This document shows, piece after piece, positions 1-64,000 of a DNA stretch of 64,000 bases. The notes below the pieces were generated by a model. That model was not told where the DNA came from and ran no database searches. It worked only from the letters and a program-made list of their open reading frames with translations. The DNA comes from an uncultured delta proteobacterium (GTDB lineage Bacteria; Desulfobacterota; Binatia; UBA9968): contig CAWJZV010000004.1 of the NCBI GenBank assembly GCA_963847445.1, positions 160,001-224,000 of the forward strand. The letters are read 5' to 3'. The position numbers and the translations under genes were made by a program. Every line of letters starts with the position of its first letter. The first letter of the stretch is position 1.

Positions 1-3000
1 TAATCGACATGGCCGCTGTCGCGCGGCGCGATGAAGTCGGCCAACGCCAACTGCGGCTTGCCGCGCTGGTTGTCTTTTTGCTGGCGCAGCGTGTGCAAGC
101 GTGTAAGTTCTTTGGTTCGTGTGACATCCGAATAAAGCACGATATCGTCGCCGTCGCTGTTGGCCGGATAAAAGCCGTAGACCCCATGGGCGGTGAACAA
201 TTTTTCATCGACGATCTTTGTTCAACAGCTCCTGGGCGTTGGCGAACAGCTCCCGCGCCGCCGGACCGCGGGCCGGATCATTGAGCAGATCCGGATAGCG
301 GCCGCGCATTTCCCAGGTGTGAAAAAACGGCGACCAGTCGATGAACGGCACCAGTTCGGCCAGCGGGAAATCCTTGAGCACGCGGCGGCCGGTGAATTCG
401 GGCACGGCGATATGGTGGTCGTCCCACTCGGTGTGGAGTTTGTGGCGCAGCGCTTCTTCGTAGGTGAGCAATTGCGTGCCGGCGCGGTTTTCGAACTGCT
501 CGCGCATTTCCGCCTGCTCCTTGCGGTTCTGCGCGTCGAGCGCCTGGCGCGTCTCGGGCTTCATCAACGCGCCCACCACCGGCACGGCGCGCGAGGCGTC
601 GATCACGTGAATGGTTTCATGCTTGTACGACGGCGCGATCTTCACCGCCGTGTGGCGCTTGCTCGTGGTCGCGCCGCCGATGAGCAACGGAATATTCAGA
701 CCGCGCCGGGTCATCTCGCTGGCGACATGGGTCATTTCATCCAACGACGGCGTGATCAAGCCGCTCAGACCGATGATGTCGGCCTTCTCCTCGATCGCGG
801 TGTCGATGATTTTTTCCGCCGGCACCATGACGCCGAGATCGACGACATCGTAGTTGTTGCAGCTCAGCACGACGCCGACGATGTTCTTGCCGATGTCGTG
901 AACATCGCCTTTGACCGTGGCGAACACCAGCTTGGTGCGCTTGGAGGTATCCTGGGCTCGCAGCTTTTCCGCTTCCAGGTAAGGCGTCAAATAGGCTACG
1001 GCTTTTTTCATCACCCGCGCGCTCTTGACCACCTGGGGCAAGAACATTTTGCCGGAGCCGAACAGATCGCCGACCACGTTCATGCCGTCCATCAGCGGTC
1101 CTTCGATGACATGGAGCGGCTTGCCGTACTTTTGCCGGGCTTCTTCGACATCTTGATCGATGAAATCCGTCAGTCCCTTGACCAGCGCGTGGGACAAGCG
1201 CTCTTCCACCGTGCCGTCGCGCCAGGAGTCGTCTTTGACCGCGACCTTGCCCTTTTCTTTAACCGTATCGGCGAACGTGACCAAACGTTCGGTGCTGTCA
1301 GCGCGCCGGTTGAGCAGGACATCTTCGACCAGTTCGAGCAGGTCGGCGGGAATCTCTTCGTAGACGCTGAGCATGCCGGGATTGACGATGCCCATGTCCA
1401 TGCCGGCCTTGATCGCGTGATAGAGAAACGCCGAGTGCATCGCCTCGCGCACCGGATTGTTGCCGCGAAACGAAAACGAAATGTTGCTCACACCGCCGGA
1501 GACCTTCGCCAGCGGCAAATTCTCTTTGATCCAGCGCGTCGCCTCGATGAAATTGACGGCGTAATTGTTGTGCTCCTCCATGCCGGTGGCGACGGTGAGA
1601 ATATTCGGATCGAAAATAATGTCCTGGGGCGGGAATCCGACTTGCTCGGTGAGAATCTTGTAGGTGCGCGCGCACACTTCGATCTTGCGTTCGTAGGTGT
1701 CCGCCTGGCCGCGCTCGTCGAAGGCCATGACGATGACCGCCGCGCCGTAGCGGCGGATTAACTTCGCCTGGGCGATGAATTTCTCTTCGCCTTCTTTCAA
1801 GGCTGATCGAATTGACGATGCCTTTGCCTTGCAGGCAACGCAGCCCGGCTTCGATGACTTCCCACTTGGAGCTATCGACCATCACCGGCACTCGGGCGAT
1901 GTCGGACTCGCCGGCGATCAGCCGCAAAAATTTCTCCATCGCCGCTTTCGAATCGAGCATGCCCTCGTCCATGTTGACATCGATAATCTGCGCGCCGCCT
2001 TCGACCTGCTGGCGCGCCACGCTCACCGCTTTTTCGAAATCGCCGGCGAGCACCAGCTTGGCGAACACCGGCGAGCCGGTGACGTTGGTGCGTTCGCCGA
2101 TGTTGACGAAGTTCGACTCGGGCCGCACGGTCAAGCTTTCGAGGCCGCTCAAGCGCAGAATACGGTTCGACTTGCGGCAACGCCCGCGGCGCCAAGCCCG
2201 TTAACCGCTTCGGCGATCTTGCGAATATGCGCCGGCGTCGTGCCGCAACAGCCGCCGACGATGTTGAGCCAGCCGTTGTCGGCCCACTCGCGCAATTGCG
2301 GCGCCAGCGACTCGGGAGTTTCGGGAAAACCGGTGGGCAACAGCGGATCGGGCAACCCGGCATTGGGATAGGTGCTGATATAGATCGGCGCGATCTGCGC
2401 CAGCTCTTCGATCAGCGGGCGCATTTCCTTCGGGCCCGAGCGCGCAGTTCATGCCGACGCTGAGCAGCGGCACATGGGAAATTGAATTCCAAAATCCTTC
2501 GACGGTCTGGCCGGTGACGCCGCGGTTGCTGCCGGGTTGGATGAAGGTCACCGACGCCATCAACGGTAAAGAAATCTGTCGATCGTCGAAAAGCTTGGCG
2601 ATGGCGAAGAAGGCCGCTTTGGAATTCAGCGTATCGAAAATGGTTTCGACCAGCAGAATATCGGCGCCGCCGTCGACCAAACCGCGCGCTTGCTCGTAAT
2701 AGGCGTCCACCAGTTCTTCAAAGGTCACACCGCGGGTCGACGCGCTGTTGACGTCCGTCGAGATCGAACAGGTGCGATTGGTCGGCCCCATGGCGCCGGC
2801 GACGAAACAACGACGCTCCGGATATTTCGCCATGACCCGCTCGGCGGCTTTTTTCGCCGCTTGCGCGCCGGCGACGTTGATTTCGTAGACCACGGACTCC
2901 AACTGGTAGTCCATCATCGAGATCGAAGTCGAATTGAAAGTGTTGGTCTCGACGATATCGGCGCCGGCTTCGAGGTACTCGGCGTGGATGTCGGCGATCA

Positions 3001-3187
3001 AGTCCGCTTGGGTCAAACACAGAAGATCGTTGCACCCCTTGAGATCTTTGCGATGTTCGGCAAAGCGCTCACCACGAAAGGCCTTCTCGTCAAGTTTACG
3101 CGCCTGAATCATGGTTCCCATGGCGCCGTCGAGAATGACGATTCTTTCGGATAACAGTTGACGTAACACTTTCTCGGTTGCATTCAT
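1..3187 (-). CDS. metH: Cobalamin-dependent methionine synthase (3' end runs off the window; split by several indels)
   Basis: Fragments 2201-3190, 2149-2424, 1298-2152 and 205-1800 give [36 protein letters not shown] and the B12 motif [11 protein letters not shown]...SGLITPSL. Confidence 0.95.
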
Positions 3188-4175
3188 CAATTGATTTTCC
3201 TGTTTCGACTAGAAGCAGTTTTGCTTGGCAGGACCGCCCTGGCCACGAAAATCTCCACCGGCCGGTTGCCGTTGCGGGCGATTTTCTCGCCGGCAAAAGA
3301 ACCGGTCAGATCGTAATCCAGCGACGGCGCCCCGGCGGCGCGAAACCAACCCTCAATGGAACCGCGATCGAAGCCGAGCCACTGGTGCGCCATTTGCTCG
3401 CGCATCCAATCCTGTTTGTGTTCGACCAAATCGACGAGAATCACCGAGCCGCCGGGCCGGACGACGCGGCATAGACCGGCAATCGCCCGCGCCGGATCGG
3501 GCAGAAAATGCAGCACCATCACGCAGAACGCAGCATCGAGACTGTGCGACTCTAACGGCAGCTTGAGCACGTCGCCCTGGCGAAACTCGACGTTGGCCAA
3601 CTCGCGTTCTTTGGCGATGGCGCGCGCGCGCCGCAGCATTTCGCCGGAGAGATCGACACCGATGACTTTGCGCGCGAAACGGGCCAGCTCGAAGGTCAAG
3701 CTGCCGGTGCCGCAACCGATATCGGCCAACGTAAGGTTGCGCGGCAGCAGTTTCTCGATCGCCAGCGAGGTTACGCGGTCGTCGAAGTAACTCTGCGAAT
3801 GCGCTCCCAGTCGCCGGCCACCGATTCGAAATAATTTTGCGAACGGTGCAGGCGGCGGCGGCGGCATTCTTCCAAGCGCGCCCGATCTTTTTTGACCTCG
3901 GGGATTTCACCGAGCTTGGTTTGGAGAGACTTGAACAGTTCGCGCGCCGGCTCCGGCATGTCGGCGCGGACCGAGAAGTAAACACTGGTGCCTTCCTTGC
4001 GATCCCGCACGAAGCCCGCTTCGCGCAGCATCGCCAAGTTGCGCGACACCGACGACTGCATCGATGCTACTACCTCTTGCACCTCGCCGACGGTCAACTC
4101 TTCCTCGGCAACCGCCGCGAGCACGCGCAAGCGCAAGGGATCGGCCAAGGTTTTGAGTGTGCGTACGAAATCCAT
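3187..4175 (-). CDS. ArsR-family HTH fused to class I SAM-binding/methyltransferase domain (SahR-like methionine-cycle regulator); one indel
   Basis: N-term LADPLRLRVL...QSSVSRNLAMLREAGFV (ArsR) continues after a frameshift near 3790 into LADIGCGTG...VIGVDLS; stop overlaps the metH start. Confidence 0.85.
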
Positions 4176-4196
4176 AGGCTCAGTGCAACATCTATC

Positions 4197-4225
4197 ATTA
4201 TATGCGAATATTGTGATGATGACAA
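4197..4225 (-). promoter_or_regulatory. Sigma70-type promoter of sahR-metH with possible operator in the spacer
   Basis: Minus strand TTGTCA-N17-TATAAT, ending 22 nt before the ATG; spacer and -10 contain ATCA...ATAT half-sites. Confidence 0.6.
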
Positions 4226-4416
4226 CAACGCGTCCGGATCGGCGCTGGAGCCGAGGACAGGTCATCGATGGGCGTCGTGTCGCGGATCCATTAACCCGAT
4301 CAGTCCGCGCCAAATTCCTACCGCGACAACGGGCATTATCTTATACTTTCTCCGGGGCAGGTAGAAAAAACGCACAACGCGAGCGCGCAAAAGGGCGGTC
4401 GCGCCAAGGCAAGCAA

Positions 4417-5055
4417 TTACGACGGCGTGTAGGCGAGTTGGGTAGCGACCATGAAGTGAAACGGCGTGAGCAGGCGGTCGTGACGGCGCGGCTGCGCGGC
4501 GGTCAGCAGCAGCGCCGTCGAAGAGTTCGATCACTTGATGAATCGCTTCGATGGTGGAGTAGCACTCCGGCCGCGGTTCGCGGCGAAAGCCATAGGCCGA
4601 TGGCGTTGGCGGTGCGAAACAGATCGTCGGCAGTTGCCGCAGATTGTCACTCAGGCGCATCATCTTGCGCACGCTCTTCCAAGTCCCGTCCAAAACGAAT
4701 ACCACCAGCGCGCGCGAGGCCGCGGCCAGCTGCTCGGCGCTCGGTCACCGTCAGCTTCGACAGATTGACCGCCTGGCGGCTCGGGAAAAGCAGCATGGGC
4801 GCGTTGCCGGGATCGGCGATCTCGCGATTGACCTGAGGATGTTGGGAGAAATCCACACCCTCGAACCAGAGCGAATTGGCCGAGCCCGAGATGCGCCATC
4901 CGGCCGGTGCCAAGCCGGTGCTTGGCCTCGCGCGGCTGGCTGAGAATCACAAAGCGCGGCACCGAGTCGAACGGTTCGATGAGCGCACAGTAGCAGCCCA
5001 CGCCGGGCCGCCGGCAACGCGCGCACCAGGCACGGAACTGCGCCGCATCGGTCAA
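4417..5055 (-). CDS. DTW-domain protein (tRNA-uridine aminocarboxypropyltransferase-like), frameshifted
   Basis: CARCRRP..CYC, P.EAKH.LGTG, LLFPS, VLDGTW, STIEA motifs spread over three frames. Confidence 0.85.
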
Positions 5056-5101
5056 TCCGATTCAGTTCTATGCTCGAGCTGTCTGAGCCGCAATTGTTTA
5101 T

Positions 5102-5687
5102 TCAATCCTCTGGGCGAAAATGCGCGGCGCGAAACGCCGCCGCCCCGCCATCGGCAAATTTCCCTTCGCGATAGAACAATACGCGAAAGTCGCCAAAGCA
5201 TTCGAGCAACTCGTTATGTCGTAACAGGTAGTCGGGATTCTTCGGATGCCCGACCGCGGCTTGGTCGATGAGATAGGTCTCGAAGATCACATGACCGCCG
5301 GGCTTCACCGCCTGCCGCATTGGCCGGAATAGCGAGCGCTGAAGATAGTTGAAGTTGATAATCAGATCGAAATCGCCAGCAGCAGGCGCGAGCTCGCTCG
5401 CTTCCAAGTCGCAGAGATGCCAGTCGATGAGCAGATCTTGCTGCCGCGCCCGCTGCCGGCCTTCCGCTAAAGCGACGGCGGAAATATCCAGCGCCGTCAC
5501 GGCGAAGCCGCGCTGCGCTAGATAGATCGCGTTACGTCCCTTGCCGCAGGCGATGTCCAACGCCGTCCCGCCAAGCGCCAGGCCAAGCGTCGCTTTCAAG
5601 AATCTCGCGGAGAAAAGCCGATGGCTGTTCAGTACCCAGTGACTTCAGATGCTGGTGGTCCCAGCGCATGCGGTCGTCGGTGGACAT
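5102..5687 (-). CDS. Class I SAM-dependent methyltransferase (TehB-like), frameshifted
   Basis: MSTDDRMRWD start; ALDIACGKGRNAIYLA; NYLQRSLF...KPGG. Confidence 0.8.
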
Positions 5688-5704
5688 AACTGTTCAGCTC
5701 GAAA

Positions 5705-6468
5705 CTAGTACACCGCTCGCGCCAGAGTCAGGACATACACTTCTTTGGCGCCGCCTTGTTTCAACGTGCGGCTGCATTCGTTGACGGTCGCTCCCGAGGT
5801 GTAAACATCGTCAATCAGCAAGATGCGCTTGTCTTTGACCGGTCGCTCGGCGTTGAGCGCGAACGCGCCGCGCACGTTGCGCCGCCGCTCTTCCTCCGGC
5901 AGCTGAGTCTGCGCCGCGGTTTCACGGCGGCGCGTGCAATAGGAACAGGTCCAACTGAATATTGTAAGCGCGGCCGACCTCGCGGCCCAAGAGCACCGAT
6001 TGATTGAAGCCGCGCCAGCGCAGTCTTTTCGGATAGAGCGGCACCGGCACGATCACGTCGGCGTTCACCGCCGCGAGAAATTCTCGGCAGCCGTGCGCCA
6101 TCAATCGGCCCAGCGGTTTGCCGAGCGAGACCTTGCGGCTGTATTTGAACTTTTGCACGACTTGGCGCAGCGGATGCTCCTCTTCGCGCGGGTAGCAAGC
6201 CCAGGCGCGCGCCGCGACGAACTGCGGCGGCCGTTCTAAACAGACGCCGCAAGCATGATCGTCGCCGCTGCCGTCGGGATAGGGCCGGCCGCAAATATTG
6301 CACAGCGGATGGCCGACCAGCTGAATATGCTGCTCGGCAGAGCGAACAGAAATACTCCGCATCGCGGCCGACGATTCTGCCGCGGCAGGCCCGGCAGCGC
6401 GGCGGATAAAGCCAATCGAGCAGCCAATCGACGCGCTCCGGCAATCTTGCAATAGCGGAAAGCTCCAT
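5705..6468 (-). CDS. comF: ComF-family phosphoribosyltransferase-like protein with N-terminal zinc ribbon, frameshifted
   Basis: [13 protein letters not shown]...CGVC, VPVPL...[18 protein letters not shown]. Confidence 0.85.
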
Positions 6469-6524
6469 GGCGAAAGTGAGCTTAGCAAACCGGAGCGGCA
6501 AGTAGCAAAGCTGAAATGAAAGGC

Positions 6525-8072
6525 CTAAGACTCGACGATTAGAGAATGACCGGTCATCTCCGCCGGCTGCGGCAAACCCAGCAGTTGCATCACCGTCGGC
6601 GCGACATCGATGGCGGTGCCTGGATTGAGCCGGCAGCGGCGATGCGCTTCGTCGATCAGAATCACCGGCACCAGATTGATCGTGTGCGCCGTGTGCGGCA
6701 TGCCGGTGTCGTAGTCGATCAGCTGCTCGATGTTGCCATGATCGGCGGTGATGATGATTTTGCCCTGCTTCGCCAAGCGTCGCGTCCACCACTTTGCCCA
6801 GACACTCGTCGATGACTTCCACCGCTTTGACCGAGGCTTCGAAGTTTCCCGTATGGCCGACCATGTCGGCGTTGGCGTAGTTGGCGATCACCAGCCCGAC
6901 ATCGGTTTCGCGCAAGTGTTTCACCAGCGCCTCGGTCACCGGCCGCGCGCTCATCTCCGGCTTCAAATCGTAGGTCGCCACGTCTTTCGGCGAAGGAATG
7001 AGAATCCGCTCTTCGCCGGGGAATTTGCTTTCCTCGCCGCCGTTGAAGAAGTACGTCACATGGGCGTACTTTTCCGTCTCGGCGATGCGCAACTGCTTGA
7101 CCCCCGCCTGGCTGGCGACTTCACCCAAGATCTTTCTAATCTCGCGCGGCTGGTAAGCCACCGGATGCTTAAAGGTTTCGTCATACTGGGTCATGGTCGT
7201 GTAGCTCGCCAGATCGATGCGCCGCGGGCGCGGAAAGTCGGTGAACTCCGGCATCGGTCAAGGCGCGCGTCAGCTCGCGCGCCCGGTCGGCGCGGAAGTT
7301 GAAAAAAATCACGCCGTCGCCGTCGCGGATCAGTCCATCCGGCACAACGCCGTCGATGGTCGTCGGCAGGAGAAATTCATCGGTGATCTTAGCCTGATAG
7401 CTCGCGCGAATCGCCTCGAGCGCGGATGGCGCGCGGTTGCCGATGCCTTCGGTCAGACAAACATAGGCTTTCTCGACGCGCTCCCAGCGCTTGTCGCGGT
7501 CCATGGCGTAATAGCGCCCGCTCACCGTGGCAATTTTGACGTTGGGGAAGTTTTTCAGTTTCTCGTTCAAGTCGAGCATGAACTGCTCGGCGCTGTTGGG
7601 CGGGGTATCGCGGCCATCGAGAAACAGGTGCAGATAGACCTGAGCCGAGCCGTTCGCGCTTGGCCATCTCGAGGATCGCTTCCATGTGGCGCTGGTGGCT
7701 ATGCACGCCGCCGTCGCCCAATAGCCCCATCAAATGCAGCCGGTCGCTCTTCGCCTTGGTCTTACGCAGCGCGTCGAGCAGCACGCGATTGCGATAGAAA
7801 CTCGCCTTCGTCGATGTCTTTGTGGATCAAGGTCAAATCCTGGTAAACAACGCGCCCCGCACCGAGAATCATATGGCCCACTTCCGAGTTGCCCATCTGA
7901 CCTGCCGGCAGGCCGACATCGACACCGGACATGGACAGACGCGAGTTGGGATAGTCGCGCAGCAAGGCATCGAGATTGGGCGTGGTCGCGTTGGCGATGG
8001 CGTTGAAGTCTTTGCGCGGATTGATGCCGAAGCCGTCGAGAATGACCAAAACCACCGGCTGGATTGGCTCAC
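6525..8072 (-). CDS. gpmI: 2,3-bisphosphoglycerate-independent phosphoglycerate mutase, frameshifted
   Basis: [73 protein letters not shown]. Confidence 0.95.
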
Positions 8073-8163
8073 GAGAGATTCCTTTCGAGTCGACGGCGAA
8101 CCGAAGAGCGAGTAAAATTTGTTCGGTTTTTGCGTCGAACATGTTGCGTTCAATTTGTTTTTG

Positions 8164-8242
8164 CACCACGAAGAGCACGAAAGACGCGAAGGGTTCGGAA
8201 ATGAATACTCCGAACTTCGTGATCTTCGTGTCCTTCGTGGTG
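8164..8242. repeat. Nonamer-built palindrome CACCACGAAG...CTTCGTGGTG (REP-like family A)
   Basis: CACGAAG units mirrored by CTTCGTG units; related copies at 26252-26354 and 36995-37320. Confidence 0.85.
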
Positions 8243-8291
8243 AAGCATCTTCACAGTAAACCCAGTAGAACCGTTTTAATAGTCAGCCAGG

Positions 8292-8705
8292 CTAGTTGGA
8301 CAGTTGCGCGTCGCTGGCGCGCTGTTGCGCGATCAGTTTGGCGTAGCTGGCCGGCAGCTTCGCCTGCGGCGCGTGGCTCCATAAGCCGTCGAGATCGTAG
8401 AACTGGCGCATCGGCTCGTAGAAGATGTGGACAATCACATCGGAAAAATCCATCAACACCCAATGGCCGCGCTGCGTGCCTTCGACGGCATACGGCCGCA
8501 CGCCGGCGCTCGCCGCCTCTTGTTGCAAACCTTGGGCGATGCTCTGCACCTGGCGGTCGGAGCGACCCGAGCAAAGGATGAAGTATTCGGCGATCGAAGT
8601 GTGCGCATGGACGTCGAGCACGACCAGGTCGCCAGCTTTCTTATCCAGCGCCGCCCGCGTCAGCAACAGCGCTTTGTCCCAGGCACTCAAAGCTTTGACT
8701 TTCAC
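8292..8705 (-). CDS. rsfS: Ribosome silencing factor RsfS (Iojap)
   Basis: ALDKKAGDLVVLDV, YFILCSGRSDRQVQSIA, WVLMDFSDVIVHIF...RQFYDLDGLW; GTG overlaps the nadD stop. Confidence 0.92.
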   Translation of the reverse strand: MKVKALSAWDKALLLTRAALDKKAGDLVVLDVHAHTSIAEYFILCSGRSDRQVQSIAQGLQQEAASAGVRPYAVEGTQRGHWVLMDFSDVIVHIFYEPMRQFYDLDGLWSHAPQAKLPASYAKLIAQQRASDAQLSN

Positions 8706-9365
8706 GAACTCTCCCTGCGGTCGCCGTATAGCCGGCGCCGTTTGATATAGTTCTTCACCGCTGACGGGTAACAAATAACGTATGGACTTTCCTTTGCGCA
8801 CGAGCGCGCGAATTTCTGAAGCTGAGATGGCGATATCGGTGAGCTCGATAAAATGCACTCGGGTGCCGCTCTGATGACGGTAGTTGCGTCTTTTAGAATC
8901 ATAACAAAACAGTTTTCTCACGGCAACGCCGGCGCCCTTGAGCGGATCGTTCTCCTTGCTGCCCGGTCGCGACGTGACGATGAAGTTGCACAAAGGAAAA
9001 ATCTCTTTGAAATCCTTCCAAGTACCGATCTCGATGAATGCGTCCAAGCCGATGATGAAGTAAAGCGAATCGCGCTTGGTGAGCTGGCCGGCAAATTCAC
9101 GAATCGTGTCGACGGAATAGGACAATCCGGGGCGGTCTAACTCCACCGTCGACACCGCGAAGCGCGGATTGCGCGCCACCGCCAGGCGGACCATGCGCAG
9201 GCGGTCCTGGGCCGGCGTCGTGGTCTTGCCGCGTTTGTGCGGCGGTATCGAGGCGGGGATGAAGTAAACTCGGTCGAGACCATAGGTCTCGCTCACCTCT
9301 TCCGCGCTGCGCAGATGGCCCCAATGGATCGGATCGAAGGTGCCGCCGAACAGGCCGACTTTCAT
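8702..9365 (-). CDS. nadD: Nicotinate-nucleotide adenylyltransferase (indel near 3' end)
   Basis: GLFGGTFDPIHWGH, IPPHK, IIGLDAF, ISASEIR; true C-term AVKNYIKRRRLYG in ORF 8702-8902. Confidence 0.95.
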
Positions 9366-9466
9366 TAGAAGAGGCGACAACCTTTCGGGGTCTGACGAAG
9401 ATGGTCACTCACACGACCGATATCAGCCAGGACGAAGCTAAAATCGTTTCGCTCCGCGGGGCCGCT

Positions 9467-9520
9467 TTCGCGTTTCGGGTTTCGCGTAACTCGAAACTCG
9501 GAACTCGGAACTCGAAACTC
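9467..9520. repeat. Heptamer tandem/inverted repeat (AACTCGG/AACTCGA)n
   Basis: ttcgcgtttcgggtttcgcg...aactcgaaactcggaactcggaactcgaaactc between proA and nadD. Confidence 0.75.
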
Positions 9521-9554
9521 CGTGGCGGCGGGTGGTTTTCCTGGCGGGGCGATT

Positions 9555-10822
9555 TCATTCGCGAATCTGCCCATCGCCAAAGACGATAAACTTGGTCGTC
9601 GTCAGCTCTTCCAGCCCCATGGGTCCGAAGGCGTGAATCTTGCTCGTGCTGATGCCGATCTCCGCGCCAAGGCCCAATTCGCCGCCATCGTTGAAACGCG
9701 TCGACGCATTGACCATCACGGCGGAGGAGTTTACTCGATCGATGAACTCGCGGGATTTTTGATAGTTGTTGGTAATAATGCTCTCGGTATGTTCCGAGCC
9801 GTACCGTTCGATATGATCGATCGCCTCGTCCATATCTTTGACTACGCGCACCGAAACGATCAATTCGAGATACTCGGTGACCCAGTCTGTCTGCGGTGGC
9901 TTGCTTGATGCCCGGCACCAGCGCGCGGGTCTTGTCGCAGCCGCGCACCTCGACCTTGGCCGCTCGATACTTCTCGATCATCGCCGGCAAGAATTGCGCC
10001 GCGACTGCTTCGTGAACCAACAGAGTCTCCATGGCGTTGCACACCGACGGCCGCTGCACCTTGGCGTTGAAACAGATCCGCTCGGCCATCTGCCAACGAC
10101 GCATCGCTGTCGACGTAGACATGGCAGATGCCTTTGTAGTGTTTGATCACCGGGATCTTCGAATTGGCCACCACGGCGCGGATCAGATCCTCGCCGCCGC
10201 GCGGAATAATCAGATCGATATACTCTTCCAATTGCAGCAGCTCGTTGACCAGTGCGTGATCTTTAACCTGGACGACTTGAACCGCGTCCGGCGGCACGCG
10301 CGTCTCGGCGCAGGCTTCGCGCAGCACCGCGCCGATCGCTTGATTGGAATGATGCGCTTCACTGCCGCCGCGCAGAATCACCGCGTTGCCGGACTTGAGA
10401 CAGAGCGCCGCGGCATCGGCGGTGACGTTGGGGCGGGCTTCGTAGATCATGCCGATGACGCCCAGCGGTATGCGCATGCGCCCCACTTGCAAGCCGTTGG
10501 GCCGGCGCCACATCTTGACCACTTCGCGCACCGGGTCGGGCAGCGCCGCGACATCGCGCAGCCCCTGCGCCATCGCCCGCACCCGGCCCGGGTCGAGCGC
10601 GATGCGGTCGAGCATGGCGCTCGCCACGCCCTTCGCCTTGGCGAATTCGAGATCTTTCTGGTTCTCTGCGATCAAGAAGTCGCTCCGGGCTTCAAGCTTC
10701 TCGGCCATCAGCAACAAGGCGCGATTCTTCTCTGCCGAAGACAATGGCGCCAACTGGCGCGCGGCGATTTTGGCTTGTTGGGCCAAGCGAAGAGCTTGTT
10801 GTTTTAGCGCTGTGTCCGGCAT
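9555..10822 (-). CDS. proA: Gamma-glutamyl phosphate reductase, frameshifted
   Basis: [67 protein letters not shown]. Confidence 0.95.
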
Positions 10823-10829
10823 GGCAGTT

Positions 10830-11962
<1,133 letters not shown>

Positions 11963-11966
<4 letters not shown>

Positions 11967-12988
11967 TGTCGGTCTGCGTCCTGTTGCCTCACTTCGTCGA
12001 GTTTGCGGCCGATGGCATAGACCAGCGCCTGCACGCCCTCGGTGGTCGCCGCCGAGATCACATGCAACGGGCGATAGGCTTTGGGCAATTTCTTGCCGAG
12101 TAACTTGGCCAACTCCCGGCCCTCGGGCAAATCGATTTTGTTGGCGACGACGATTTGCGGCTTGTCGATCAATTCCGGATCGAAAAGCTCCATCTCGCGG
12201 TTGATCGCCCGCCATTCGGCTAACGGATCTTTCTCGTCGAGCTGCGAGGCGTCGAGCACATGAACCAGCACCCGCGTGCGCAGGATATGACGAAGAAACT
12301 TATCGCCCAGGCCATGGCCCTGGTGCGCCCCTTCGATGAGGCCGGGAATATCCGCCGCGACAAAACTCTTGCCTGCGCCGTAACTGACCACACCCAGATT
12401 GGGTACCAGTGTAGTGAACGGATAGTCGGCGATCTTCGGCCGCACCGCCGAGATCACCGAGATCAGCGTCGACTTGCCGGCATTGGGCAGGCCGATGATG
12501 CCGACATCGGCGAGCAAGCGAAGCTCGACCTCCAGGTCGCGCTCGACACCCGGTTCGCCCGGTTGACAGAAACGCGGACTGCGATTGGTCGATGATGCGA
12601 AGTGCGCGTTACCCTTGCCGCCGCGCCCGCCGGCGGCGATCACCGCCCGCTCACCTGGAGTTTTCAAGTCCGCCAGCAGCTCGCCGCTGACGACATCGCG
12701 GATCAACGTCCCCACCGGAACTTTGATAATGCAATCGTCGCCGCGCCGGCCGTCGCAGTCGGCGTCGCCGCCGCGCTTGCCGGGATTCGCTTTCCATTCT
12801 TTCCGATAGCGTAAGTCGAGCAATGTCGACAGCTGCGGGTCCGCAATGGCGACCACGTCGCCGCCATGACCGCCGTTACCGCCATCTGCCGGGCCTCGAC
12901 GGACAAACTTAGCCCGGTAAAAACTCACGGCCCCCGGCCCGCCGTCACCGGCGATCGCGCGGATCTTAGTCTCATCGATAAATTTCAT
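11963..12988 (-). CDS. obgE: GTPase Obg/CgtA
   Basis: MKFIDE, Gly-rich Obg fold, GLPNAGKSTL, DYPFTTLVPNLG, DIPGLIEGA, NKID. Confidence 0.97.
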
Positions 12989-13127
12989 AACAAGCGGACT
13001 TCAGTAAACAGTTATCACTCGTCAGTATGATCAGAGCATGACCGAAAAAACCTCGATCCGCCAGCTAAGCCCGGACAACTACTAACTGATAGCTGGCAGC
13101 CTTTCCCATCTTCGCCATCTTCCAGAC

Positions 13128-13158
13128 AAAAAAAAAGCCCCGAAAGGGGGCTTCTTTC
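13128..13158 (-). terminator. Rho-independent terminator after rplU-rpmA
   Basis: Minus strand GAAGCCCCC-TTTC-GGGGC followed by a T-run of about 9 nt. Confidence 0.85.
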
Positions 13159-13178
13159 ATAGGAGTCCAATGAGAAAA

Positions 13179-13436
13179 TTACTGAGCCGGGACAACTTCG
13201 ACTTTCTTGCGGGTCTTATCGTAGCGGCCATATTTGACCACGCCGTCGACGAGCGAGAAGAGAGTATAGTCGCGCCCCATGCCGACGTTGGTGCCGGGAT
13301 GAATCTTGGTGCCCAACTGGCGCACTAGAATATTGCCCGCGCGCACAGTCTGGCCGCCGTACACTTTGACGCCCCGTCGCTGCCCATTACTATCGCGCCC
13401 GTTGCGCGAACTGCCGCCTGCTTTTTTATGTGCCAT
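13179..13436 (-). CDS. rpmA: 50S ribosomal protein L27
   Basis: [16 protein letters not shown]...[21 protein letters not shown]. Confidence 0.98.
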
Positions 13437-13449
13437 ATCTGCTCCCGAG

Positions 13450-13765
13450 CTATGCTTCGATGGAGGTGATTTTTAGCGCCGTCTGATACTGCCGATGACC
13501 CTGCTGCCGGCTGTAGCCTTTGCGCCGTTTCTTTTTGAAAACGATGATCTTCTTGGCGCGCCCCTGTTCGACGATTTCGCCGGTGACCGTGGCGTTGGCC
13601 ACCAAGGGAGTGCCGATTTTTACGTCATCGTCATTGCCGACAAACAAGACATCCGCCAGGGTGATTTTCTCGCCCACTTCGAGCGTCGAGCTTCTCGATC
13701 TTGACGACATCGCCTTCAGAGACGCGGTATTGCTTACCGCCGGTTCTAATTACTGCATATTTCAT
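13450..13765 (-). CDS. rplU: 50S ribosomal protein L21 (one indel)
   Basis: [15 protein letters not shown] start at 13765; [21 protein letters not shown]. Confidence 0.97.
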
Positions 13766-13952
13766 AGGAATTTACCGAAACGTAAGAAGTAAAGGAAAAA
13801 TCGCCCAAAGTCAACCAAACCAAGCACTTGGAGAACAACTCGATGCATACGTCGGCGCGCCTCTTGCCAAAACGATTACCAATTCTTACTTTATACGACA
13901 ATACCGGGTACGCTATCAATTGACATCGACGACGCCAATCAGGAGAAACATC

Positions 13953-14552
13953 ATGCGCACAATGACTTTCCAGTCCAGATCGCTAGCCGCTCTCAGTTTT
14001 GTCGCCCTCCTGGCGGTTTCCGGCTGCGGCTATAACGATCTCCAGGGGCTTGATGAGGAAGTCAAAGGCGCCTGGGCCGAAGTTCAGAACCAGTACCAGC
14101 GGCGCGCCGACTTAGTCCCGAATCTCGTCGCCACAGTAAAGGGCGCGGCTAATTTCGAACAGGAAACATTGCAGAAAGTCATCGAAGCTCGTAGCGCCGC
14201 GACCTCGATCAAACTTGACGCGCAAGCGCTCAGCGACCCGGCGATGTTCAAGAAGTTCGAAGAAGCCCAACGCAATCTCTCCGGCTCGCTATCGAGGTTA
14301 TTGGTCGTCGCCGAGCAATATCCCGATTTAAAAGCCAATCAAAACTTCCGCGATCTCCAAGCCCAGCTCGAAGGCACGGAAAACCGCGTCGCCGTCGCCC
14401 GCGGCCGTTACAGCAAGTCGGTTGTCGAATTCAACAAGAAGGTTCGCTTCTTCCCGACGAGTTTAACCGCGCAATATCTGCTCGGCATGAAAGTGCGCGA
14501 AAACTTCAGCGCCGACGAAGCCGCGCAGAAACCACCGCAGGTGAAGTTTTAG
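13953..14552 (+). CDS. lemA: LemA family lipoprotein
   Basis: AGGAG RBS; lipobox AVSGC; WAEVQNQYQRRADLVPNLV; QLEGTENR. Confidence 0.95.
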   Translation: MRTMTFQSRSLAALSFVALLAVSGCGYNDLQGLDEEVKGAWAEVQNQYQRRADLVPNLVATVKGAANFEQETLQKVIEARSAATSIKLDAQALSDPAMFKKFEEAQRNLSGSLSRLLVVAEQYPDLKANQNFRDLQAQLEGTENRVAVARGRYSKSVVEFNKKVRFFPTSLTAQYLLGMKVRENFSADEAAQKPPQVKF

Positions 14553-14636
14553 CCGGCGCGTTACGAACAAGCGCTAAAGGTCCTCACCCTGAACGCCATC
14601 CAGAGATTGACTCCCCAAAGGCGATACGGCGCTCAG

Positions 14637-15400
14637 ATGCAGCCGTATCGCCCGGTATTGTTAATTATCTTCCTGCTGCTGTTTTCTGCTGTTGCCGTCG
14701 CGCTCGATGTGCCGCAGCTGCGCGGCCGCGTCAACGACTACGCCAACGTGCTGCAGTCGAGTCAAGCCCAGGCACTTGAGGCCCAGCTCGCCCAGCTCGA
14801 ACGCGATACCGGTCACCAGGTCGTGGTCCTAACGATACCGACACTGGACGGCGAAGATATCGAAGGCTTCAGCATTCGCGTTGCTGAGAACTGGAAGATC
14901 GGCAAAAAGGGTTACGACAACGGCGCCATTCTGGTAGTCGCGGTCAAAGATCGACGGCTTCGCCTAGAAGTAGGCTACGGTCTCGAAGGCGTCTTACCCG
15001 ACGCCATCGCGAAACGAGTCATCGCAGACTATATCGTGCCGCACTTCCGCCAACAGGATTACGCCGGCGGCATTATCGCCGGCATCGACGCAGTCCAGAA
15101 AGTCATCAGAAAAGAACCCCTGCCGGAATCGGCGCGCAAAAAAACTCAGAGCCGTGGCTGGAACATGAATTCCCCGATCATGATCGCCATCACCCTCGCG
15201 GTCCTCGGCTTAATGGGCTTCGCCTCCACGGGCGATCGCCGGCGCAACAGCATGTGGGGCACCCGTGGCCGGCGTGGCGGGCCGATGATCTTTGGCGGTC
15301 CCAGCGGTTGGGGCGGCGGTGGGTTTGGCGGAGGTGGGGCGGTGGTTTTAGCGGCGGCGGAGGAGGGTTCGGTGGCGGCGGCTCGTCCGGTAGTTGGTAG
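14637..15400 (+). CDS. TPM-domain (YgcG-like) membrane protein with Gly-rich tail (indel in tail)
   Basis: RVNDYA, WKIGKKGYDNG, EVGYGLEG; tail GGGFSGGGGGFGGGGSSGSW in shifted frame. Confidence 0.9.
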
Positions 15401-15402
15401 CT

Positions 15403-16029
15403 ATGAAAGCTGAAACATTCTTCACCGACCAAGAAAAGGAACGCATCCGCCAGGCGGTCGTCGCCGCCGAGTCGAAAACCGCCGGTGAGATCGTGCCGAT
15501 GATCGTCACGTCGGCGGCGCGCTATACAGAGATCGAACTGCTCGGCCTAGTCGCCGGGCTCTTCGCCGGCATGTTAGTGGAATGGTTTTGGAGCGATCCG
15601 TGGGGATCGCCGTACTTTCAACTCTGGCCGGTCATCGGCGCCTTGGCCGGTTTCCTCGTCTGCCGGCTCCCAGCGGTGAAACGAATTCTGGCGTCCAGAG
15701 GCCGTATCGGCGAGGCGGTTCATACTCTCGCGCTCGCGTCGTTTACCGATCAGGGCCTGCACCACACGCGCGATCACACGGGAATCTTGATCCTCATCGC
15801 GCTTTTGGAGCACCGCGTTGAAGTGCTTGCCGACCGTGGCATCAATGAAAAAGTCAGCCACGACACTTGGGATGAAATCGTCCACAGCATCACCGCCGGT
15901 ATCAAATCCGGCCACGCCTGCGATGCCTACTGCAAAGCGATTGAGCGCTGCGGTGACATCCTCGCGACTCACTTTCCGCGCCAGACCGACGATAAGGATG
16001 AGTTGCCCAATCGCCTCGTCACCAAGTAG
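15403..16029 (+). CDS. TPM-domain membrane protein (LemA operon partner)
   Basis: AAESKTAGEIV, TRDHTGILI, ADRGI, DELPN. Confidence 0.9.
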   Translation: MKAETFFTDQEKERIRQAVVAAESKTAGEIVPMIVTSAARYTEIELLGLVAGLFAGMLVEWFWSDPWGSPYFQLWPVIGALAGFLVCRLPAVKRILASRGRIGEAVHTLALASFTDQGLHHTRDHTGILILIALLEHRVEVLADRGINEKVSHDTWDEIVHSITAGIKSGHACDAYCKAIERCGDILATHFPRQTDDKDELPNRLVTK

Positions 16030-16056
16030 CGGACGACGCCATTTATCCAGCCCTTG

Positions 16057-16119
16057 ATGGTCGCTGGCAGCATCGTCTAAGCCATCGACGACGAAGGGTT
16101 TTTGAAGAAGCTAAAGTAA
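16057..16119 (+). pseudogene. Fossil C-terminus of an NMT1/TauA-type substrate-binding protein
   Basis: Translates MVAGSIV*AIDDEGFLKKLK*, resembling ends of SBPs in this window (ELEDSGFIKSL, EMEKSGFFKTI). Confidence 0.45.
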
Positions 16120-16120
16120 G

Positions 16121-16178
16121 GGAGCGCGGCCTTTCCTGTCCGCGACTGATAATTGGCGGGTTAGAAAACCCGCGCTCC
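16121..16178. repeat. GGAG-type REP doublet
   Basis: GGAGCGCGG...CCGCG / GCGGG...CCGCGCTCC inverted pair. Confidence 0.7.
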
Positions 16179-16446
16179 TTTGAAATGCCAAGGAGCCAGG
16201 TCAGCATCTTAGGATTGTAGGATCGAGTCAGAGCCCTAGAAGCCTCAGCCCGAATATTGAAGAGGCCTAGCCAATGCTACGAGGCCCAGCAAGCCGGATC
16301 TGGGCGAAGAGTTCCTCATTTGCCGTCGACGAAGTATCAAAGCCGTCGTGCGCAGAATTCGGCTTTCATTTCCGGAAATGCATCGCCCAGATCCCCGTTC
16401 GCGTCCCGATTGCTCGGAGCACCGACGAAGGGTCCGGCCAAACTTC

Positions 16447-18508
16447 CTACTTCCGCACCAACCGCACATCCACCGCCGCCACGCCGCCGCCCTGGGCGCG
16501 CACCATGATCGGGTTGATTTCCATGTCCGACAGATGAATTTCTGATGCGCCGCGAAAATTTCCGACAGGCCGACCATCGCCTGCACCAACGCATCGACAT
16601 CGCGCGGGCCTTGGCCGCGCACGCCTTCGAAGACTTTGTAGCCGCGCAGTTCTTTCAACATCGCGCGCGCTTCCTTTTCGTCCACCGGCAGCAAGCGAAT
16701 GGATACGTCTTTCAAGAACTTCGACGAAGATACCGCCAAGACCGACCATCAGGAACGGCCCATACTGCGGATCGGTGCGCGCGCCGATAAGCACTTCAGT
16801 GCCCTGGACCATTTCTTGGACGAGCAACTGCGCTTTGCCTGAAGTCTTGGCAAGCAGTTTCTGCCCTTCGGCTTGCACTTCATCGGCGCTCTTCAAACCG
16901 AGCACCACTGCGCCGGACTCGGTCTTATGCACGACATCTGCGGCGATCAATTTCAGCGCCACCGGAAAGCCGATCTCCTTCGCCCGCGCCGCTGCGTCGG
17001 CCGCTGAGTCCGCCAGCGATTGCTTCGGCAAGCCGATGCCTTTGCTCTGCAAAAGCTTATTCAACATCTCGCCGTCGAGCACAGCCGGATTGCCATTGGC
17101 CGCCGGCAACGGCGGCACACCGGCGTTCCTGCGCTCGCCGTACAGCCCCAATCCCGCCAGCGCGCGCAGCGTCGGTTTGATCGCCTGCAAGAAAGGCATG
17201 CCGGCTTCTTCCTGAAAGGCGCGGCTCTCGTCCGTGCAGCTGTAGGTGGAACGGCCGAACGCCAGCACCGGCTTGTCGGTCGCTTCGAGCACGCTTTTAA
17301 ACAAGCCGGCGTTTCTCGTCTGGCCGCGCGGCAGTTCGCCGTGGATCGCCATGAGATCGACGCCGGGATCTTCGGCGTGCAGTTTGACGATGTTGATGAA
17401 TCCCGCCTCGTCGCCGAAACCGGCGACGCCGCATTCAAGCGGATTCTCGACAGCCAATTCCGCCGGGATCAGCGGCCGCACCGCTTCTTTGGTTTTGTCG
17501 CTCAGCTGCGCCAGGTTGGTGTTCAAGTCGTCGCAATGATCGCAGATCAAGCCTTTCATACCGCCGGAGTTGACGACGATCGCCGCGCGGCTGCCCTTGG
17601 GAAAGCGTCCCAGCATGAACGCCAACGTGATTTCGGTCATGTCTTCCAGCGTCGGGCAACGAACGATGCCAAAACGCTTGCACATGGCGTCGAACACTTC
17701 GTCGGCGCCGGCGAGCGAACCGGTGTGCGAGATCGCCTGGCGCTTGCCCATCTCCGAGCGGCCGAGCTTGACGGCGAGAATCGGTTTGCCTTTTTGCAGC
17801 GCCTGTTCGCGCCACCGCCATGAACTCGTTGGGGCGGCGAATGCCTTCGACCATCAGCGTGATCACCTTGGTGTCGGGATCGTCGACCAAGAACGAAAGA
17901 TAATCGACCAGATCGAGACTCACTTCGTTGCCGCTGGAAATCGCATAGGAGAATCCGATGCCGCGCTCGGTGGCGCCCTTGATCCAGTTGCCGAGCGAAC
18001 CGCCGCTCTGAAAAATCAAACCCACCGGACCTTTCTTCAGCAGCGGCGTCGCGGTGGGAAACGTCCACAACCCTTCGCCGACGGAATAGGAACCCATGCA
18101 GTTAGGACCGCAGATCACCATGCCGGTCTTGTCGCACAGCTCGCGCATCTGCTGCGCCCGCTCTTTGCCCTTGTCATCATCGCCTTCGCCGAAACCGGCG
18201 GTGTAAATCGTCGCCGAGCGCGTGCCCAACTTCGCCGCCTCTTCGAGCACGCCGAGCACGGCGCGAGTGGGAATGAGGATCAGCAATTCGTCGGGAACTT
18301 CCGGGCAGGCCGCCAAGTTGGGATAACATTTGTCGCCATAAAGTTCTTGGTAATTGGGATTGATCAAATAAACGCCGCCAGGAAACTTCGCGCCTTTCAA
18401 ATTGCGATAAATCCCCTGCGGCCACGCGCCCTTCTGCGACGCGCCGATGATCGCCACCGACTTCGCGCGCAATAAATTACCGACCGGTTTCGCGGTGAAT
18501 GTAGCCAT
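16447..18508 (-). CDS. ADP-forming acyl-CoA synthetase (acetate-CoA ligase family), frameshifted
   Basis: SVAIIGAS, ICGPNCMG, FQSGG, ISSGNE, SHTGSLAG, HKTESGAV, LVQEMV, MVGLGGIFVE, EINP. Confidence 0.92.
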
Positions 18509-18579
18509 GTAATTTCCTTCTAAATTGAGATGGGATTGCTATGTCATAGACGCCGGGTGACTGCAAGAATCGGGGGAAT

Positions 18580-18715
18580 TGGAGTGATGGAGTCGTGGAG
18601 TGTTGGAGTAATGGAAAGTCAGAAATCTGACAATCGCGAATCGATCACTCCCGCAGCGGCTGATGCGAAATTTTTCGCAGAAGTTATTTTGCGCCCTTTG
18701 CGTTCTTTGCGGCTA
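18580..18715. repeat. Nonamer repeats (GGAGTGATG-type and TTTGCGTTC-type)
   Basis: ggagtgatggagtcgtggagtgttggagtaatgg and ttttgcgccctttgcgttctttgcggc; latter recurs at 23828-23857 and 62234-62261. Confidence 0.75.
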
Positions 18716-19804
18716 TCTCAATCCGATTCCCCGAACACCTGCCAGCGTTGCGCCGGCAGCTCGACGGCCGCCTGCTGTCCGACGCTCACCTCCGTGTCGC
18801 CGGCGAGCTTGGCGAGCAGCGTCACGCCGTTCACTTCCACTTCCAAAAGCGATGCAGTCGCCGAGATAATTTTTACTGGTCACTTTGCCGACGGTGTTGG
18901 CGACAGCCGTCACTACGCGCTGCGGCAACTTGCGACATGCTCGGGCCGGATCGCCAAGGTCACGGCGGCACCGGCATTGATACCATTCGGCACCGCCACG
19001 GCGATCGCGCCCAACGGCGACGCCACTCGATCCTTCGCCGCCGACAGTGCCTTTGACGAAATTCATCTCGCCGACGAACTGCGCAACAAACAGACTTGCC
19101 GGCTTTTCGTAAACATCGTGCGGCGGGGCGATTTGAAGAATCTCGCCGGCGTTCATCACGCAGACGCGGTCGCCGAGACTCAAAGCTTCGGCCTGATCGT
19201 GGGTAACGTAGAGCGTGGTCACGCCGATCGACTTGGTGATTTTTCGCAATTCCACGCGCATCTGTTCGCGCAAGCGCGCGTCGAGATTGCTCAGCGGCTC
19301 ATCCATCAAGAGAATCTTCGGCTCGGTCACCATGGCGCGCGCCATCGCGACGCGCTGCTGCTGGCCGCCGCTCAAATCCGTCGCCGGCCGCTCGCCGAGG
19401 CCGTCGAGCTGGACGCGCTTGAGCGCTTTCTCGACGCGATCGGCAACGTCTGTCTTGGAATGGCGCGTGCGCCCCTGGGTTAATGGAAAGGCGACATTTT
19501 GAAACACGTTCATGTGCGGCCAGATGGCGTAGGATTGAAACACCATGCCGAGTTCGCGCCGCTCGGTCGCGACAAAAACGCGCCGCGCCGGCGAATTGAC
19601 CAGCTTGCCGGCGATCTCGATCTCGCCGCCGTCGGGCCGCTCCAACCCGGCGACGCAGCGCAAGGTCGTCGTCTTGCCGCAACCGCTCGGCCCGAGCAAA
19701 ACACAAAACTCGCCCTCGGCGACTTCCAGGTCAATGGATCTCAGGGCATCGACGCGCCCTTGTTGCGCGTGGAAAGATTTTTGCAAAGCACGGATGCTAA
19801 TCAC
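18713..19804 (-). CDS. ABC transporter ATP-binding protein (PotA/FbpC-like), C-term frameshifted
   Basis: [31 protein letters not shown]. Confidence 0.95.
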   Translation of the reverse strand: MISIRALQKSFHAQQGRVDALRSIDLEVAEGEFCVLLGPSGCGKTTTLRCVAGLERPDGGEIEIAGKLVNSPARRVFVATERRELGMVFQSYAIWPHMNVFQNVAFPLTQGRTRHSKTDVADRVEKALKRVQLDGLGERPATDLSGGQQQRVAMARAMVTEPKILLMDEPLSNLDARLREQMRVELRKITKSIGVTTLYVTHDQAEALSLGDRVCVMNAGEILQIAPPHDVYEKPASLFVAQFVGEMNFVKGTVGGEGSSGVAVGRDRRGGAEWYQCRCRRDLGDPARACRKLPQRVVTAVANTVGKVTSKNYLGDCIAFGSGSERRDAARQARRRHGGERRTAGGRRAAGATLAGVRGIGLR

Positions 19805-19824
19805 TGGTCCTCACTGGCGTTCGG

Positions 19825-19918
19825 AATTACAAATTACAGATTCCAAATTCCAAATCCTTCGAACTACCGTCACGCCTTAAGTATCCCATCTGGAATCTGG
19901 AATATTGAATTTGGAATC
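19825..19918. repeat. Heptamer hairpin (ATTCCAA)n...(TTGGAAT)n
   Basis: aattacaaattacagattccaaattccaaat ... atctggaatctggaatattgaatttggaat. Confidence 0.75.
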
Positions 19919-21694
19919 GCGTAGCGCTCGCGCTATGATGGCGGCGCCGATCTCGCCGATGCGCGATAGTATCAAGCGCACTGCGCCGACGACGATTGCG
20001 GCGAAAAGAATCAAAATCACGCCCAGCGCGGCCACTTGCGGCACCCAGCCGCTGCCCCAAAACTGCCACACCACTGTGGAAATCACGACGTTATTGCGCG
20101 TGTAGAGCGTCAACGCCATGGTCACCTCGCGATACGACAACATGCCGATCCAGACCCAGCTGTTGAGCACGCCGGCGGCGATTAACGGCAGCACAATCTT
20201 CCACAAAACCCGTGGCGACGACGCGCCGGCGACTCGGCCCGCCTCTTCGAGCTCGCGATGGACTTGGATCATCACGCTATTGGTCGTGCGTGTGCCGTAA
20301 GCAACCCAATTGATGGTGTGCGCGACGATAATGATCAGGACCGTGCCATAGATCGGAAAGATGTCGCGATAGGCCAGGCCCAAGTAAGCCAGGCCCACCG
20401 CCATCAAAATTCCCGGCACGGCATGGGGAACGAATGCCAGGGTATCGAGCCAGCCGCGAAACGATACTTGCGTACGAATCACCACCCAGGAAACCAGCAC
20501 GCTGAGAACCATCGTCAGCGTCGGCACCGCCAACATCAATATCAAAGTATTGATAAACGGCTGCAGGCCGACATGCTGAGGGATCTCCCAGTAGTGCTTC
20601 AGCGTCATGCTGGCAACTGCCTCTGCGCTCGGCAATTGCAGGTATGGCAAGACTGAGGCCCACAACAAAACGGCGAAGGGAACAAAAACTTCGATGCACA
20701 GATAAAAGAAAACAAAAGCGATCGCCGCCCATTTCCAGGATCCGAGGGCGATCTCCCGCGGGCGATAGCCTCTGCCCGTGATGACCGTATACTTCTTTCC
20801 TTGCTTGACCAGCCGGACGTACAGGTAGGCGAGCACCAGCCCGAGCAAGAGCATGATCGCGCCATACGCACCCGCCATGCCGTAATCCGGCAAGCCGGTG
20901 GACGGCGTCGTCGAGGTAAAAATGAGCGAGCTGAGAACGTGAATACGCGCCGGCATACCGATGATGGCCGGCACTTCAAAGACCGCAATGGCGGTCATAA
21001 ACAAGTACACCATCACGCCGGCAATGGCCGGGAAAGTGATCGGAATATTGATTTTCAGAAACGTCCTGAGCTTGCCGACCCCCGAGGTGTACGCCGCTTC
21101 TTCCAACGAGGGGTCCATCGATCGATAGGCGGCGGCCAACATGAAGAACGCGCCGGGAACGAAAGATATGCCTTGGACGAAGGCCATGCCGGTTACGCTG
21201 TACAGATTAAACGGCGGCTCGCTTAGGGTAAAGAGTTGTTGCAGCCACTTGTTGATCAAGCCGATCCTCGGACTGAGCAGCAAGATCCACGCGATGGTGC
21301 GGAGAAAGACCGGGATGAGAATGCCGATCGTGAGCAAGACGTAAATGGTTTTTTTGAACGGTATGTCCGTCCGCATGAGAATCCACACGAGCGGCACCGT
21401 AATCAGCAGCGTGATCGATACGCTGGATACCGCGAAGTAAAAGGTGTTCAACAAAACCTCATAGGTTCGCGGTTCCAAGTAAACGGCAGAAAAATTTTCC
21501 AGCGTGAATGGAACAGTCTCGCCCGGAAAGCCGGTGCGAAGACTCATGAGAATGACCATCGACACCGGCAGCCCGATGAGCAGCAACAAAAACCCCGAAA
21601 GACCGGTGGCGAACACCGTGACACCCTGGGGCAGGAACCGGCTCCATCCTTCCCAGGGGGTCACGGTCGATTCGCTGCGGGATTCGACTTTCAT
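19877..21694 (-). CDS. ABC transporter permease, fused double domain (FbpB-like)
   Basis: Two EAA loops (LEEAAYTSG, LEEAGRVAG) and about 12 hydrophobic segments. Confidence 0.93.
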   Translation of the reverse strand: MKVESRSESTVTPWEGWSRFLPQGVTVFATGLSGFLLLLIGLPVSMVILMSLRTGFPGETVPFTLENFSAVYLEPRTYEVLLNTFYFAVSSVSITLLITVPLVWILMRTDIPFKKTIYVLLTIGILIPVFLRTIAWILLLSPRIGLINKWLQQLFTLSEPPFNLYSVTGMAFVQGISFVPGAFFMLAAAYRSMDPSLEEAAYTSGVGKLRTFLKINIPITFPAIAGVMVYLFMTAIAVFEVPAIIGMPARIHVLSSLIFTSTTPSTGLPDYGMAGAYGAIMLLLGLVLAYLYVRLVKQGKKYTVITGRGYRPREIALGSWKWAAIAFVFFYLCIEVFVPFAVLLWASVLPYLQLPSAEAVASMTLKHYWEIPQHVGLQPFINTLILMLAVPTLTMVLSVLVSWVVIRTQVSFRGWLDTLAFVPHAVPGILMAVGLAYLGLAYRDIFPIYGTVLIIIVAHTINWVAYGTRTTNSVMIQVHRELEEAGRVAGASSPRVLWKIVLPLIAAGVLNSWVWIGMLSYREVTMALTLYTRNNVVISTVVWQFWGSGWVPQVAALGVILILFAAIVVGAVRLILSRIGEIGAAIIARALRDSKFNIPDSRWDT

Positions 21695-21729
21695 AACTCT
21701 CCTTCCGGCGGGCGAGCGCGGCAGAGTTC

Positions 21730-22761
21730 TCAATCAAAGCCGAGGAGCTTGCCGATTTGGCGCGAAATTTTGTCCACCTTGTCGGCTTGGTCTTGTTTCA
21801 TGTAAATCACCTGCTTGCCCTGGACGAATTTGTAAGCCGCGGTTCCAGGCACATAGGCGGAAGTATGACCGGTATACTTCAACCACGCCGGTTGAACTTC
21901 CGCGGAAGCCATAAAGGCCACCATAAGATGGCCGACGTTTGGGTGCGGCGCATTCTTTATCACTCCAACGTGATATTCAGGCGAGACCACCGGAGAAACC
22001 TTCTCGGCGAATGCCAACGGCGCGCCGGATTCTTTCGCTTCGTGCAGCTGGCTGTCTTGCAGGGTCGCCGACACCAGCACTTCGCCCAAGATCAATCGCT
22101 GGGCCATTTCTCCGGCACGGGTTAGAAGCGGCTTTTGCGCGACCAGTTTCTTGATGAAATCGAGGGTTTTTTCGTCACCCCAGGCGCCTGCGGCTAAACG
22201 CCCAAAGTGGTGCGTCGAGTTGATAACACCGAGCTTGCCCTTCCATTTCGGATCGAGCAGATCCTCCCATTTTTGCGGCACATCCTTAGCGGCAACCAGC
22301 TTGGTGTTATAGGTCGGCAAGGCAAACTGGTTGGCGACGGAAACGGTACCACTGTCATATTCGACCCGCTGCTTGTCGACGCCGAGGCTGGTGTAATCGA
22401 AGGTCTTGTGCAACTTTCGCAGCCACAGCGAGCCATGATGCGCGTCCGTGACGACCATGATGTCCCATTCCGGCGGTTGTCCGGACGCCGACAGGCCGAC
22501 GACCTTCGCCGTATCCCGCGTCATGTTCCCGGAAGGTGTAAAGTTTACTTTGACGTTTAATCCGTACTTTTTGTTGAAGGCGGAAACGATCGCTTGGGCG
22601 CCCTCAGGACCGAGGGTGGAAGGGCCGTAAAACTCGATAGTGCCTTCCTTTTTGGCGCCCGCGACCAAGTCTTCCAGGGGGCCAGCCTGCGCGGCAGATC
22701 CCCACGGCAGCAGCGCCATAAACGCGATTAGACCAACTCTTAGAATTAGATTTTTCTTCAT
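21730..22761 (-). CDS. ABC substrate-binding protein (Fe3+/AfuA-like type II fold)
   Basis: Signal peptide, AGAKKEG, WEDLLDPKWKG, KNAPHPN. Confidence 0.9.
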   Translation of the reverse strand: MKKNLILRVGLIAFMALLPWGSAAQAGPLEDLVAGAKKEGTIEFYGPSTLGPEGAQAIVSAFNKKYGLNVKVNFTPSGNMTRDTAKVVGLSASGQPPEWDIMVVTDAHHGSLWLRKLHKTFDYTSLGVDKQRVEYDSGTVSVANQFALPTYNTKLVAAKDVPQKWEDLLDPKWKGKLGVINSTHHFGRLAAGAWGDEKTLDFIKKLVAQKPLLTRAGEMAQRLILGEVLVSATLQDSQLHEAKESGAPLAFAEKVSPVVSPEYHVGVIKNAPHPNVGHLMVAFMASAEVQPAWLKYTGHTSAYVPGTAAYKFVQGKQVIYMKQDQADKVDKISRQIGKLLGFD

Positions 22762-22932
22762 CTCTAGAACCTCCTTTGAAAACTTTCCACGAAGCCGAGT
22801 CGATACCGCCAAAACTGACTGCGCCACTCTGCCATTGTAAAATTCTAAGTCAACGGCATGGGTATTATTTATGATTGTCGCGCCAGCGTCTTAACTACAA
22901 ACGGCATTATGTGCTGATTTCGCTAGATACCC

Positions 22933-23814
22933 TCATTTGGTTGCGTCCCGATAAAAACTCTCGTCATAATACCTCGCCAACTCTTGCCCCATCGGCGGCG
23001 TAAGCTTGAAAAGAACGCGCAGATCGAGGACGCACTTCAAGCCCGGCAGATGCAGCGCACCGCTTTTCGGTAGCTGCGCCAATTTGTGCGCCGCCGCTTT
23101 TTCATCGAGCTTTTCTGCCGCGGCGACGATCGCCAGCACTTCCGCGCGATTGTTCACGTCGAGCGCGAAACGCAATGCGCGGTTCCAAGCGCTGAGAAAT
23201 TTGACCAGCAACGGGCGATTCTCCGCAGCCCACTGGCGGCCGACGGCAAACACGCCGCCGGGATAATCCGGCAGCACCGCGCGATGATCGGCGAAGCGCA
23301 CCATGCCCGCCGCCGCGGCTTTGGCATCCCAAGGCGCATTGAGCACGCCGGCGAAGGTTTCACATTTGATCATCGAATCGAGACGAAAACCGGTGGTGCC
23401 CTTGGCGATCAGCGAATAGTCGCCGCGCGCCATTTCCAAGCCGTGCGCCAACAGCACGCGGCGCAAGACCAAGGCAAAGGCGGTATCGACCGCGTCAACC
23501 GCCAACGCTTTGCCGCGCAGACCTTCCCAGTCCTTAATCTCCGGGCGAACGTAAATCGGCAACGTTCCACCTTCCGACACTCGCGCGATCGCGACAAACT
23601 CCGCCCCCTCGCGTCCCGACCAGCCGAGCACGTTGTCGAACGCCGTAGACACGATCTGCCATGAATTTTTTCCCAGACCGCGCATCTGATCGGTCGAGTT
23701 CGGCGTGACGATGACGTCGACATCGAGCCCGTCCGCGGCAAAGAACCCCTGCGCCCGTCCCACGGCAAGCGCGGCATCGACGTTAAAGACATTTATGAGT
23801 AATTGTTCAGACAT
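22933..23814 (-). CDS. NMT1/TauA-like substrate-binding protein
   Basis: MSEQLL start; GFFAADGLDV, STAFDNV, LRGKALAVDA. Confidence 0.8.
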   Translation of the reverse strand: MSEQLLINVFNVDAALAVGRAQGFFAADGLDVDVIVTPNSTDQMRGLGKNSWQIVSTAFDNVLGWSGREGAEFVAIARVSEGGTLPIYVRPEIKDWEGLRGKALAVDAVDTAFALVLRRVLLAHGLEMARGDYSLIAKGTTGFRLDSMIKCETFAGVLNAPWDAKAAAAGMVRFADHRAVLPDYPGGVFAVGRQWAAENRPLLVKFLSAWNRALRFALDVNNRAEVLAIVAAAEKLDEKAAAHKLAQLPKSGALHLPGLKCVLDLRVLFKLTPPMGQELARYYDESFYRDATK

Positions 23815-23867
23815 GAGAGTTTCCGCTATTTTGCGCCCTTTGCGTTCCTTGCGGCCATTTTCCTCTG

Positions 23868-25068
23868 CTACGGTATCTTCGGCCCGGTGTACTCCAGCAC
23901 GTACAGTCCGCCCTTGATTCGATCGGTCACATAAATCAAGCCCATCGGTATCGACGTAAAGATCGTTGAACATCGGTGCCTTTTGTCCTTCCGGCGCCGG
24001 CGGGATGAAGTAGCCGACTTCCTCCGGTCGATACTGATTGCGGATGTCGAACACGCGCAGGCCGGCGTTGTAGTAAGTGACGAAGATAATATTTTCACTC
24101 TGAAACGAGCCCGGCCGGTTCTCATGGACGTTATGCGGGCCGAAGCGCAGACCGCGGCTGCAGAAGTCGCCCTGCGGCACCGGGCAGGTGCTGACGATCA
24201 CCGGATTTCTCTCCTCGCGAACATCGATCAGCCATACCCGCTTCTCGCCTTCCTGGCAGTCGTACTTCACCGACTCGTCGACGGCGACGACGAGCTTTCG
24301 TCCTGGCAGCGGCAAGGTCGTGTGCGCGTAACCGCCAAAGGGCGGGCTCCAGTCGATGTGACTGATCGTCTTCGGCTTGCTGATGTCGGAGATATCGAGG
24401 ATCGCCATGCCGGCATCGACCAGCGCCACATAGGCACGGTCGCCGTGGGGAATCGCCCCATGGACATAGAAATGTTCGCCGGCGAACGGCGTCCAATCCG
24501 CCGGCGTCGATTCGCCTTCCTTGGTGCCGGGTATCCACCAGCGCCCAGCCTCTTTCGGATCGGTCGGATTGGAAATATCCGCGATCAAATACGCCCGCTC
24601 CTCAATGCCGGGCAGGTAGGCCCCGACATGGGCGTACTTGCCGTCGCTGAACCACATGCGATGCACGCCCTTGCCGGCCAGCTTCAACCGGCCGATCTCG
24701 CGCGGCTGGGTCGGATTCTCGATGCTGTAAACATTGATGCCCGCCTCGTTGGGCACGCTATCGGCAACCGACTTGTCGAAGTAGGGCCGTTCTTGATTCT
24801 GGATCAGAATGTCGCCGACGATCTGCACCTTATGGGAATGGGTATTCGCCGCGTGGGGCATCTGCGTGATCAAACGCGGCTCGGTGGGATCGGCGACGTC
24901 GAGAATGCTCAGCGCCATCGGCGAGGTGCCAAGGTGCGCCAGGTAAACATAGCGGCCATGCTTGACTAACTGCATGCCATCGCCGTGGCCATGCAAATCG
25001 TGATGGCCGATCACCCGCATATTAAAGCATTCGCTGTTGGCTTGGATCGCGTCAATTTCAGCGCGCAT
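23868..25068 (-). CDS. LVIVD-repeat beta-propeller protein
   Basis: Repeated xIxDVxDPxxP units; HSHKVQ, HGAIP, HTTLP, RFGPHNVHE; true C-term GLYVLEYTGPKIP in ORF 23868-24125. Confidence 0.88.
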
Positions 25069-25231
25069 GACTTGCTCCTGTGCAACCACGTTGAGAGGCT
25101 GCGTCCATATAATGGAGCGCCTCATGGCTTGTCAATGTGCTTTCTCTCCGAGTGCGTTCACTCCTAGTAGCGAGGGCGTAGCCGAAAATGCTAAATACAG
25201 CCAACTTGCGGTTCCGTCTTAGGAGTCGACG

Positions 25232-26203
25232 ATGAAGAAACTTTTCCTACTATTCGTCCTGTTCGGCCTAGCGCCGTTGGCCGGCGCCCAGACCAAACGC
25301 ATCGCCGTCGCCTACAGCGCCGTCAGCGCCACCCAGTCGTCGTTCTTCGTCACCAAAGAGGCCGGCATTTTCGAAAAGCACGGTTTGTACGTCGATCCCG
25401 TCTACGTCGCCAGCGGAACGAAAGTGGCGCAAGCGGTCATCGCCGGCGAATTTCCCGTGGCGCTGGCCGGCGGCACCGTGGTCAACGCGACGCTCGCCGG
25501 CGGCGATATCGTCATCATCGGCGGTCTGGTCAACGTGCCGTCGTTCTACGTCTATGTCCATCCATCGGTCAAACGGCCGGAAGATTTGAAAGGCAAAGCC
25601 ATCGGCATCACCACCTACGGCTCGTCCACCGATTTCTCCATCCGCTATTTAATAAAGAAATGGGGCATGGAGCCCGACCGCGATATCAAAGTTTTGCAAA
25701 TGGGCGGCCAGCCGCAGATCGTCGCCGCCATGGTCGGCGGCAGCGTCCAAGGCGGCGTGCTGTCATCGCCGGCCAATTATCGAGCGGCCAAGGCCGGCTT
25801 TCAGCTGCTCACCGATTTCAAAAAAGTCGGCCTCGACTATCCCACAGTCAGTCTGGTGTCGACCAGGTCGTTTATCAAGAAAGATCCGCAGACCGTGCGC
25901 CGCTTCATGATGGCCTATAGCGAAGGCGTCGAGCGGCTCTACCGCGACAAAGAGTTCACCATGAAAGTCATCGGCAAGTACACCAAAACCGACGACCGCG
26001 AAGGTTTGGAATCGGCCTACGGCTTCGCGACGACGTTCATCGAACGGCCGCCGCATCTGCCCTACAAGGCGGTCGAGACGATTTTGGCGCAACTCGGTGA
26101 GAAGGATCCGAAAGCACGCGAAGCCAAGCCGGAAGATTTCATCGATCCGACCTTTTACAACGAGATGGAAAAATCCGGTTTCTTCAAAACCATCGCGCGC
26201 TGA
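25232..26203 (+). CDS. NMT1/TauA-like substrate-binding protein (no adjacent permease)
   Basis: Signal peptide, GIFEKHGL, DLKGKAIG, DFIDPTF. Confidence 0.9.
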   Translation: MKKLFLLFVLFGLAPLAGAQTKRIAVAYSAVSATQSSFFVTKEAGIFEKHGLYVDPVYVASGTKVAQAVIAGEFPVALAGGTVVNATLAGGDIVIIGGLVNVPSFYVYVHPSVKRPEDLKGKAIGITTYGSSTDFSIRYLIKKWGMEPDRDIKVLQMGGQPQIVAAMVGGSVQGGVLSSPANYRAAKAGFQLLTDFKKVGLDYPTVSLVSTRSFIKKDPQTVRRFMMAYSEGVERLYRDKEFTMKVIGKYTKTDDREGLESAYGFATTFIERPPHLPYKAVETILAQLGEKDPKAREAKPEDFIDPTFYNEMEKSGFFKTIAR

Positions 26204-26251
26204 AGCCGTAAAGAAGGAACCCGGCAACAAATAGTTTGCAACCAACCGCTT

Positions 26252-26354
26252 CATCCCGAGGACACGAAGAGCACGAAGTTCGGACTTGATTATTTTCCGA
26301 AACCTTCGTGTCCGGAGCCTGTCCTGAGCGCAGCCGAAGGATGCCTTCGTGGTG
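26252..26354. repeat. Family A palindrome with a CCTGTCCTGAGCGCAGCCGAAGG unit inserted in its right arm
   Basis: cacgaagagcacgaag...ccttcgtgtcc[ggagcctgtcctgagcgcagccgaagga]tgccttcgtggtg. Confidence 0.75.
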
Positions 26355-26391
26355 AGAATGGTGCTCCGTAAACCTGCAAGCTACACGTAAG

Positions 26392-27436
26392 ATGAAAGCC
26401 ATCGTCATCAGACAGTTCGGCGCTCCCGAAGTCATGCGCCTCGAGGATGTCGCCGAGCCCAAAGCCGCGCCCGGCGAAATCGTCATCAAAGTCCACTCGG
26501 TGTCGGTCAACCGCACCCTCGATTGCGTCGTGCGTGCCGGCAATTATCCGGTGACCATCGAGATGCCCCATGTCCTCGGCGTCGATCCGGCCGGGAGAAG
26601 TGGTCGAAGTCGGCAGCGGCGTCACCCACTTCAAAATCGGCGATCGCGTCGCAACGATTTCGATCATCCGCTGTGGCCAGTGCAAGCAATGCGCGCGCGG
26701 CCTCGAAGCCAATTGTCTCGCGAGCCAGCATATCGGTCTGCATCGCTGGGGCGGCTACGCCGAATATGTCGCCGTACCCGAGCGCAACGCCTTCAAGATC
26801 GCGGACAACTTGACCTACGCCGAAGGCACCGTCATCACCCGCCACTATCCGATGGCGTTCAACCTGCTCACCGGCAAGACTCAGGTCCAAGCCGGCGAAT
26901 GGGTTTTGGTCATGGGCGCCACCGGCGCGCTCGGTAGTTGCTGCGTCCAGGTGGCGAAAATGTTCGGCGCCAGAGTGATCGCCGCCGCCGGCGCCGATGA
27001 GAGAGTCCAACTGGCGATGAAGAGCGGCGCAGACTTCGGCATCAACTATCGCTCTCGAGATCTCGCCAAAACGGTAATGCAGCTCACCGACGGCGACGGC
27101 GTCGACATCGTCTGCGAGAGCATCGCCGACCCGACCTTGTGGCCTGGCGCGTTCAATAGCCTCGCCATCGGCGGCCGCATGGTCACCGCCGGCGCCCACG
27201 GCGGCGGCAACGTGATGTTGGACGCCAAGCGCTTGTACCAGCGCCGCATCAGCATCCTCGGCGCCGCCGGCACCAATCCGCCTGACGTGGAGCAAGCCTT
27301 AGAAGCCGCTCACGCCGGCAAGATCAGAGCGATTCCCCACCGCAAAATGGCTTTAAGCCAAGCCCCTGAGGCGCACCGCATCGTTGAGAGCAATCAGATC
27401 ATCGGCAAGATAATTCTGGAACCGGGGAATAATTAG
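26392..27436 (+). CDS. Zn-binding MDR-family alcohol dehydrogenase/quinone oxidoreductase (one indel)
   Basis: MKAIVIRQFGAPEV, CGQCKQC...C, VMGATGALG, GKIILEP. Confidence 0.9.
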
Positions 27437-27441
27437 GATTG

Positions 27442-27590
27442 CTCCCGCCAAGGCGCAACGACGCCAAGTTCGGAATCGTTGTCATTTCGACCGAAGGGAG
27501 AAATCTTTCCTAGATCCCTCACATTCGTTCGGGATGACGGGCATCGGCCCGTCACCGTTGCGCCTTTGCGGGAGATAAATCCGACTCCCC
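27442..27590. repeat. Composite palindromic element (CCCGCxAAGGCGCAA arms enclosing GTCATTTCGACC...CGGGATGAC)
   Basis: Near copy at 61921-62060 and inverted relative at 37125-37276. Confidence 0.85.
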
Positions 27591-27654
27591 ACTGCGTTTA
27601 CAGCACGCAAGTCAACATGCTAAACACCAAGTAAAGCAATCGTAGGAGGAAACC

Positions 27655-28497
27655 ATGGCCCAGATCGTTTCGATCATCGGTATCACGCACAATCCGTTCA
27701 TGCCGCGCCTGTTCAAACAGCCGCAGCAGCCGCCCGGCGCCGCCAAAGTCAAAGAACGCATCGCCATGATGCGCCAGAAGCTTGCCGAGGCCAAAGTCGA
27801 CGTGCTCGTGTGCATCGGCAACGATCATCTGCATCAATTTTTCATGGACAACATGCCGGCGTTCATGATCGGCAAGATGGAACAGTACGACGGCACGTTT
27901 TACGACGAGGAGCGCGAGTTCGGATTGCCGAAGTGCAAGCTCCAGGGCGACCTCGACGTCTCCGACGCCATCATGGAGGGCGCCTTCGACCGCGGCGTCG
28001 ATTTTTCCTATTCGAACGAATTGACCATCGACCACTCGATCGTCGTGCCGATGATGTTCGTCCGCCCCGAGATGGATATCCCGATCGTGCCGATCTTGAC
28101 CAACTGCATCGCCCCGCCGATGCCGCGAGCAAAACGCTACTTCGAGGTCGGCAAAGCGCTGCGCGCCGCCATCGACAGCCTGCCGACCAACAAGCGCATC
28201 GGCGTGCTCGTCAGCGGCCATCTATCCCTGGAAATCGGCGGCCCGAAAATGTTCGAGCCCAAACTCACCGATCCCAACTTCGACGCCAACGCGGTGGGCT
28301 GGATCGTCAACGGCAACATCGACGCCGCCACCGAAGCCTGCGCCCCTGACAAAATGATTGGCTACGGCAACATGACCACCGGTTATTTGAATTTCATCAT
28401 GATGATGGGCCTCGCCAATCTGGCTAAGCCCTCCTACGCCGAAGGCTTGGATGCTGGATTTCCAGCGATCCCGTTTTTCAGTTGGGATGCATCGTAG
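27655..28497 (+). CDS. Class III extradiol ring-cleavage dioxygenase, LigB-like large subunit
   Basis: GITHNP, GNDHLHQFFMDNMPAF, IDHSIVVP, SGHLSLEIGGP. Confidence 0.85.
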   Translation: MAQIVSIIGITHNPFMPRLFKQPQQPPGAAKVKERIAMMRQKLAEAKVDVLVCIGNDHLHQFFMDNMPAFMIGKMEQYDGTFYDEEREFGLPKCKLQGDLDVSDAIMEGAFDRGVDFSYSNELTIDHSIVVPMMFVRPEMDIPIVPILTNCIAPPMPRAKRYFEVGKALRAAIDSLPTNKRIGVLVSGHLSLEIGGPKMFEPKLTDPNFDANAVGWIVNGNIDAATEACAPDKMIGYGNMTTGYLNFIMMMGLANLAKPSYAEGLDAGFPAIPFFSWDAS

Positions 28498-28631
28498 CTC
28501 AGACTTCGCAAGCAAAGGAAATGCGGAGTCAACAACCCAGCCCCTAATCCTAGGTGCACGGAACAATTGCGCAGCGTAGTTCTGCCTCTCCCTCGAGTGC
28601 AGGACCCAGGGAGCAAGAAGGGAGGTTATTT

Positions 28632-29093
28632 CTGCAAATCGACAAAATTTCACAGCGGGTTTCCGGAAAATGCGTATCTCACGTTGAGGCACGCGAAGAC
28701 GAACGGCTTGCCATTCATTTCGTGGATGGCTCTGTGCTCCTTATCAAGCGGCTGGGACAGGAACTCGCCATAGACTTTGAATCTCAAGACGGTGCCAACG
28801 AGTGCGCCGCTGCCCTTTCGCCGACCTCACGCCAACGCGAGTACCTCGAGTTCATCAAAAAGTATATGCTCCGATTTGGCATCTCTCCGGCGGAATCCGA
28901 CATTCAGCGGCACTTTCTCGTGTCTGCGCCCTCCGTCAATTCGATGGTCCAGGCACTCGAGCGACATGGCTTTATCGTGCGGCAGCGCGGAATGCCGCGG
29001 TCGATACGTCTGGTTGACGCCACTGACTGCGCGGTCTGTGGCGGTATTCACCATTTGATGGCCGCGAACCCCGGAGGGATAACACGCCGATGA
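28632..29093 (+). CDS. Hypothetical protein with C-terminal LexA-type winged HTH (no peptidase domain)
   Basis: PTSRQREYLEFIKKY...SPAESDIQRHFLVSAPSVNSMVQALERHGFI.R..G.PRSI; GGAGG upstream; start approximate. Confidence 0.7.
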   Translation: MQIDKISQRVSGKCVSHVEAREDERLAIHFVDGSVLLIKRLGQELAIDFESQDGANECAAALSPTSRQREYLEFIKKYMLRFGISPAESDIQRHFLVSAPSVNSMVQALERHGFIVRQRGMPRSIRLVDATDCAVCGGIHHLMAANPGGITRR

Positions 29094-29106
29094 ACCCGCC
29101 GGCACG
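29077..29106 (+). mobile_element. Left half of an integron attC-like site
   Basis: GGATAAC-ACGCC-GATGAACC (R''-5 nt-L'') overlapping the ORF stop; no matching right arm seen. Confidence 0.5.
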
Positions 29107-29202
29107 ATTCTCTCACACTACAACAGCGAAATGCATTGACACTACCTTATGGGAGTTGAATTGATCGCCATTGGCGCTTGGACATTGTTGAAGGCTTAGC
29201 GG

Positions 29203-29682
29203 ATGAATAAAACCAAAAACTCGGCAACGCGGCGTAGCTCCAGAGCCGTCTCCGCGAGAACGAACAAGGGTGAGCACGGTGTTGGTGTTCCGCCACAACA
29301 GTCCGAGGAAGATGAAGAGCGACTGCCACCTGCAATCATCGAAGAGCTGAAACGTCGCCTTCGAGAGTCACGCGATCCCGTGCGCTATATGCTAGTCTCA
29401 GAATTTAGTCGACGATTTATCCTTTACTACAACGTTTCAAGTGATACCTATGTCATGAACGAACCGAGTGGCGGGACGCTTTTCAAACGCCGCGAGGCGG
29501 CAGAAAGTGTCAAGAAACTCCTCGGCAAAAGAATCTCGATCGTCAAGTACACGAAAAAGCATGGCAAGCTGAAACCTCTCTCGCAGTATCATAGTAGCTG
29601 GTCCTTCAAAGCAATAAGACCGCACTATGCTGAAAATCAGACTCATCGGTTCGGCCAAAGAAAGAGAGCGACGCATGATTGA
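29203..29682 (+). CDS. Hypothetical protein
   Basis: 159-aa ORF, LYYNVSSDTY.MN...TLFKRR.AA; no family recognised. Confidence 0.6.
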   Translation: MNKTKNSATRRSSRAVSARTNKGEHGVGVPPQQSEEDEERLPPAIIEELKRRLRESRDPVRYMLVSEFSRRFILYYNVSSDTYVMNEPSGGTLFKRREAAESVKKLLGKRISIVKYTKKHGKLKPLSQYHSSWSFKAIRPHYAENQTHRFGQRKRATHD

Positions 29683-30121
29683 TCCGAAGAAGCAGGCAAG
29701 AATCGATGAGGTCAAAGCGCTACTGGCCGATTTCTCACAACAGCACCTGACGTCCGCGTCTGATGTCGCCGGTTACATCGAGAAACTGTGGGACCAGATT
29801 GGCAGGAAGCGAAGCTACGTCATCACCGGCGGAACTAAGGAGGTATGGGCGTCGGCTGTCGTGTATGTGATCGCCCGTCTGAACTTCCTTTTTGACAAAG
29901 CCAACCCAAAGTACCTTACCGCGGACACGATCTGCGACCATTTCGGCACGAAGAAAGGGACGGTGTCGACGCGCGCCGCGGAGATCGAGAAGGCGTGCCG
30001 GATACGTGTGGGGCATGAGGGGCTGTGCAGTCCCGAGATTTCCGACGATCTGACGTTTGTCCAGCTTTCAAACGGAATGGTGCTCCCCAAACGCATGGCC
30101 CGAGAAATGGGCCTCTTGTAA
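29675..30121 (+). CDS. DUF6398-like hypothetical protein
   Basis: WASAVVYVIARLNFLFDK...ICDHFGTKKGTV pattern recalled for this family. Confidence 0.7.
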   Translation: MIDPKKQARIDEVKALLADFSQQHLTSASDVAGYIEKLWDQIGRKRSYVITGGTKEVWASAVVYVIARLNFLFDKANPKYLTADTICDHFGTKKGTVSTRAAEIEKACRIRVGHEGLCSPEISDDLTFVQLSNGMVLPKRMAREMGLL

Positions 30122-30134
30122 TCTGAACAAGATG

Positions 30135-30157
30135 ACCGAACCAAGCACTGTACCGCG
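30135..30157 (+). mobile_element. Left half of an attC-like site
   Basis: ACCGAAC-CAAGC-ACTGTACC, 13 nt after the ORF stop. Confidence 0.4.
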
Positions 30158-30267
30158 TTGATTCGCCTTGGATCTGGCCGTGTCAGACATGCCGAACTTG
30201 ACTGGTGAGAGACGCATGGCATCGGAAGGAAGGAATTCAACTGTAAGCGAAACTTGGAATTAATGCG

Positions 30268-30515
30268 ATGAGATCAAGTAAATGGCTGAAAGCTCGCTTT
30301 GCGATCTGCGTCGACAATTCGGAATATCCGGTCGCGCTCGATCTTCACAAACTTTATCGAGTGATTCCAGACGAGCTTGGAAGGAAGGACGGCGATTTGC
30401 GGATTATCGATGAAAGCGGCGAAGATTATCTCTATTCGGCGGAGCATTTCTTGATAGTTGACATACCCCGGGAGCGGCACAGGCGCTGAACAAGTCGTTC
30501 GCGCGCCGCACTTGA
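30268..30515 (+). CDS. Small conserved hypothetical protein (often near toxin-antitoxin loci)
   Basis: FAICVDNSEYPVAL..HKLYRVIPD...LRIIDESGEDYLY; C-term frameshifted. Confidence 0.7.
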
Positions 30516-30558
30516 CCAGATGAAGGACCTCGCCGCAAGTAGCGGGGCGTCTGAAGTT

Positions 30559-30637
30559 GTAGGGTGGGTGGAGGCGCAACGCGCCGATACCCACCGTTCG
30601 AAATGATGGGTATCGCTTTCGCTCCACCCATCCTACG
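30559..30637. repeat. GTAG-type REP doublet (REPIN-like)
   Basis: GTAGGGTGGGTGGAG...GATACCCA...TGGGTATC...CTCCACCCATCCTAC. Confidence 0.85.
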
Positions 30638-30722
30638 TCGGAATCACAGCGCAACAAGCTACGGGCAATTAACCCGCAGCGATTAAAGCCGCGGCTCGCC
30701 CAAAGTTATGAGGAATAATAAT

Positions 30723-30996
30723 ATGGATTTGAAGATTCTCTCAACCGTCTTCACTTCCGTCTTCATCGCCGAACTCGGCGACAAGACCCAACTTGCCACG
30801 ATGCTGTTCGCGTCGGACAAAGACACCAGTAAATTGACGGTCTTTCTCGGCGCCGCCGCTGCGCTCATAGTAACTTCCGCCATCGGTGTTGCCGCCGGCT
30901 CGGTTGTATCGCAGTATGTGAGCGAGAAAACTTTGCAGTACGTGGCGGGAGTCGGTTTTATCGGAATCGGGAGTCTGGACCTTGGTGAAAGCGTAA
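30723..30996 (+). CDS. UPF0016/GDT1 (TMEM165) family single-domain membrane protein
   Basis: AELGDKTQLAT motif; three hydrophobic helices; true stop at 30996 after indel. Confidence 0.88.
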
Positions 30997-31007
30997 AGAA
31001 AAACGCC

Positions 31008-31274
31008 ATGAAACGTAAGAAAACACTGAAACGACGAATGAGTACGGGCGGAGATACGACTTCGATTATTCAAAGGCTGTCCATGGCAAATACTTCCAGC
31101 GGTTGATGAAGGAGGGCTCAAACGTTGTCGTACTCGAGCCCGACGTCGCGAAAGAGTTTCGTGGCTCGGCAGCGGTGAACGATGCGCTCCGATCGTTACT
31201 CCAGGTGTCAGAAAGCGACTCTTCGTTTAACTTCACGATCCACACCGGCGAGCCGCAAGCGCGCCGTCGGATAA
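31008..31274 (+). CDS. Antitoxin-like small protein (BrnA-like), frameshifted, no toxin partner
   Basis: YDFDYSKAVHGKYF...VVVLEPDVAKEF.GSAAVNDALRSL. Confidence 0.65.
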
Positions 31275-31289
31275 TTGATCACGATAAGA
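31225..31289 (+). mobile_element. Degenerate attC-like site
   Basis: GTTTAAC-TTCAC-GATCCACA then CCGGCG..GCAA..CGCCG hairpin; right core degenerate (GATAAGA); ORF reads into it as RLTSRST. Confidence 0.5.
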
Positions 31290-31303
31290 TATTCGGAGCG
31301 ACC

Positions 31304-31615
31304 ATGAGCAAATACCTAATGAACAAACTGATTCACCTCGTCAACATGGATGAGAAAGCCGAAGAAAAGTATTGCGCCAACCCGCGCGGGTTCGTCGAAG
31401 ATTGGGAGAAAACCCAGAAGCTAAAACTGACGCCGGAAGAACGCGAGGCGCTGGCGACCAAGGACTATGGCAAGCTATACGCTCTCGGCGCCCATCCGTT
31501 CACGCTCTGGAGTTTTACCGAAGCGGTCTGGATACACGAAGTGGCGCGACCCGAATTGGTGGCGGACTACAAAGCCAAGGCTGCCAAGGCGGGATATCCG
31601 AATTTTAAAACCTAG
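31304..31615 (+). CDS. LigA-like small subunit of class III extradiol dioxygenase
   Basis: GGAG RBS; MSKYLMNKL...LTPEEREALATKDYGKLYALGAHPFTLW. Confidence 0.8.
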   Translation: MSKYLMNKLIHLVNMDEKAEEKYCANPRGFVEDWEKTQKLKLTPEEREALATKDYGKLYALGAHPFTLWSFTEAVWIHEVARPELVADYKAKAAKAGYPNFKT

Positions 31616-31619
31616 AAGA

Positions 31620-31702
31620 AGGCAATCGGCAGTAGGCAATTAGTCGCGGAAAACACGATCGCGAATTCCTTACTGCTGCCTAATGCCTGTTGCCTGTTGC
31701 CT
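31620..31702. repeat. Heptamer hairpin (AGGCAAT)n...(TTGCCT)n between convergent genes
   Basis: aggcaatcggcagtaggcaatt ... ctgcctaatgcctgttgcctgttgcct. Confidence 0.7.
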
Positions 31703-31761
31703 CGTATATTCCTTCCAATCGCTGACCCCGCTGATCAAATCCGAAATCACCAACAGGTGCG

Positions 31762-32944
31762 CTAAATTATTCTGCTCGGGCTTGCGCAGCACATGGGGCG
31801 GCTCGCCGCCCGTCTTGAATGTCGCGGATCGCTTTCTCCATCAGCTTGCGCGCCGCCACGATGGCGATGTCGGAGGAGACGATGTTTTCCTGCGTGCGGT
31901 TTTGTATCGCACCCTGGCTGCCGGTGGCGAAGGCGTCGTGGGTCTGAAAGCCGCTCCCCATTCCGGTATAGGTCTGCGTCTGCATCGACTGGCGGTCTTG
32001 CATAAAATGGTTCGACTCGTTGCGAATCGGTCGATACTGCGCGTCGACTTCCGCCAGGGACTTGTCGATCACCGCCTGGTCGAGGGGCGCTTCGCGGTTG
32101 AAGAAGAAACAATATTTCCAATGATGCGTATCGTCGATCGGCACATGCCAGTTGATACCGTAACCTTGCCCGCCGGTCTGACCGGGGAACGTGCTTAAAT
32201 TGGGCAGGACAAAATTTGAAACGCGCAGGTAGATTTTGCCTTCGCCCATCTGGCGCACCGAATAAATGCGCACGCCGAAATCGGTGATCTCCACATCCAG
32301 CGTCGGCGGCTGCGCTTTGGCGATTAGATTATAATGCGACTCGTCGGTGCCGCGCACGCCGGTGTAGCGCTCTTCCTTGTGCTCGAGAAAGCGGTGCAGA
32401 AACGACAAATGCACCGGATCGATGTTGCCCTCGTTGGCCTGCAAGTAATTGCACTCGTGATAAACTTTGTAGACGCAGAAGTGACCCGCCGGTTGATTGA
32501 GAAATTCGTAATTGGGCACAAGCGGTGGTTCGCCCGGCCCCATGTAGGTGAAAATCACTCCGCCCTTTTCCTGGCATGGATATGCGCGATGGCGGATCAC
32601 ATCGCGATTGGCGCCACCGCCCGGCTCGCCCGGCTGTTCCAAACAGCGGCCGCGAATATCGTAAAGCCAGCCATGGTAGAGACAACGCAGACCACCGTCC
32701 TCGATCCGGCCGTAACTCAGGTCGGTGCCACGGTGCGAACAGTGAATGCCGAGCAAACCAACCCGGCCTTGCTCGTCGCGAAACAGAGCCAAGTCCTCGC
32801 CGAGAATCCGCACAGCCAGAGGCGCGCCACCAGGCGGCAATTCTGACGCCAGCGCCACCGGCTGCCAGTAGCGCCGAGCAGATCGCCGGCCGGCTTAGCG
32901 CGATCGGTTTGGGTCAACAATTGATTTTCTTCGCTGGTGATCAT
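31762..32944 (-). CDS. Rieske non-heme iron oxygenase large subunit (phthalate 4,5-dioxygenase-like), frameshifted
   Basis: CSHRG...CLYHGW Rieske motif; EGNIDPVHLSFLH Fe motif; VPIDDT; SSDIAI. Confidence 0.92.
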
Positions 32945-32970
32945 GACGCGATTTTCGACTTTCCTGATAG

Positions 32971-34081
32971 TTATTTCAAAAGCTTGGTTGCCAACGCGAT
33001 TGCCGGCGTTCTAATTTTCTTCACCGACGACTCTAGATGGGTTTCCAAACGGAGATAATCATCCACCGTCATGACGTCTTTGCAACCCTGGCTGCCTGAC
33101 TCCTTCAACCACGCCGTGCTCACGTCGAGCCGGCGCGTGCCCTGGGTCATCGCCTTACCGTAAAGTTCCTGGCCTTCTTTGCCGAGCAGCCAGTTGACAA
33201 AGATTTTCGCCGCGTTGGGATGGGGCGGATTTTTTATCACCGTGATAACGCCGCTGCCGTTGTTGGCATGAGCGCCTTCCTTGGTGCGCGACACTGGCTT
33301 CAAGGGCAGTCCGGCTTTGATAAACGGTTCGTAAGTGTAGTGGCTCAAGCCGATAGTGAAGGCGAGCTTGCCTTTCGCCAAGCCGTCGGCGAGTTGGCGC
33401 AGGTTCTGATTGACCAGCAGATCCTGTTGCGCCAGCTTGGTTAAAAACTCCTCGCCTTTGGTTTTCCAAATAAACGACCAGGTGTTTTGCCCCGAGCCGG
33501 GATTGCGCGGATCGAGCAGACCGATGCGTCCCTTCCACTTGGGATTGAGCAGATCGTCGAAGGAGCGGATTTCACTGGGCTCCGCCTGGCTGGCGTTGTA
33601 CCACCAGGTCTCGCTCGTGTAGCAGAGAAAGGCGTAAACATGTTTCTTGGAGCTGACGTTATCTTCCCAAATATGGCCGCCCCACCAGTTCTTGGGATCC
33701 TTCACTTCCGGCAAGATCATGTACGGGTTGAAGTCGTCTGCGGCGCCGGCGGCGACCATGGACAGCGGCGTCGCACCGCCGGCGACCAGGATATCGTAAT
33801 AGCGCACGCCGGCATTGAATTCCGTGACAATGCGCGTCACGTTCTCCGGCCCGCGCGCGGCCAGCAGTTCGATGGAAATACCAAACTTGTCTTTGAATTT
33901 TTGCCCAATCGCATTGCGCAGTTCAGTGCTGGCGGGAATGCCGACGACAACGATGCCCTCTTTGCGCGCCGCCGCTAGGGTTTGATTCCATTCGCTCGGT
34001 CCCTCGGCGGCAAACACTGGAGTGGCAAGCAGCGAAACCGCCACGAGCTGCCAGAAGATACTTGATGATAAAATTATTCAC
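32971..34081 (-). CDS. ABC substrate-binding protein (type II, AfuA-like; orphan)
   Basis: AAARKEG, DDLLNPKWKG, KNPPHPNAAKIFVNWLL. Confidence 0.88.
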
Positions 34082-34085
34082 AGCT

Positions 34086-35540
34086 CTATGCTCCAGGGAA
34101 CGGAATCACATTGCGAAATTTTTTGATCACCTGCTCGCGCAACTCGCGGCTCGAGCGGCTGACTTTAGGAAATTTATCTTTCCAATGATACGGCCGCACG
34201 GCGTAGAAGATCGCCCGGCCGTTGGTGTGGTCTTTCGACTCACGCTTGTCCGGCGGCATGCGCGGATCGAGCGGCGTCGACCAGGCGCCGTCGACGATGT
34301 CGATGTTGGTCGGCGGATCGACCCGCGTCATCATCGCCCACAAAACTTCTTTCATATTGGTCGGATCGATATCGTCGTCGACCACGACCACGTAGCGGCC
34401 GTTGCGCGCCGACGCCGCGCAACTGACGGCGGCGAGGCCGGCCTGCTTGGCGTGGCCGGGGAATTTCTGCTCGATGGCGACCACGGTCATGTACGGCGAG
34501 TGATTGTAAACTCCGACGACGTTTTGGACGCCGGCGGCTTCGAGCTGATCCCAGAGAATGCCAGCCGTCGGATTGCCATCGATCTTCATCGCGCCGGTCC
34601 ACAGCGGCGCTTCCTCTTCGAGGATCGGATCGTTGCGATGATAGATCGCCTTGACGCGAATCACCGGCTGCGCTTCGCCGGTGCCGATGGTACCGCCGGA
34701 GTAGTATCCCGGCCATTCGCCGAACGGCCCCTCGGCGCGCGCCTCCTCGCTCGGCGGCGGAATCTCGCCTTCGATGGCGATCTCCGCGCCGGCGGGAATC
34801 GGTAACCCCGTCACAGGGCCGCGGATAAATTCCAACGGCCGGCCCATCAAACCACCGGCGTAGTCGAGTTCCGATTTACCGTACGCGAGTTTGGTGTGCG
34901 CCAGAGTGAACAGCAACGGATCGCTGCCAAAGGTCGCCACCACCGGACAGCTCTTGCCCTGCTGCCAATACTTGGCGCAAATCAGCCGGCCGTCCTGCCC
35001 CGGACTCATCCACAGGCCGAGCAGATTCTTTTCATGGAGCTGAATCCGGTAGGTGCCGGCGTTAATGAAGCCGCTATCGGGGTCGGCATTGATCAGACAA
35101 TCGCCGGTGCCGATGTAACGCCCGCCGTCGCCGTCGTGGAAACGGGGCGAGGGGAATTTAAGCAGATCGACCTGGTCGCCCTGCATGACGTTTTCCATCA
35201 GCGGCGAACTCTTGACCTCCGCGGCTGGAATAGAATTGCCAGACTTCATCTTGCGCGCCAGCAAGCGCACCACTTCAAGCTTGGTTTTCTCCGGCGCAAT
35301 TCCGAAAGCCAACGCGGTGCGTTTGTAGTTGGCGAATGCCAGGCTGACCAGGCGAAATCCCGCTGGATAGTCCTTGATCTTATCGAACAGCAGCATGGGC
35401 CGCTCATCGAGTTCCGCCGTCGCCTCGATCAAGGCGCCGATCTCGTTGTTCCAGTCCGCGCCTTCGATCAGGCGCCATTGGCTGACTTTCTTGGCTTCCT
35501 CGATGAAGCCGCGAAAATCATGGTAGGGGAGTGTGTCCAT
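34086..35540 (-). CDS. UbiD-family (prFMN) decarboxylase
   Basis: LLFDKIKDY, DGGRYIGT, NAGTYR, EGPFGEWPGYY, VVVDDDID, WAMMTRVDP. Confidence 0.93.
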   Translation of the reverse strand: MDTLPYHDFRGFIEEAKKVSQWRLIEGADWNNEIGALIEATAELDERPMLLFDKIKDYPAGFRLVSLAFANYKRTALAFGIAPEKTKLEVVRLLARKMKSGNSIPAAEVKSSPLMENVMQGDQVDLLKFPSPRFHDGDGGRYIGTGDCLINADPDSGFINAGTYRIQLHEKNLLGLWMSPGQDGRLICAKYWQQGKSCPVVATFGSDPLLFTLAHTKLAYGKSELDYAGGLMGRPLEFIRGPVTGLPIPAGAEIAIEGEIPPPSEEARAEGPFGEWPGYYSGGTIGTGEAQPVIRVKAIYHRNDPILEEEAPLWTGAMKIDGNPTAGILWDQLEAAGVQNVVGVYNHSPYMTVVAIEQKFPGHAKQAGLAAVSCAASARNGRYVVVVDDDIDPTNMKEVLWAMMTRVDPPTNIDIVDGAWSTPLDPRMPPDKRESKDHTNGRAIFYAVRPYHWKDKFPKVSRSSRELREQVIKKFRNVIPFPGA

Positions 35541-35613
35541 AACTGATCTCCGGTGACTGGAGTTCGCACTGCAAATCCTGCTGTCCTCTAAACCGACAGT
35601 GACAATTGCACAA

Positions 35614-35686
35614 GTCGCCATACCGGCGCAGGCCGGTATCCATCCCCTCCCCAACTCCTAGATTCCGGCCTAGGCCGGAATGACGG
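35614..35686. repeat. GTCAT...CCGGC-type REP doublet
   Basis: gtcgccataccggcgcaggccggtatcc ... gattccggcctaggccggaatgacgg. Confidence 0.8.
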
Positions 35687-35722
35687 ACGAAGAAGCCGAC
35701 TCACTTGCGCGATATGCGATTT

Positions 35723-36842
35723 TTATTGCAAAACCTTCTCCGCGAACTTTTGCGCTTTCAGCCTAACTTCAACGCACTTGTCTTCGAGGTAGTTGCGCAT
35801 CTTTTCGTTATCCTTCGGGCTCAGGGAATCCTTCGACGCTTCCACACCCTGCTTGGCCATCCACTTGGTGTCGACGTCAAGCCGGCGCGTGCCGTGCAAC
35901 AGCACCCGGCTGTAGATTTCCTGCCCTTCTTTACTCAATAGCCAGTTGACGAACACCTTCGCCGCATTGGGATGGGGCGGATTTTTGACAATCGCCAGCG
36001 TGCCGTAACCGTTGCTCGACGGATTGCCTTCACTGGGATCGGGCAGGTCCTTCAGCGGCAAGCCCGCCTTGACGAAGGGCTCAGTCTGCGCCAGACCGAT
36101 GCCCAGCGTGATTGCGAGTTTGCCCTTGGCTAAGGCTTCAGCCAACTGCCGGAGGTTTTGCGTGACGAAGAGATCCTGCTGCACAAGCTTTTTTAAGAAC
36201 TCTTCGCCCTTGAGGTCCCATAGATAGGACCAGACCGACAAGCCCGAGCCGGCCACGCGCGGATCGCTCAAACCGATCTTGCCTTTCCATTTTGGATTGA
36301 GCAGATCGTCGAAGGAACCAAACTCCTCGGGTTTCGAGAGCGACGTGTTGTGCCAATAGCCTTCGGTACTCTTGGTTGAGATGAAGGAGTAGAAAAGTTT
36401 GGTGCCGCTGACGTTGTCCATGAAGACATGGCCGCTCCACCATTGCTTAGGCTCCTTCACCTCGGGGAGAATCATGTAGGGCTCGATCTGATCGAACATC
36501 CCCGACTTGATCAGTGGCACGCCGGTGCACGAGCCGAATATGAACGAATCGAAATAGCGCACGCCGGCTTTGCCTTCGGTGACGATGCGATTGGCGATCT
36601 GCGGCCCGGTGCGCGGAAAAGATTTCCATCTCGAAACCGAAGCGCGCCTTAAATGCCGGCTCAAGCTCGCGCCGCAGCTCGGCGCTCGGCGGCAGCCCGA
36701 CGACAACCTTGCCTTCCTTCTTCGCCGCCGCCACCGTCTTGTCCCACTCCACCTGCCACGGCTGCTGAGCGTATGACACGGGTGACTTAGCGAGCAAACA
36801 GACTACGCCCAATAGGGCTGATAAGACGAAGTTCGCTTTCAT
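35723..36842 (-). CDS. ABC substrate-binding protein (paralog of 32971-34081; orphan), one indel
   Basis: WDKTVAAAKKEG, PYMILPEVK, DDLLNPKWKG, KNPPHPNAAKVFVNWLL. Confidence 0.88.
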
Positions 36843-36994
36843 AGTTTGCGGACTTTGCGCTTGCGGCAATCAGCTCGTGAAATCCGACTCGTGCCTCATG
36901 CGTTCCGCTTCAGTCAAATTTTGCGTGCAACGACAATTGCGACCTGTGCCATACCGCCGAGCAGTCGCGCGCAATGAGATACAACATCCATCTT

Positions 36995-37320
36995 CACCAC
37001 GAAGAACACGAAGCGCACGAAGTTCGGGGAAATAATTTCCGAAACCTTCGTAACTACTATCCGTGATAATTTGCGCGGCTTGCGCAAATTGTCCGGGAGC
37101 CGTGACGCCTCGGATTCGGATATTCCTCGCGCCAAGATCGCCAAGGTCGTGAAGTGCGACAGGCCAGGGGCCTGTCATCCTGAGGGAATGCGAAAGATCT
37201 AAGCAGGATTTCTCTCTCCGTTCGAAATGACAACGTTCTTCCTTTGCGCCCTTTAGGTGCTTTGCGCGAGATACTCCAAAATTCGCTTGCGGCTGCGCCG
37301 CGCTGGGTCCTTCGTGGTGA
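36995..37320. repeat. Three-level nested palindromic repeat
   Basis: Outer CACCACGAAG...CTTCGTGGTG; middle CTCGCGCCAAG...CTTTGCGCGAG; inner TGTCATCCTGA...GAAATGACA. Confidence 0.8.
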
Positions 37321-37350
37321 AAATGATCCCCACAGCCGAGGTCTAAATTT

Positions 37351-38361
37351 TTACTGCACATCGAAGCGCGTCGCGCGCTCCGAGACATTATTGAACGCCT
37401 TGGGATGCACCAGCTTGCGGCTGTAGAGCACCATGCGCAGGAAGCCGGGGCTGCCGGTGATGCGGTGCGCCACGCCGCGCGGGATATAGGACATTTGGCC
37501 GGCGTCGAGCTCCATGGCGCCCCATTCGGTGTGATTGAGCGAATGGCCGCGGAATTGAAACCAGATTTCGTCCTCGTCGCAGCCGCGATGAAAACCGTTC
37601 TGCTCTTCCTCAAGATTGTAAACGTCGACGCGAAACTCATTGCCGTTGTATAAAATCGGCGCGCGCGCGCCGCCCTTGCCGGTCATGCCGGTGAAATAAT
37701 TGAACGCGCTCAGCTTGCGCACCGGCCGGCCGCCTTCGCGTTTGCAGCCGATCAACGCCGCGACATCGCGCTCGACCCAGAGATCCGACTGCGGGTCCCA
37801 GAAGCTGATATGCTCCAGCGCCGTTCCATCGCCAGCGCCGTCGGCATTGTGGCCATCGGCGGCGCCGATCGGCTCCGACGGTTTGACGCGGAACTTATTT
37901 TGCGTCAGCGGCGTCTCCGGATCGACGCCTTCAGTCATCGCTTCCTGGGTCGCCACGCGCACGCGCAAGCATTGGTCCGAACCGGTGCTGCGATGGGCAA
38001 TCGCCGAAGGAACCAGGGCGATCTCTCCGGGCTCGATTTCGATGACGCCGCCTTCGCTCTCGATCTTCGAGCGGCCGCAGAACTGCAAATAAACGATGTC
38101 GTAATCCGCCGCGCGGGTCAGCTGGGTCTCGCGGCCGGCGATAAGCTCGGTGCACACGCGCAAGGCATCGCCCTCGAACACCGTCGCCCGCGCCCGGTTG
38201 CCGTTAAGCGGCGTGCTGCGCAGTAAATCGAACGGCCGGATATGCGGCACCATCCTTTGCCCCATGCGCGCCGTGCCGATCACCGCGCTTTCGTCGCGCT
38301 CCATCCAGATATGCTCCGATGGTTCTCGGTGGGTCATAAATTCACGAATTTTCTTCGCCAT
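37351..38361 (-). CDS. Bicupin protein, homogentisate-dioxygenase-like cupin signature
   Basis: Two repeats: R.ADYDIVYLQF.G...E.G....PGE...VP..IAHR and FHRGCDEDEIWFQFRG...TEWG...IPRGVAHR. Confidence 0.7.
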   Translation of the reverse strand: MAKKIREFMTHREPSEHIWMERDESAVIGTARMGQRMVPHIRPFDLLRSTPLNGNRARATVFEGDALRVCTELIAGRETQLTRAADYDIVYLQFCGRSKIESEGGVIEIEPGEIALVPSAIAHRSTGSDQCLRVRVATQEAMTEGVDPETPLTQNKFRVKPSEPIGAADGHNADGAGDGTALEHISFWDPQSDLWVERDVAALIGCKREGGRPVRKLSAFNYFTGMTGKGGARAPILYNGNEFRVDVYNLEEEQNGFHRGCDEDEIWFQFRGHSLNHTEWGAMELDAGQMSYIPRGVAHRITGSPGFLRMVLYSRKLVHPKAFNNVSERATRFDVQ

Positions 38362-38460
38362 AACATTCTCCTGTTCAATTCAAAAGTCGACCTTCTTGAA
38401 CGTCGCCCTCACACATTTCCACTTTTCTTTTCTCGCGTTTCTCTACTGAGCTACCATCAC

Positions 38461-39414
38461 TCAATTCTTGATTCCCAGCTCCCTTTGCGCGTCTCGCAAA
38501 ATCGACAAATCCTCTACCTCGCTGAGAGACACTTCTCGGGTCACCTTCGCCACCCGCTTAGCCTCGTCGATCAGCAACCGCAGCCCGATATCGGGGAGAT
38601 TGAGATCCTCACTATACGTCTTCACGGAGGAGTCATAGGTCGCCGCCGCCATCTCTTTATCAATCTTCAGCCACTCTGCCATGATTGAAAGCGTGCCGTC
38701 GCGATTCTGACGAATGTACCGGTTCGCCTTGATACCCGCTTTGATTACCCTCTTGATCTCATCCGGCCTTTCTTGAATCTTCTTCGCGCTTGCGATCAAC
38801 CCGCTCAAGGGAAAACTGAATAGCTCGTGGGCTCGCGTGAGCACAACAAATCCCAACTTCTTGCCGAGAAAATCGATAGGCGGGCCTCCTAACGTCGCAG
38901 AAGTCAATCCCTGTTTCATGGCACCAAAGCGAGAGTCGACGGGTCCGGTTGCAAGAAACTTGACCTCATTGTCAGGGTCGATGTTGAAATGCCGTAGTAT
39001 GAGCCTGGCTATCCCTTCAAGAGCGCCGCCGTAAGCGTTGACGCCGATCGTTTTATTCTTCAATTCAGGGACGGACTTTATTTCCGGCCGGGCGATGAGC
39101 GCCGTGGGGGAAACTGGCACGTAAGCGGCAACGAGCTTGACGGGAACTCCACGGATCGCGGCGGCCACTCCAGGGCCGAGCACGGTATAGTAATCGATCT
39201 CGCCGCTGACCAACGCTTGAAGTGCGATCGCTGGATTGATCCTGATAAACTCCCCTTGAAGTCCTTCCTCCTTGAAAAAGCCACGCTTGTCGCCGATAGC
39301 GAGCGGAACGAACGGCGCGGCAAGATCCGGGTATCCGATCCTGATTTTGTCAACTGCGTGACCCAACGCGGGGAACGCAAATAAAACTAACAATACCAAG
39401 AGAGTTTTTTTCAA
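38461..39414 (-). CDS. NMT1/TauA-like substrate-binding protein (orphan)
   Basis: CAGGAG RBS + TTG; GFFKEEGL, ALVSGEIDY, DLSILRDAQRELG. Confidence 0.88.
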   Translation of the reverse strand: MKKTLLVLLVLFAFPALGHAVDKIRIGYPDLAAPFVPLAIGDKRGFFKEEGLQGEFIRINPAIALQALVSGEIDYYTVLGPGVAAAIRGVPVKLVAAYVPVSPTALIARPEIKSVPELKNKTIGVNAYGGALEGIARLILRHFNIDPDNEVKFLATGPVDSRFGAMKQGLTSATLGGPPIDFLGKKLGFVVLTRAHELFSFPLSGLIASAKKIQERPDEIKRVIKAGIKANRYIRQNRDGTLSIMAEWLKIDKEMAAATYDSSVKTYSEDLNLPDIGLRLLIDEAKRVAKVTREVSLSEVEDLSILRDAQRELGIKN

Positions 39415-39492
39415 AGATGACTCCTGTAAGATTATGTGGTCGATTGTTGATCCTAGCTCGCCAGTCACAAAGGACGGTTTGAAAGCTGCTTC

Positions 39493-41034
39493 TTACTTAA
39501 ACTGCGCCTGCTTGTTCAGATAAAATTTCCGCATCGCCGGGCGGTATTTTTCCATCATCTCTTTGTTGAGGTCGAGGGGCGGATTCGCGCCTTCGGGAAG
39601 CAGCGAGAAATACTTGCTGTCCTTGGTATCTTGCTCGAACTGCTTCTTGGCAGCATCTCGCAATTCAGGAGATGTCAGCAAATCCAGCACCGACGCGGCG
39701 ATCACCTTCGCTCCGGTCACTGCACCTTTGTGGCCGATCGACATCGTCGGCGTGATACCTGCCGACCAGTGATGGGCCTGGATGCCAGGCACCACCGAGG
39801 GGAAACGAATCGTTCCTGTCGGCAGCACCCAGGTAATGTCACCGATATCGTTAGAGGATGAGTTTTGCCGGCCTGCTGCCAAAGGCAACACTTTCGTCGG
39901 CAGACCCACCTCCTTCTGGCCCATGGATTTTTGCAGTTCTTTGGCGAACTTGTTTTCGTCTTCCGTCCAGTTCGGCATGCCGACCACGTCGATATTCTTC
40001 TGCACCGCTTCGGCGATCACTTTATTGCCAAGCGAAGGCCACGCCGCACCGAAGGGCTCCATCTCCATGGTCGTGCCGGTCATCAACGCCGCGCCTTTGC
40101 CGACGTTGACCAGCTTGTCGAAATTCTCCTTGGCCCACGGACCCGACGCATCGCGAACAAACCACCAGATCTGTCCCATGTCAGGAATGATGTTCGGTTG
40201 CACGCCGCCATGAGTAATCGTGCGATGGGCACGATAGGTTGGCCGCAAATGCTCGCGCAGCTTGTCCATGCCGATATCCATCAAAACCACGGCGTCGACA
40301 GCGTCTTTGCCATCCCACGGATTGACGCCGCCATGGGCGGTTCGGCCTCTGAAGGTAAACTTCGCGCCGATCAGAGCGTAGTTGCCCAAGCCATAACCGG
40401 TGCCGAGGCTGTCACCGACATGGGTGATCACCGCCGCGTCGACATCCTTGAAGTAACCGTCGCGCACAAGATAAGGCCGGCTCATCAGCTGCTCTTCCGC
40501 CGGACCGATGGAGAGCACCACGGTGCCGGGCAGTTTAAATTGTTCCATCGCCTTCTTGACCGCGTGCGCCGCGCCAATCGCCGCGGCGGCCATTAGGTTG
40601 TGCCCTTCCATATGTCCTGGCGCGCCTTCGACGAGCGGTTTGCGCGGAATGCTGGCGGGAGTTTGCGACCCTTCGGGCAGCGAATCCATCTCAGTTGCGA
40701 TGGCGATCACCGGCTTCCCCGACCCCCAGGTCGCCCAAATATTGGTCGGCAACCCAGCACCGCCGAGCTCGACTTTAAAACCAATCTGTTCCAGTGTGGT
40801 TTTCACATACTTGGAACTCTCGTACTCCTGCATCCCGGGTTCGCCGAAGTAGTAGAGCACATCGCCGACGGTAGCGATCTGCGCCGCATTGCGCTCGACG
40901 ACCTCGAGTGCAACCCGTTTGGCATCGGTGGGAGAATCGGCGGTGGCCGGTTTGAAAATAAAAATAAGCGCGACCGTTAATGAGGCAATCGCCACAAACC
41001 CTCTGCAATTCAAAAATACACTTCTAACGGACAT
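39493..41034 (-). CDS. M20-family amidohydrolase (AbgB-like) with N-terminal signal/TM segment
   Basis: GGAGGA RBS; EPGMQE, EMDSLP, GHMEGHN, GPAEE, SSNDIGDITW. Confidence 0.88.
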   Translation of the reverse strand: MSVRSVFLNCRGFVAIASLTVALIFIFKPATADSPTDAKRVALEVVERNAAQIATVGDVLYYFGEPGMQEYESSKYVKTTLEQIGFKVELGGAGLPTNIWATWGSGKPVIAIATEMDSLPEGSQTPASIPRKPLVEGAPGHMEGHNLMAAAAIGAAHAVKKAMEQFKLPGTVVLSIGPAEEQLMSRPYLVRDGYFKDVDAAVITHVGDSLGTGYGLGNYALIGAKFTFRGRTAHGGVNPWDGKDAVDAVVLMDIGMDKLREHLRPTYRAHRTITHGGVQPNIIPDMGQIWWFVRDASGPWAKENFDKLVNVGKGAALMTGTTMEMEPFGAAWPSLGNKVIAEAVQKNIDVVGMPNWTEDENKFAKELQKSMGQKEVGLPTKVLPLAAGRQNSSSNDIGDITWVLPTGTIRFPSVVPGIQAHHWSAGITPTMSIGHKGAVTGAKVIAASVLDLLTSPELRDAAKKQFEQDTKDSKYFSLLPEGANPPLDLNKEMMEKYRPAMRKFYLNKQAQFK

Positions 41035-41114
41035 TAGAATTCCTCCTCCTTGCCAAGGGCTTATCACGACCGAGCGATAAAAACGAAGTCCACTAAAAAG
41101 GTTCTCAATCCTGC

Positions 41115-41291
41115 CTGTCATCCGAGCGAAACGAGGAATCTCGACTTCCTCCCACACGGCGCTAAGGTCCAATCACGTTGGGATTGATCGACTCGATCAG
41201 CTGATATTTCTTAGAGCGGCGCCATTCACTACCGCAACAACCGAGCGGCATCGAATTGAAGACGAGCCCCTTCGCTACGCTCAGGGTGACA
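41115..41291. repeat. TGTCATCC...GGGTGACA REP element with an internal insert
   Basis: tgtcatccgagcgaaacgaggaatctc ... cccttcgctacgctcagggtgaca. Confidence 0.65.
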
Positions 41292-41349
41292 CCGTGAATC
41301 TAAGCGCCAGTGCCGGAATTAAATATTATCTTGGAACGGTCCCCGCGCC

Positions 41350-41625
41350 TCAGACAAAATTCCCATCGCGCATGTTGTAGATCTTTTGGAACTTCTCCGC
41401 GCCTTGGGATCTTGGCTCGCCATGATCACGGTCTTGCCGTATCTCTCGGCCAGGGAAAGAAACAATGCCGTGATCGCCGTGGTGTTGCCGGTGTCTAAAT
41501 TGCCGGTAGGCTCGTCGGCAAGGATCAGCGGCGGATCGTTGGCGCCAGCGCCACGGCGACGCTGTTGTTCGCCGCTGGACAGTTCCTCTGGCCGCTTGTG
41601 GCCTAATACCGACCAAGTCCATAAA
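41350..41625 (-). pseudogene. Truncated LolD-like ABC ATPase remnant (C-terminal part only)
   Basis: HKRPEELSSGEQQR, ANDPPLILADEPTGNLDT, YNMRDG; no Walker A upstream. Confidence 0.75.
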
Positions 41626-41913
41626 TTACTGCGCGGCAATTACTCGACGCCGCACATTTACTGGACCTTATTGAAACGATTGAGAATCTATTGGCGTGTG
41701 AGCAGAATTGTCAAGCGAATTTGACGCAACTTTGACAAGCAAAACTATAATTTGTGTGTCAGCAATTTCATTTTATCGCCGATCGAGTCGAATTCGTTCC
41801 ATTCTGGTCACGCGAGCGATACGCCGAAAACATTTTGCCCAAAATTTTTTCGATTATTAGTTGTGATCGACGGGTAATTTGAGTACTCTGCCGAAGGTTT
41901 TAAGGTTTTTCCT

Positions 41914-43320
41914 ATGCGGGCTAGCAGAAACCTCAATTATCTGCTGTTGGCAATTGTTGGAATCTTCGGTTGCGCCAGCAGAGATCAGCAGTACTACAGC
42001 ACTGCAGCAACTTCAGCGCCGGCGCAGGTCGTCGGCGCGTTGCCCTTAGCTGCACACTCGACACCGACTCTTCAGCCTACCACGCCGCAAGTTCCTCAGC
42101 AGATTGAATCGCCCAAAGTAGTTGAAACCGTTTCCGTGCCGCCGATGCCGGCGCCGCAACCGGCGCCGGCTGCGCCAGTTGCCGAAGTCAAAAACGATCG
42201 CACCGAGGGCCGTGCGAAATCGACCCCAACGCACGCGCCAACAAATCACAGCGCTACGCTTAATCCGGTCAAAAACGACCAAGGGCTGCTGGAATTTTTA
42301 GATAAAGATATCGACAAGGCGGTTGAACAGCCCAAAGAACGGCGCCGGCTGCAATTTTCAAAAGAAGTCGTCGACAATCCGCGCGTGCGCCAGTTCGTCC
42401 GCCAGTACTCGGCGACCAACAAGGACTATTTTCAAACTCTGTTGGAGCGCTCCGGAAAATACATGCCGATCATCGCCAAAGTCTTGAGCGACGAAGGGCT
42501 GCCGGAAGAGTTGGCGTATCTCGCCCTACTCGAAAGCGAATTCCTGGTGAACACAACATCGCAATCTGGTGCGGTGGGACTCTGGCAATTCGTCCCGAGC
42601 ACGGCGCGCCAGTACGGCCTGCGCATCGACGATTGGGTCGACGAACGGCGCGACCCGGTGAAGTCCACCAGAGCCGCCGCCGCTTATCTAAAGGATCTGC
42701 ATCGCTACTACGGCCGTTGGTACCTGGTAACGGCGGCCTACAACGCCGGCCCGGCGATCATCGACAAAGCCCTGCAAACCAGCCGCGCGGCGGATTTTTG
42801 GGGTATCAAAGAAAAAGCTCAATTACGGCAGGAAACCCGCAACTTCGTGCCCAAGTTCGTCGCCATCGCGTTGATCGCCACCAATCCAAAAAAATACGGC
42901 TTTAATAATTTGCGCTACGAGGAGCCGCTGGAATTCGACGAGGTGGATGCCGAAGGTTTGCTCAAGATCGATACTGCAGCCGAAATGGCAGAAGCCGACT
43001 TAACGGCGATGAAAGAACTCAATCCGGCGCTGCTGCGCAACGTTACGCCGCCAGGGGCGCGTGGTTATCGTTTGCGCGTTCCGGCCGGCAAGGCCCTAGT
43101 ATTTGCCAAAGCCGGCGAATACCAGCGCAACAAGGAGCAGGAATCGGTTCGGGTGGTCACCCACGAGGTGACACGAGGCGATACTCTCGTATCCATCGCC
43201 GCGCGTTATGGCCAAGCCGTCAGCTCACTCATGGAACTTAACGGCTTGACCACGGCACGACTGCAAATCGGCCAGAAGCTTCGGGTAATTCTTGAAGGTA
43301 TCCGCGGTACGCTGCGCTAA
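41914..43320 (+). CDS. MltD-like lytic transglycosylase lipoprotein with LysM
   Basis: Lipobox IFGC; LALLESEF, AVGLWQF, VDERRDP, AAYNAG, ETRNFVPK; C-terminal LysM. Confidence 0.92.
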   Translation: MRASRNLNYLLLAIVGIFGCASRDQQYYSTAATSAPAQVVGALPLAAHSTPTLQPTTPQVPQQIESPKVVETVSVPPMPAPQPAPAAPVAEVKNDRTEGRAKSTPTHAPTNHSATLNPVKNDQGLLEFLDKDIDKAVEQPKERRRLQFSKEVVDNPRVRQFVRQYSATNKDYFQTLLERSGKYMPIIAKVLSDEGLPEELAYLALLESEFLVNTTSQSGAVGLWQFVPSTARQYGLRIDDWVDERRDPVKSTRAAAAYLKDLHRYYGRWYLVTAAYNAGPAIIDKALQTSRAADFWGIKEKAQLRQETRNFVPKFVAIALIATNPKKYGFNNLRYEEPLEFDEVDAEGLLKIDTAAEMAEADLTAMKELNPALLRNVTPPGARGYRLRVPAGKALVFAKAGEYQRNKEQESVRVVTHEVTRGDTLVSIAARYGQAVSSLMELNGLTTARLQIGQKLRVILEGIRGTLR

Positions 43321-43323
43321 ACC

Positions 43324-44610
<1,287 letters not shown>

Positions 44611-44683
44611 TGGAATATACCTTTCACCACCGCTCTCACTTTAGCCTTTTATTAGACCATCGCCATGCGCCGGTCAACTGTGC

Positions 44684-45148
44684 TCACCGCGGCGCAGCAG
44701 AAATCGACCAGCGGAGCTTCCAACCCGCCGGGCAGCGAGCCACACAGGCGAGCGTCGCCGGCGCAAATTCGATCACCGCCCGCTCGGCGTCGCCGGTAGT
44801 TAGTAAACCGGCGAGCCGGCCAAGGTACGGCAAGTGACTCACCAGCATTAGCGGGCGGTTCGCCGCTTCCAGCTCAGCCCTGGCAATATTTGGATCGTCG
44901 TCAGGGCATAGCCCGCCGAGTTCGCGCACGCCCTCTGCAGGCGCCAGTACCGCGGCGACCAGTTCAGCAGTCTGTTGCGCCCGCAAGATACCGGAATGGT
45001 AGATCCAAGCGACCGCCACACCGCGAGCGCTGGCGCGTTGCGCCAACGCGTTCACTTCGGCGCGCCCTCTTTGCGACAGCGAACGTCGGCCGTCGGGAGT
45101 TCCAGACAGCGCCTCGCCGTGGCGCATCAGATAACAGTCCACCGCCAA
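44684..45148 (-). CDS. sixA: Phosphohistidine phosphatase SixA
   Basis: YLMRHGEA, RAQQTA, LVSHLP. Confidence 0.88.
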   Translation of the reverse strand: MAVDCYLMRHGEALSGTPDGRRSLSQRGRAEVNALAQRASARGVAVAWIYHSGILRAQQTAELVAAVLAPAEGVRELGGLCPDDDPNIARAELEAANRPLMLVSHLPYLGRLAGLLTTGDAERAVIEFAPATLACVARCPAGWKLRWSISAAPR

Positions 45149-45324
45149 CTAAGTCCTCTCTGCTCAGTTCCCCATAACGTCAAAAATTGTTTTGCGGATT
45201 GGTCTTTGCAACTATATGACCGCAGATCGGCGCAAGCGCCAATTATTCTTGCAAAAAGTCGTTGTTGATATAGTATGCCGACCAGCGTTTTGCAATCAAA
45301 TCGATTCTCCAAGTCTGCATAACC

Positions 45325-46053
45325 GTGATCGAATTTAGCAAGGTCAACAAATGGTTCGGCGCGCTCCATGTGCTGAGCGACATCGACCTCAGCATCGCTG
45401 CCGGGAACGTGGTGGTGGTCTGCGGCCCGAGCGGCAGCGGCAAAAGCACTCTGATCCGTTGCATCAATCGCCTCGAAACCATCCAATCCGGCGAGATCAT
45501 CGTCGACGGAATATCATTGTCGGACCCCAAGATCGACGCCGCCAAGCTGCGCGCCAACGTCGGCATGGTGTTCCAATCATTCAATCTCTATCCGCACATG
45601 ACGGTGTTGCAAAATATCACCCTGGCGCCGGTCAAAGTTAGAAACGTCGCCGCCGCCGATGCCGAAAAAACCGCCAATCAATTGCTGGAGCGCGTCGGCA
45701 TTCCCGACAAAGCCGATGTCTATCCGGCAAATCTTTCCGGTGGCCAGCAGCAGCGCGTCGCCATCGCCCGCGCGCTAGCGATGAAGCCCAAGGTCATGCT
45801 CTTCGACGAGCCGACCTCGGCCCTCGATCCCGAAATGATCAACGAAGTGCTGGAAGTCATGACCGACCTGGCCAAGGACGGCATGACCATGGTGGTGGTC
45901 ACTCACGAAATGGGCTTTGCCCGGCGCGTCGCCCATCGGGTCGTCTTCATGGATCAGGGTAAGATCGTCGAGACCGCCGAACCGGAAACCTTTTTCGCCG
46001 AGCCGCAATCGGTCCGAGCGCAACAGTTCTTAAGCAAAATACTTTCACACTGA
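45325..46053 (+). CDS. Polar amino acid ABC transporter ATPase
   Basis: [29 protein letters not shown]. Confidence 0.96.
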
Positions 46054-46064
46054 GGAGCAAATTT

Positions 46065-46922
46065 ATGAAACGATCGTTAGCAATCCTAGCCCTCGCATAC
46101 GTTCTCATAGCCCTGACTGACGCGGGCCACGCGCAAAACACCTTGGAGAAAATCGACAAGAGCGGCACACTGACCATCGGCACGCGCAACGGCTCACCGC
46201 CGTTCGCTTATATCAACAAAAACAATGACTGGGTTGGTTTTTCCATCGATCTCGTCGAGCATGCGATTCTACCGGCGTTGAACAAAAAGCTTAACAAACA
46301 AATCAAGCTGGAAAAAAAGGAGTCGGCGCCAGCGACGCGCATTCCCCTGCTCACCTCCAACGCCGTCGATCTGATCGCCGAGACCATGACCGACACCCAG
46401 TCGCGGCGCGACCAAGTCGACTTCAGTTTGACCTTCTTCGTCACCGGCGCGCAATTCCTCGTGCGCAAAGGCAGCCCGGTGAAGAACATCGAAAGCATCG
46501 CCGGCAAACGGATCGCCGCCCAGCAAGGCTCGACCAACGCCAAAATAATTCGCGAGCGCGTGCCCAGCGCCAAGCTGGTGGAATTCCCCGACCAGCCCGC
46601 CGCATTCCAAGCGCTGTCCCAGCGCCAAGTCGATGCCTACACCAACGACGGCATTCAGCTCGCCGGGTTGAAAGCCAAGGCGCCCAAACCAGATGACTGG
46701 GCGGTGGCCGGCGAGTTTTTTTCCTACGAGCCCTACGGCATGGCGATGCGCAAGAACGATTCGGACTTTCGCCAAGTCGTCAACGTCGGCCTAATGGATG
46801 CGATCGCTTCCGGCCGATACGCGGAAATTTACGAAAAATGGTTCGGCGCCAAAGGCGAAGTCCCCTACCCGCTGACGCCGGAAAACAAACGCTTCTTACA
46901 GCTTCAAGTCGTGCCCAAATAA
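46065..46922 (+). CDS. Polar amino acid ABC substrate-binding protein (GltI-like)
   Basis: Signal peptide, SPPF, GFSIDL, TRIPLL, EPYG. Confidence 0.93.
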   Translation: MKRSLAILALAYVLIALTDAGHAQNTLEKIDKSGTLTIGTRNGSPPFAYINKNNDWVGFSIDLVEHAILPALNKKLNKQIKLEKKESAPATRIPLLTSNAVDLIAETMTDTQSRRDQVDFSLTFFVTGAQFLVRKGSPVKNIESIAGKRIAAQQGSTNAKIIRERVPSAKLVEFPDQPAAFQALSQRQVDAYTNDGIQLAGLKAKAPKPDDWAVAGEFFSYEPYGMAMRKNDSDFRQVVNVGLMDAIASGRYAEIYEKWFGAKGEVPYPLTPENKRFLQLQVVPK

Positions 46923-46927
46923 AATAC

Positions 46928-47005
46928 CGGAGTGCTGGAGTACTGGAGTGCTGGTCTTAAAACCCAATACTCCATCACTCCATTACTGCAATTCTCCAGT
47001 TCTCC
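46928..47005. repeat. Nonamer hairpin (GGAGTGCT)n...(ACTCCA)n inside the operon
   Basis: ggagtgctggagtactggagtgctgg ... aatactccatcactccattactgc. Confidence 0.75.
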
Positions 47006-47012
47006 ATCCCCA

Positions 47013-47738
47013 ATGTCCTACAATTTCAACTGGAGCGTGCTGTGGACCGGCCAGTCGGGCAGCTGGCTGATTCAGGGCGTTCTCACCACACTGCATATTT
47101 TCGCTCTCGGACTGCTGATTGCACTCGCTCTCGGAATCGTTGCCGGCGCGTTACGGACCATGCCGTTTGCGCCGCTGCGCTGGCTCGCCAGCGGCTATGT
47201 CGAATTTTTTCGCAACGTGCCGCTATTGGTCTGGATGTTTTTCTGGTATTTCGGCGTGCCGCCTTTGTTGCCGCAGGCGATTCAGAACTGGCTCTTCGAT
47301 CACGGCGTGGAATTCTGGGCCGGAGTCTTCGCGATCGGTGTCTACCACGGCGCGCGCTTTTCTGAAGTCATCCGCGCCGGCATTCAATCGATTCCCAAGA
47401 CCCAGTTAGAAGCCGCCCTGTCCACCGGACTGACCATCGGTCAAGCCTATCGATTGATCATCGTGCCCATCGCCCTGCGCTTGATCATCCCGCCGGCAAC
47501 CAATGAAATTGTCAACCTGCTCAAGAACTCCTCGGTGGCATTGACCATCGGCGTCGCCGAGCTGACCTTTCAAACCCGCCAGATTGAAACCTACACAGCC
47601 AGGGCCTTCGAAGCGTTGGCCGCCGGCACGATCATATATTTAATCCTCTGTCTCGCCATCGCTTCGATCATGGCCGGCGTCGAGCGGCGCGTCGCTATCC
47701 CCGGCATGATCGCCCAAGGACAGACCGGAGCGTCCTAA
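47013..47738 (+). CDS. Polar amino acid ABC permease
   Basis: YVEFFRNVPLLV, EVIRAGIQSIP, NLLKNSS. Confidence 0.95.
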   Translation: MSYNFNWSVLWTGQSGSWLIQGVLTTLHIFALGLLIALALGIVAGALRTMPFAPLRWLASGYVEFFRNVPLLVWMFFWYFGVPPLLPQAIQNWLFDHGVEFWAGVFAIGVYHGARFSEVIRAGIQSIPKTQLEAALSTGLTIGQAYRLIIVPIALRLIIPPATNEIVNLLKNSSVALTIGVAELTFQTRQIETYTARAFEALAAGTIIYLILCLAIASIMAGVERRVAIPGMIAQGQTGAS

Positions 47739-47739
47739 A

Positions 47740-48414
47740 ATGGATTTCTCGGTCGTCACCGACAACTTCGTCTTTCTGATCGCCCAAGGATTTCTCGGTA
47801 TCGGCGCCTTCACCGGCGGGACGTTGCGGCTGGCCGTTCCGGCGATCGTCCTAGGTTTTATTCTCGGCACCCTGGTTGGCCTGGCGCGCCTGTCACAAAG
47901 CCGCTGGCTGCACTGGCCGGCGAAAGTTTATATCGAGTTCTTCCGCGGCGTGCCGCTGGTCATGGTGATCTTTTGGTTCTGGTTCATCGTCCCGACCTTG
48001 GCTGGGAAATCTCTGCCGGAGTACGCGGTGGCACTGACCGCCTTTGTGATTTTCGAAGCCGCCTACCTGGCGGAAATCGTCCGCGCCGGCATCCAATCGG
48101 TGCCACGCGGCCAAGTCGAAGCCGCCACCGCCACCGGCCTCTCGCAGCATCAACTGATGCGCCATGTCATCCTGCCTCAAGCCCTGCGCAACATGATCCC
48201 CGCCCTGGTGACCCAATTCATCGTTCTGTTGAAAGACACATCCCTGGCATCGATCATCGGCTATGTCGACCTCACCAAAGCCGCCCAGATCGTCAACAAT
48301 CGCGAGATCCGCCCCTTCGAACTCTATCTCTTCATCGCCATTGTCTATTGGCTATGCAGCTACGCCATGTCGCGCTACGCGCAACGCTTAGAATCGCGGC
48401 TGGCGTCGCACTAG
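47740..48414 (+). CDS. Polar amino acid ABC permease
   Basis: YIEFFRGVPL, EIVRAGIQSV, LLKDTSL. Confidence 0.95.
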   Translation: MDFSVVTDNFVFLIAQGFLGIGAFTGGTLRLAVPAIVLGFILGTLVGLARLSQSRWLHWPAKVYIEFFRGVPLVMVIFWFWFIVPTLAGKSLPEYAVALTAFVIFEAAYLAEIVRAGIQSVPRGQVEAATATGLSQHQLMRHVILPQALRNMIPALVTQFIVLLKDTSLASIIGYVDLTKAAQIVNNREIRPFELYLFIAIVYWLCSYAMSRYAQRLESRLASH

Positions 48415-48641
48415 AGCCTGCTAGGCATTCGCTCATCGTGCTTTCTCGTTATGGATCGCGACAAATGTTTTCAATGGTGATGATCACACGAATGCACTAC
48501 AATCATCGGTTGGCGCTTCGCTAACGGAGAGGGTCCACGGCTGATAGACTCGCCGGTCACGCCCCAATTGGCATCGCTTACATAGCCAGGCTGTAAACCG
48601 ATCATCGCTCCAACGGAATTATCGCGAGAGAGGGAAATGCA

Positions 48642-49599
48642 TTGAAAGCTATCAAATTAACGAGTGCTGCGGTATTTACCGCGTTCGCCTGTTTCGCCTA
48701 CATGTACCTAAACGATTTACCGAGACTCGCTCTCGTGTACCGGTGCTGGCGACAAGCGGTAAACATTTCAGCGTGCTATGGCGAGAAAAGTTTTGATTTC
48801 ACCGCTGATCTTAACGGCGTCCGTTACCAAGGAAACACCGGCAATCTTATCGACAAGAACATCTTTTATTATGGGGCTTTCGAAAAGCCGGTGTTATTTT
48901 TCCTGCGGGACATTATGACATCGGCGTATTCTGACCAAGGGGTCTTTCTCGATATCGGCGCCAACACCGGACAACATTCCCTCTTCATGTCCCGCCATGC
49001 TAAAGAAATCCACGCATTCGAGCCATGGGAGCCTGTGTTAAAAAGACTACGCCGGCACGTTGAAATCAATCGTCTCAAAAACGTCGTGATTCACCCGTTT
49101 GGACTAGGAGATAAAAACTCCAGGCAGCTGTTTTATCGTCCCCCGGACTCTAATCTAGGCACGGGCTCGTTCGTTAAAGAATTCGCCTCGACAAACTCAC
49201 CGGAAAGCATTTTAGAAATTCGCGTCGGCGACGAGGTGCTTGAAACGGCGGGCGTCACCTCGGTGGCCCTGATCAAGATGGACATCGAGGGTTACGAAAA
49301 ACTGGCTCTCAAGGGGCTAGAGCGCACCTCTGCGCAGACACCGACCGATTGTCGAATTTGAACTTTCCTCAGATCCTCAGAGTCCGGTTAGCGTTAAGAG
49401 CCCCGAAGAGCTTCGATCTCTGTTTCCGGAGAACTATGAATTCCTGACATTCGCTGCGCACAGCAACCCAACCACTGGAGTCTATGTTTTGGAGCCCATC
49501 GCCGGATTGCTAAGGTTTGATAAGTTCGAGCAGCATGACATCGTTGCCTACCCGATCGAAAAGAAAAACTTCATAGTGCGCCAGCGAACCACCCTCTAA
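48642..49599 (+). CDS. FkbM-family methyltransferase with N-terminal membrane anchor (one indel near 49335)
   Basis: FLDIGANTGQHS, AFEP, IKMDIEGYE; continues RHRPIVEFE...RTTL* in another frame. Confidence 0.85.
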
Positions 49600-49706
49600 C
49601 CCGTCTCATCGCCGAGGCCTACTAGGGCTAAAGACCGACCGCGCAACGAAGAATTAACTTGACGAATTCTCGCGCCTTGCAGTATGGCTCCGGAAGTTAA
49701 TAAGCC

Positions 49707-50658
49707 ATGCTCTTCCTCAAGAACACCCCCATCGATCGAGATTCTCTCGATGGCTGAAATGATCGACGTCATCGAGGACACCTTGAAAGAGGCCGCCTCT
49801 GGGCGCGGCTTTGAGCTGCCTAGGCGGCGCATTCACCATCCCAATCGGATGATTTTCGGCATCCTGCCCGGCTCGGTTCACGGCGCCATGGGCGCTTATA
49901 TCCAAACGGACTTAGACCGCAAGATTCACCACGAAAATGTCATGATCTTCAGCGCCGAGAGCGGCGCGCCGCTGATCCTGTTTCAGGACTGCTCGATCAA
50001 CGAATACCGTACCGGCGCTGCCGGCGGCCTCGGCGCGAAATATCTGGCGCGCGCTGACGCCACCCGGGTCGCGGTTTTGGGTAGCTCGGTGCATGCCGAG
50101 ACTCAACTCAAGGCCGTCGCCGCCGTCAGAAAATTGACGGAAGCCTGGGTTTTTAGCCCGACGTCCGAGCGGCGCGCGGCTTTTGCCGTCAAAATGGGCC
50201 GCGAATTAAAAATTCCACTCCACGTTGCCGAAAGCGCTGAAGAAGCGCTGGAAAGTGCCGATGTGCTGATTACAGCGACGAATTCACCGACGCCGGTCTT
50301 CGACGGCAGCAGTTTAAAGGAAGGCATGCATATTACCTCCATCGCCAACGGCGATAAGACGCGCAGGCGCCAGGAGCTCGATGACCGGGTCCTGTGCCGG
50401 GCCGAGACGATATTCGTGACCTCCAAGGAGACGGTCTGCGTCAACGAAAGCGATATTTTCCGCGCCGTGCGCGATCAAGTAATCGCTTGGGACAAAGTCC
50501 ACGAAATCTCGAGCCTGTTGCTCGGCCAAGTGGCGGGCCGTAGCGACGATCGGCAAATCACTCTATTCAAACTGCAGGGAACCGGCATCATGGACGTCGC
50601 CATCGGGCTCAAAGCCTACGAACGGGTCAAGCATAGCGGGCTAGCACAAGTACTTTGA
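49707..50658 (+). CDS. Ornithine cyclodeaminase/mu-crystallin family protein
   Basis: RTGAAGG, VAVLGS..HA, LITATNS, HITSI, ITLFK..G.GIMDVA. Confidence 0.88.
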
Positions 50659-50684
50659 CGACACGACAACGCTGAGGCAATCCA

Positions 50685-52097
50685 ATGGCACACTATGACA
50701 TGCTGGTGATCGGCTCCGGCCCGGCCGGCCAGAAGGCCGCGATCCAGGCCGCTAAAGTCGGCAAAAAAGTCGCCATCGTCGAACGCAAAAAAGTCGTCGG
50801 CGGCATCTGCATCAACTCCGGCACGATCCCGAGCAAATCGCTGCGCGAAGCGGTGCTGTTCCTTTCCGGATTCAGACAGCGCAACCTTTACGGCGCCAGC
50901 TACCGGGTCAAAAAAGATATCACTTTCGAGGACCTCGCCCAGCGCTGCGACCATGTCGTCAAAGCCGAGCAAGAAGTGATTCAAAGTCAACTGATCCGCA
51001 ACTCGGTGGATTTTATCGTCGGCGCCGCATCCTTCCTCGATCCGCACCGAATACAGATCAAACACGAATGCGAAACCAACGAACACACGGCGGACTACGT
51101 GGTCATCGGCGTCGGCACCGAGCCGGCGCGCCCCGCGGATATTCCCTTCGACGACGATTTGATCATCGACAGCGATGGCCTGTTATCGTTGAAACGGCTG
51201 CCGAAGTCCTTAACCATCGTCGGCGCCGGCGTTATCGGCTGCGAGTATGCCTGCATCCTGGCAACTCTGGGGATTCCCGTGGTGCTGGTCGAGAAACGGC
51301 CACGCCTGCTCGAATTCGTCGATAGCGAGATTATCGAATCGTTGCAATATCAGATGCGCAACATCGGCATCACACTGCGGCTCAATGAAGAAGTCATTGG
51401 CGTGAGCAAGGGGGCCGACAACGTCATCGTGCTGCAACTGAAGAGCGGCAAACAGATTCGCTCGCCCCTGCTGGTCTATTCAGCGGGCCGCATCGGCGCC
51501 ACCAAGAACCTCGGCCTGGAAAAGCTCGGCGTGGAAGCTGACGAGCGCGGCCGCTTGAAAGTCAACGAGAACTTTCAGACAACCCTGAGTCATATCTATG
51601 CGGTCGGCGACGTCGTTGGCTTTCCGGCCTTGGCGTCAACCTCGATGCAGCAAGGCCGCCACGCCGCCTGCCACGCTTTCAGCCTCGCCTGCGACACCTC
51701 GACCCACTTGCTGCCCTACGGCATCTACGCAATTCCAGAGATCTCCATGGTCGGCCGCAACGAAGAGGAACTCACCCGCGACGGCGTGCCCTATGAGATC
51801 GGCGTCGCCCGCTACCGCGAGATCGCCCGCGGCCAGATCATCGGCGACACCGTCGGCATGCTCAAGTTGCTGGTTCACACCGAGACCAGGGAACTATTGG
51901 GCGTCCATGTGATCGGCGAAGGCGCCACCGAGCTGATCCACATCGGCCAGGCCGTCATGGCCCTGGGCGGCAAACTCGAATATTTTGTCGACACGGTTTT
52001 CAACTATCCGACCTTGGCCGAGTGCTACAAGGTCGCCGCGCTGGCGGCGATGAATAAGCTCCCGGCCAACGGCGCATGCAGCGTGTTACCGCATTGA
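50685..52097 (+). CDS. sthA: Soluble pyridine nucleotide transhydrogenase
   Basis: GSGPAGQKAA, CINSGTIPSKSLREA (no redox Cys pair), GAGVIGCEYA, FNYPTLAE. Confidence 0.93.
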   Translation: MAHYDMLVIGSGPAGQKAAIQAAKVGKKVAIVERKKVVGGICINSGTIPSKSLREAVLFLSGFRQRNLYGASYRVKKDITFEDLAQRCDHVVKAEQEVIQSQLIRNSVDFIVGAASFLDPHRIQIKHECETNEHTADYVVIGVGTEPARPADIPFDDDLIIDSDGLLSLKRLPKSLTIVGAGVIGCEYACILATLGIPVVLVEKRPRLLEFVDSEIIESLQYQMRNIGITLRLNEEVIGVSKGADNVIVLQLKSGKQIRSPLLVYSAGRIGATKNLGLEKLGVEADERGRLKVNENFQTTLSHIYAVGDVVGFPALASTSMQQGRHAACHAFSLACDTSTHLLPYGIYAIPEISMVGRNEEELTRDGVPYEIGVARYREIARGQIIGDTVGMLKLLVHTETRELLGVHVIGEGATELIHIGQAVMALGGKLEYFVDTVFNYPTLAECYKVAALAAMNKLPANGACSVLPH

Positions 52098-52128
52098 GAC
52101 TGGCTCGCTGAGATTCAAAAGCCGGGCC

Positions 52129-52527
52129 TCAACCCATCGTCGATATTTTCTGCGGACGGATCTTATAAATCACCCGCACTTCCCCGGGAGCGCGAAACGG
52201 GTAGCTATCTTTGCCCAGGTAATGTTTGGCCAAGGCATCGATATGGGCGTCGGCGCCGCTTTCAGTGATCTCCTCGACTTCGCCTTGAATCGCCAGATAG
52301 CGATAGGCGTTGTCGGGATCTTGGATCGACAGAGCGACTTGCTTGTTGCGCCGCATGTTCTTGTCCTTGAGCCGGCCCTTCGCCGAGTTGACCCAGATAT
52401 GCGTGCCGTCGTAGCTGTACCACACCGGCGTTACCTGCGGGCTGCCGTCCGCCATCACGGTACCGAGGTGAGCGAAAGTGACTTTTGTAAACAAATCTTT
52501 AAAAGGTTCAGGGATCGTCGCGGCCAT
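52129..52527 (-). CDS. PPOX-class (split-barrel) putative F420-dependent oxidoreductase
   Basis: DGSPQVTPVW, NSAKGRLK.KN, DPDNAYRY. Confidence 0.88.
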   Translation of the reverse strand: MAATIPEPFKDLFTKVTFAHLGTVMADGSPQVTPVWYSYDGTHIWVNSAKGRLKDKNMRRNKQVALSIQDPDNAYRYLAIQGEVEEITESGADAHIDALAKHYLGKDSYPFRAPGEVRVIYKIRPQKISTMG

Positions 52528-52559
52528 GACCTACCTCCAGTTTCGGTTTATAAAGAAAT

Positions 52560-53207
52560 TCAGCAAAAATAATCGGACAAAGCAACGAGACTGTCGATGG
52601 TGAATTCTGGGCGCGCAGCGCGCAGCGCGTCTTGGTTGCCCAAGCCATAGGTCACGCCGCAGGTGATCACACCGGCGCGCTTGCCGGCTTCGATATCGGT
52701 ATCGCCGTCGCCGACAATCAACGCGTTGGCGGGCGCGATGTGAAACTGCTGCAAAACCGACTGCAACATCGCCGGATGAGGTTTTTTCTCGGCGACACTA
52801 TCGCCGCCCAGGATCGCATCGAACTCCGCCGCCACGCCTAACCCTTGCACCACGGCCACCGTGAGCCGGTGTATCTTGTTGCTCACCACGGCGCGCCGCT
52901 TGCCGCGAAAGTAACGTAAAACTTCCGCCACTCCGGGATAAAGCACGGTGCGATCGAGCAGGTGACTTTCATACCGTTCGAGAAACACCTGCATGATTGC
53001 GCGAAAGTTCGCCTCCCCAGCGTCGGGTAGGGAATGCTTGAGCAAATGCTCCACGCCGCGGCCGACGTTGGCGTACACCGCCGGCGCCGGCAACGGCGGC
53101 AGGTTAAAATGCCCGCGCGTAAAATTAACCGAGTCGGCCAGGTCATGGCCGGTATCGGCCAGGGTGCCGTCGAGGTCGAACATCACCAGATCAACGGATT
53201 TTTTCAT
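52560..53207 (-). CDS. HAD phosphatase (phosphoglycolate phosphatase-like)
   Basis: FDLDGTL, VSNK, KKPHP, VGDGDTDI. Confidence 0.9.
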   Translation of the reverse strand: MKKSVDLVMFDLDGTLADTGHDLADSVNFTRGHFNLPPLPAPAVYANVGRGVEHLLKHSLPDAGEANFRAIMQVFLERYESHLLDRTVLYPGVAEVLRYFRGKRRAVVSNKIHRLTVAVVQGLGVAAEFDAILGGDSVAEKKPHPAMLQSVLQQFHIAPANALIVGDGDTDIEAGKRAGVITCGVTYGLGNQDALRAARPEFTIDSLVALSDYFC

Positions 53208-53323
53208 CAGGGCCGATTGAAATTGAATCTGGCCGCGAAGTCAACGTGCCAGCCTTTGTTTCAACCTACCAGTTGTTGTACTGTTGTCAGGGGCGATCCC
53301 ACCATCGGTTTTGGAGGTCCGGA

Positions 53324-54322
53324 ATGAAACATGTTTCGCAAATTTTTGCCCTTTGGAGCGTCATCACCGTAATCCAATTTGCCGCGCAAACTAGCTTTGC
53401 TGCGGACAAGCTCAACACCGCATATATCTCGACCACGCCGGGAACATCGACGGTGATCCAGGTCGCCAAGGAAGCTCGCCTGTTCGACAAACATGGCATC
53501 GACGCCACCGTTATTTTCATTTCCGGCAGCGTGCGCGGCATCCAGTCAATTCTCGCAGGAGAAATTCCCATCGGCGAAGGCGGCGGCCCCGGTCTGGCCA
53601 GCGCGCGGCTCGCCGGCGGCGATGTCGTCGCCATCGCCGGCAACGTCAACGTGTTGCCCTATTATTTAGTTTCCCATCCGAGCATCAAACGGCATGAAGA
53701 TTTGAAAGGTAAGATCGGCGGCACTCATATCGCCGGCACCACCGCCGAGTTCGCCTTGAAAGTGGGGCTGAAACGCATCGGTCTCGACCCGCTCAAAGAT
53801 GTCAGCTTGCGCGTCATCGGCGGCGCCATCGAGCGCATGGTGGCGCTGCAAAAAGGCATCGTCCAGTTCACCGTGGTTACCGAAGCCGGCAAATCTCAGG
53901 CCGAGAGACTCGGCTATCCGACGGTGGTCGACATGGTCACCCTGCAAATCCCCTTTCCGCAGAACGGCATTTATACATCGACAAAGCTGATCCGCGAAAA
54001 CCCCGACCTGGTGCGCCGCTACATGCGCGCCTACGTCGAGGCGCTGCACTTCTATAAAACCCATAAGGAAGACACCTTGAAGTTCATGCGCAAATACTCT
54101 CGCATCGATGACCGCCGCATGCTCGATGAAGCGTGGGATTGGCACGCCAAGTTCATGCCCGAAGCGCCCTACCCGCCCGCCGACGGCTATCAACTGGTGC
54201 TGCAAGATTTAGCCGAGAAGAATCCCAAAGCCGCCCAGGCCAACGTGAAAGATTACATCGACACGCGCTTTGTGAAGGAACTGGAAGACTCGGGGTTTAT
54301 TAAAAGCCTTTATCGTCGATAA
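53324..54322 (+). CDS. NMT1/TauA-like substrate-binding protein (orphan)
   Basis: GGAGG RBS; LFDKHGID, DLKGK, IDTRFVKELEDSGFI. Confidence 0.9.
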   Translation: MKHVSQIFALWSVITVIQFAAQTSFAADKLNTAYISTTPGTSTVIQVAKEARLFDKHGIDATVIFISGSVRGIQSILAGEIPIGEGGGPGLASARLAGGDVVAIAGNVNVLPYYLVSHPSIKRHEDLKGKIGGTHIAGTTAEFALKVGLKRIGLDPLKDVSLRVIGGAIERMVALQKGIVQFTVVTEAGKSQAERLGYPTVVDMVTLQIPFPQNGIYTSTKLIRENPDLVRRYMRAYVEALHFYKTHKEDTLKFMRKYSRIDDRRMLDEAWDWHAKFMPEAPYPPADGYQLVLQDLAEKNPKAAQANVKDYIDTRFVKELEDSGFIKSLYRR

Positions 54323-54327
54323 AGGCT

Positions 54328-54432
54328 GGTTCAAATCGTTCAAGCAGTTCAAGTCGTTCAAAACGTCAGAAGTTCGGAGGCTTTCATCCGAGGCATTCTA
54401 CGGCTTGAACGATTTGAACGTTTTGAACGGTT
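54328..54432. repeat. Nonamer hairpin (GTTCAAnnc)n...(TTGAACGnt)n between convergent genes
   Basis: gttcaaatcgttcaagcagttcaagtcgttcaaaacg ... ttgaacgatttgaacgttttgaacgg. Confidence 0.8.
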
Positions 54433-54888
54433 CTACAATTTCGCTCGCGAAGCTTCGAGCACCTGATGCATCGGCTCGATATCGATGACTAATGCCGAGA
54501 GCTGTAATTTCTCGTCGCGCAGTGATTCCGGCACCTGACCCATCACGTCCGCTTCGAGCACATGATAAACGGGAATCTTGAGCGCCACGCCGGCCAGCGG
54601 CCCGGCGAAACTTGGATCGCCCTCGGTTACCGTCTCGGCGAATACTTCGACGCCGTTAGCCTCGCCGTTGCCCAACACCACGGTCAAATTTTCCGGACCA
54701 TACTGGTCCGCCAGGCGCTTGATGACTCCTTGGTTCTCGAAGTTCATCGCGCCCGCGGCGGTTCAAACAAAGCACTCAGTAGCCTGAAAAACCACCTCGT
54801 AGCCCGCGCCTTCGAGACACTCGGCGATGACCGGGCCGGTGACACCATCCCGTTCGCCGATGGCGATGATCTTTTTACCCTTTTGCAT
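54433..54888 (-). CDS. grdA: Glycine/sarcosine/betaine reductase selenoprotein A (Sec at in-frame UGA 54765-54763)
   Basis: GGAGGT RBS; [14 protein letters not shown]...[19 protein letters not shown]...[17 protein letters not shown]; both halves in one frame, 151 aa. Confidence 0.93.
54715..54752 (-). promoter_or_regulatory. Candidate bacterial SECIS hairpin
   Basis: Starts about 11 nt 3' of the UGA: GCGC-GATG-A-ACTTC-[GAGAACCAA]-GGAGT-CATC-AA-GCGC. Confidence 0.55.
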
Positions 54889-54919
54889 GCGACCTCCACT
54901 AGATACTACCGTTGAAGAA

Positions 54920-55073
54920 AAATTCGAAATCCGAAGCACTAAATCCGAAACAAATTCAATCACCAAAAACACAATGTTCCAAACAAATTCAATTCGGATT
55001 CAGCGTTTTGGATTTTCTTCGGTTTTGGGTTTATTTTGCTACGGTTTGTTTCGGATTTCGTGCTTCGGATTTT
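54920..55073. repeat. Heptamer hairpin (AAATCCG/AAGCACT)n between grdC and grdA
   Basis: aaattcgaaatccgaagcactaaatccgaaacaaa ... tttgtttcggatttcgtgcttcggatttt. Confidence 0.8.
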
Positions 55074-55086
55074 GTTTTTCCCCTGG

Positions 55087-56513
55087 TTAGTCTTCATTCC
55101 GATCGACCAGAAACGAGCAGCCATCCGACAGCTGCGTCATGCGGCCGAGAAACAAACTACCTTTGGCCATGAGCAGCGCGTTGCGAATCGCGCCGCTCTC
55201 GAGCGCCGCCTTGGCATGACCCAAGTAAACGATAGCCGACGGAATATGACCCTGGGTCGGGGCGTAGCCTAGCATGCCGCGGCTGCGGACGAAATCCTCC
55301 ATCTGGTTCTTTTGAATCTGCCCGCGCATCACCGCCAAAGCGGCGAGGGTTAGATAATTCGTCCGCGGCACATCGCCGCTGCCGGAGGGAGCGGTGATTT
55401 CCGGGTTATGCAGCTCGACGCCGTAGCGGTCGACATCGGTCAGCTTCATGCCGAGCTTGGCTAAGGCTTTCTCGGCCAACTCCTCGGCCATCGCTTGCGC
55501 CGAACCGCCGGCGCGCACCGGATGAAACGCCGCGGAGTCCAGCCGCATGCAGACCTGCCCCGGTTTCGCCGCGCTGAGAATCGCCGCGAAACTGCCAAGC
55601 ATGTCTTCGAGCACCGGCATATTTTTTTTCAAATGGGACTCGAACTTCATGCCGAGCTTGGCCAACGACCCGCCGGCGACCACCGCGACCCGTTTCGCGA
55701 CGCCGGCTTGTATCATGCTCGCGCCCTGTACCATCGCATACATCGGACCGGCGCAGAACGCTTTGACATCGCAGCCCGAGGCGTTGCCGCAGCCGACGTC
55801 CTCGGCGATCGCCTTGGCCAGGTTGCCGCCGCCGCGATTGTAACGGTCGCCCACCGCTTCTTCGGAACAGCTGATGACGAAATCGATGTCATCGGGCTTG
55901 AGCGCCAAGCTGCGCTAACACCAGGCGCAACGCGTGGGCCGCGGAAACTTTACCGGATAAATTCTCCAATAAGACTTCGGCGGCCAGACTGGCGTCTTCT
56001 TCGTGAGCCGCCTCAAAGGCGCCGACGAGTTGGGACTCCGAATAAAGCGGCAGCGCGCCTTTGTCGCAGAGCTGTTGAAGTTCGCCCAGCGGCTTGAAGC
56101 GCGCCGCCCGGCCGATCGAATGTTTCGCCGCATGAGCTTGAAACCATTTCTCTTCGAACGAAATCAAATCGAACCGATCCGCGCCGGCGAGCAAAGCATA
56201 AAACTTCGCCTGATCGACCAGATCGCCAAAACGCCCCTGCGCCGTCGCCCCTTCGATCAGTTTCTCAAACCAAGGCTGCGGCAGATCGCGCAGTTTTTCC
56301 GGGCCGATGTTGCCAATGTAAACTTGATGCGGCGCGTAAGCCGTCGCCGCGGGAAAATCACGCAGGAGCCTGGCCAGATCGGCGGCCAGCGCTGGATTAC
56401 CACGCAACTCGCGAATCGGCTTCGAGCCAAAGCGCACCAGATCCGGCACATGGGCCAAGCGAATAGGAAACGCCCTCGATACCGACGCGATTAGGTCTTG
56501 TAAATTCTGCCAT
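55087..56513 (-). CDS. grdC: Glycine/sarcosine/betaine reductase component C beta subunit (KAS III-like fold), frameshifted
   Basis: AHVPDLVRFGSKP, AH.ED..L...VLLENL, CSEEAVGDRYNRGGGN.AKAIAE, AFCAGP, ELHNPEIT, PTQGHIPS, KGSLFLGRMT. Confidence 0.9.
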
Positions 56514-56542
56514 TCGATTAATCCAAAATGATACGCCTTTTA

Positions 56543-56803
56543 TTACTTGGCTTTGAGAGGAAACCTTGCTGGGTGAGCAATAATTTCTTCGCTCAAATCG
56601 ACGTCGAGATCCGGCCAATAGAAATGACCCGGTCTCGGCTCTTCCACGTTCAGTATTTTCCCCACCGGCACATCTCTAAACCATGGAAAATCTTCATAGG
56701 ACATGAACAATTCGCGGTCGCCAGCCAACAGCCAAATGCCATGACTTGAAATATGCGTAACTTCAATCGGGGAAGTATTCTTCCCAAGCGGGCCTACGCT
56801 CAT
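56543..56803 (-). CDS. DUF2442-family protein (putative antitoxin), no partner toxin
   Basis: EVTHISSHGIWLL...YEDFPWF...HFYWPDLDVDL...HP.RFPL. Confidence 0.85.
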   Translation of the reverse strand: MSVGPLGKNTSPIEVTHISSHGIWLLAGDRELFMSYEDFPWFRDVPVGKILNVEEPRPGHFYWPDLDVDLSEEIIAHPARFPLKAK

Positions 56804-56875
56804 TATATGTATCTCTCAATGAATTGTCTCTCAATCCAAAATCTTAGTTTTGCCTTTTTAATTTTTACTTTTGCC

Positions 56876-57928
56876 TTATCTTATGACCCTATCCGCCCGC
56901 GCCAGCACATTCGGCGGCACCGTCACGCCGATCTGCTTGGCGGCTTTCAAATTGACGACGAACTCAAACTTCGTCGGCTGCTCGACTGGAATGTCGGCGG
57001 GCTTGGTGCCTTTCAAGATCTTGTCGACAAAGTCAGCGGCGCGCCGGAATAAGTCCGCATTGTTCGGCGCGTAGCTCATCAAGCCGCCGGCCTCGACAAA
57101 CTCAGTGTATGCGTACATCGCCGGCAAACGGTTCTTTGCCACGAATTCCAACACTTGGCGGTGCTGAGTATTGATAAGTGCACCTGTGGTCGTAATGAGC
57201 GCCTGGGCGCCGTCCCTTTTCGCCCGCGCGAATGCGCTGTCAAAATCGTCAAGGCTTCGCACCGAAAGCGATAGAAGTTTGAGTCCCAACGCCTTGGCCA
57301 CAGCCTCCATGTCTGTGAGGGGCAGGTTTCCCATCGTGCCACCCGATCCTCGCCATAGGAAGGCCACCCGGACAACCTTAGGGAAGGCTTCCTTGAGCAG
57401 CTCCAACCGTTTGCCATCTAGATCCGTCACCATTAGGCTAAGTCCGGTGATATTCCCTCCTGGTCGCGCCAAGCTGGCGACAATCCCAGTTCCTACTGGA
57501 TCGTTCGTACCGCCGAACACGATGGGAATTGTCGCGCTCGCCTTCTTAGCAGCTAAAACAGATTGGACTCCGGTGGTGACGATGACGTCAACTTTGAGAC
57601 GGACCAGTTCGGCTGCAAGGTCAGGCAACCGTTCGAGTTTCCCTTCTGCATATCGGTACTCAATGAAAATGTTTTTCCCTTCGACATAGCCAAGCTCGCG
57701 CAGCCGTTGGCGAAATGCCTCGATCCGGGCCGAAATGAAGGACGCGGAGGGCGGGGCCAGAATTCCTATCCGGGGAATTCCCGCCGGCTGCTGTGCCTCT
57801 ACCACCACCCCGCACATCACGAGCGTGAGGGCGATGATGACAGTCCCACCCCATTTTGGATTTTTGATTTTGGATTTCGGATTGTCGGGGGAAGAAACCC
57901 ACCATCGCATCCAATGCTTATTGCTCAT
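56876..57928 (-). CDS. ABC_sub_bind-type (type I fold) substrate-binding protein, tandem copy 1
   Basis: RIGIL, LRELGYVEGKN, DPV..G.V.SLARPGGNITG, AGGLMSY, PVEQPTKFEFVVNLKAAKQIG. Confidence 0.93.
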   Translation of the reverse strand: MSNKHWMRWWVSSPDNPKSKIKNPKWGGTVIIALTLVMCGVVVEAQQPAGIPRIGILAPPSASFISARIEAFRQRLRELGYVEGKNIFIEYRYAEGKLERLPDLAAELVRLKVDVIVTTGVQSVLAAKKASATIPIVFGGTNDPVGTGIVASLARPGGNITGLSLMVTDLDGKRLELLKEAFPKVVRVAFLWRGSGGTMGNLPLTDMEAVAKALGLKLLSLSVRSLDDFDSAFARAKRDGAQALITTTGALINTQHRQVLEFVAKNRLPAMYAYTEFVEAGGLMSYAPNNADLFRRAADFVDKILKGTKPADIPVEQPTKFEFVVNLKAAKQIGVTVPPNVLARADRVIR

Positions 57929-57971
57929 GTTCTTTTCCCCAATCCAAAATCGAAAATCCAAAGTCCAAAAT
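57853..57971. repeat. Heptamer hairpin (ATTTTGG)n...(CCAAAAT)n enclosing the start of copy 1
   Basis: About 32-nt arms 57853-57884 and 57940-57971. Confidence 0.88.
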
Positions 57972-59020
57972 TATTTTAAGACGCGGTCCGCCCGCGCCAG
58001 CACATTCGGCGGAACCGTCACGCCGATCTGCTTGGCGGCTTTTAGATTGACGACGAACTCGAACTTCGTCGGCTGCTCGACGGGAATGTCGCCGGGCTTT
58101 GTGCCCTTCAATATCTTGTCGACAAAGTCAGCGGCGCGCCGCCATTGGTCCGTTTGGCTTGGCGCGTAGCTCATCAAGCCGCCAGCCTCAACCCACTCAC
58201 TCGTTGGGTACATCGCCGGCAACCGATTCTTTGCCGCGAAGTCCAACACTTGGCGTTGCTGAGTAGTGATAAGTCCACCTACGGCCGTAATGAGCGCCTG
58301 GACGCCTTCCCTTTTCGCTCGTGCAAATGCGCTCTCAAAATCGTCCAGGCTTCGCACCTCCAGCGATAGAAGTTTGAGTCGCAACGCCTTGGCCGCAGCT
58401 TCCATGTCTGTAAGGGTTAAGTTTCCTCTCGCACCACCCGACCCCCCCCAGAGGAAGGCCACCCGGGCAATCTTAGGGAAGGCTTCCTTGAGCAGCTCCA
58501 ACCGCTTGCCATCTAGATCTGGCGCCATCACGCTAAGTCCGGTGATATTCCCTCCTGGTCGCGCCAGGCTGGAAACGAACCCACTTCCTACTGGATCGGA
58601 AGCAAGAGCGAATACGATGGGAATCGTCGCGCTCGCTTTCTTAGCAGCTAAAACAGCCGAGCTGACGGTGACGATAACATCAACTTTGAGACCGACCAGT
58701 TCGGCTGCAAGGGCAGGCAGCCGTTCGAGTTTCCCCTCTGCATATCGGTACTCAATGACAATGTTTTTCCCTTGGACATAGCCAAGCTCGCGCAGCCGTT
58801 GGCGAAATGCTTCGAGCCGGGCCGAAATGTTGGACGCGGAGGTCGTGATCAGAATTCCTATCTGGGGAATTCCCGCCGGCTGCTGCGCCTCGACCACCAC
58901 CCCGCACATCGCGAGCGTGAGGGCGATGACGACAGTCCCACCCCATTTTGGATTTTTGATTTTGGATTTTGGATTGTCGGAAGAAGAAACCCACCATCGC
59001 ATCCAATGCTTTTTGCTCAT
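57971..59020 (-). CDS. ABC_sub_bind-type substrate-binding protein, tandem copy 2
   Basis: Intact 349-aa ORF with the same framework as copy 1. Confidence 0.93.
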   Translation of the reverse strand: MSKKHWMRWWVSSSDNPKSKIKNPKWGGTVVIALTLAMCGVVVEAQQPAGIPQIGILITTSASNISARLEAFRQRLRELGYVQGKNIVIEYRYAEGKLERLPALAAELVGLKVDVIVTVSSAVLAAKKASATIPIVFALASDPVGSGFVSSLARPGGNITGLSVMAPDLDGKRLELLKEAFPKIARVAFLWGGSGGARGNLTLTDMEAAAKALRLKLLSLEVRSLDDFESAFARAKREGVQALITAVGGLITTQQRQVLDFAAKNRLPAMYPTSEWVEAGGLMSYAPSQTDQWRRAADFVDKILKGTKPGDIPVEQPTKFEFVVNLKAAKQIGVTVPPNVLARADRVLK

Positions 59021-59063
59021 GTTCTTTTCCCCAATCCAAAATCGAAAATCTAAAATCCAAAAT
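58945..59063. repeat. Heptamer hairpin enclosing the start of copy 2
   Basis: Arms 58945-58976 and 59032-59063. Confidence 0.88.
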
Positions 59064-60116
59064 TATTTTAAGACTCGATCCGCCCGCGCCAGCACATTCG
59101 GCGGAACCGTCACGCCGATCTGCTTCGGCGATCTTCAGGTTGATCGACGAACTCAAACTTCGTCGGCTGCTCGACGGGAATGTCGGCGGGCTTGGTGCCT
59201 TTCAAGATCTTGTCGACAAAGTCAGCGGCGCGCCGCCATAAGTCCGCATAGTTCGGCGCGTAGCTCATCAAGCCGCCGGCCTCAACAAACTCACTCGTCT
59301 GGGTACATCGCCGGCAACCGGTTCTTTGCCGCGAAGTCCAACACTTGACGTTGCTGAGTAGTGATAAGTGGACCTGGGGTCGTAATGAGCGCCTGGGCGC
59401 GTTCCCTTTTCGCTCGCGCGAATGCGCTCTCAAAATCGTCAAGGCTTCGCACCTCAAGCGATTGAAGTTTGACTCCCAACGCCTTGGCCGCAGCCTCCAT
59501 GTCTGTGAGAGCTCAGGTTTCCCCTCGTACCACCCGATTCCCAGAGGAACGCCACGCGGGCAACCTTGGGGAAGGCTTCCTTGAGCAGTTCCAACCGTTT
59601 GCCATCTAGATCCGGCGCCATGATGGCAAAGTCCGGTGATATTCCCGCCTGGTCGCGCCAGGCTGGAGACAAGCCCAGCTCCTACTGGATCGGCAGCAGA
59701 GCCGAATACGATGGGAATTGTCGCGCTCGCCTTTTTAGCAGCTAAAATAGCCCGGGCCGGTGGCGACGATGACGTCAACTTTGAGACGGACCAGCTCGGC
59801 TGCAAGGTCAGGCAGCCGTTCGGGTTTCCCTTCTGCGTATCGGTACTCAATGAAAATGTTTTTCCCTTCGACGTAGCCAAGCTCGCGCAGCCGTTGGCGA
59901 AATGCTTCGACCCGGGCCGAAATGACGGACGCGGAGAACGGGATCAGAATTCCTATCCGGGGAATTCTCGCCGGCTGCTGCGCCTCGGCCACAACCCCGC
60001 ACATTGCGAGTGCGAGCACGAGGGCGACAGAGCCCCACCGATTTTGGATTTTGGATTTTCGATTTTGGATTGTCGGATCGAAGCCAGCGAATTGCAGTCC
60101 AAAATTTCTTTGTCAT
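59063..60116 (-). CDS. ABC_sub_bind-type substrate-binding protein, tandem copy 3 (several indels)
   Basis: Fragments 59847-60116, 59735-60019, 59454-59672, 59291-59500 and 59110-59880 tile the same protein. Confidence 0.88.
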
Positions 60117-60173
60117 GTCCTAGTCCTCCAATCCAAAATCCAAAAGCGGCCCCGCGGACGCAAATCCAAAATC
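60040..60173. repeat. Heptamer hairpin enclosing the start of copy 3 (GC-rich insert in one arm)
   Basis: gattttggattttggattttcgattttggattg ... caatccaaaatccaaaa[gcggccccgcggacgc]aaatccaaaatc. Confidence 0.85.
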
Positions 60174-60179
60174 AGTATT

Positions 60180-61231
60180 CTAATGACCCGATCCGCCCGC
60201 GCCAGCACATTCGGCGGGAATCGTCAGGCCGATCTGCTTGGCGGCTTTCAGATTGATGACGAACTCGAACTTCGTCGGCTGCTCGACGGGAATGTCGCCG
60301 GGCTTTGTGCCCTTCAAGATTTTGTCGACAAAGTCAGCGGCGCGCCGGAATAAGTCCGCATAGCTCGGCGCGTAGCTCATCAAGCCGCCGGCCTCAACCA
60401 ACTCACTCGTTGGGTACATCGCCGGCAACCGGTTCTTGGCCGCGAAGTCCAACACTTGGCGTTGCTGAGTAGTGATAAGTGGACCTGGTGGTCGTAATGA
60501 GCGCCTGGGCGCCGTCCCTTTTCGCTCGCGCGAATGCGCCCTCAAAATCGTCAAGGCTTCGCACCTCAAGCGATTGAAGTTTGACTCCCAACGCCTTGGC
60601 CGCAGCCTCCATTTCTGTGAGAACCAGGTTTCCCCTCGGACCACTCGATCTGGCCAGAGGAAGGCCACCCGGGCAACCTTGGGGAAGGCTTCCTTGAGCA
60701 GTTCCAATCGTTTGCCATCTAGATCTGGCGACATGACGCTAAGTCCGGTGATATTCCCGCCTGGTCGTGCCAGGCTGGAAACAAACCCAGTTCCTACTGG
60801 ATCGCCAGAAGAGGCGAATACGATGGGAATTGTCGCGCTCGCCTTCTTGGCAGCTAAAGCAGCGCGGCCGGTGGTGACGATGACGTCAACTTTGAGACGG
60901 ACCAGCTCGGCTGCAAGGTCAGGCAGCCGTTCGCGTTTCCCTTCTGCGTATCGGTACTCAATGAGAATGTTTTTCCCTTCGACATAGCCAAGCTCGCGCA
61001 GCCGTTGGCGAAATGCTTCGACCCGGGCCGAAAAGAAGGACGCGGAGGCCGTGATCAGAATTCCTATCCGGGGAATTCTCGCCGGCTGCTGCGCCTCGAC
61101 CACACCCCGCAGATCGACGAACGTGATGACGAGAGTGACAAGCCCCACCGATTTTAGACTGCGAGGCCGATTTTGGATTTTGATTTTGGATTTCGGAACA
61201 AAGCCGCCATCGCATCCAATCTCTTTGTCAT
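60180..61231 (-). CDS. ABC_sub_bind-type substrate-binding protein, tandem copy 4 (indels)
   Basis: ORF 60180-61262 plus 60403-60612 give the same framework. Confidence 0.9.
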
Positions 61232-61272
61232 GTTCTATTCCCAATCCAAAATGCCAGGTCAAAATCCAAAAT
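61150..61272. repeat. Heptamer hairpin enclosing the start of copy 4
   Basis: gattttag[..]gattttggattttgattttggatttcgg ... caatccaaaat[..]caaaatccaaaat. Confidence 0.8.
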
Positions 61273-61283
61273 GACTTGCCTTT

Positions 61284-61844
61284 CTAGCTCCGTGAAGCTG
61301 TGATGCTTCAAGAACACCTCAGCATCGCCGGCAGAGAAGAAGACCAATTTGACGGCATCGATCGATTTATCAACCGACAGAAACTGCTCGATGGTGCGCG
61401 ACGACACACCCGCTGCCTTATCCATCGGATAACCGTAAATCCCGGTGGAGATCGCCGGGAAAGCGATTGACTTGAGTCCATGCGTCAACGGCTAGACGTA
61501 ATGAATTGAAATAGCACGCCGCCAACAGTTCGGCCTTGTCCGACGCCACCGCTGCCGTAGACCGGACCGACGGTGTGAATCACATACTTCGCTGGCAATT
61601 TTCCACCTATGGTGATCACCGCCTCTCCGGTGGGCAATCCATCGGGATACTGTGTCCGGCGAATCTCCGCGCAAGCCGCTTTGATCTCCGGCCCGCCGGC
61701 GCGGTGAATCGCGCCGTCCACACCGCCGCCACCCATCAACGTGCCATTGGCCGCGTTGACGATGGCGTCGACCGCTTCTTTGGTGATGTCGCCGACATTG
61801 ATCGCGACCCGGCCAGCCAAGTAGGTTTTAAGCGCAGTCATCAT
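61284..61844 (-). CDS. Macrodomain O-acetyl-ADP-ribose deacetylase (YmdB-like), frameshifted
   Basis: [50 protein letters not shown]; end approximate. Confidence 0.92.
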
Positions 61845-61920
61845 CTCTCCCGCTTTATATTACTATCGCGCAAGTTTGCGAGCTTGGGCAAATCATGATT
61901 CGAAGCTCTCGATCGGAATT

Positions 61921-62060
61921 CCTCCCGCAAGGCGCAAAGAGCCAAGTTCGGAATTGTTGTCATTTCGACCGGCGGGAGAAATCTTCAGATCCCTCGCGAT
62001 TGCTCGGGATGACGGGCATCGGTTCCACCTTTGCGCCTTAGCGCCTTTGCGGGAGAGATT
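61921..62060. repeat. Second copy of the composite element at 27442-27590
   Basis: cccgcaaggcgcaaagagccaagttcggaattgttgtcatttcgacc...cgggatgacgggcatcgg...gcgcctttgcgggag. Confidence 0.85.
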
Positions 62061-62395
62061 CCGGTTTCGGTTGCACCTGTTCGCCAACAGGCGAAGCTCT
62101 TTTTCCCAGCGCAGTCTGGGGAAAACATGAGTTGCAATCTATTAGAATTTGCCACGCCTGCGCAAATTGTGTTGCCACCCGTCGCCGCTCCACCACCCCA
62201 GGGCGTATGACATACGCCACATTTCGGATCTCGTTTTGCGCCCTTTGCGTTCCTTGCGGCCATTCTTCCGAATCCGCATCTTCTCTCTGTGACCTCTGTC
62301 ACAGCGTCACACTGGTCAAGCGCGCGCGCTTGACTCCCGCGCCACAAACAAGCCAAAGTACCAGCCGATTCCAGCTCAACATCGCGAGGCTCTCG

Positions 62396-63362
62396 ATGAT
62401 CGTCAACTGTGTCGCCTATGAGAACGGACGGAGACTAACCAACATACCGGTGAGCGAGATTCATTCCTACATTTCTCACGCGGATTGTTTCGTCTGGGTG
62501 GCGCTCAACGACGCGACACCGGAAGAGCTCCAGGCGATGCAAGAGGAATTCGGCCTCCACGATCTCGCTCTGGAAGATGCCCAGCATGGCCATCAGCGGC
62601 CGAAGATTGAAGAATACGAAGACTCGCTGTTTGCCGTCTTGCAAATGATCGAACGCAGCGGTGACGAGTTGAATGTTGGCGAGGTCGGCATATTCGTCGG
62701 CACCAATTATGTTCTGTCGGTGCGCTCCGGCGCCGAACGCGGCTTTACCGATGTGCGCGCCCGCTGCGAGCGCGAGCCCGAACTATCTGCGCCATGGCTC
62801 GGGCTACGTCCTCTACGCTCTGATGGACGCGGTCGTCGACCGTTATTTTCCAATACTCGACGATCTCGAAACCGAGATTGAAAATATCGAAGACCGCATG
62901 TTCGCCAACCAGAACGCCAGGGATAACATCGAGGCGCTCTACGATTTGAAGCGCAAGTTGTTGACTCTCAAGCATGCCACCGAGCCGTTGCTCGAAGCCA
63001 CCAGCAAACTGTTCGGCGGCCGCGTGCCGCGGCTGGCGGTGGGACTGCAAGACTATTTCCGTGATGTTTACGATCATGTGCTGCGCGTGCACCAATCCGT
63101 CGACAGCCTGCGCGACATGATCACTACCGCCATCTCGGTGGCGATCTCGCTCATCACGATTCAAGAAAACGAAGTGACCAAGCGACTCGCCGGCTATGGC
63201 GCTTTGGTCACGGTGCCGACATTAATCGCAGGGATTTACGGCATGAACTTCCAGCACATGCCGGAACTTAGCTCGCCCTGGGGTTATCCGTTCACCGTCG
63301 CGGCAATGATCGCCATCGATCTCTTTTTGTTCTGGCGCTTCCGCAAAGCCAAGTGGATTTAG
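62396..63362 (+). CDS. corA: Mg2+/Co2+ transporter CorA (one indel)
   Basis: LHDLALEDA..GHQRPKIEEY, YFRDVYDH, GIYGMNF.HMPEL. Confidence 0.95.
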
Positions 63363-63499
63363 CTCGCCGGCAACGAAATCGTTTGGATTCGATGGCGCAC
63401 GAGAGAGAGGGTCAGTCGCTCGCCAATGGCGCGAAGATTCGCCGCGAGCCATGAACTTTGGCAAAGTCGTATTCATTCCAAGGTAATCGTTTGGAACCG

Positions 63500-64000
63500 T
63501 TGAGCCGCACCGAACCAACTCCCGAGTTACAGGACACTGAACCGCGGTGGCCGGCTTTCGTAGCCGTGCTGGCGGCGGGCGGTCTCTATGCCGCATTACC
63601 CGAAGTCTTGACCATGGGCCCGCGTTGGCTCTTTCCATCGGTCGTTTTGGCGCTGCTGATTCCCAACATCGTTTCTCATCATACCGGCAGCCATCGGCTT
63701 AACACGCTCATCGGATTCACCGTCGACGCTGTGCTCACGGCCGGACTCATTATAGCCCTCGGACTCTTAGTCACTGCTCTGCCGACGAAGAAGGTAACGC
63801 CCATCGCGCTGCTGCTCGCGGCGGCATCCCTGTGGGTTACCAATATTCTAGTCTTTGCACTGTGGTATTGGCGGCTGGATGCCGGCGGGCCGCATCAACG
63901 GGACAAACGCGCGGTACACAGCGAAGGGGCGTTTCTCTTTCCGCAAATGACTATGAGCGAAGCTGCGTTGAGACAAACCGGCCAACGGCGCTGGTCGCCG
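63500..64000 (+). CDS. DUF1345-like membrane protein (start uncertain, runs off window)
   Basis: Manual translation EPRWPAFVAVLA...GPRWL...LWVTNILVFALWYWRLDAGGP...FLFPQM. Confidence 0.8.
   Translation, partial: MSRTEPTPELQDTEPRWPAFVAVLAAGGLYAALPEVLTMGPRWLFPSVVLALLIPNIVSHHTGSHRLNTLIGFTVDAVLTAGLIIALGLLVTALPTKKVTPIALLLAAASLWVTNILVFALWYWRLDAGGPHQRDKRAVHSEGAFLFPQMTMSEAALRQTGQRRWSP

Follow-up and report, generated by a model that had tools for sequence, protein, structure and literature searches.

Results

Four tandem binding-protein genes and their predicted products

The window, i.e., the whole stretch of 64,000 nucleotides (64 kb) that we analyzed, contains at positions 56876-61262 a tandem array of four genes on the minus strand that encode binding proteins of the PF04392 (ABC_sub_bind) family. 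An earlier note on this DNA had described four same-strand units with a period of 1.09-1.12 kb and had taken them for substrate-binding proteins. Both claims were confirmed: a repeat search of the window gave a start-to-start spacing of 1092-1112 nt, and all four units match Pfam PF04392.

56876..57928, minus strand: copy 1, intact PF04392 gene, 350 aa from the ATG at 57928 (ORF list, Pfam)
57971..59020, minus strand: copy 2, intact PF04392 gene, 349 aa (ORF list, Pfam)
59063..60116, minus strand: copy 3, broken PF04392 gene (DNA alignment; Pfam matches in two ORF pieces)
60180..61262, minus strand: copy 4, frameshifted PF04392 gene, start uncertain (ORF list, Pfam, DNA alignment)

Copies 1 and 2 are 83% identical and score 169.8 and 165.3 bits against the PF04392 profile (cut-off 25.9); the pieces of copies 3 and 4 gave 65.1, 23.7 and 130.3 bits. 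The use of an alternative TTG start at 57961 would add 11 aa to copy 1. The copies differ by 10-17% in DNA, each with a complete spacer and hairpin, and a start region, a ribosome-binding site and a putative signal sequence are present in each of the four full-length units. Their common framework is conserved, but less strictly than the "almost identical" of the earlier note, with a mean DNA column identity of 89% (framework dS 0.09-0.23 and dN 0.04-0.05 among the copies).

Relative to copies 1 and 2, copy 3 contains six single-base insertions. In copy 4, the mature part contains three indels that change the frame, and further indels are present in the signal region; a -1/+1 frameshift pair garbles about 55 codons, and a +1 lies close to the 3' end. 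Thus, the frameshift noticed before in copy 4 is present but is not confined to it, as copy 3 is also frameshifted. These frameshifts are probably assembly errors. The six private indels of copy 3, set against approximately 17 private substitutions in its mature part, fit consensus errors better than natural decay, and similar splits affect five or more unrelated genes of the window. It should be mentioned that some codons near the indels of copies 3 and 4 may be mis-phased.

The AF2 model of copy 1 (pLDDT 82.5) had as its best Foldseek matches 3lkv, 6hni and 3lft (E from 1.2e-22 to 3e-22; target-normalised TM 0.82-0.84), and a two-lobed type-I periplasmic-binding fold, as in the solved members of the family, is predicted from it. 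These are VC_1101 (PDB 3LKV; Phe), SP1069 (3LFT; Trp) and Clostridioides difficile CD0873 (6HNI; Tyr), which have the Pfam family and the fold in common with the copies but only about 25% identity to them. By eye, the N-terminus consists of a basic N-region, a hydrophobic stretch GGTVIIALTLVMCGVVV and a VEA|QQ motif, and residues 1-48 have pLDDT below 50. The four products would be exported to the periplasm.

The copies differ mainly in patches around the putative pocket

Variability was evaluated in 118 close environmental homologues (73-96% identical). Among 305 mature positions, 196 had an entropy below 0.5 bit and 34 reached at least 1.5 bit. The same approximately 30 positions are hypervariable in the 118 close homologues and in 218 distant paralogues (2.89 versus 1.44 bits in the latter, P = 2e-13), and 115 of the 118 homologues have distinct loop signatures. 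The patches of copy 1 are as follows:

57734..57757, minus strand: residues 58-65 (APPSASFI), after strand 53-58 (entropy in the 118 homologues)
57557..57574, minus strand: residues 119-124 (TGVQSV), after strand 115-118
57488..57511, minus strand: residues 140-147 (GTNDPVGT), with 140, 142 and 147 variable around the conserved DPVG
57428..57436, minus strand: residues 165-167 (LMV), end of strand 160-165
57320..57349, minus strand: residues 194-203 (GSGGTMGNLP), after strand 187-192
57170..57190, minus strand: residues 247-253 (TTGALIN), after strand 243-246
57107..57112, minus strand: residues 273-274 (AY), from the alignment to solved homologues
57047..57061, minus strand: residues 290-294 (NADLF), from the alignment to solved homologues

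Patch 119-124 varies between the copies by one residue in length. All loop strings quoted in the earlier note were found in the translations of the copies, and its statement that the differences lie in short loops after beta-strands holds for 28 of the 34 family-defined hypervariable positions. These fall into a strand-C-terminal zone, made up of the final three residues of each beta-strand and the seven that follow it, which comprises 110 of the 305 mature residues (Fisher P = 6e-9).

The position of these loops at the ligand cleft, also proposed before, agrees with the contact positions of the solved homologues: four or five hypervariable positions align to ligand-contacting residues of 3LKV, 3LFT and 6HNI, and the placement at the pocket is based on these together with the secondary structure. 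In particular, T246/T247 of copy 1 align to Val-235/Pro-236 of CD0873; residues 273-274 to Ala-262/Glu-263 of CD0873, Ala-246 of VC_1101 and Ala-268 of SP1069; and N290 to Tyr-262 of VC_1101, Gln-284 of SP1069 and Tyr-279 of CD0873. In the sections of PMC6816091 used here, the residues aligned to 273, 274, 290 and 246/247 are assigned to contact with the ligand side chain or to selectivity.

Codons of the putative pocket probably evolve under positive selection

Substitutions were counted by parsimony in a recombining family; the tree used, with 14 sequences, is star-like and poorly resolved (support 0.17-0.96). On this tree the hypervariable codons accumulated 3.34 non-synonymous changes per N site versus 1.69 synonymous changes per S site (ratio 1.98, P = 3.8e-6), and the corresponding framework ratio is 0.30. 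When the sites were defined from the distant paralogues only, the ratio was 1.44 (P = 0.006), so that the diversifying selection suggested earlier is supported at independently defined sites. Among the four copies, pN/pS at hypervariable sites is 1.6-2.7, with a value of 2.03 (P = 6e-4) between the two intact ones. The scaffold is thus under purifying selection, including that of copies 3 and 4 (framework dN/dS 0.18-0.39), and dN/dS in the pocket exceeds one.

It might be supposed that the loops vary merely for want of constraint, owing to relaxed selection or to the decay of redundant duplicates. The frameshifts of copies 3 and 4 in the assembly, a weak codon bias (Nc 55-56 versus 37-48) and a high whole-gene dN/dS of about 0.5 versus syntenic orthologues would be in line with this. 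However, pocket-site ratios significantly above one, also at the independently defined sites, are not what relaxation predicts, the variable positions are ligand contacts in the solved homologues, and the loops are conserved between orthologues: those from other samples keep 91% of the hypervariable residues of copy 1 and 84% of those of copy 2. Taking into account also the indel pattern of copy 3 and the split unrelated genes described above, we consider relaxed constraint unlikely.

Recombination, low synonymous divergence and 5' hairpins

A mosaic signal is present among the copies. All 22 informative sites that group copies 1 and 2 against 3 and 4 lie before column 900 of the alignment, while seven of the 11 sites that group 1 with 3 and 2 with 4 lie after it (Fisher P = 7.7e-5 for the switch), and the observed value of the PHI test was reached by none of 500 permutations. 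Recombination or gene conversion has probably exchanged parts of the scaffold among the copies.

Compared with its syntenic orthologues, the PF04392 gene reaches only 0.4-0.6 of the synonymous divergence seen in the flanks, in spite of its weak codon bias: dS values versus three syntenic relatives are 0.19-0.24, 0.24-0.30 and 0.33 for the binding-protein gene and 0.15-0.84, 0.58-0.79 and 0.84-0.86 for the flanks. Simple vertical descent does not explain this difference. One possible, though tentative, explanation is that recency and purifying selection alone are insufficient and that the scaffold is kept uniform mainly by concerted evolution, that is, gene conversion between copies and allele exchange between lineages. 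This would be consistent with the star-like tree, the PHI test and the switch of phylogenetic signal along the copies, as well as with the dS values above, a codon usage that differs from that of the neighbouring genes, and the existence of pairs that are 96% identical in the framework but 56% in the loops. On the other hand, dS of the binding-protein gene still grows with species distance, as in a slower vertical descent; four-fold sites show modest rate heterogeneity (17 of 65 invariant versus 9.6 expected); the comparison covers one locus and three relatives; and no transfer vehicle was seen. Concerted evolution of this kind is compatible with the explanation that we favour below.

Imperfect long hairpins formed by GGATTTTGGATTT-type inverted repeats were revealed at the 5' ends of the genes by RNA folds and repeat counts:

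57836..57985, minus strand: hairpin of copy 1, enclosing the ribosome-binding site, the ATG and the first codons
58928-59077, 60023-60172 and 61121-61270, minus strand: equivalents in the other copies

The predicted RNA folds have energies of -48.1 kcal/mol (z -3.3) in copy 1 and -54.4 kcal/mol (z -6.3) in copy 2 and are weaker in copies 3 and 4 (z -1.6 and -1.0).

The genes are orphans

Within about 8 kb of the array, neither a matching permease nor a matching ATPase was found, in accordance with the earlier claim of none nearby. The nearest ABC components, at 45325-48414 on the other strand, belong to a polar-amino-acid system (SBP_bac_3/BPD_transp_1). The only PF02653 permeases of the genome are four LivHM-type pairs elsewhere, and a tblastn search of the genome with the single-permease and STAS proteins encoded beside PF04392 genes of two relatives gave no match. 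PF04392 genes with their own permease (a single BPD_transp_2) and ATPase beside them are thus not what we observed; among 77 related loci, a permease ORF was present in none and an ATPase in three. The four genes are therefore orphans. With the genome 92% complete, a cognate permease may be missing from the assembly.

Origin of the array and expansion in the genus

In each of three relatives (L063, L031 and L006), a single gene occupies the syntenic site, so that the array is best seen as an in-situ amplification. The single copy of L063 aligns unbroken from the glycine-reductase (Grd) genes into copy 1 on one side and from copy 4 into the Macro gene on the other. One ancestral gene between the Macro/CorA genes and the glycine-reductase genes would thus have undergone tandem amplification in this lineage. 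The 14-sequence tree does not unite the four copies in one clade, and dS between copies 1 and 2 (0.25) is close to that to the nearest relative's gene (0.19-0.24), so that the first duplication may predate the split and have been followed by loss in the relatives.

We also considered whether strain variants or dispersed paralogues had been falsely joined head to tail during assembly, given the many indel errors and an estimated contamination of 6.9%; a search for raw reads of the source gave none. Such an artefact is very improbable: the copies are too different in DNA, each with its complete spacer and hairpin; the outer ones join the syntenic flanks cleanly; and 61 of the 77 related loci, which come from other assemblies, contain same-strand arrays of 2-11 genes. 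One relative has a run of 21-22 consecutive PF04392 genes, some of them split.

Orphan PF04392 genes have expanded throughout the genus, and the array is a small example of this. This genome alone contains approximately 42 loci with such genes. The family was present in all 24 sampled genomes of the genus versus none of 11 in a sister family, and up to 259 first-look candidates were detected in one genome, where all 67 that were scored matched (the family tallies include the unpublished genome G005). Tens to hundreds of lineage-specific paralogues, most without adjoining membrane components, were thus found.

A dedicated diversifying mechanism is largely refuted

The earlier note had described a locus that builds a repertoire of binding specificities, either by duplication with strong diversifying selection or by a dedicated mechanism. 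The first alternative, duplication with diversifying selection on cleft loops, was upheld, and the second was not, as synonymous rates are not raised. Under the second, the loops would be written by a diversity-generating retroelement, targeted hypermutation or programmed conversion from silent cassettes of the vls/pilS type, for which one could cite the discrete patches on an otherwise uniform scaffold, the distinct loop signatures of nearly all homologues, the recombination signal and the two copies out of frame, as silent cassettes could be. However, the hypervariable codons accumulated 1.69 synonymous changes per S site versus 1.98 in the framework, which means no local excess of mutation. 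Over all 12 ordered pairs of copies, the template base was A at 19-29% of mismatches versus 22% A in the sequence. The only RVT_1 match of the genome lies on another contig (C45:931-1624, with the window on C4), and there is no reverse transcriptase near the array. The variation occupies eight separate patches across about 700 nt and not one variable region, and each copy retains its own expression signals and a framework under constraint. With the flat synonymous rates, the lack of adenine bias, the distant RVT_1 gene and the loops kept by orthologues, a dedicated diversifier is without support; we regard it as largely refuted and as the least probable of the explanations considered.

Two specific candidates were rejected. 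Diversity-generating retroelements resemble the array in the focused variability of ligand-binding residues on a fixed scaffold, but they have one variable region where the array has many separate patches, and no reverse transcriptase nearby, template repeat or adenine-specific pattern was found here. Systems of the vls/pilS type have one expressed copy and promoterless, truncated donor cassettes; in the array all units are full length and their frameshifts are probably consensus errors.

Discussion

Taken together, the data are best explained by tandem amplification of a single gene that yielded orphan receptors with positively selected pockets, to which we assign a probability of about 70%. 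After duplication, the residues lining the cleft would have been driven apart by positive selection, namely those in loops at the C-termini of beta-strands, including the side-chain selectivity positions of the solved homologues. It follows that the copies probably differ from one another in the small molecule they bind; the ligands are likely amino-acid-like or aromatic acids. The orphan copies would pass them to a presumably shared partner in the membrane, an ABC importer or a sensor whose gene lies elsewhere. This is as expected from ordinary duplication with selection for new specificities and not from a special diversity-generating machine.

In a wider and doubtful reading, the whole clade would be an environmental receptor repertoire, in which near-identical scaffolds with varied pockets are homogenised across species by recombination and serve one shared transporter or sensor. 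If so, it would comprise thousands of scaffolds whose pockets differ combinatorially, and recombination or the exchange of alleles would preserve their uniformity in DNA. The star-like phylogeny, the atypical codon usage and a dS below that of the flanks would thereby be accounted for, and the conserved hairpin-forming repeats at the 5' ends of the genes could aid the exchange. The family would then be a bacterial analogue of olfactory or innate-receptor gene families with birth-and-death dynamics. The term "receptor-repertoire-like" of the earlier note is apt as an analogy for the genus-wide family as a whole, but not in the sense of a somatic or programmed process.

Among the solved relatives, VC_1101, SP1069 and CD0873 are described as parts of ABC import systems, whereas the window genes have no adjoining permease or ATPase and, unlike them, are organized in tandem arrays. 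The closest known analogue is the orphan-receptor expansions of the Bug/TTT type. In the sections of PMC5994714 consulted here, expansions of orphan TTT/Bug receptors (TctC, PF03401) are reported in Bordetella, Cupriavidus and Rhodoplanes sp. Z2-YC6860, the latter with 434 genes, and are attributed to lineage-specific duplication under environmental selection. According to the same sections, the TTT/Bug systems resemble ours in having many paralogous binding proteins per genome with far fewer membrane partners, and same-strand tandem arrays, of up to nine genes in TTT/Bug (PMC5994714). Membership of the TctC family itself was rejected: the window genes are ABC-type PF04392, differ in protein family, transporter class and lineage, and are Bug-like in working only. 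Members of TTT/Bug arrays are also mostly less than 50% identical in the data given there (PMC5994714), versus 83% in the window, and the array, in contrast to TTT/Bug, has its divergence focused on the pocket, with a measured dN/dS above one.

Organization of the array

A repeat search revealed four head-to-tail units on the minus strand (56876–61262), with a start-to-start spacing of 1092–1112 nt and spacers of only 42–63 nt. All four matched the PF04392 (ABC_sub_bind) profile.

Copies of the binding-protein gene
56876–57928, minus strand, copy 1: intact, PF04392 169.8 bits (cut-off 25.9)
57971–59020, minus strand, copy 2: intact, PF04392 165.3 bits (cut-off 25.9)
59063–60116, minus strand, copy 3: PF04392 match in pieces
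60180–61262, minus strand, copy 4: PF04392 match in pieces

The mean column identity in the four-way DNA alignment was 89%. An earlier note on this DNA had described four same-strand tandem units with variable loops and no permease or ATPase nearby. This observation is confirmed: all of the loop strings that it listed were found in the translations, and no transporter component of a matching type is located within about 8 kb of the array, the nearest ABC parts being a polar-amino-acid system on the opposite strand (45325–48414). In a promoter and terminator scan, no site was found between the copies on the minus strand (3 promoter-like sites vs 2.1 expected; 2 terminator-like sites vs 6.5 expected).

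In the DNA alignment, copy 3 has six extra single bases compared with copies 1 and 2. Copy 4 contains a −1/+1 pair scrambling about 55 codons, a +1 close to its 3' end and, in the signal region, further indels. These frameshifts are probably not real. At least five unrelated genes are split in the same 64 kb, which points to a high indel error rate of the assembly; further split genes are present on other contigs of this genome.

Frameshifted (split) genes in the window
205–3190, MetH pieces
5815–8178, Metalloenzyme-family gene
16447–18508, ADP-forming acyl-CoA synthetase
61228–61844, Macro gene adjoining the array
62132–63362, CorA

Consensus errors also fit copy 3 better than decay does, since its mature part has six private indels vs only about 17 private substitutions (35 in copy 1 and 44 in copy 2). 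The framework dN/dS of copies 3 and 4 is still 0.18–0.39. In public sequencing runs, each containing at most 22% of the sampled words, the matches were short contig fragments of relatives. Several of them do not contain the extra bases of copies 3 and 4 (e.g., at 59146, 59300, 59624/59627, 59750, 60216/60219, 60489 and 60864); coming from other organisms or paralogues, they speak neither for nor against the frameshifts, within-population variation or the structure of the array.

Location of the variable positions

A protein-collection search with copy 1 gave at least 8000 matches (8000 of 8000 scored candidates), the best 120 of which were 55–100% identical to it. From these 120 we aligned 118, leaving out P0005 and P0016 (573–578 aa); the other 117 sequences were 73–96% identical to copy 1. 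Entropy was below 0.5 bit at 196 of the 305 mature positions and reached 1.5 bit or more at 34: 52, 58–60, 64, 65, 98, 119, 121–124, 140, 142, 147, 165, 167, 194, 195, 198, 203, 206, 247–250, 253, 273, 274, 290, 294, 319, 324 and 340 (copy 1 numbering). The variable loops listed in the earlier note coincide with these positions.

In the AlphaFold2 model built from this alignment (pLDDT 82.5), strands and helices alternate in the topology typical of type-I binding proteins, and the closest structural matches are 3LKV, 6HNI and 3LFT (E about 1e-22). As had been proposed, the variation follows the beta-strands: 28 of the 34 hypervariable positions fall in a zone from the last three residues of a strand to seven residues after it, which comprises 110 of 305 residues (odds ratio 10.8, P = 6e-9). 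According to PMC6816091, three solved PF04392 members bind aromatic amino acids, and their side-chain preference is set by two residues (Ala-246/Tyr-262 in VC_1101, Ala-268/Gln-284 in SP1069, Glu-263/Tyr-279 in CD0873); for the ligand hydroxyl, Ala-262 of CD0873 and the Val-235/Pro-236 carbonyls matter as well. In HMMER alignments, from which the residue-number offsets were derived, these residues fall on copy 1 positions 274, 290, 273 and 246/247, all of which except 246 are hypervariable. Together, the model strands and the aligned contact residues give good support to the predicted location of the hypervariable residues at the ligand cleft. The last approximately 55 residues (296–350) are almost invariant across 218 distant paralogues and may represent a docking or structural element common to all copies.

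Selection on the pocket sites

For the loops of the earlier note, pairwise Nei-Gojobori dN/dS was 1.7–4.1 vs 0.18–0.39 for the framework. Since these loops had been picked for their variability, the test was redone in two further ways. In the first, the 34 positions were set on 116 homologues, excluding the window's own two proteins, and changes were counted by codon parsimony on a tree of 14 nucleotide sequences of clade A, the group of close homologues holding the array: the four copies and 10 distinct intact ORFs with an identity of 72% or more over 300 aa or more (ORFs that were shorter or broken, e.g., those of loci L063 and L012 of relatives, were excluded). Hypervariable codons accumulated 248.2 non-synonymous and 46.8 synonymous changes, i.e., 3.34 per non-synonymous site vs 1.69 per synonymous site (ratio 1.98, binomial P = 3.8e-6); the framework ratio was 0.30. 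In the second, we used the 34 sites most variable among the 218 distant paralogues (40–68% identical), chosen without clade A and overlapping the first set at 19 sites. The clade-A ratio at these independently chosen sites was 1.44 (P = 0.006), so that it exceeds 1 with either choice, as diversifying selection predicts. Among copies 1–4, pN at the paralogue-defined sites over gene-wide pS was 1.6–2.7 (Fisher P 2.7e-5 to 0.023, the pairs being non-independent), and for the two intact copies 2.03 (P = 6e-4).

The synonymous rate was the same in variable codons and in the rest of the gene (1.69 vs 1.98 in the first test; 1.95 vs 1.94 in the second). Mutation is not locally raised, and conversion from distant paralogues in short tracts is unlikely.

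Divergence is much faster in the loops than in the scaffold: 115 of the 118 aligned sequences have distinct signatures, and identity at the variable positions averages 58% in pairs with 94–96% framework identity (e.g., the homologue P0006 and copy 3, with 96% identical frameworks and 56% identical loops). The earlier note had left two explanations side by side, duplication plus diversifying selection and a dedicated mechanism that generates loop diversity. The first is supported by the ratios; the second is very improbable, and three further results speak against it. The template base at mismatches is A in 19–29% of cases in all 12 ordered copy pairs, which is no bias in a sequence with 22% A. 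The sole RVT_1 match of the genome is located elsewhere (contig C45, 931–1624). Finally, the loops are stable once formed: the homologues P0002 and P0003 keep 91% of the hypervariable residues of copy 1 at framework identities of 98% and 94%, and P0042 keeps 84% of those of copy 2 at 95%.

Origin of the array

Three relatives (loci L063, L031 and L006; L007 and L002 are repeats of two of them) contain one binding-protein gene at the site where the window has four. Their common neighbourhood consists of CorA, Macro, one clade-A gene and then glycine-reductase-associated genes, with a DUF2442 gene preceding the latter in two of the three. On one side, the L063 gene is aligned without a break with Grd, DUF2442 and copy 1 (55092–57873), and on the other with copy 4 and Macro (60179–61892), a junction pattern to be expected when a gene is amplified in tandem at its own site.

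The copies are mosaics. All 22 sites grouping copies 1 and 2 against 3 and 4 lie before alignment column 900, vs 7 of 11 sites grouping 1 and 3 against 2 and 4 after it (Fisher P = 7.7e-5), and a PHI-type statistic on the 14 sequences was exceeded in 0 of 500 permutations. Internal support in the 14-sequence tree is weak; its shape is star-like, and copies 1–4 are not recovered as one clade.

It should be mentioned that the glycine reductase selenoprotein A ORF (54433–54747, minus strand) matches only positions 47–144 of the 147-position profile; the N-terminal part that is missing is probably encoded past an in-frame UGA (selenocysteine).

Low synonymous divergence

Compared with the three syntenic relatives (55087–63999 vs L063, L031 and L006), the dS of the binding-protein gene was 0.19–0.24, 0.24–0.30 and 0.33, vs 0.15–0.84 (six genes), 0.58–0.79 (five) and 0.84–0.86 (three) for the flanking genes, i.e., 0.4–0.6 of the syntenic flanks. 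Its dN (0.11–0.18) equals or exceeds that of the flanking genes in most comparisons. Codon bias was rejected as the cause, the bias of this gene (Nc 55–56) being the weakest of 14 window genes (37–48 in 12 others). Four-fold sites revealed modest rate heterogeneity (17 of 65 invariant vs 9.6 expected). Allele exchange between lineages, concerted evolution or a DNA- or RNA-level constraint are possible causes; the stronger reading, that the repertoire is kept uniform by exchange, seems to us improbable.

Antisense ORFs of 171–172 aa are conserved inside three copies.

57171–57689, plus strand, antisense ORF inside copy 1
58266–58781, plus strand, antisense ORF inside copy 2
60472–60987, plus strand, antisense ORF inside copy 4

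On frame arithmetic they were rejected as an explanation of the low dS: sense and antisense frames share their third codon positions, so that these ORFs would hardly constrain synonymous sites. For the same reason they are probably a by-product of codon usage.

Hairpins at the gene starts

An imperfect hairpin about 30 bp long surrounds the ribosome-binding site, start codon and first codons of each copy, and its 3' arm codes for the conserved N-terminal 'DNPKSKIKNPKW'.

57836–57985, minus strand, hairpin of copy 1
58928–59077, minus strand, hairpin of copy 2
60023–60172, minus strand, hairpin of copy 3
61121–61270, minus strand, hairpin of copy 4

With one mismatch allowed, the genome contains 85 occurrences of the unit GGATTTTGGATTT vs about 4 expected, and 22 of the 85 fall in PF04392 zones, which make up 0.86% of the genome. 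The hairpins could control translation or promote unequal recombination. An integron-cassette reading seems unlikely, as stable synteny in three relatives argues against it. An Rfam scan of 54000–62500 gave only two sub-threshold microRNA-precursor look-alikes, both on the hairpins, which were rejected.

PF04392 genes in the genus and their possible partners

The 60 profile matches in this genome form about 42 loci, 35 of which span at least 800 nt; same-strand arrays of 2–5 loci are found on six contig regions. The window's four copies are its only clade-A members, other paralogues being at most 55% identical to copy 1. The family was found in all 24 genomes of the genus sampled, in 4 of 5 of a second family and in 0 of 11 of a third of the same order. 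A search with copy 1 gave a match at E 1e-60 or better in 28 of 30 genus genomes, and one genome gave at least 67 matches (67 of 67 scored, of 259 first-look candidates). The unpublished genome G005 is counted in these tallies, and its locus L020 contributed ORFs to the pool from which the 218 paralogues were drawn; the conclusions are independent of it.

One relative of the same genus contains 21–22 consecutive same-strand PF04392 genes, split ones counted (L120:830–19950, L121:756–4479). Downstream of them are located a hydantoinase, NMT1-type binding proteins, an AMP-binding ligase and a LivKHMGF-type transporter. In a relative (L122), the site syntenic to a second array of this genome (L113, contig C27, 134000–148000) seems to carry a shorter array or none; from this comparison, PF04392 arrays look dynamic across the genus. 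One L113 gene has dozens of DNA matches (76–85% identity) in each of three relatives.

Among 77 related loci from named assemblies (including uncultured delta proteobacterium, Syntrophobacter sp. SbD2, Deltaproteobacteria, Thermodesulfobacteriota and Candidatus Binatia bacterium), 61 contain at least two PF04392 ORFs (up to 11); a BPD_transp_2 permease was found in none of the 77 and an ABC ATPase in three. LivHMGF-type systems account for all four PF02653 loci of this genome. Two of these loci adjoin their own binding protein (Peripla_BP_6; Peripla_BP_5 and Peripla_BP_6), and no binding protein was found among the ORFs scanned at the other two. A single permease and ATPase in two relatives look like the canonical PF04392 partner.

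L119:3612–10435, 661-aa protein with two PF04392 matches, STAS protein of about 410 aa, BPD_transp_2 permease, ABC ATPase, GAF-SpoIIE-HATPase_c_2 protein
L118:16040–18847, STAS-permease-ATPase part of the same cluster

Judged from its predicted domains, this operon-like cluster links a binding-protein ABC module with a partner-switching signalling set that includes SpoIIE-type phosphatases. By tblastn, no homologue of its permease or STAS protein was found in this 92%-complete genome.

Proposed working and comparison with known systems

Each gene would encode an exported binding protein with a putative signal sequence (read by eye). Duplication would provide spare copies, and selection would alter roughly 30 pocket residues so that each copy binds a different solute, the scaffold being maintained by purifying selection and occasional conversion. 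The loaded proteins would be offered to a membrane partner encoded elsewhere, the candidates being a LivHM-type importer, a cognate permease missing from the assembly or a signalling module such as the relatives have.

Besides the array, the window encodes aromatic-compound enzymes of the LigAB, LigXa and UbiD types, together with eight binding proteins from other families. Because of this setting, and because solved members bind aromatic amino acids, one may guess by analogy that the ligands are amino-acid-like or aromatic acids. Other binding-protein genes are located at 21730–39468 and 53246–54322 (four NMT1-type, one of them fused to LVIVD repeats at 22933–25125, and three SBP_bac_1-type) and adjoin LigB, LigA, LigXa-like Rieske and UbiD ring-cleavage/decarboxylase genes.

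Orphan binding-protein expansions, whose purpose is not yet clear, are among the few very large gene-family amplifications of bacteria. This locus shows such an expansion in progress, from one ancestral gene to four. As the scaffold is still about 90% identical and divergence is found at identifiable pocket residues, the system is tractable: ligand screening of a few proteins could reveal the chemical space sampled by an abundant uncultured lineage of soil and sediment, and the approximately 30 variable positions provide a natural mutational map for engineering PF04392 specificity.

By sequence and fold the copies are members of the PF04392 family, but the usual adjacent permease and ATPase are absent beside them. 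In the literature covered by our full-text searches, neither an expansion of PF04392 nor positive selection in it was described. The closest phenomenon is the lineage-specific expansion of the orphan TTT/Bug receptors, which work alike but belong to a different family. Compared with these, what is new here is the ABC-type family, the much younger array, soon after duplication, and the divergence at ligand-contact positions with dN/dS above 1. Thus, the Bug/TTT phenomenon is extended to an ABC-type family.
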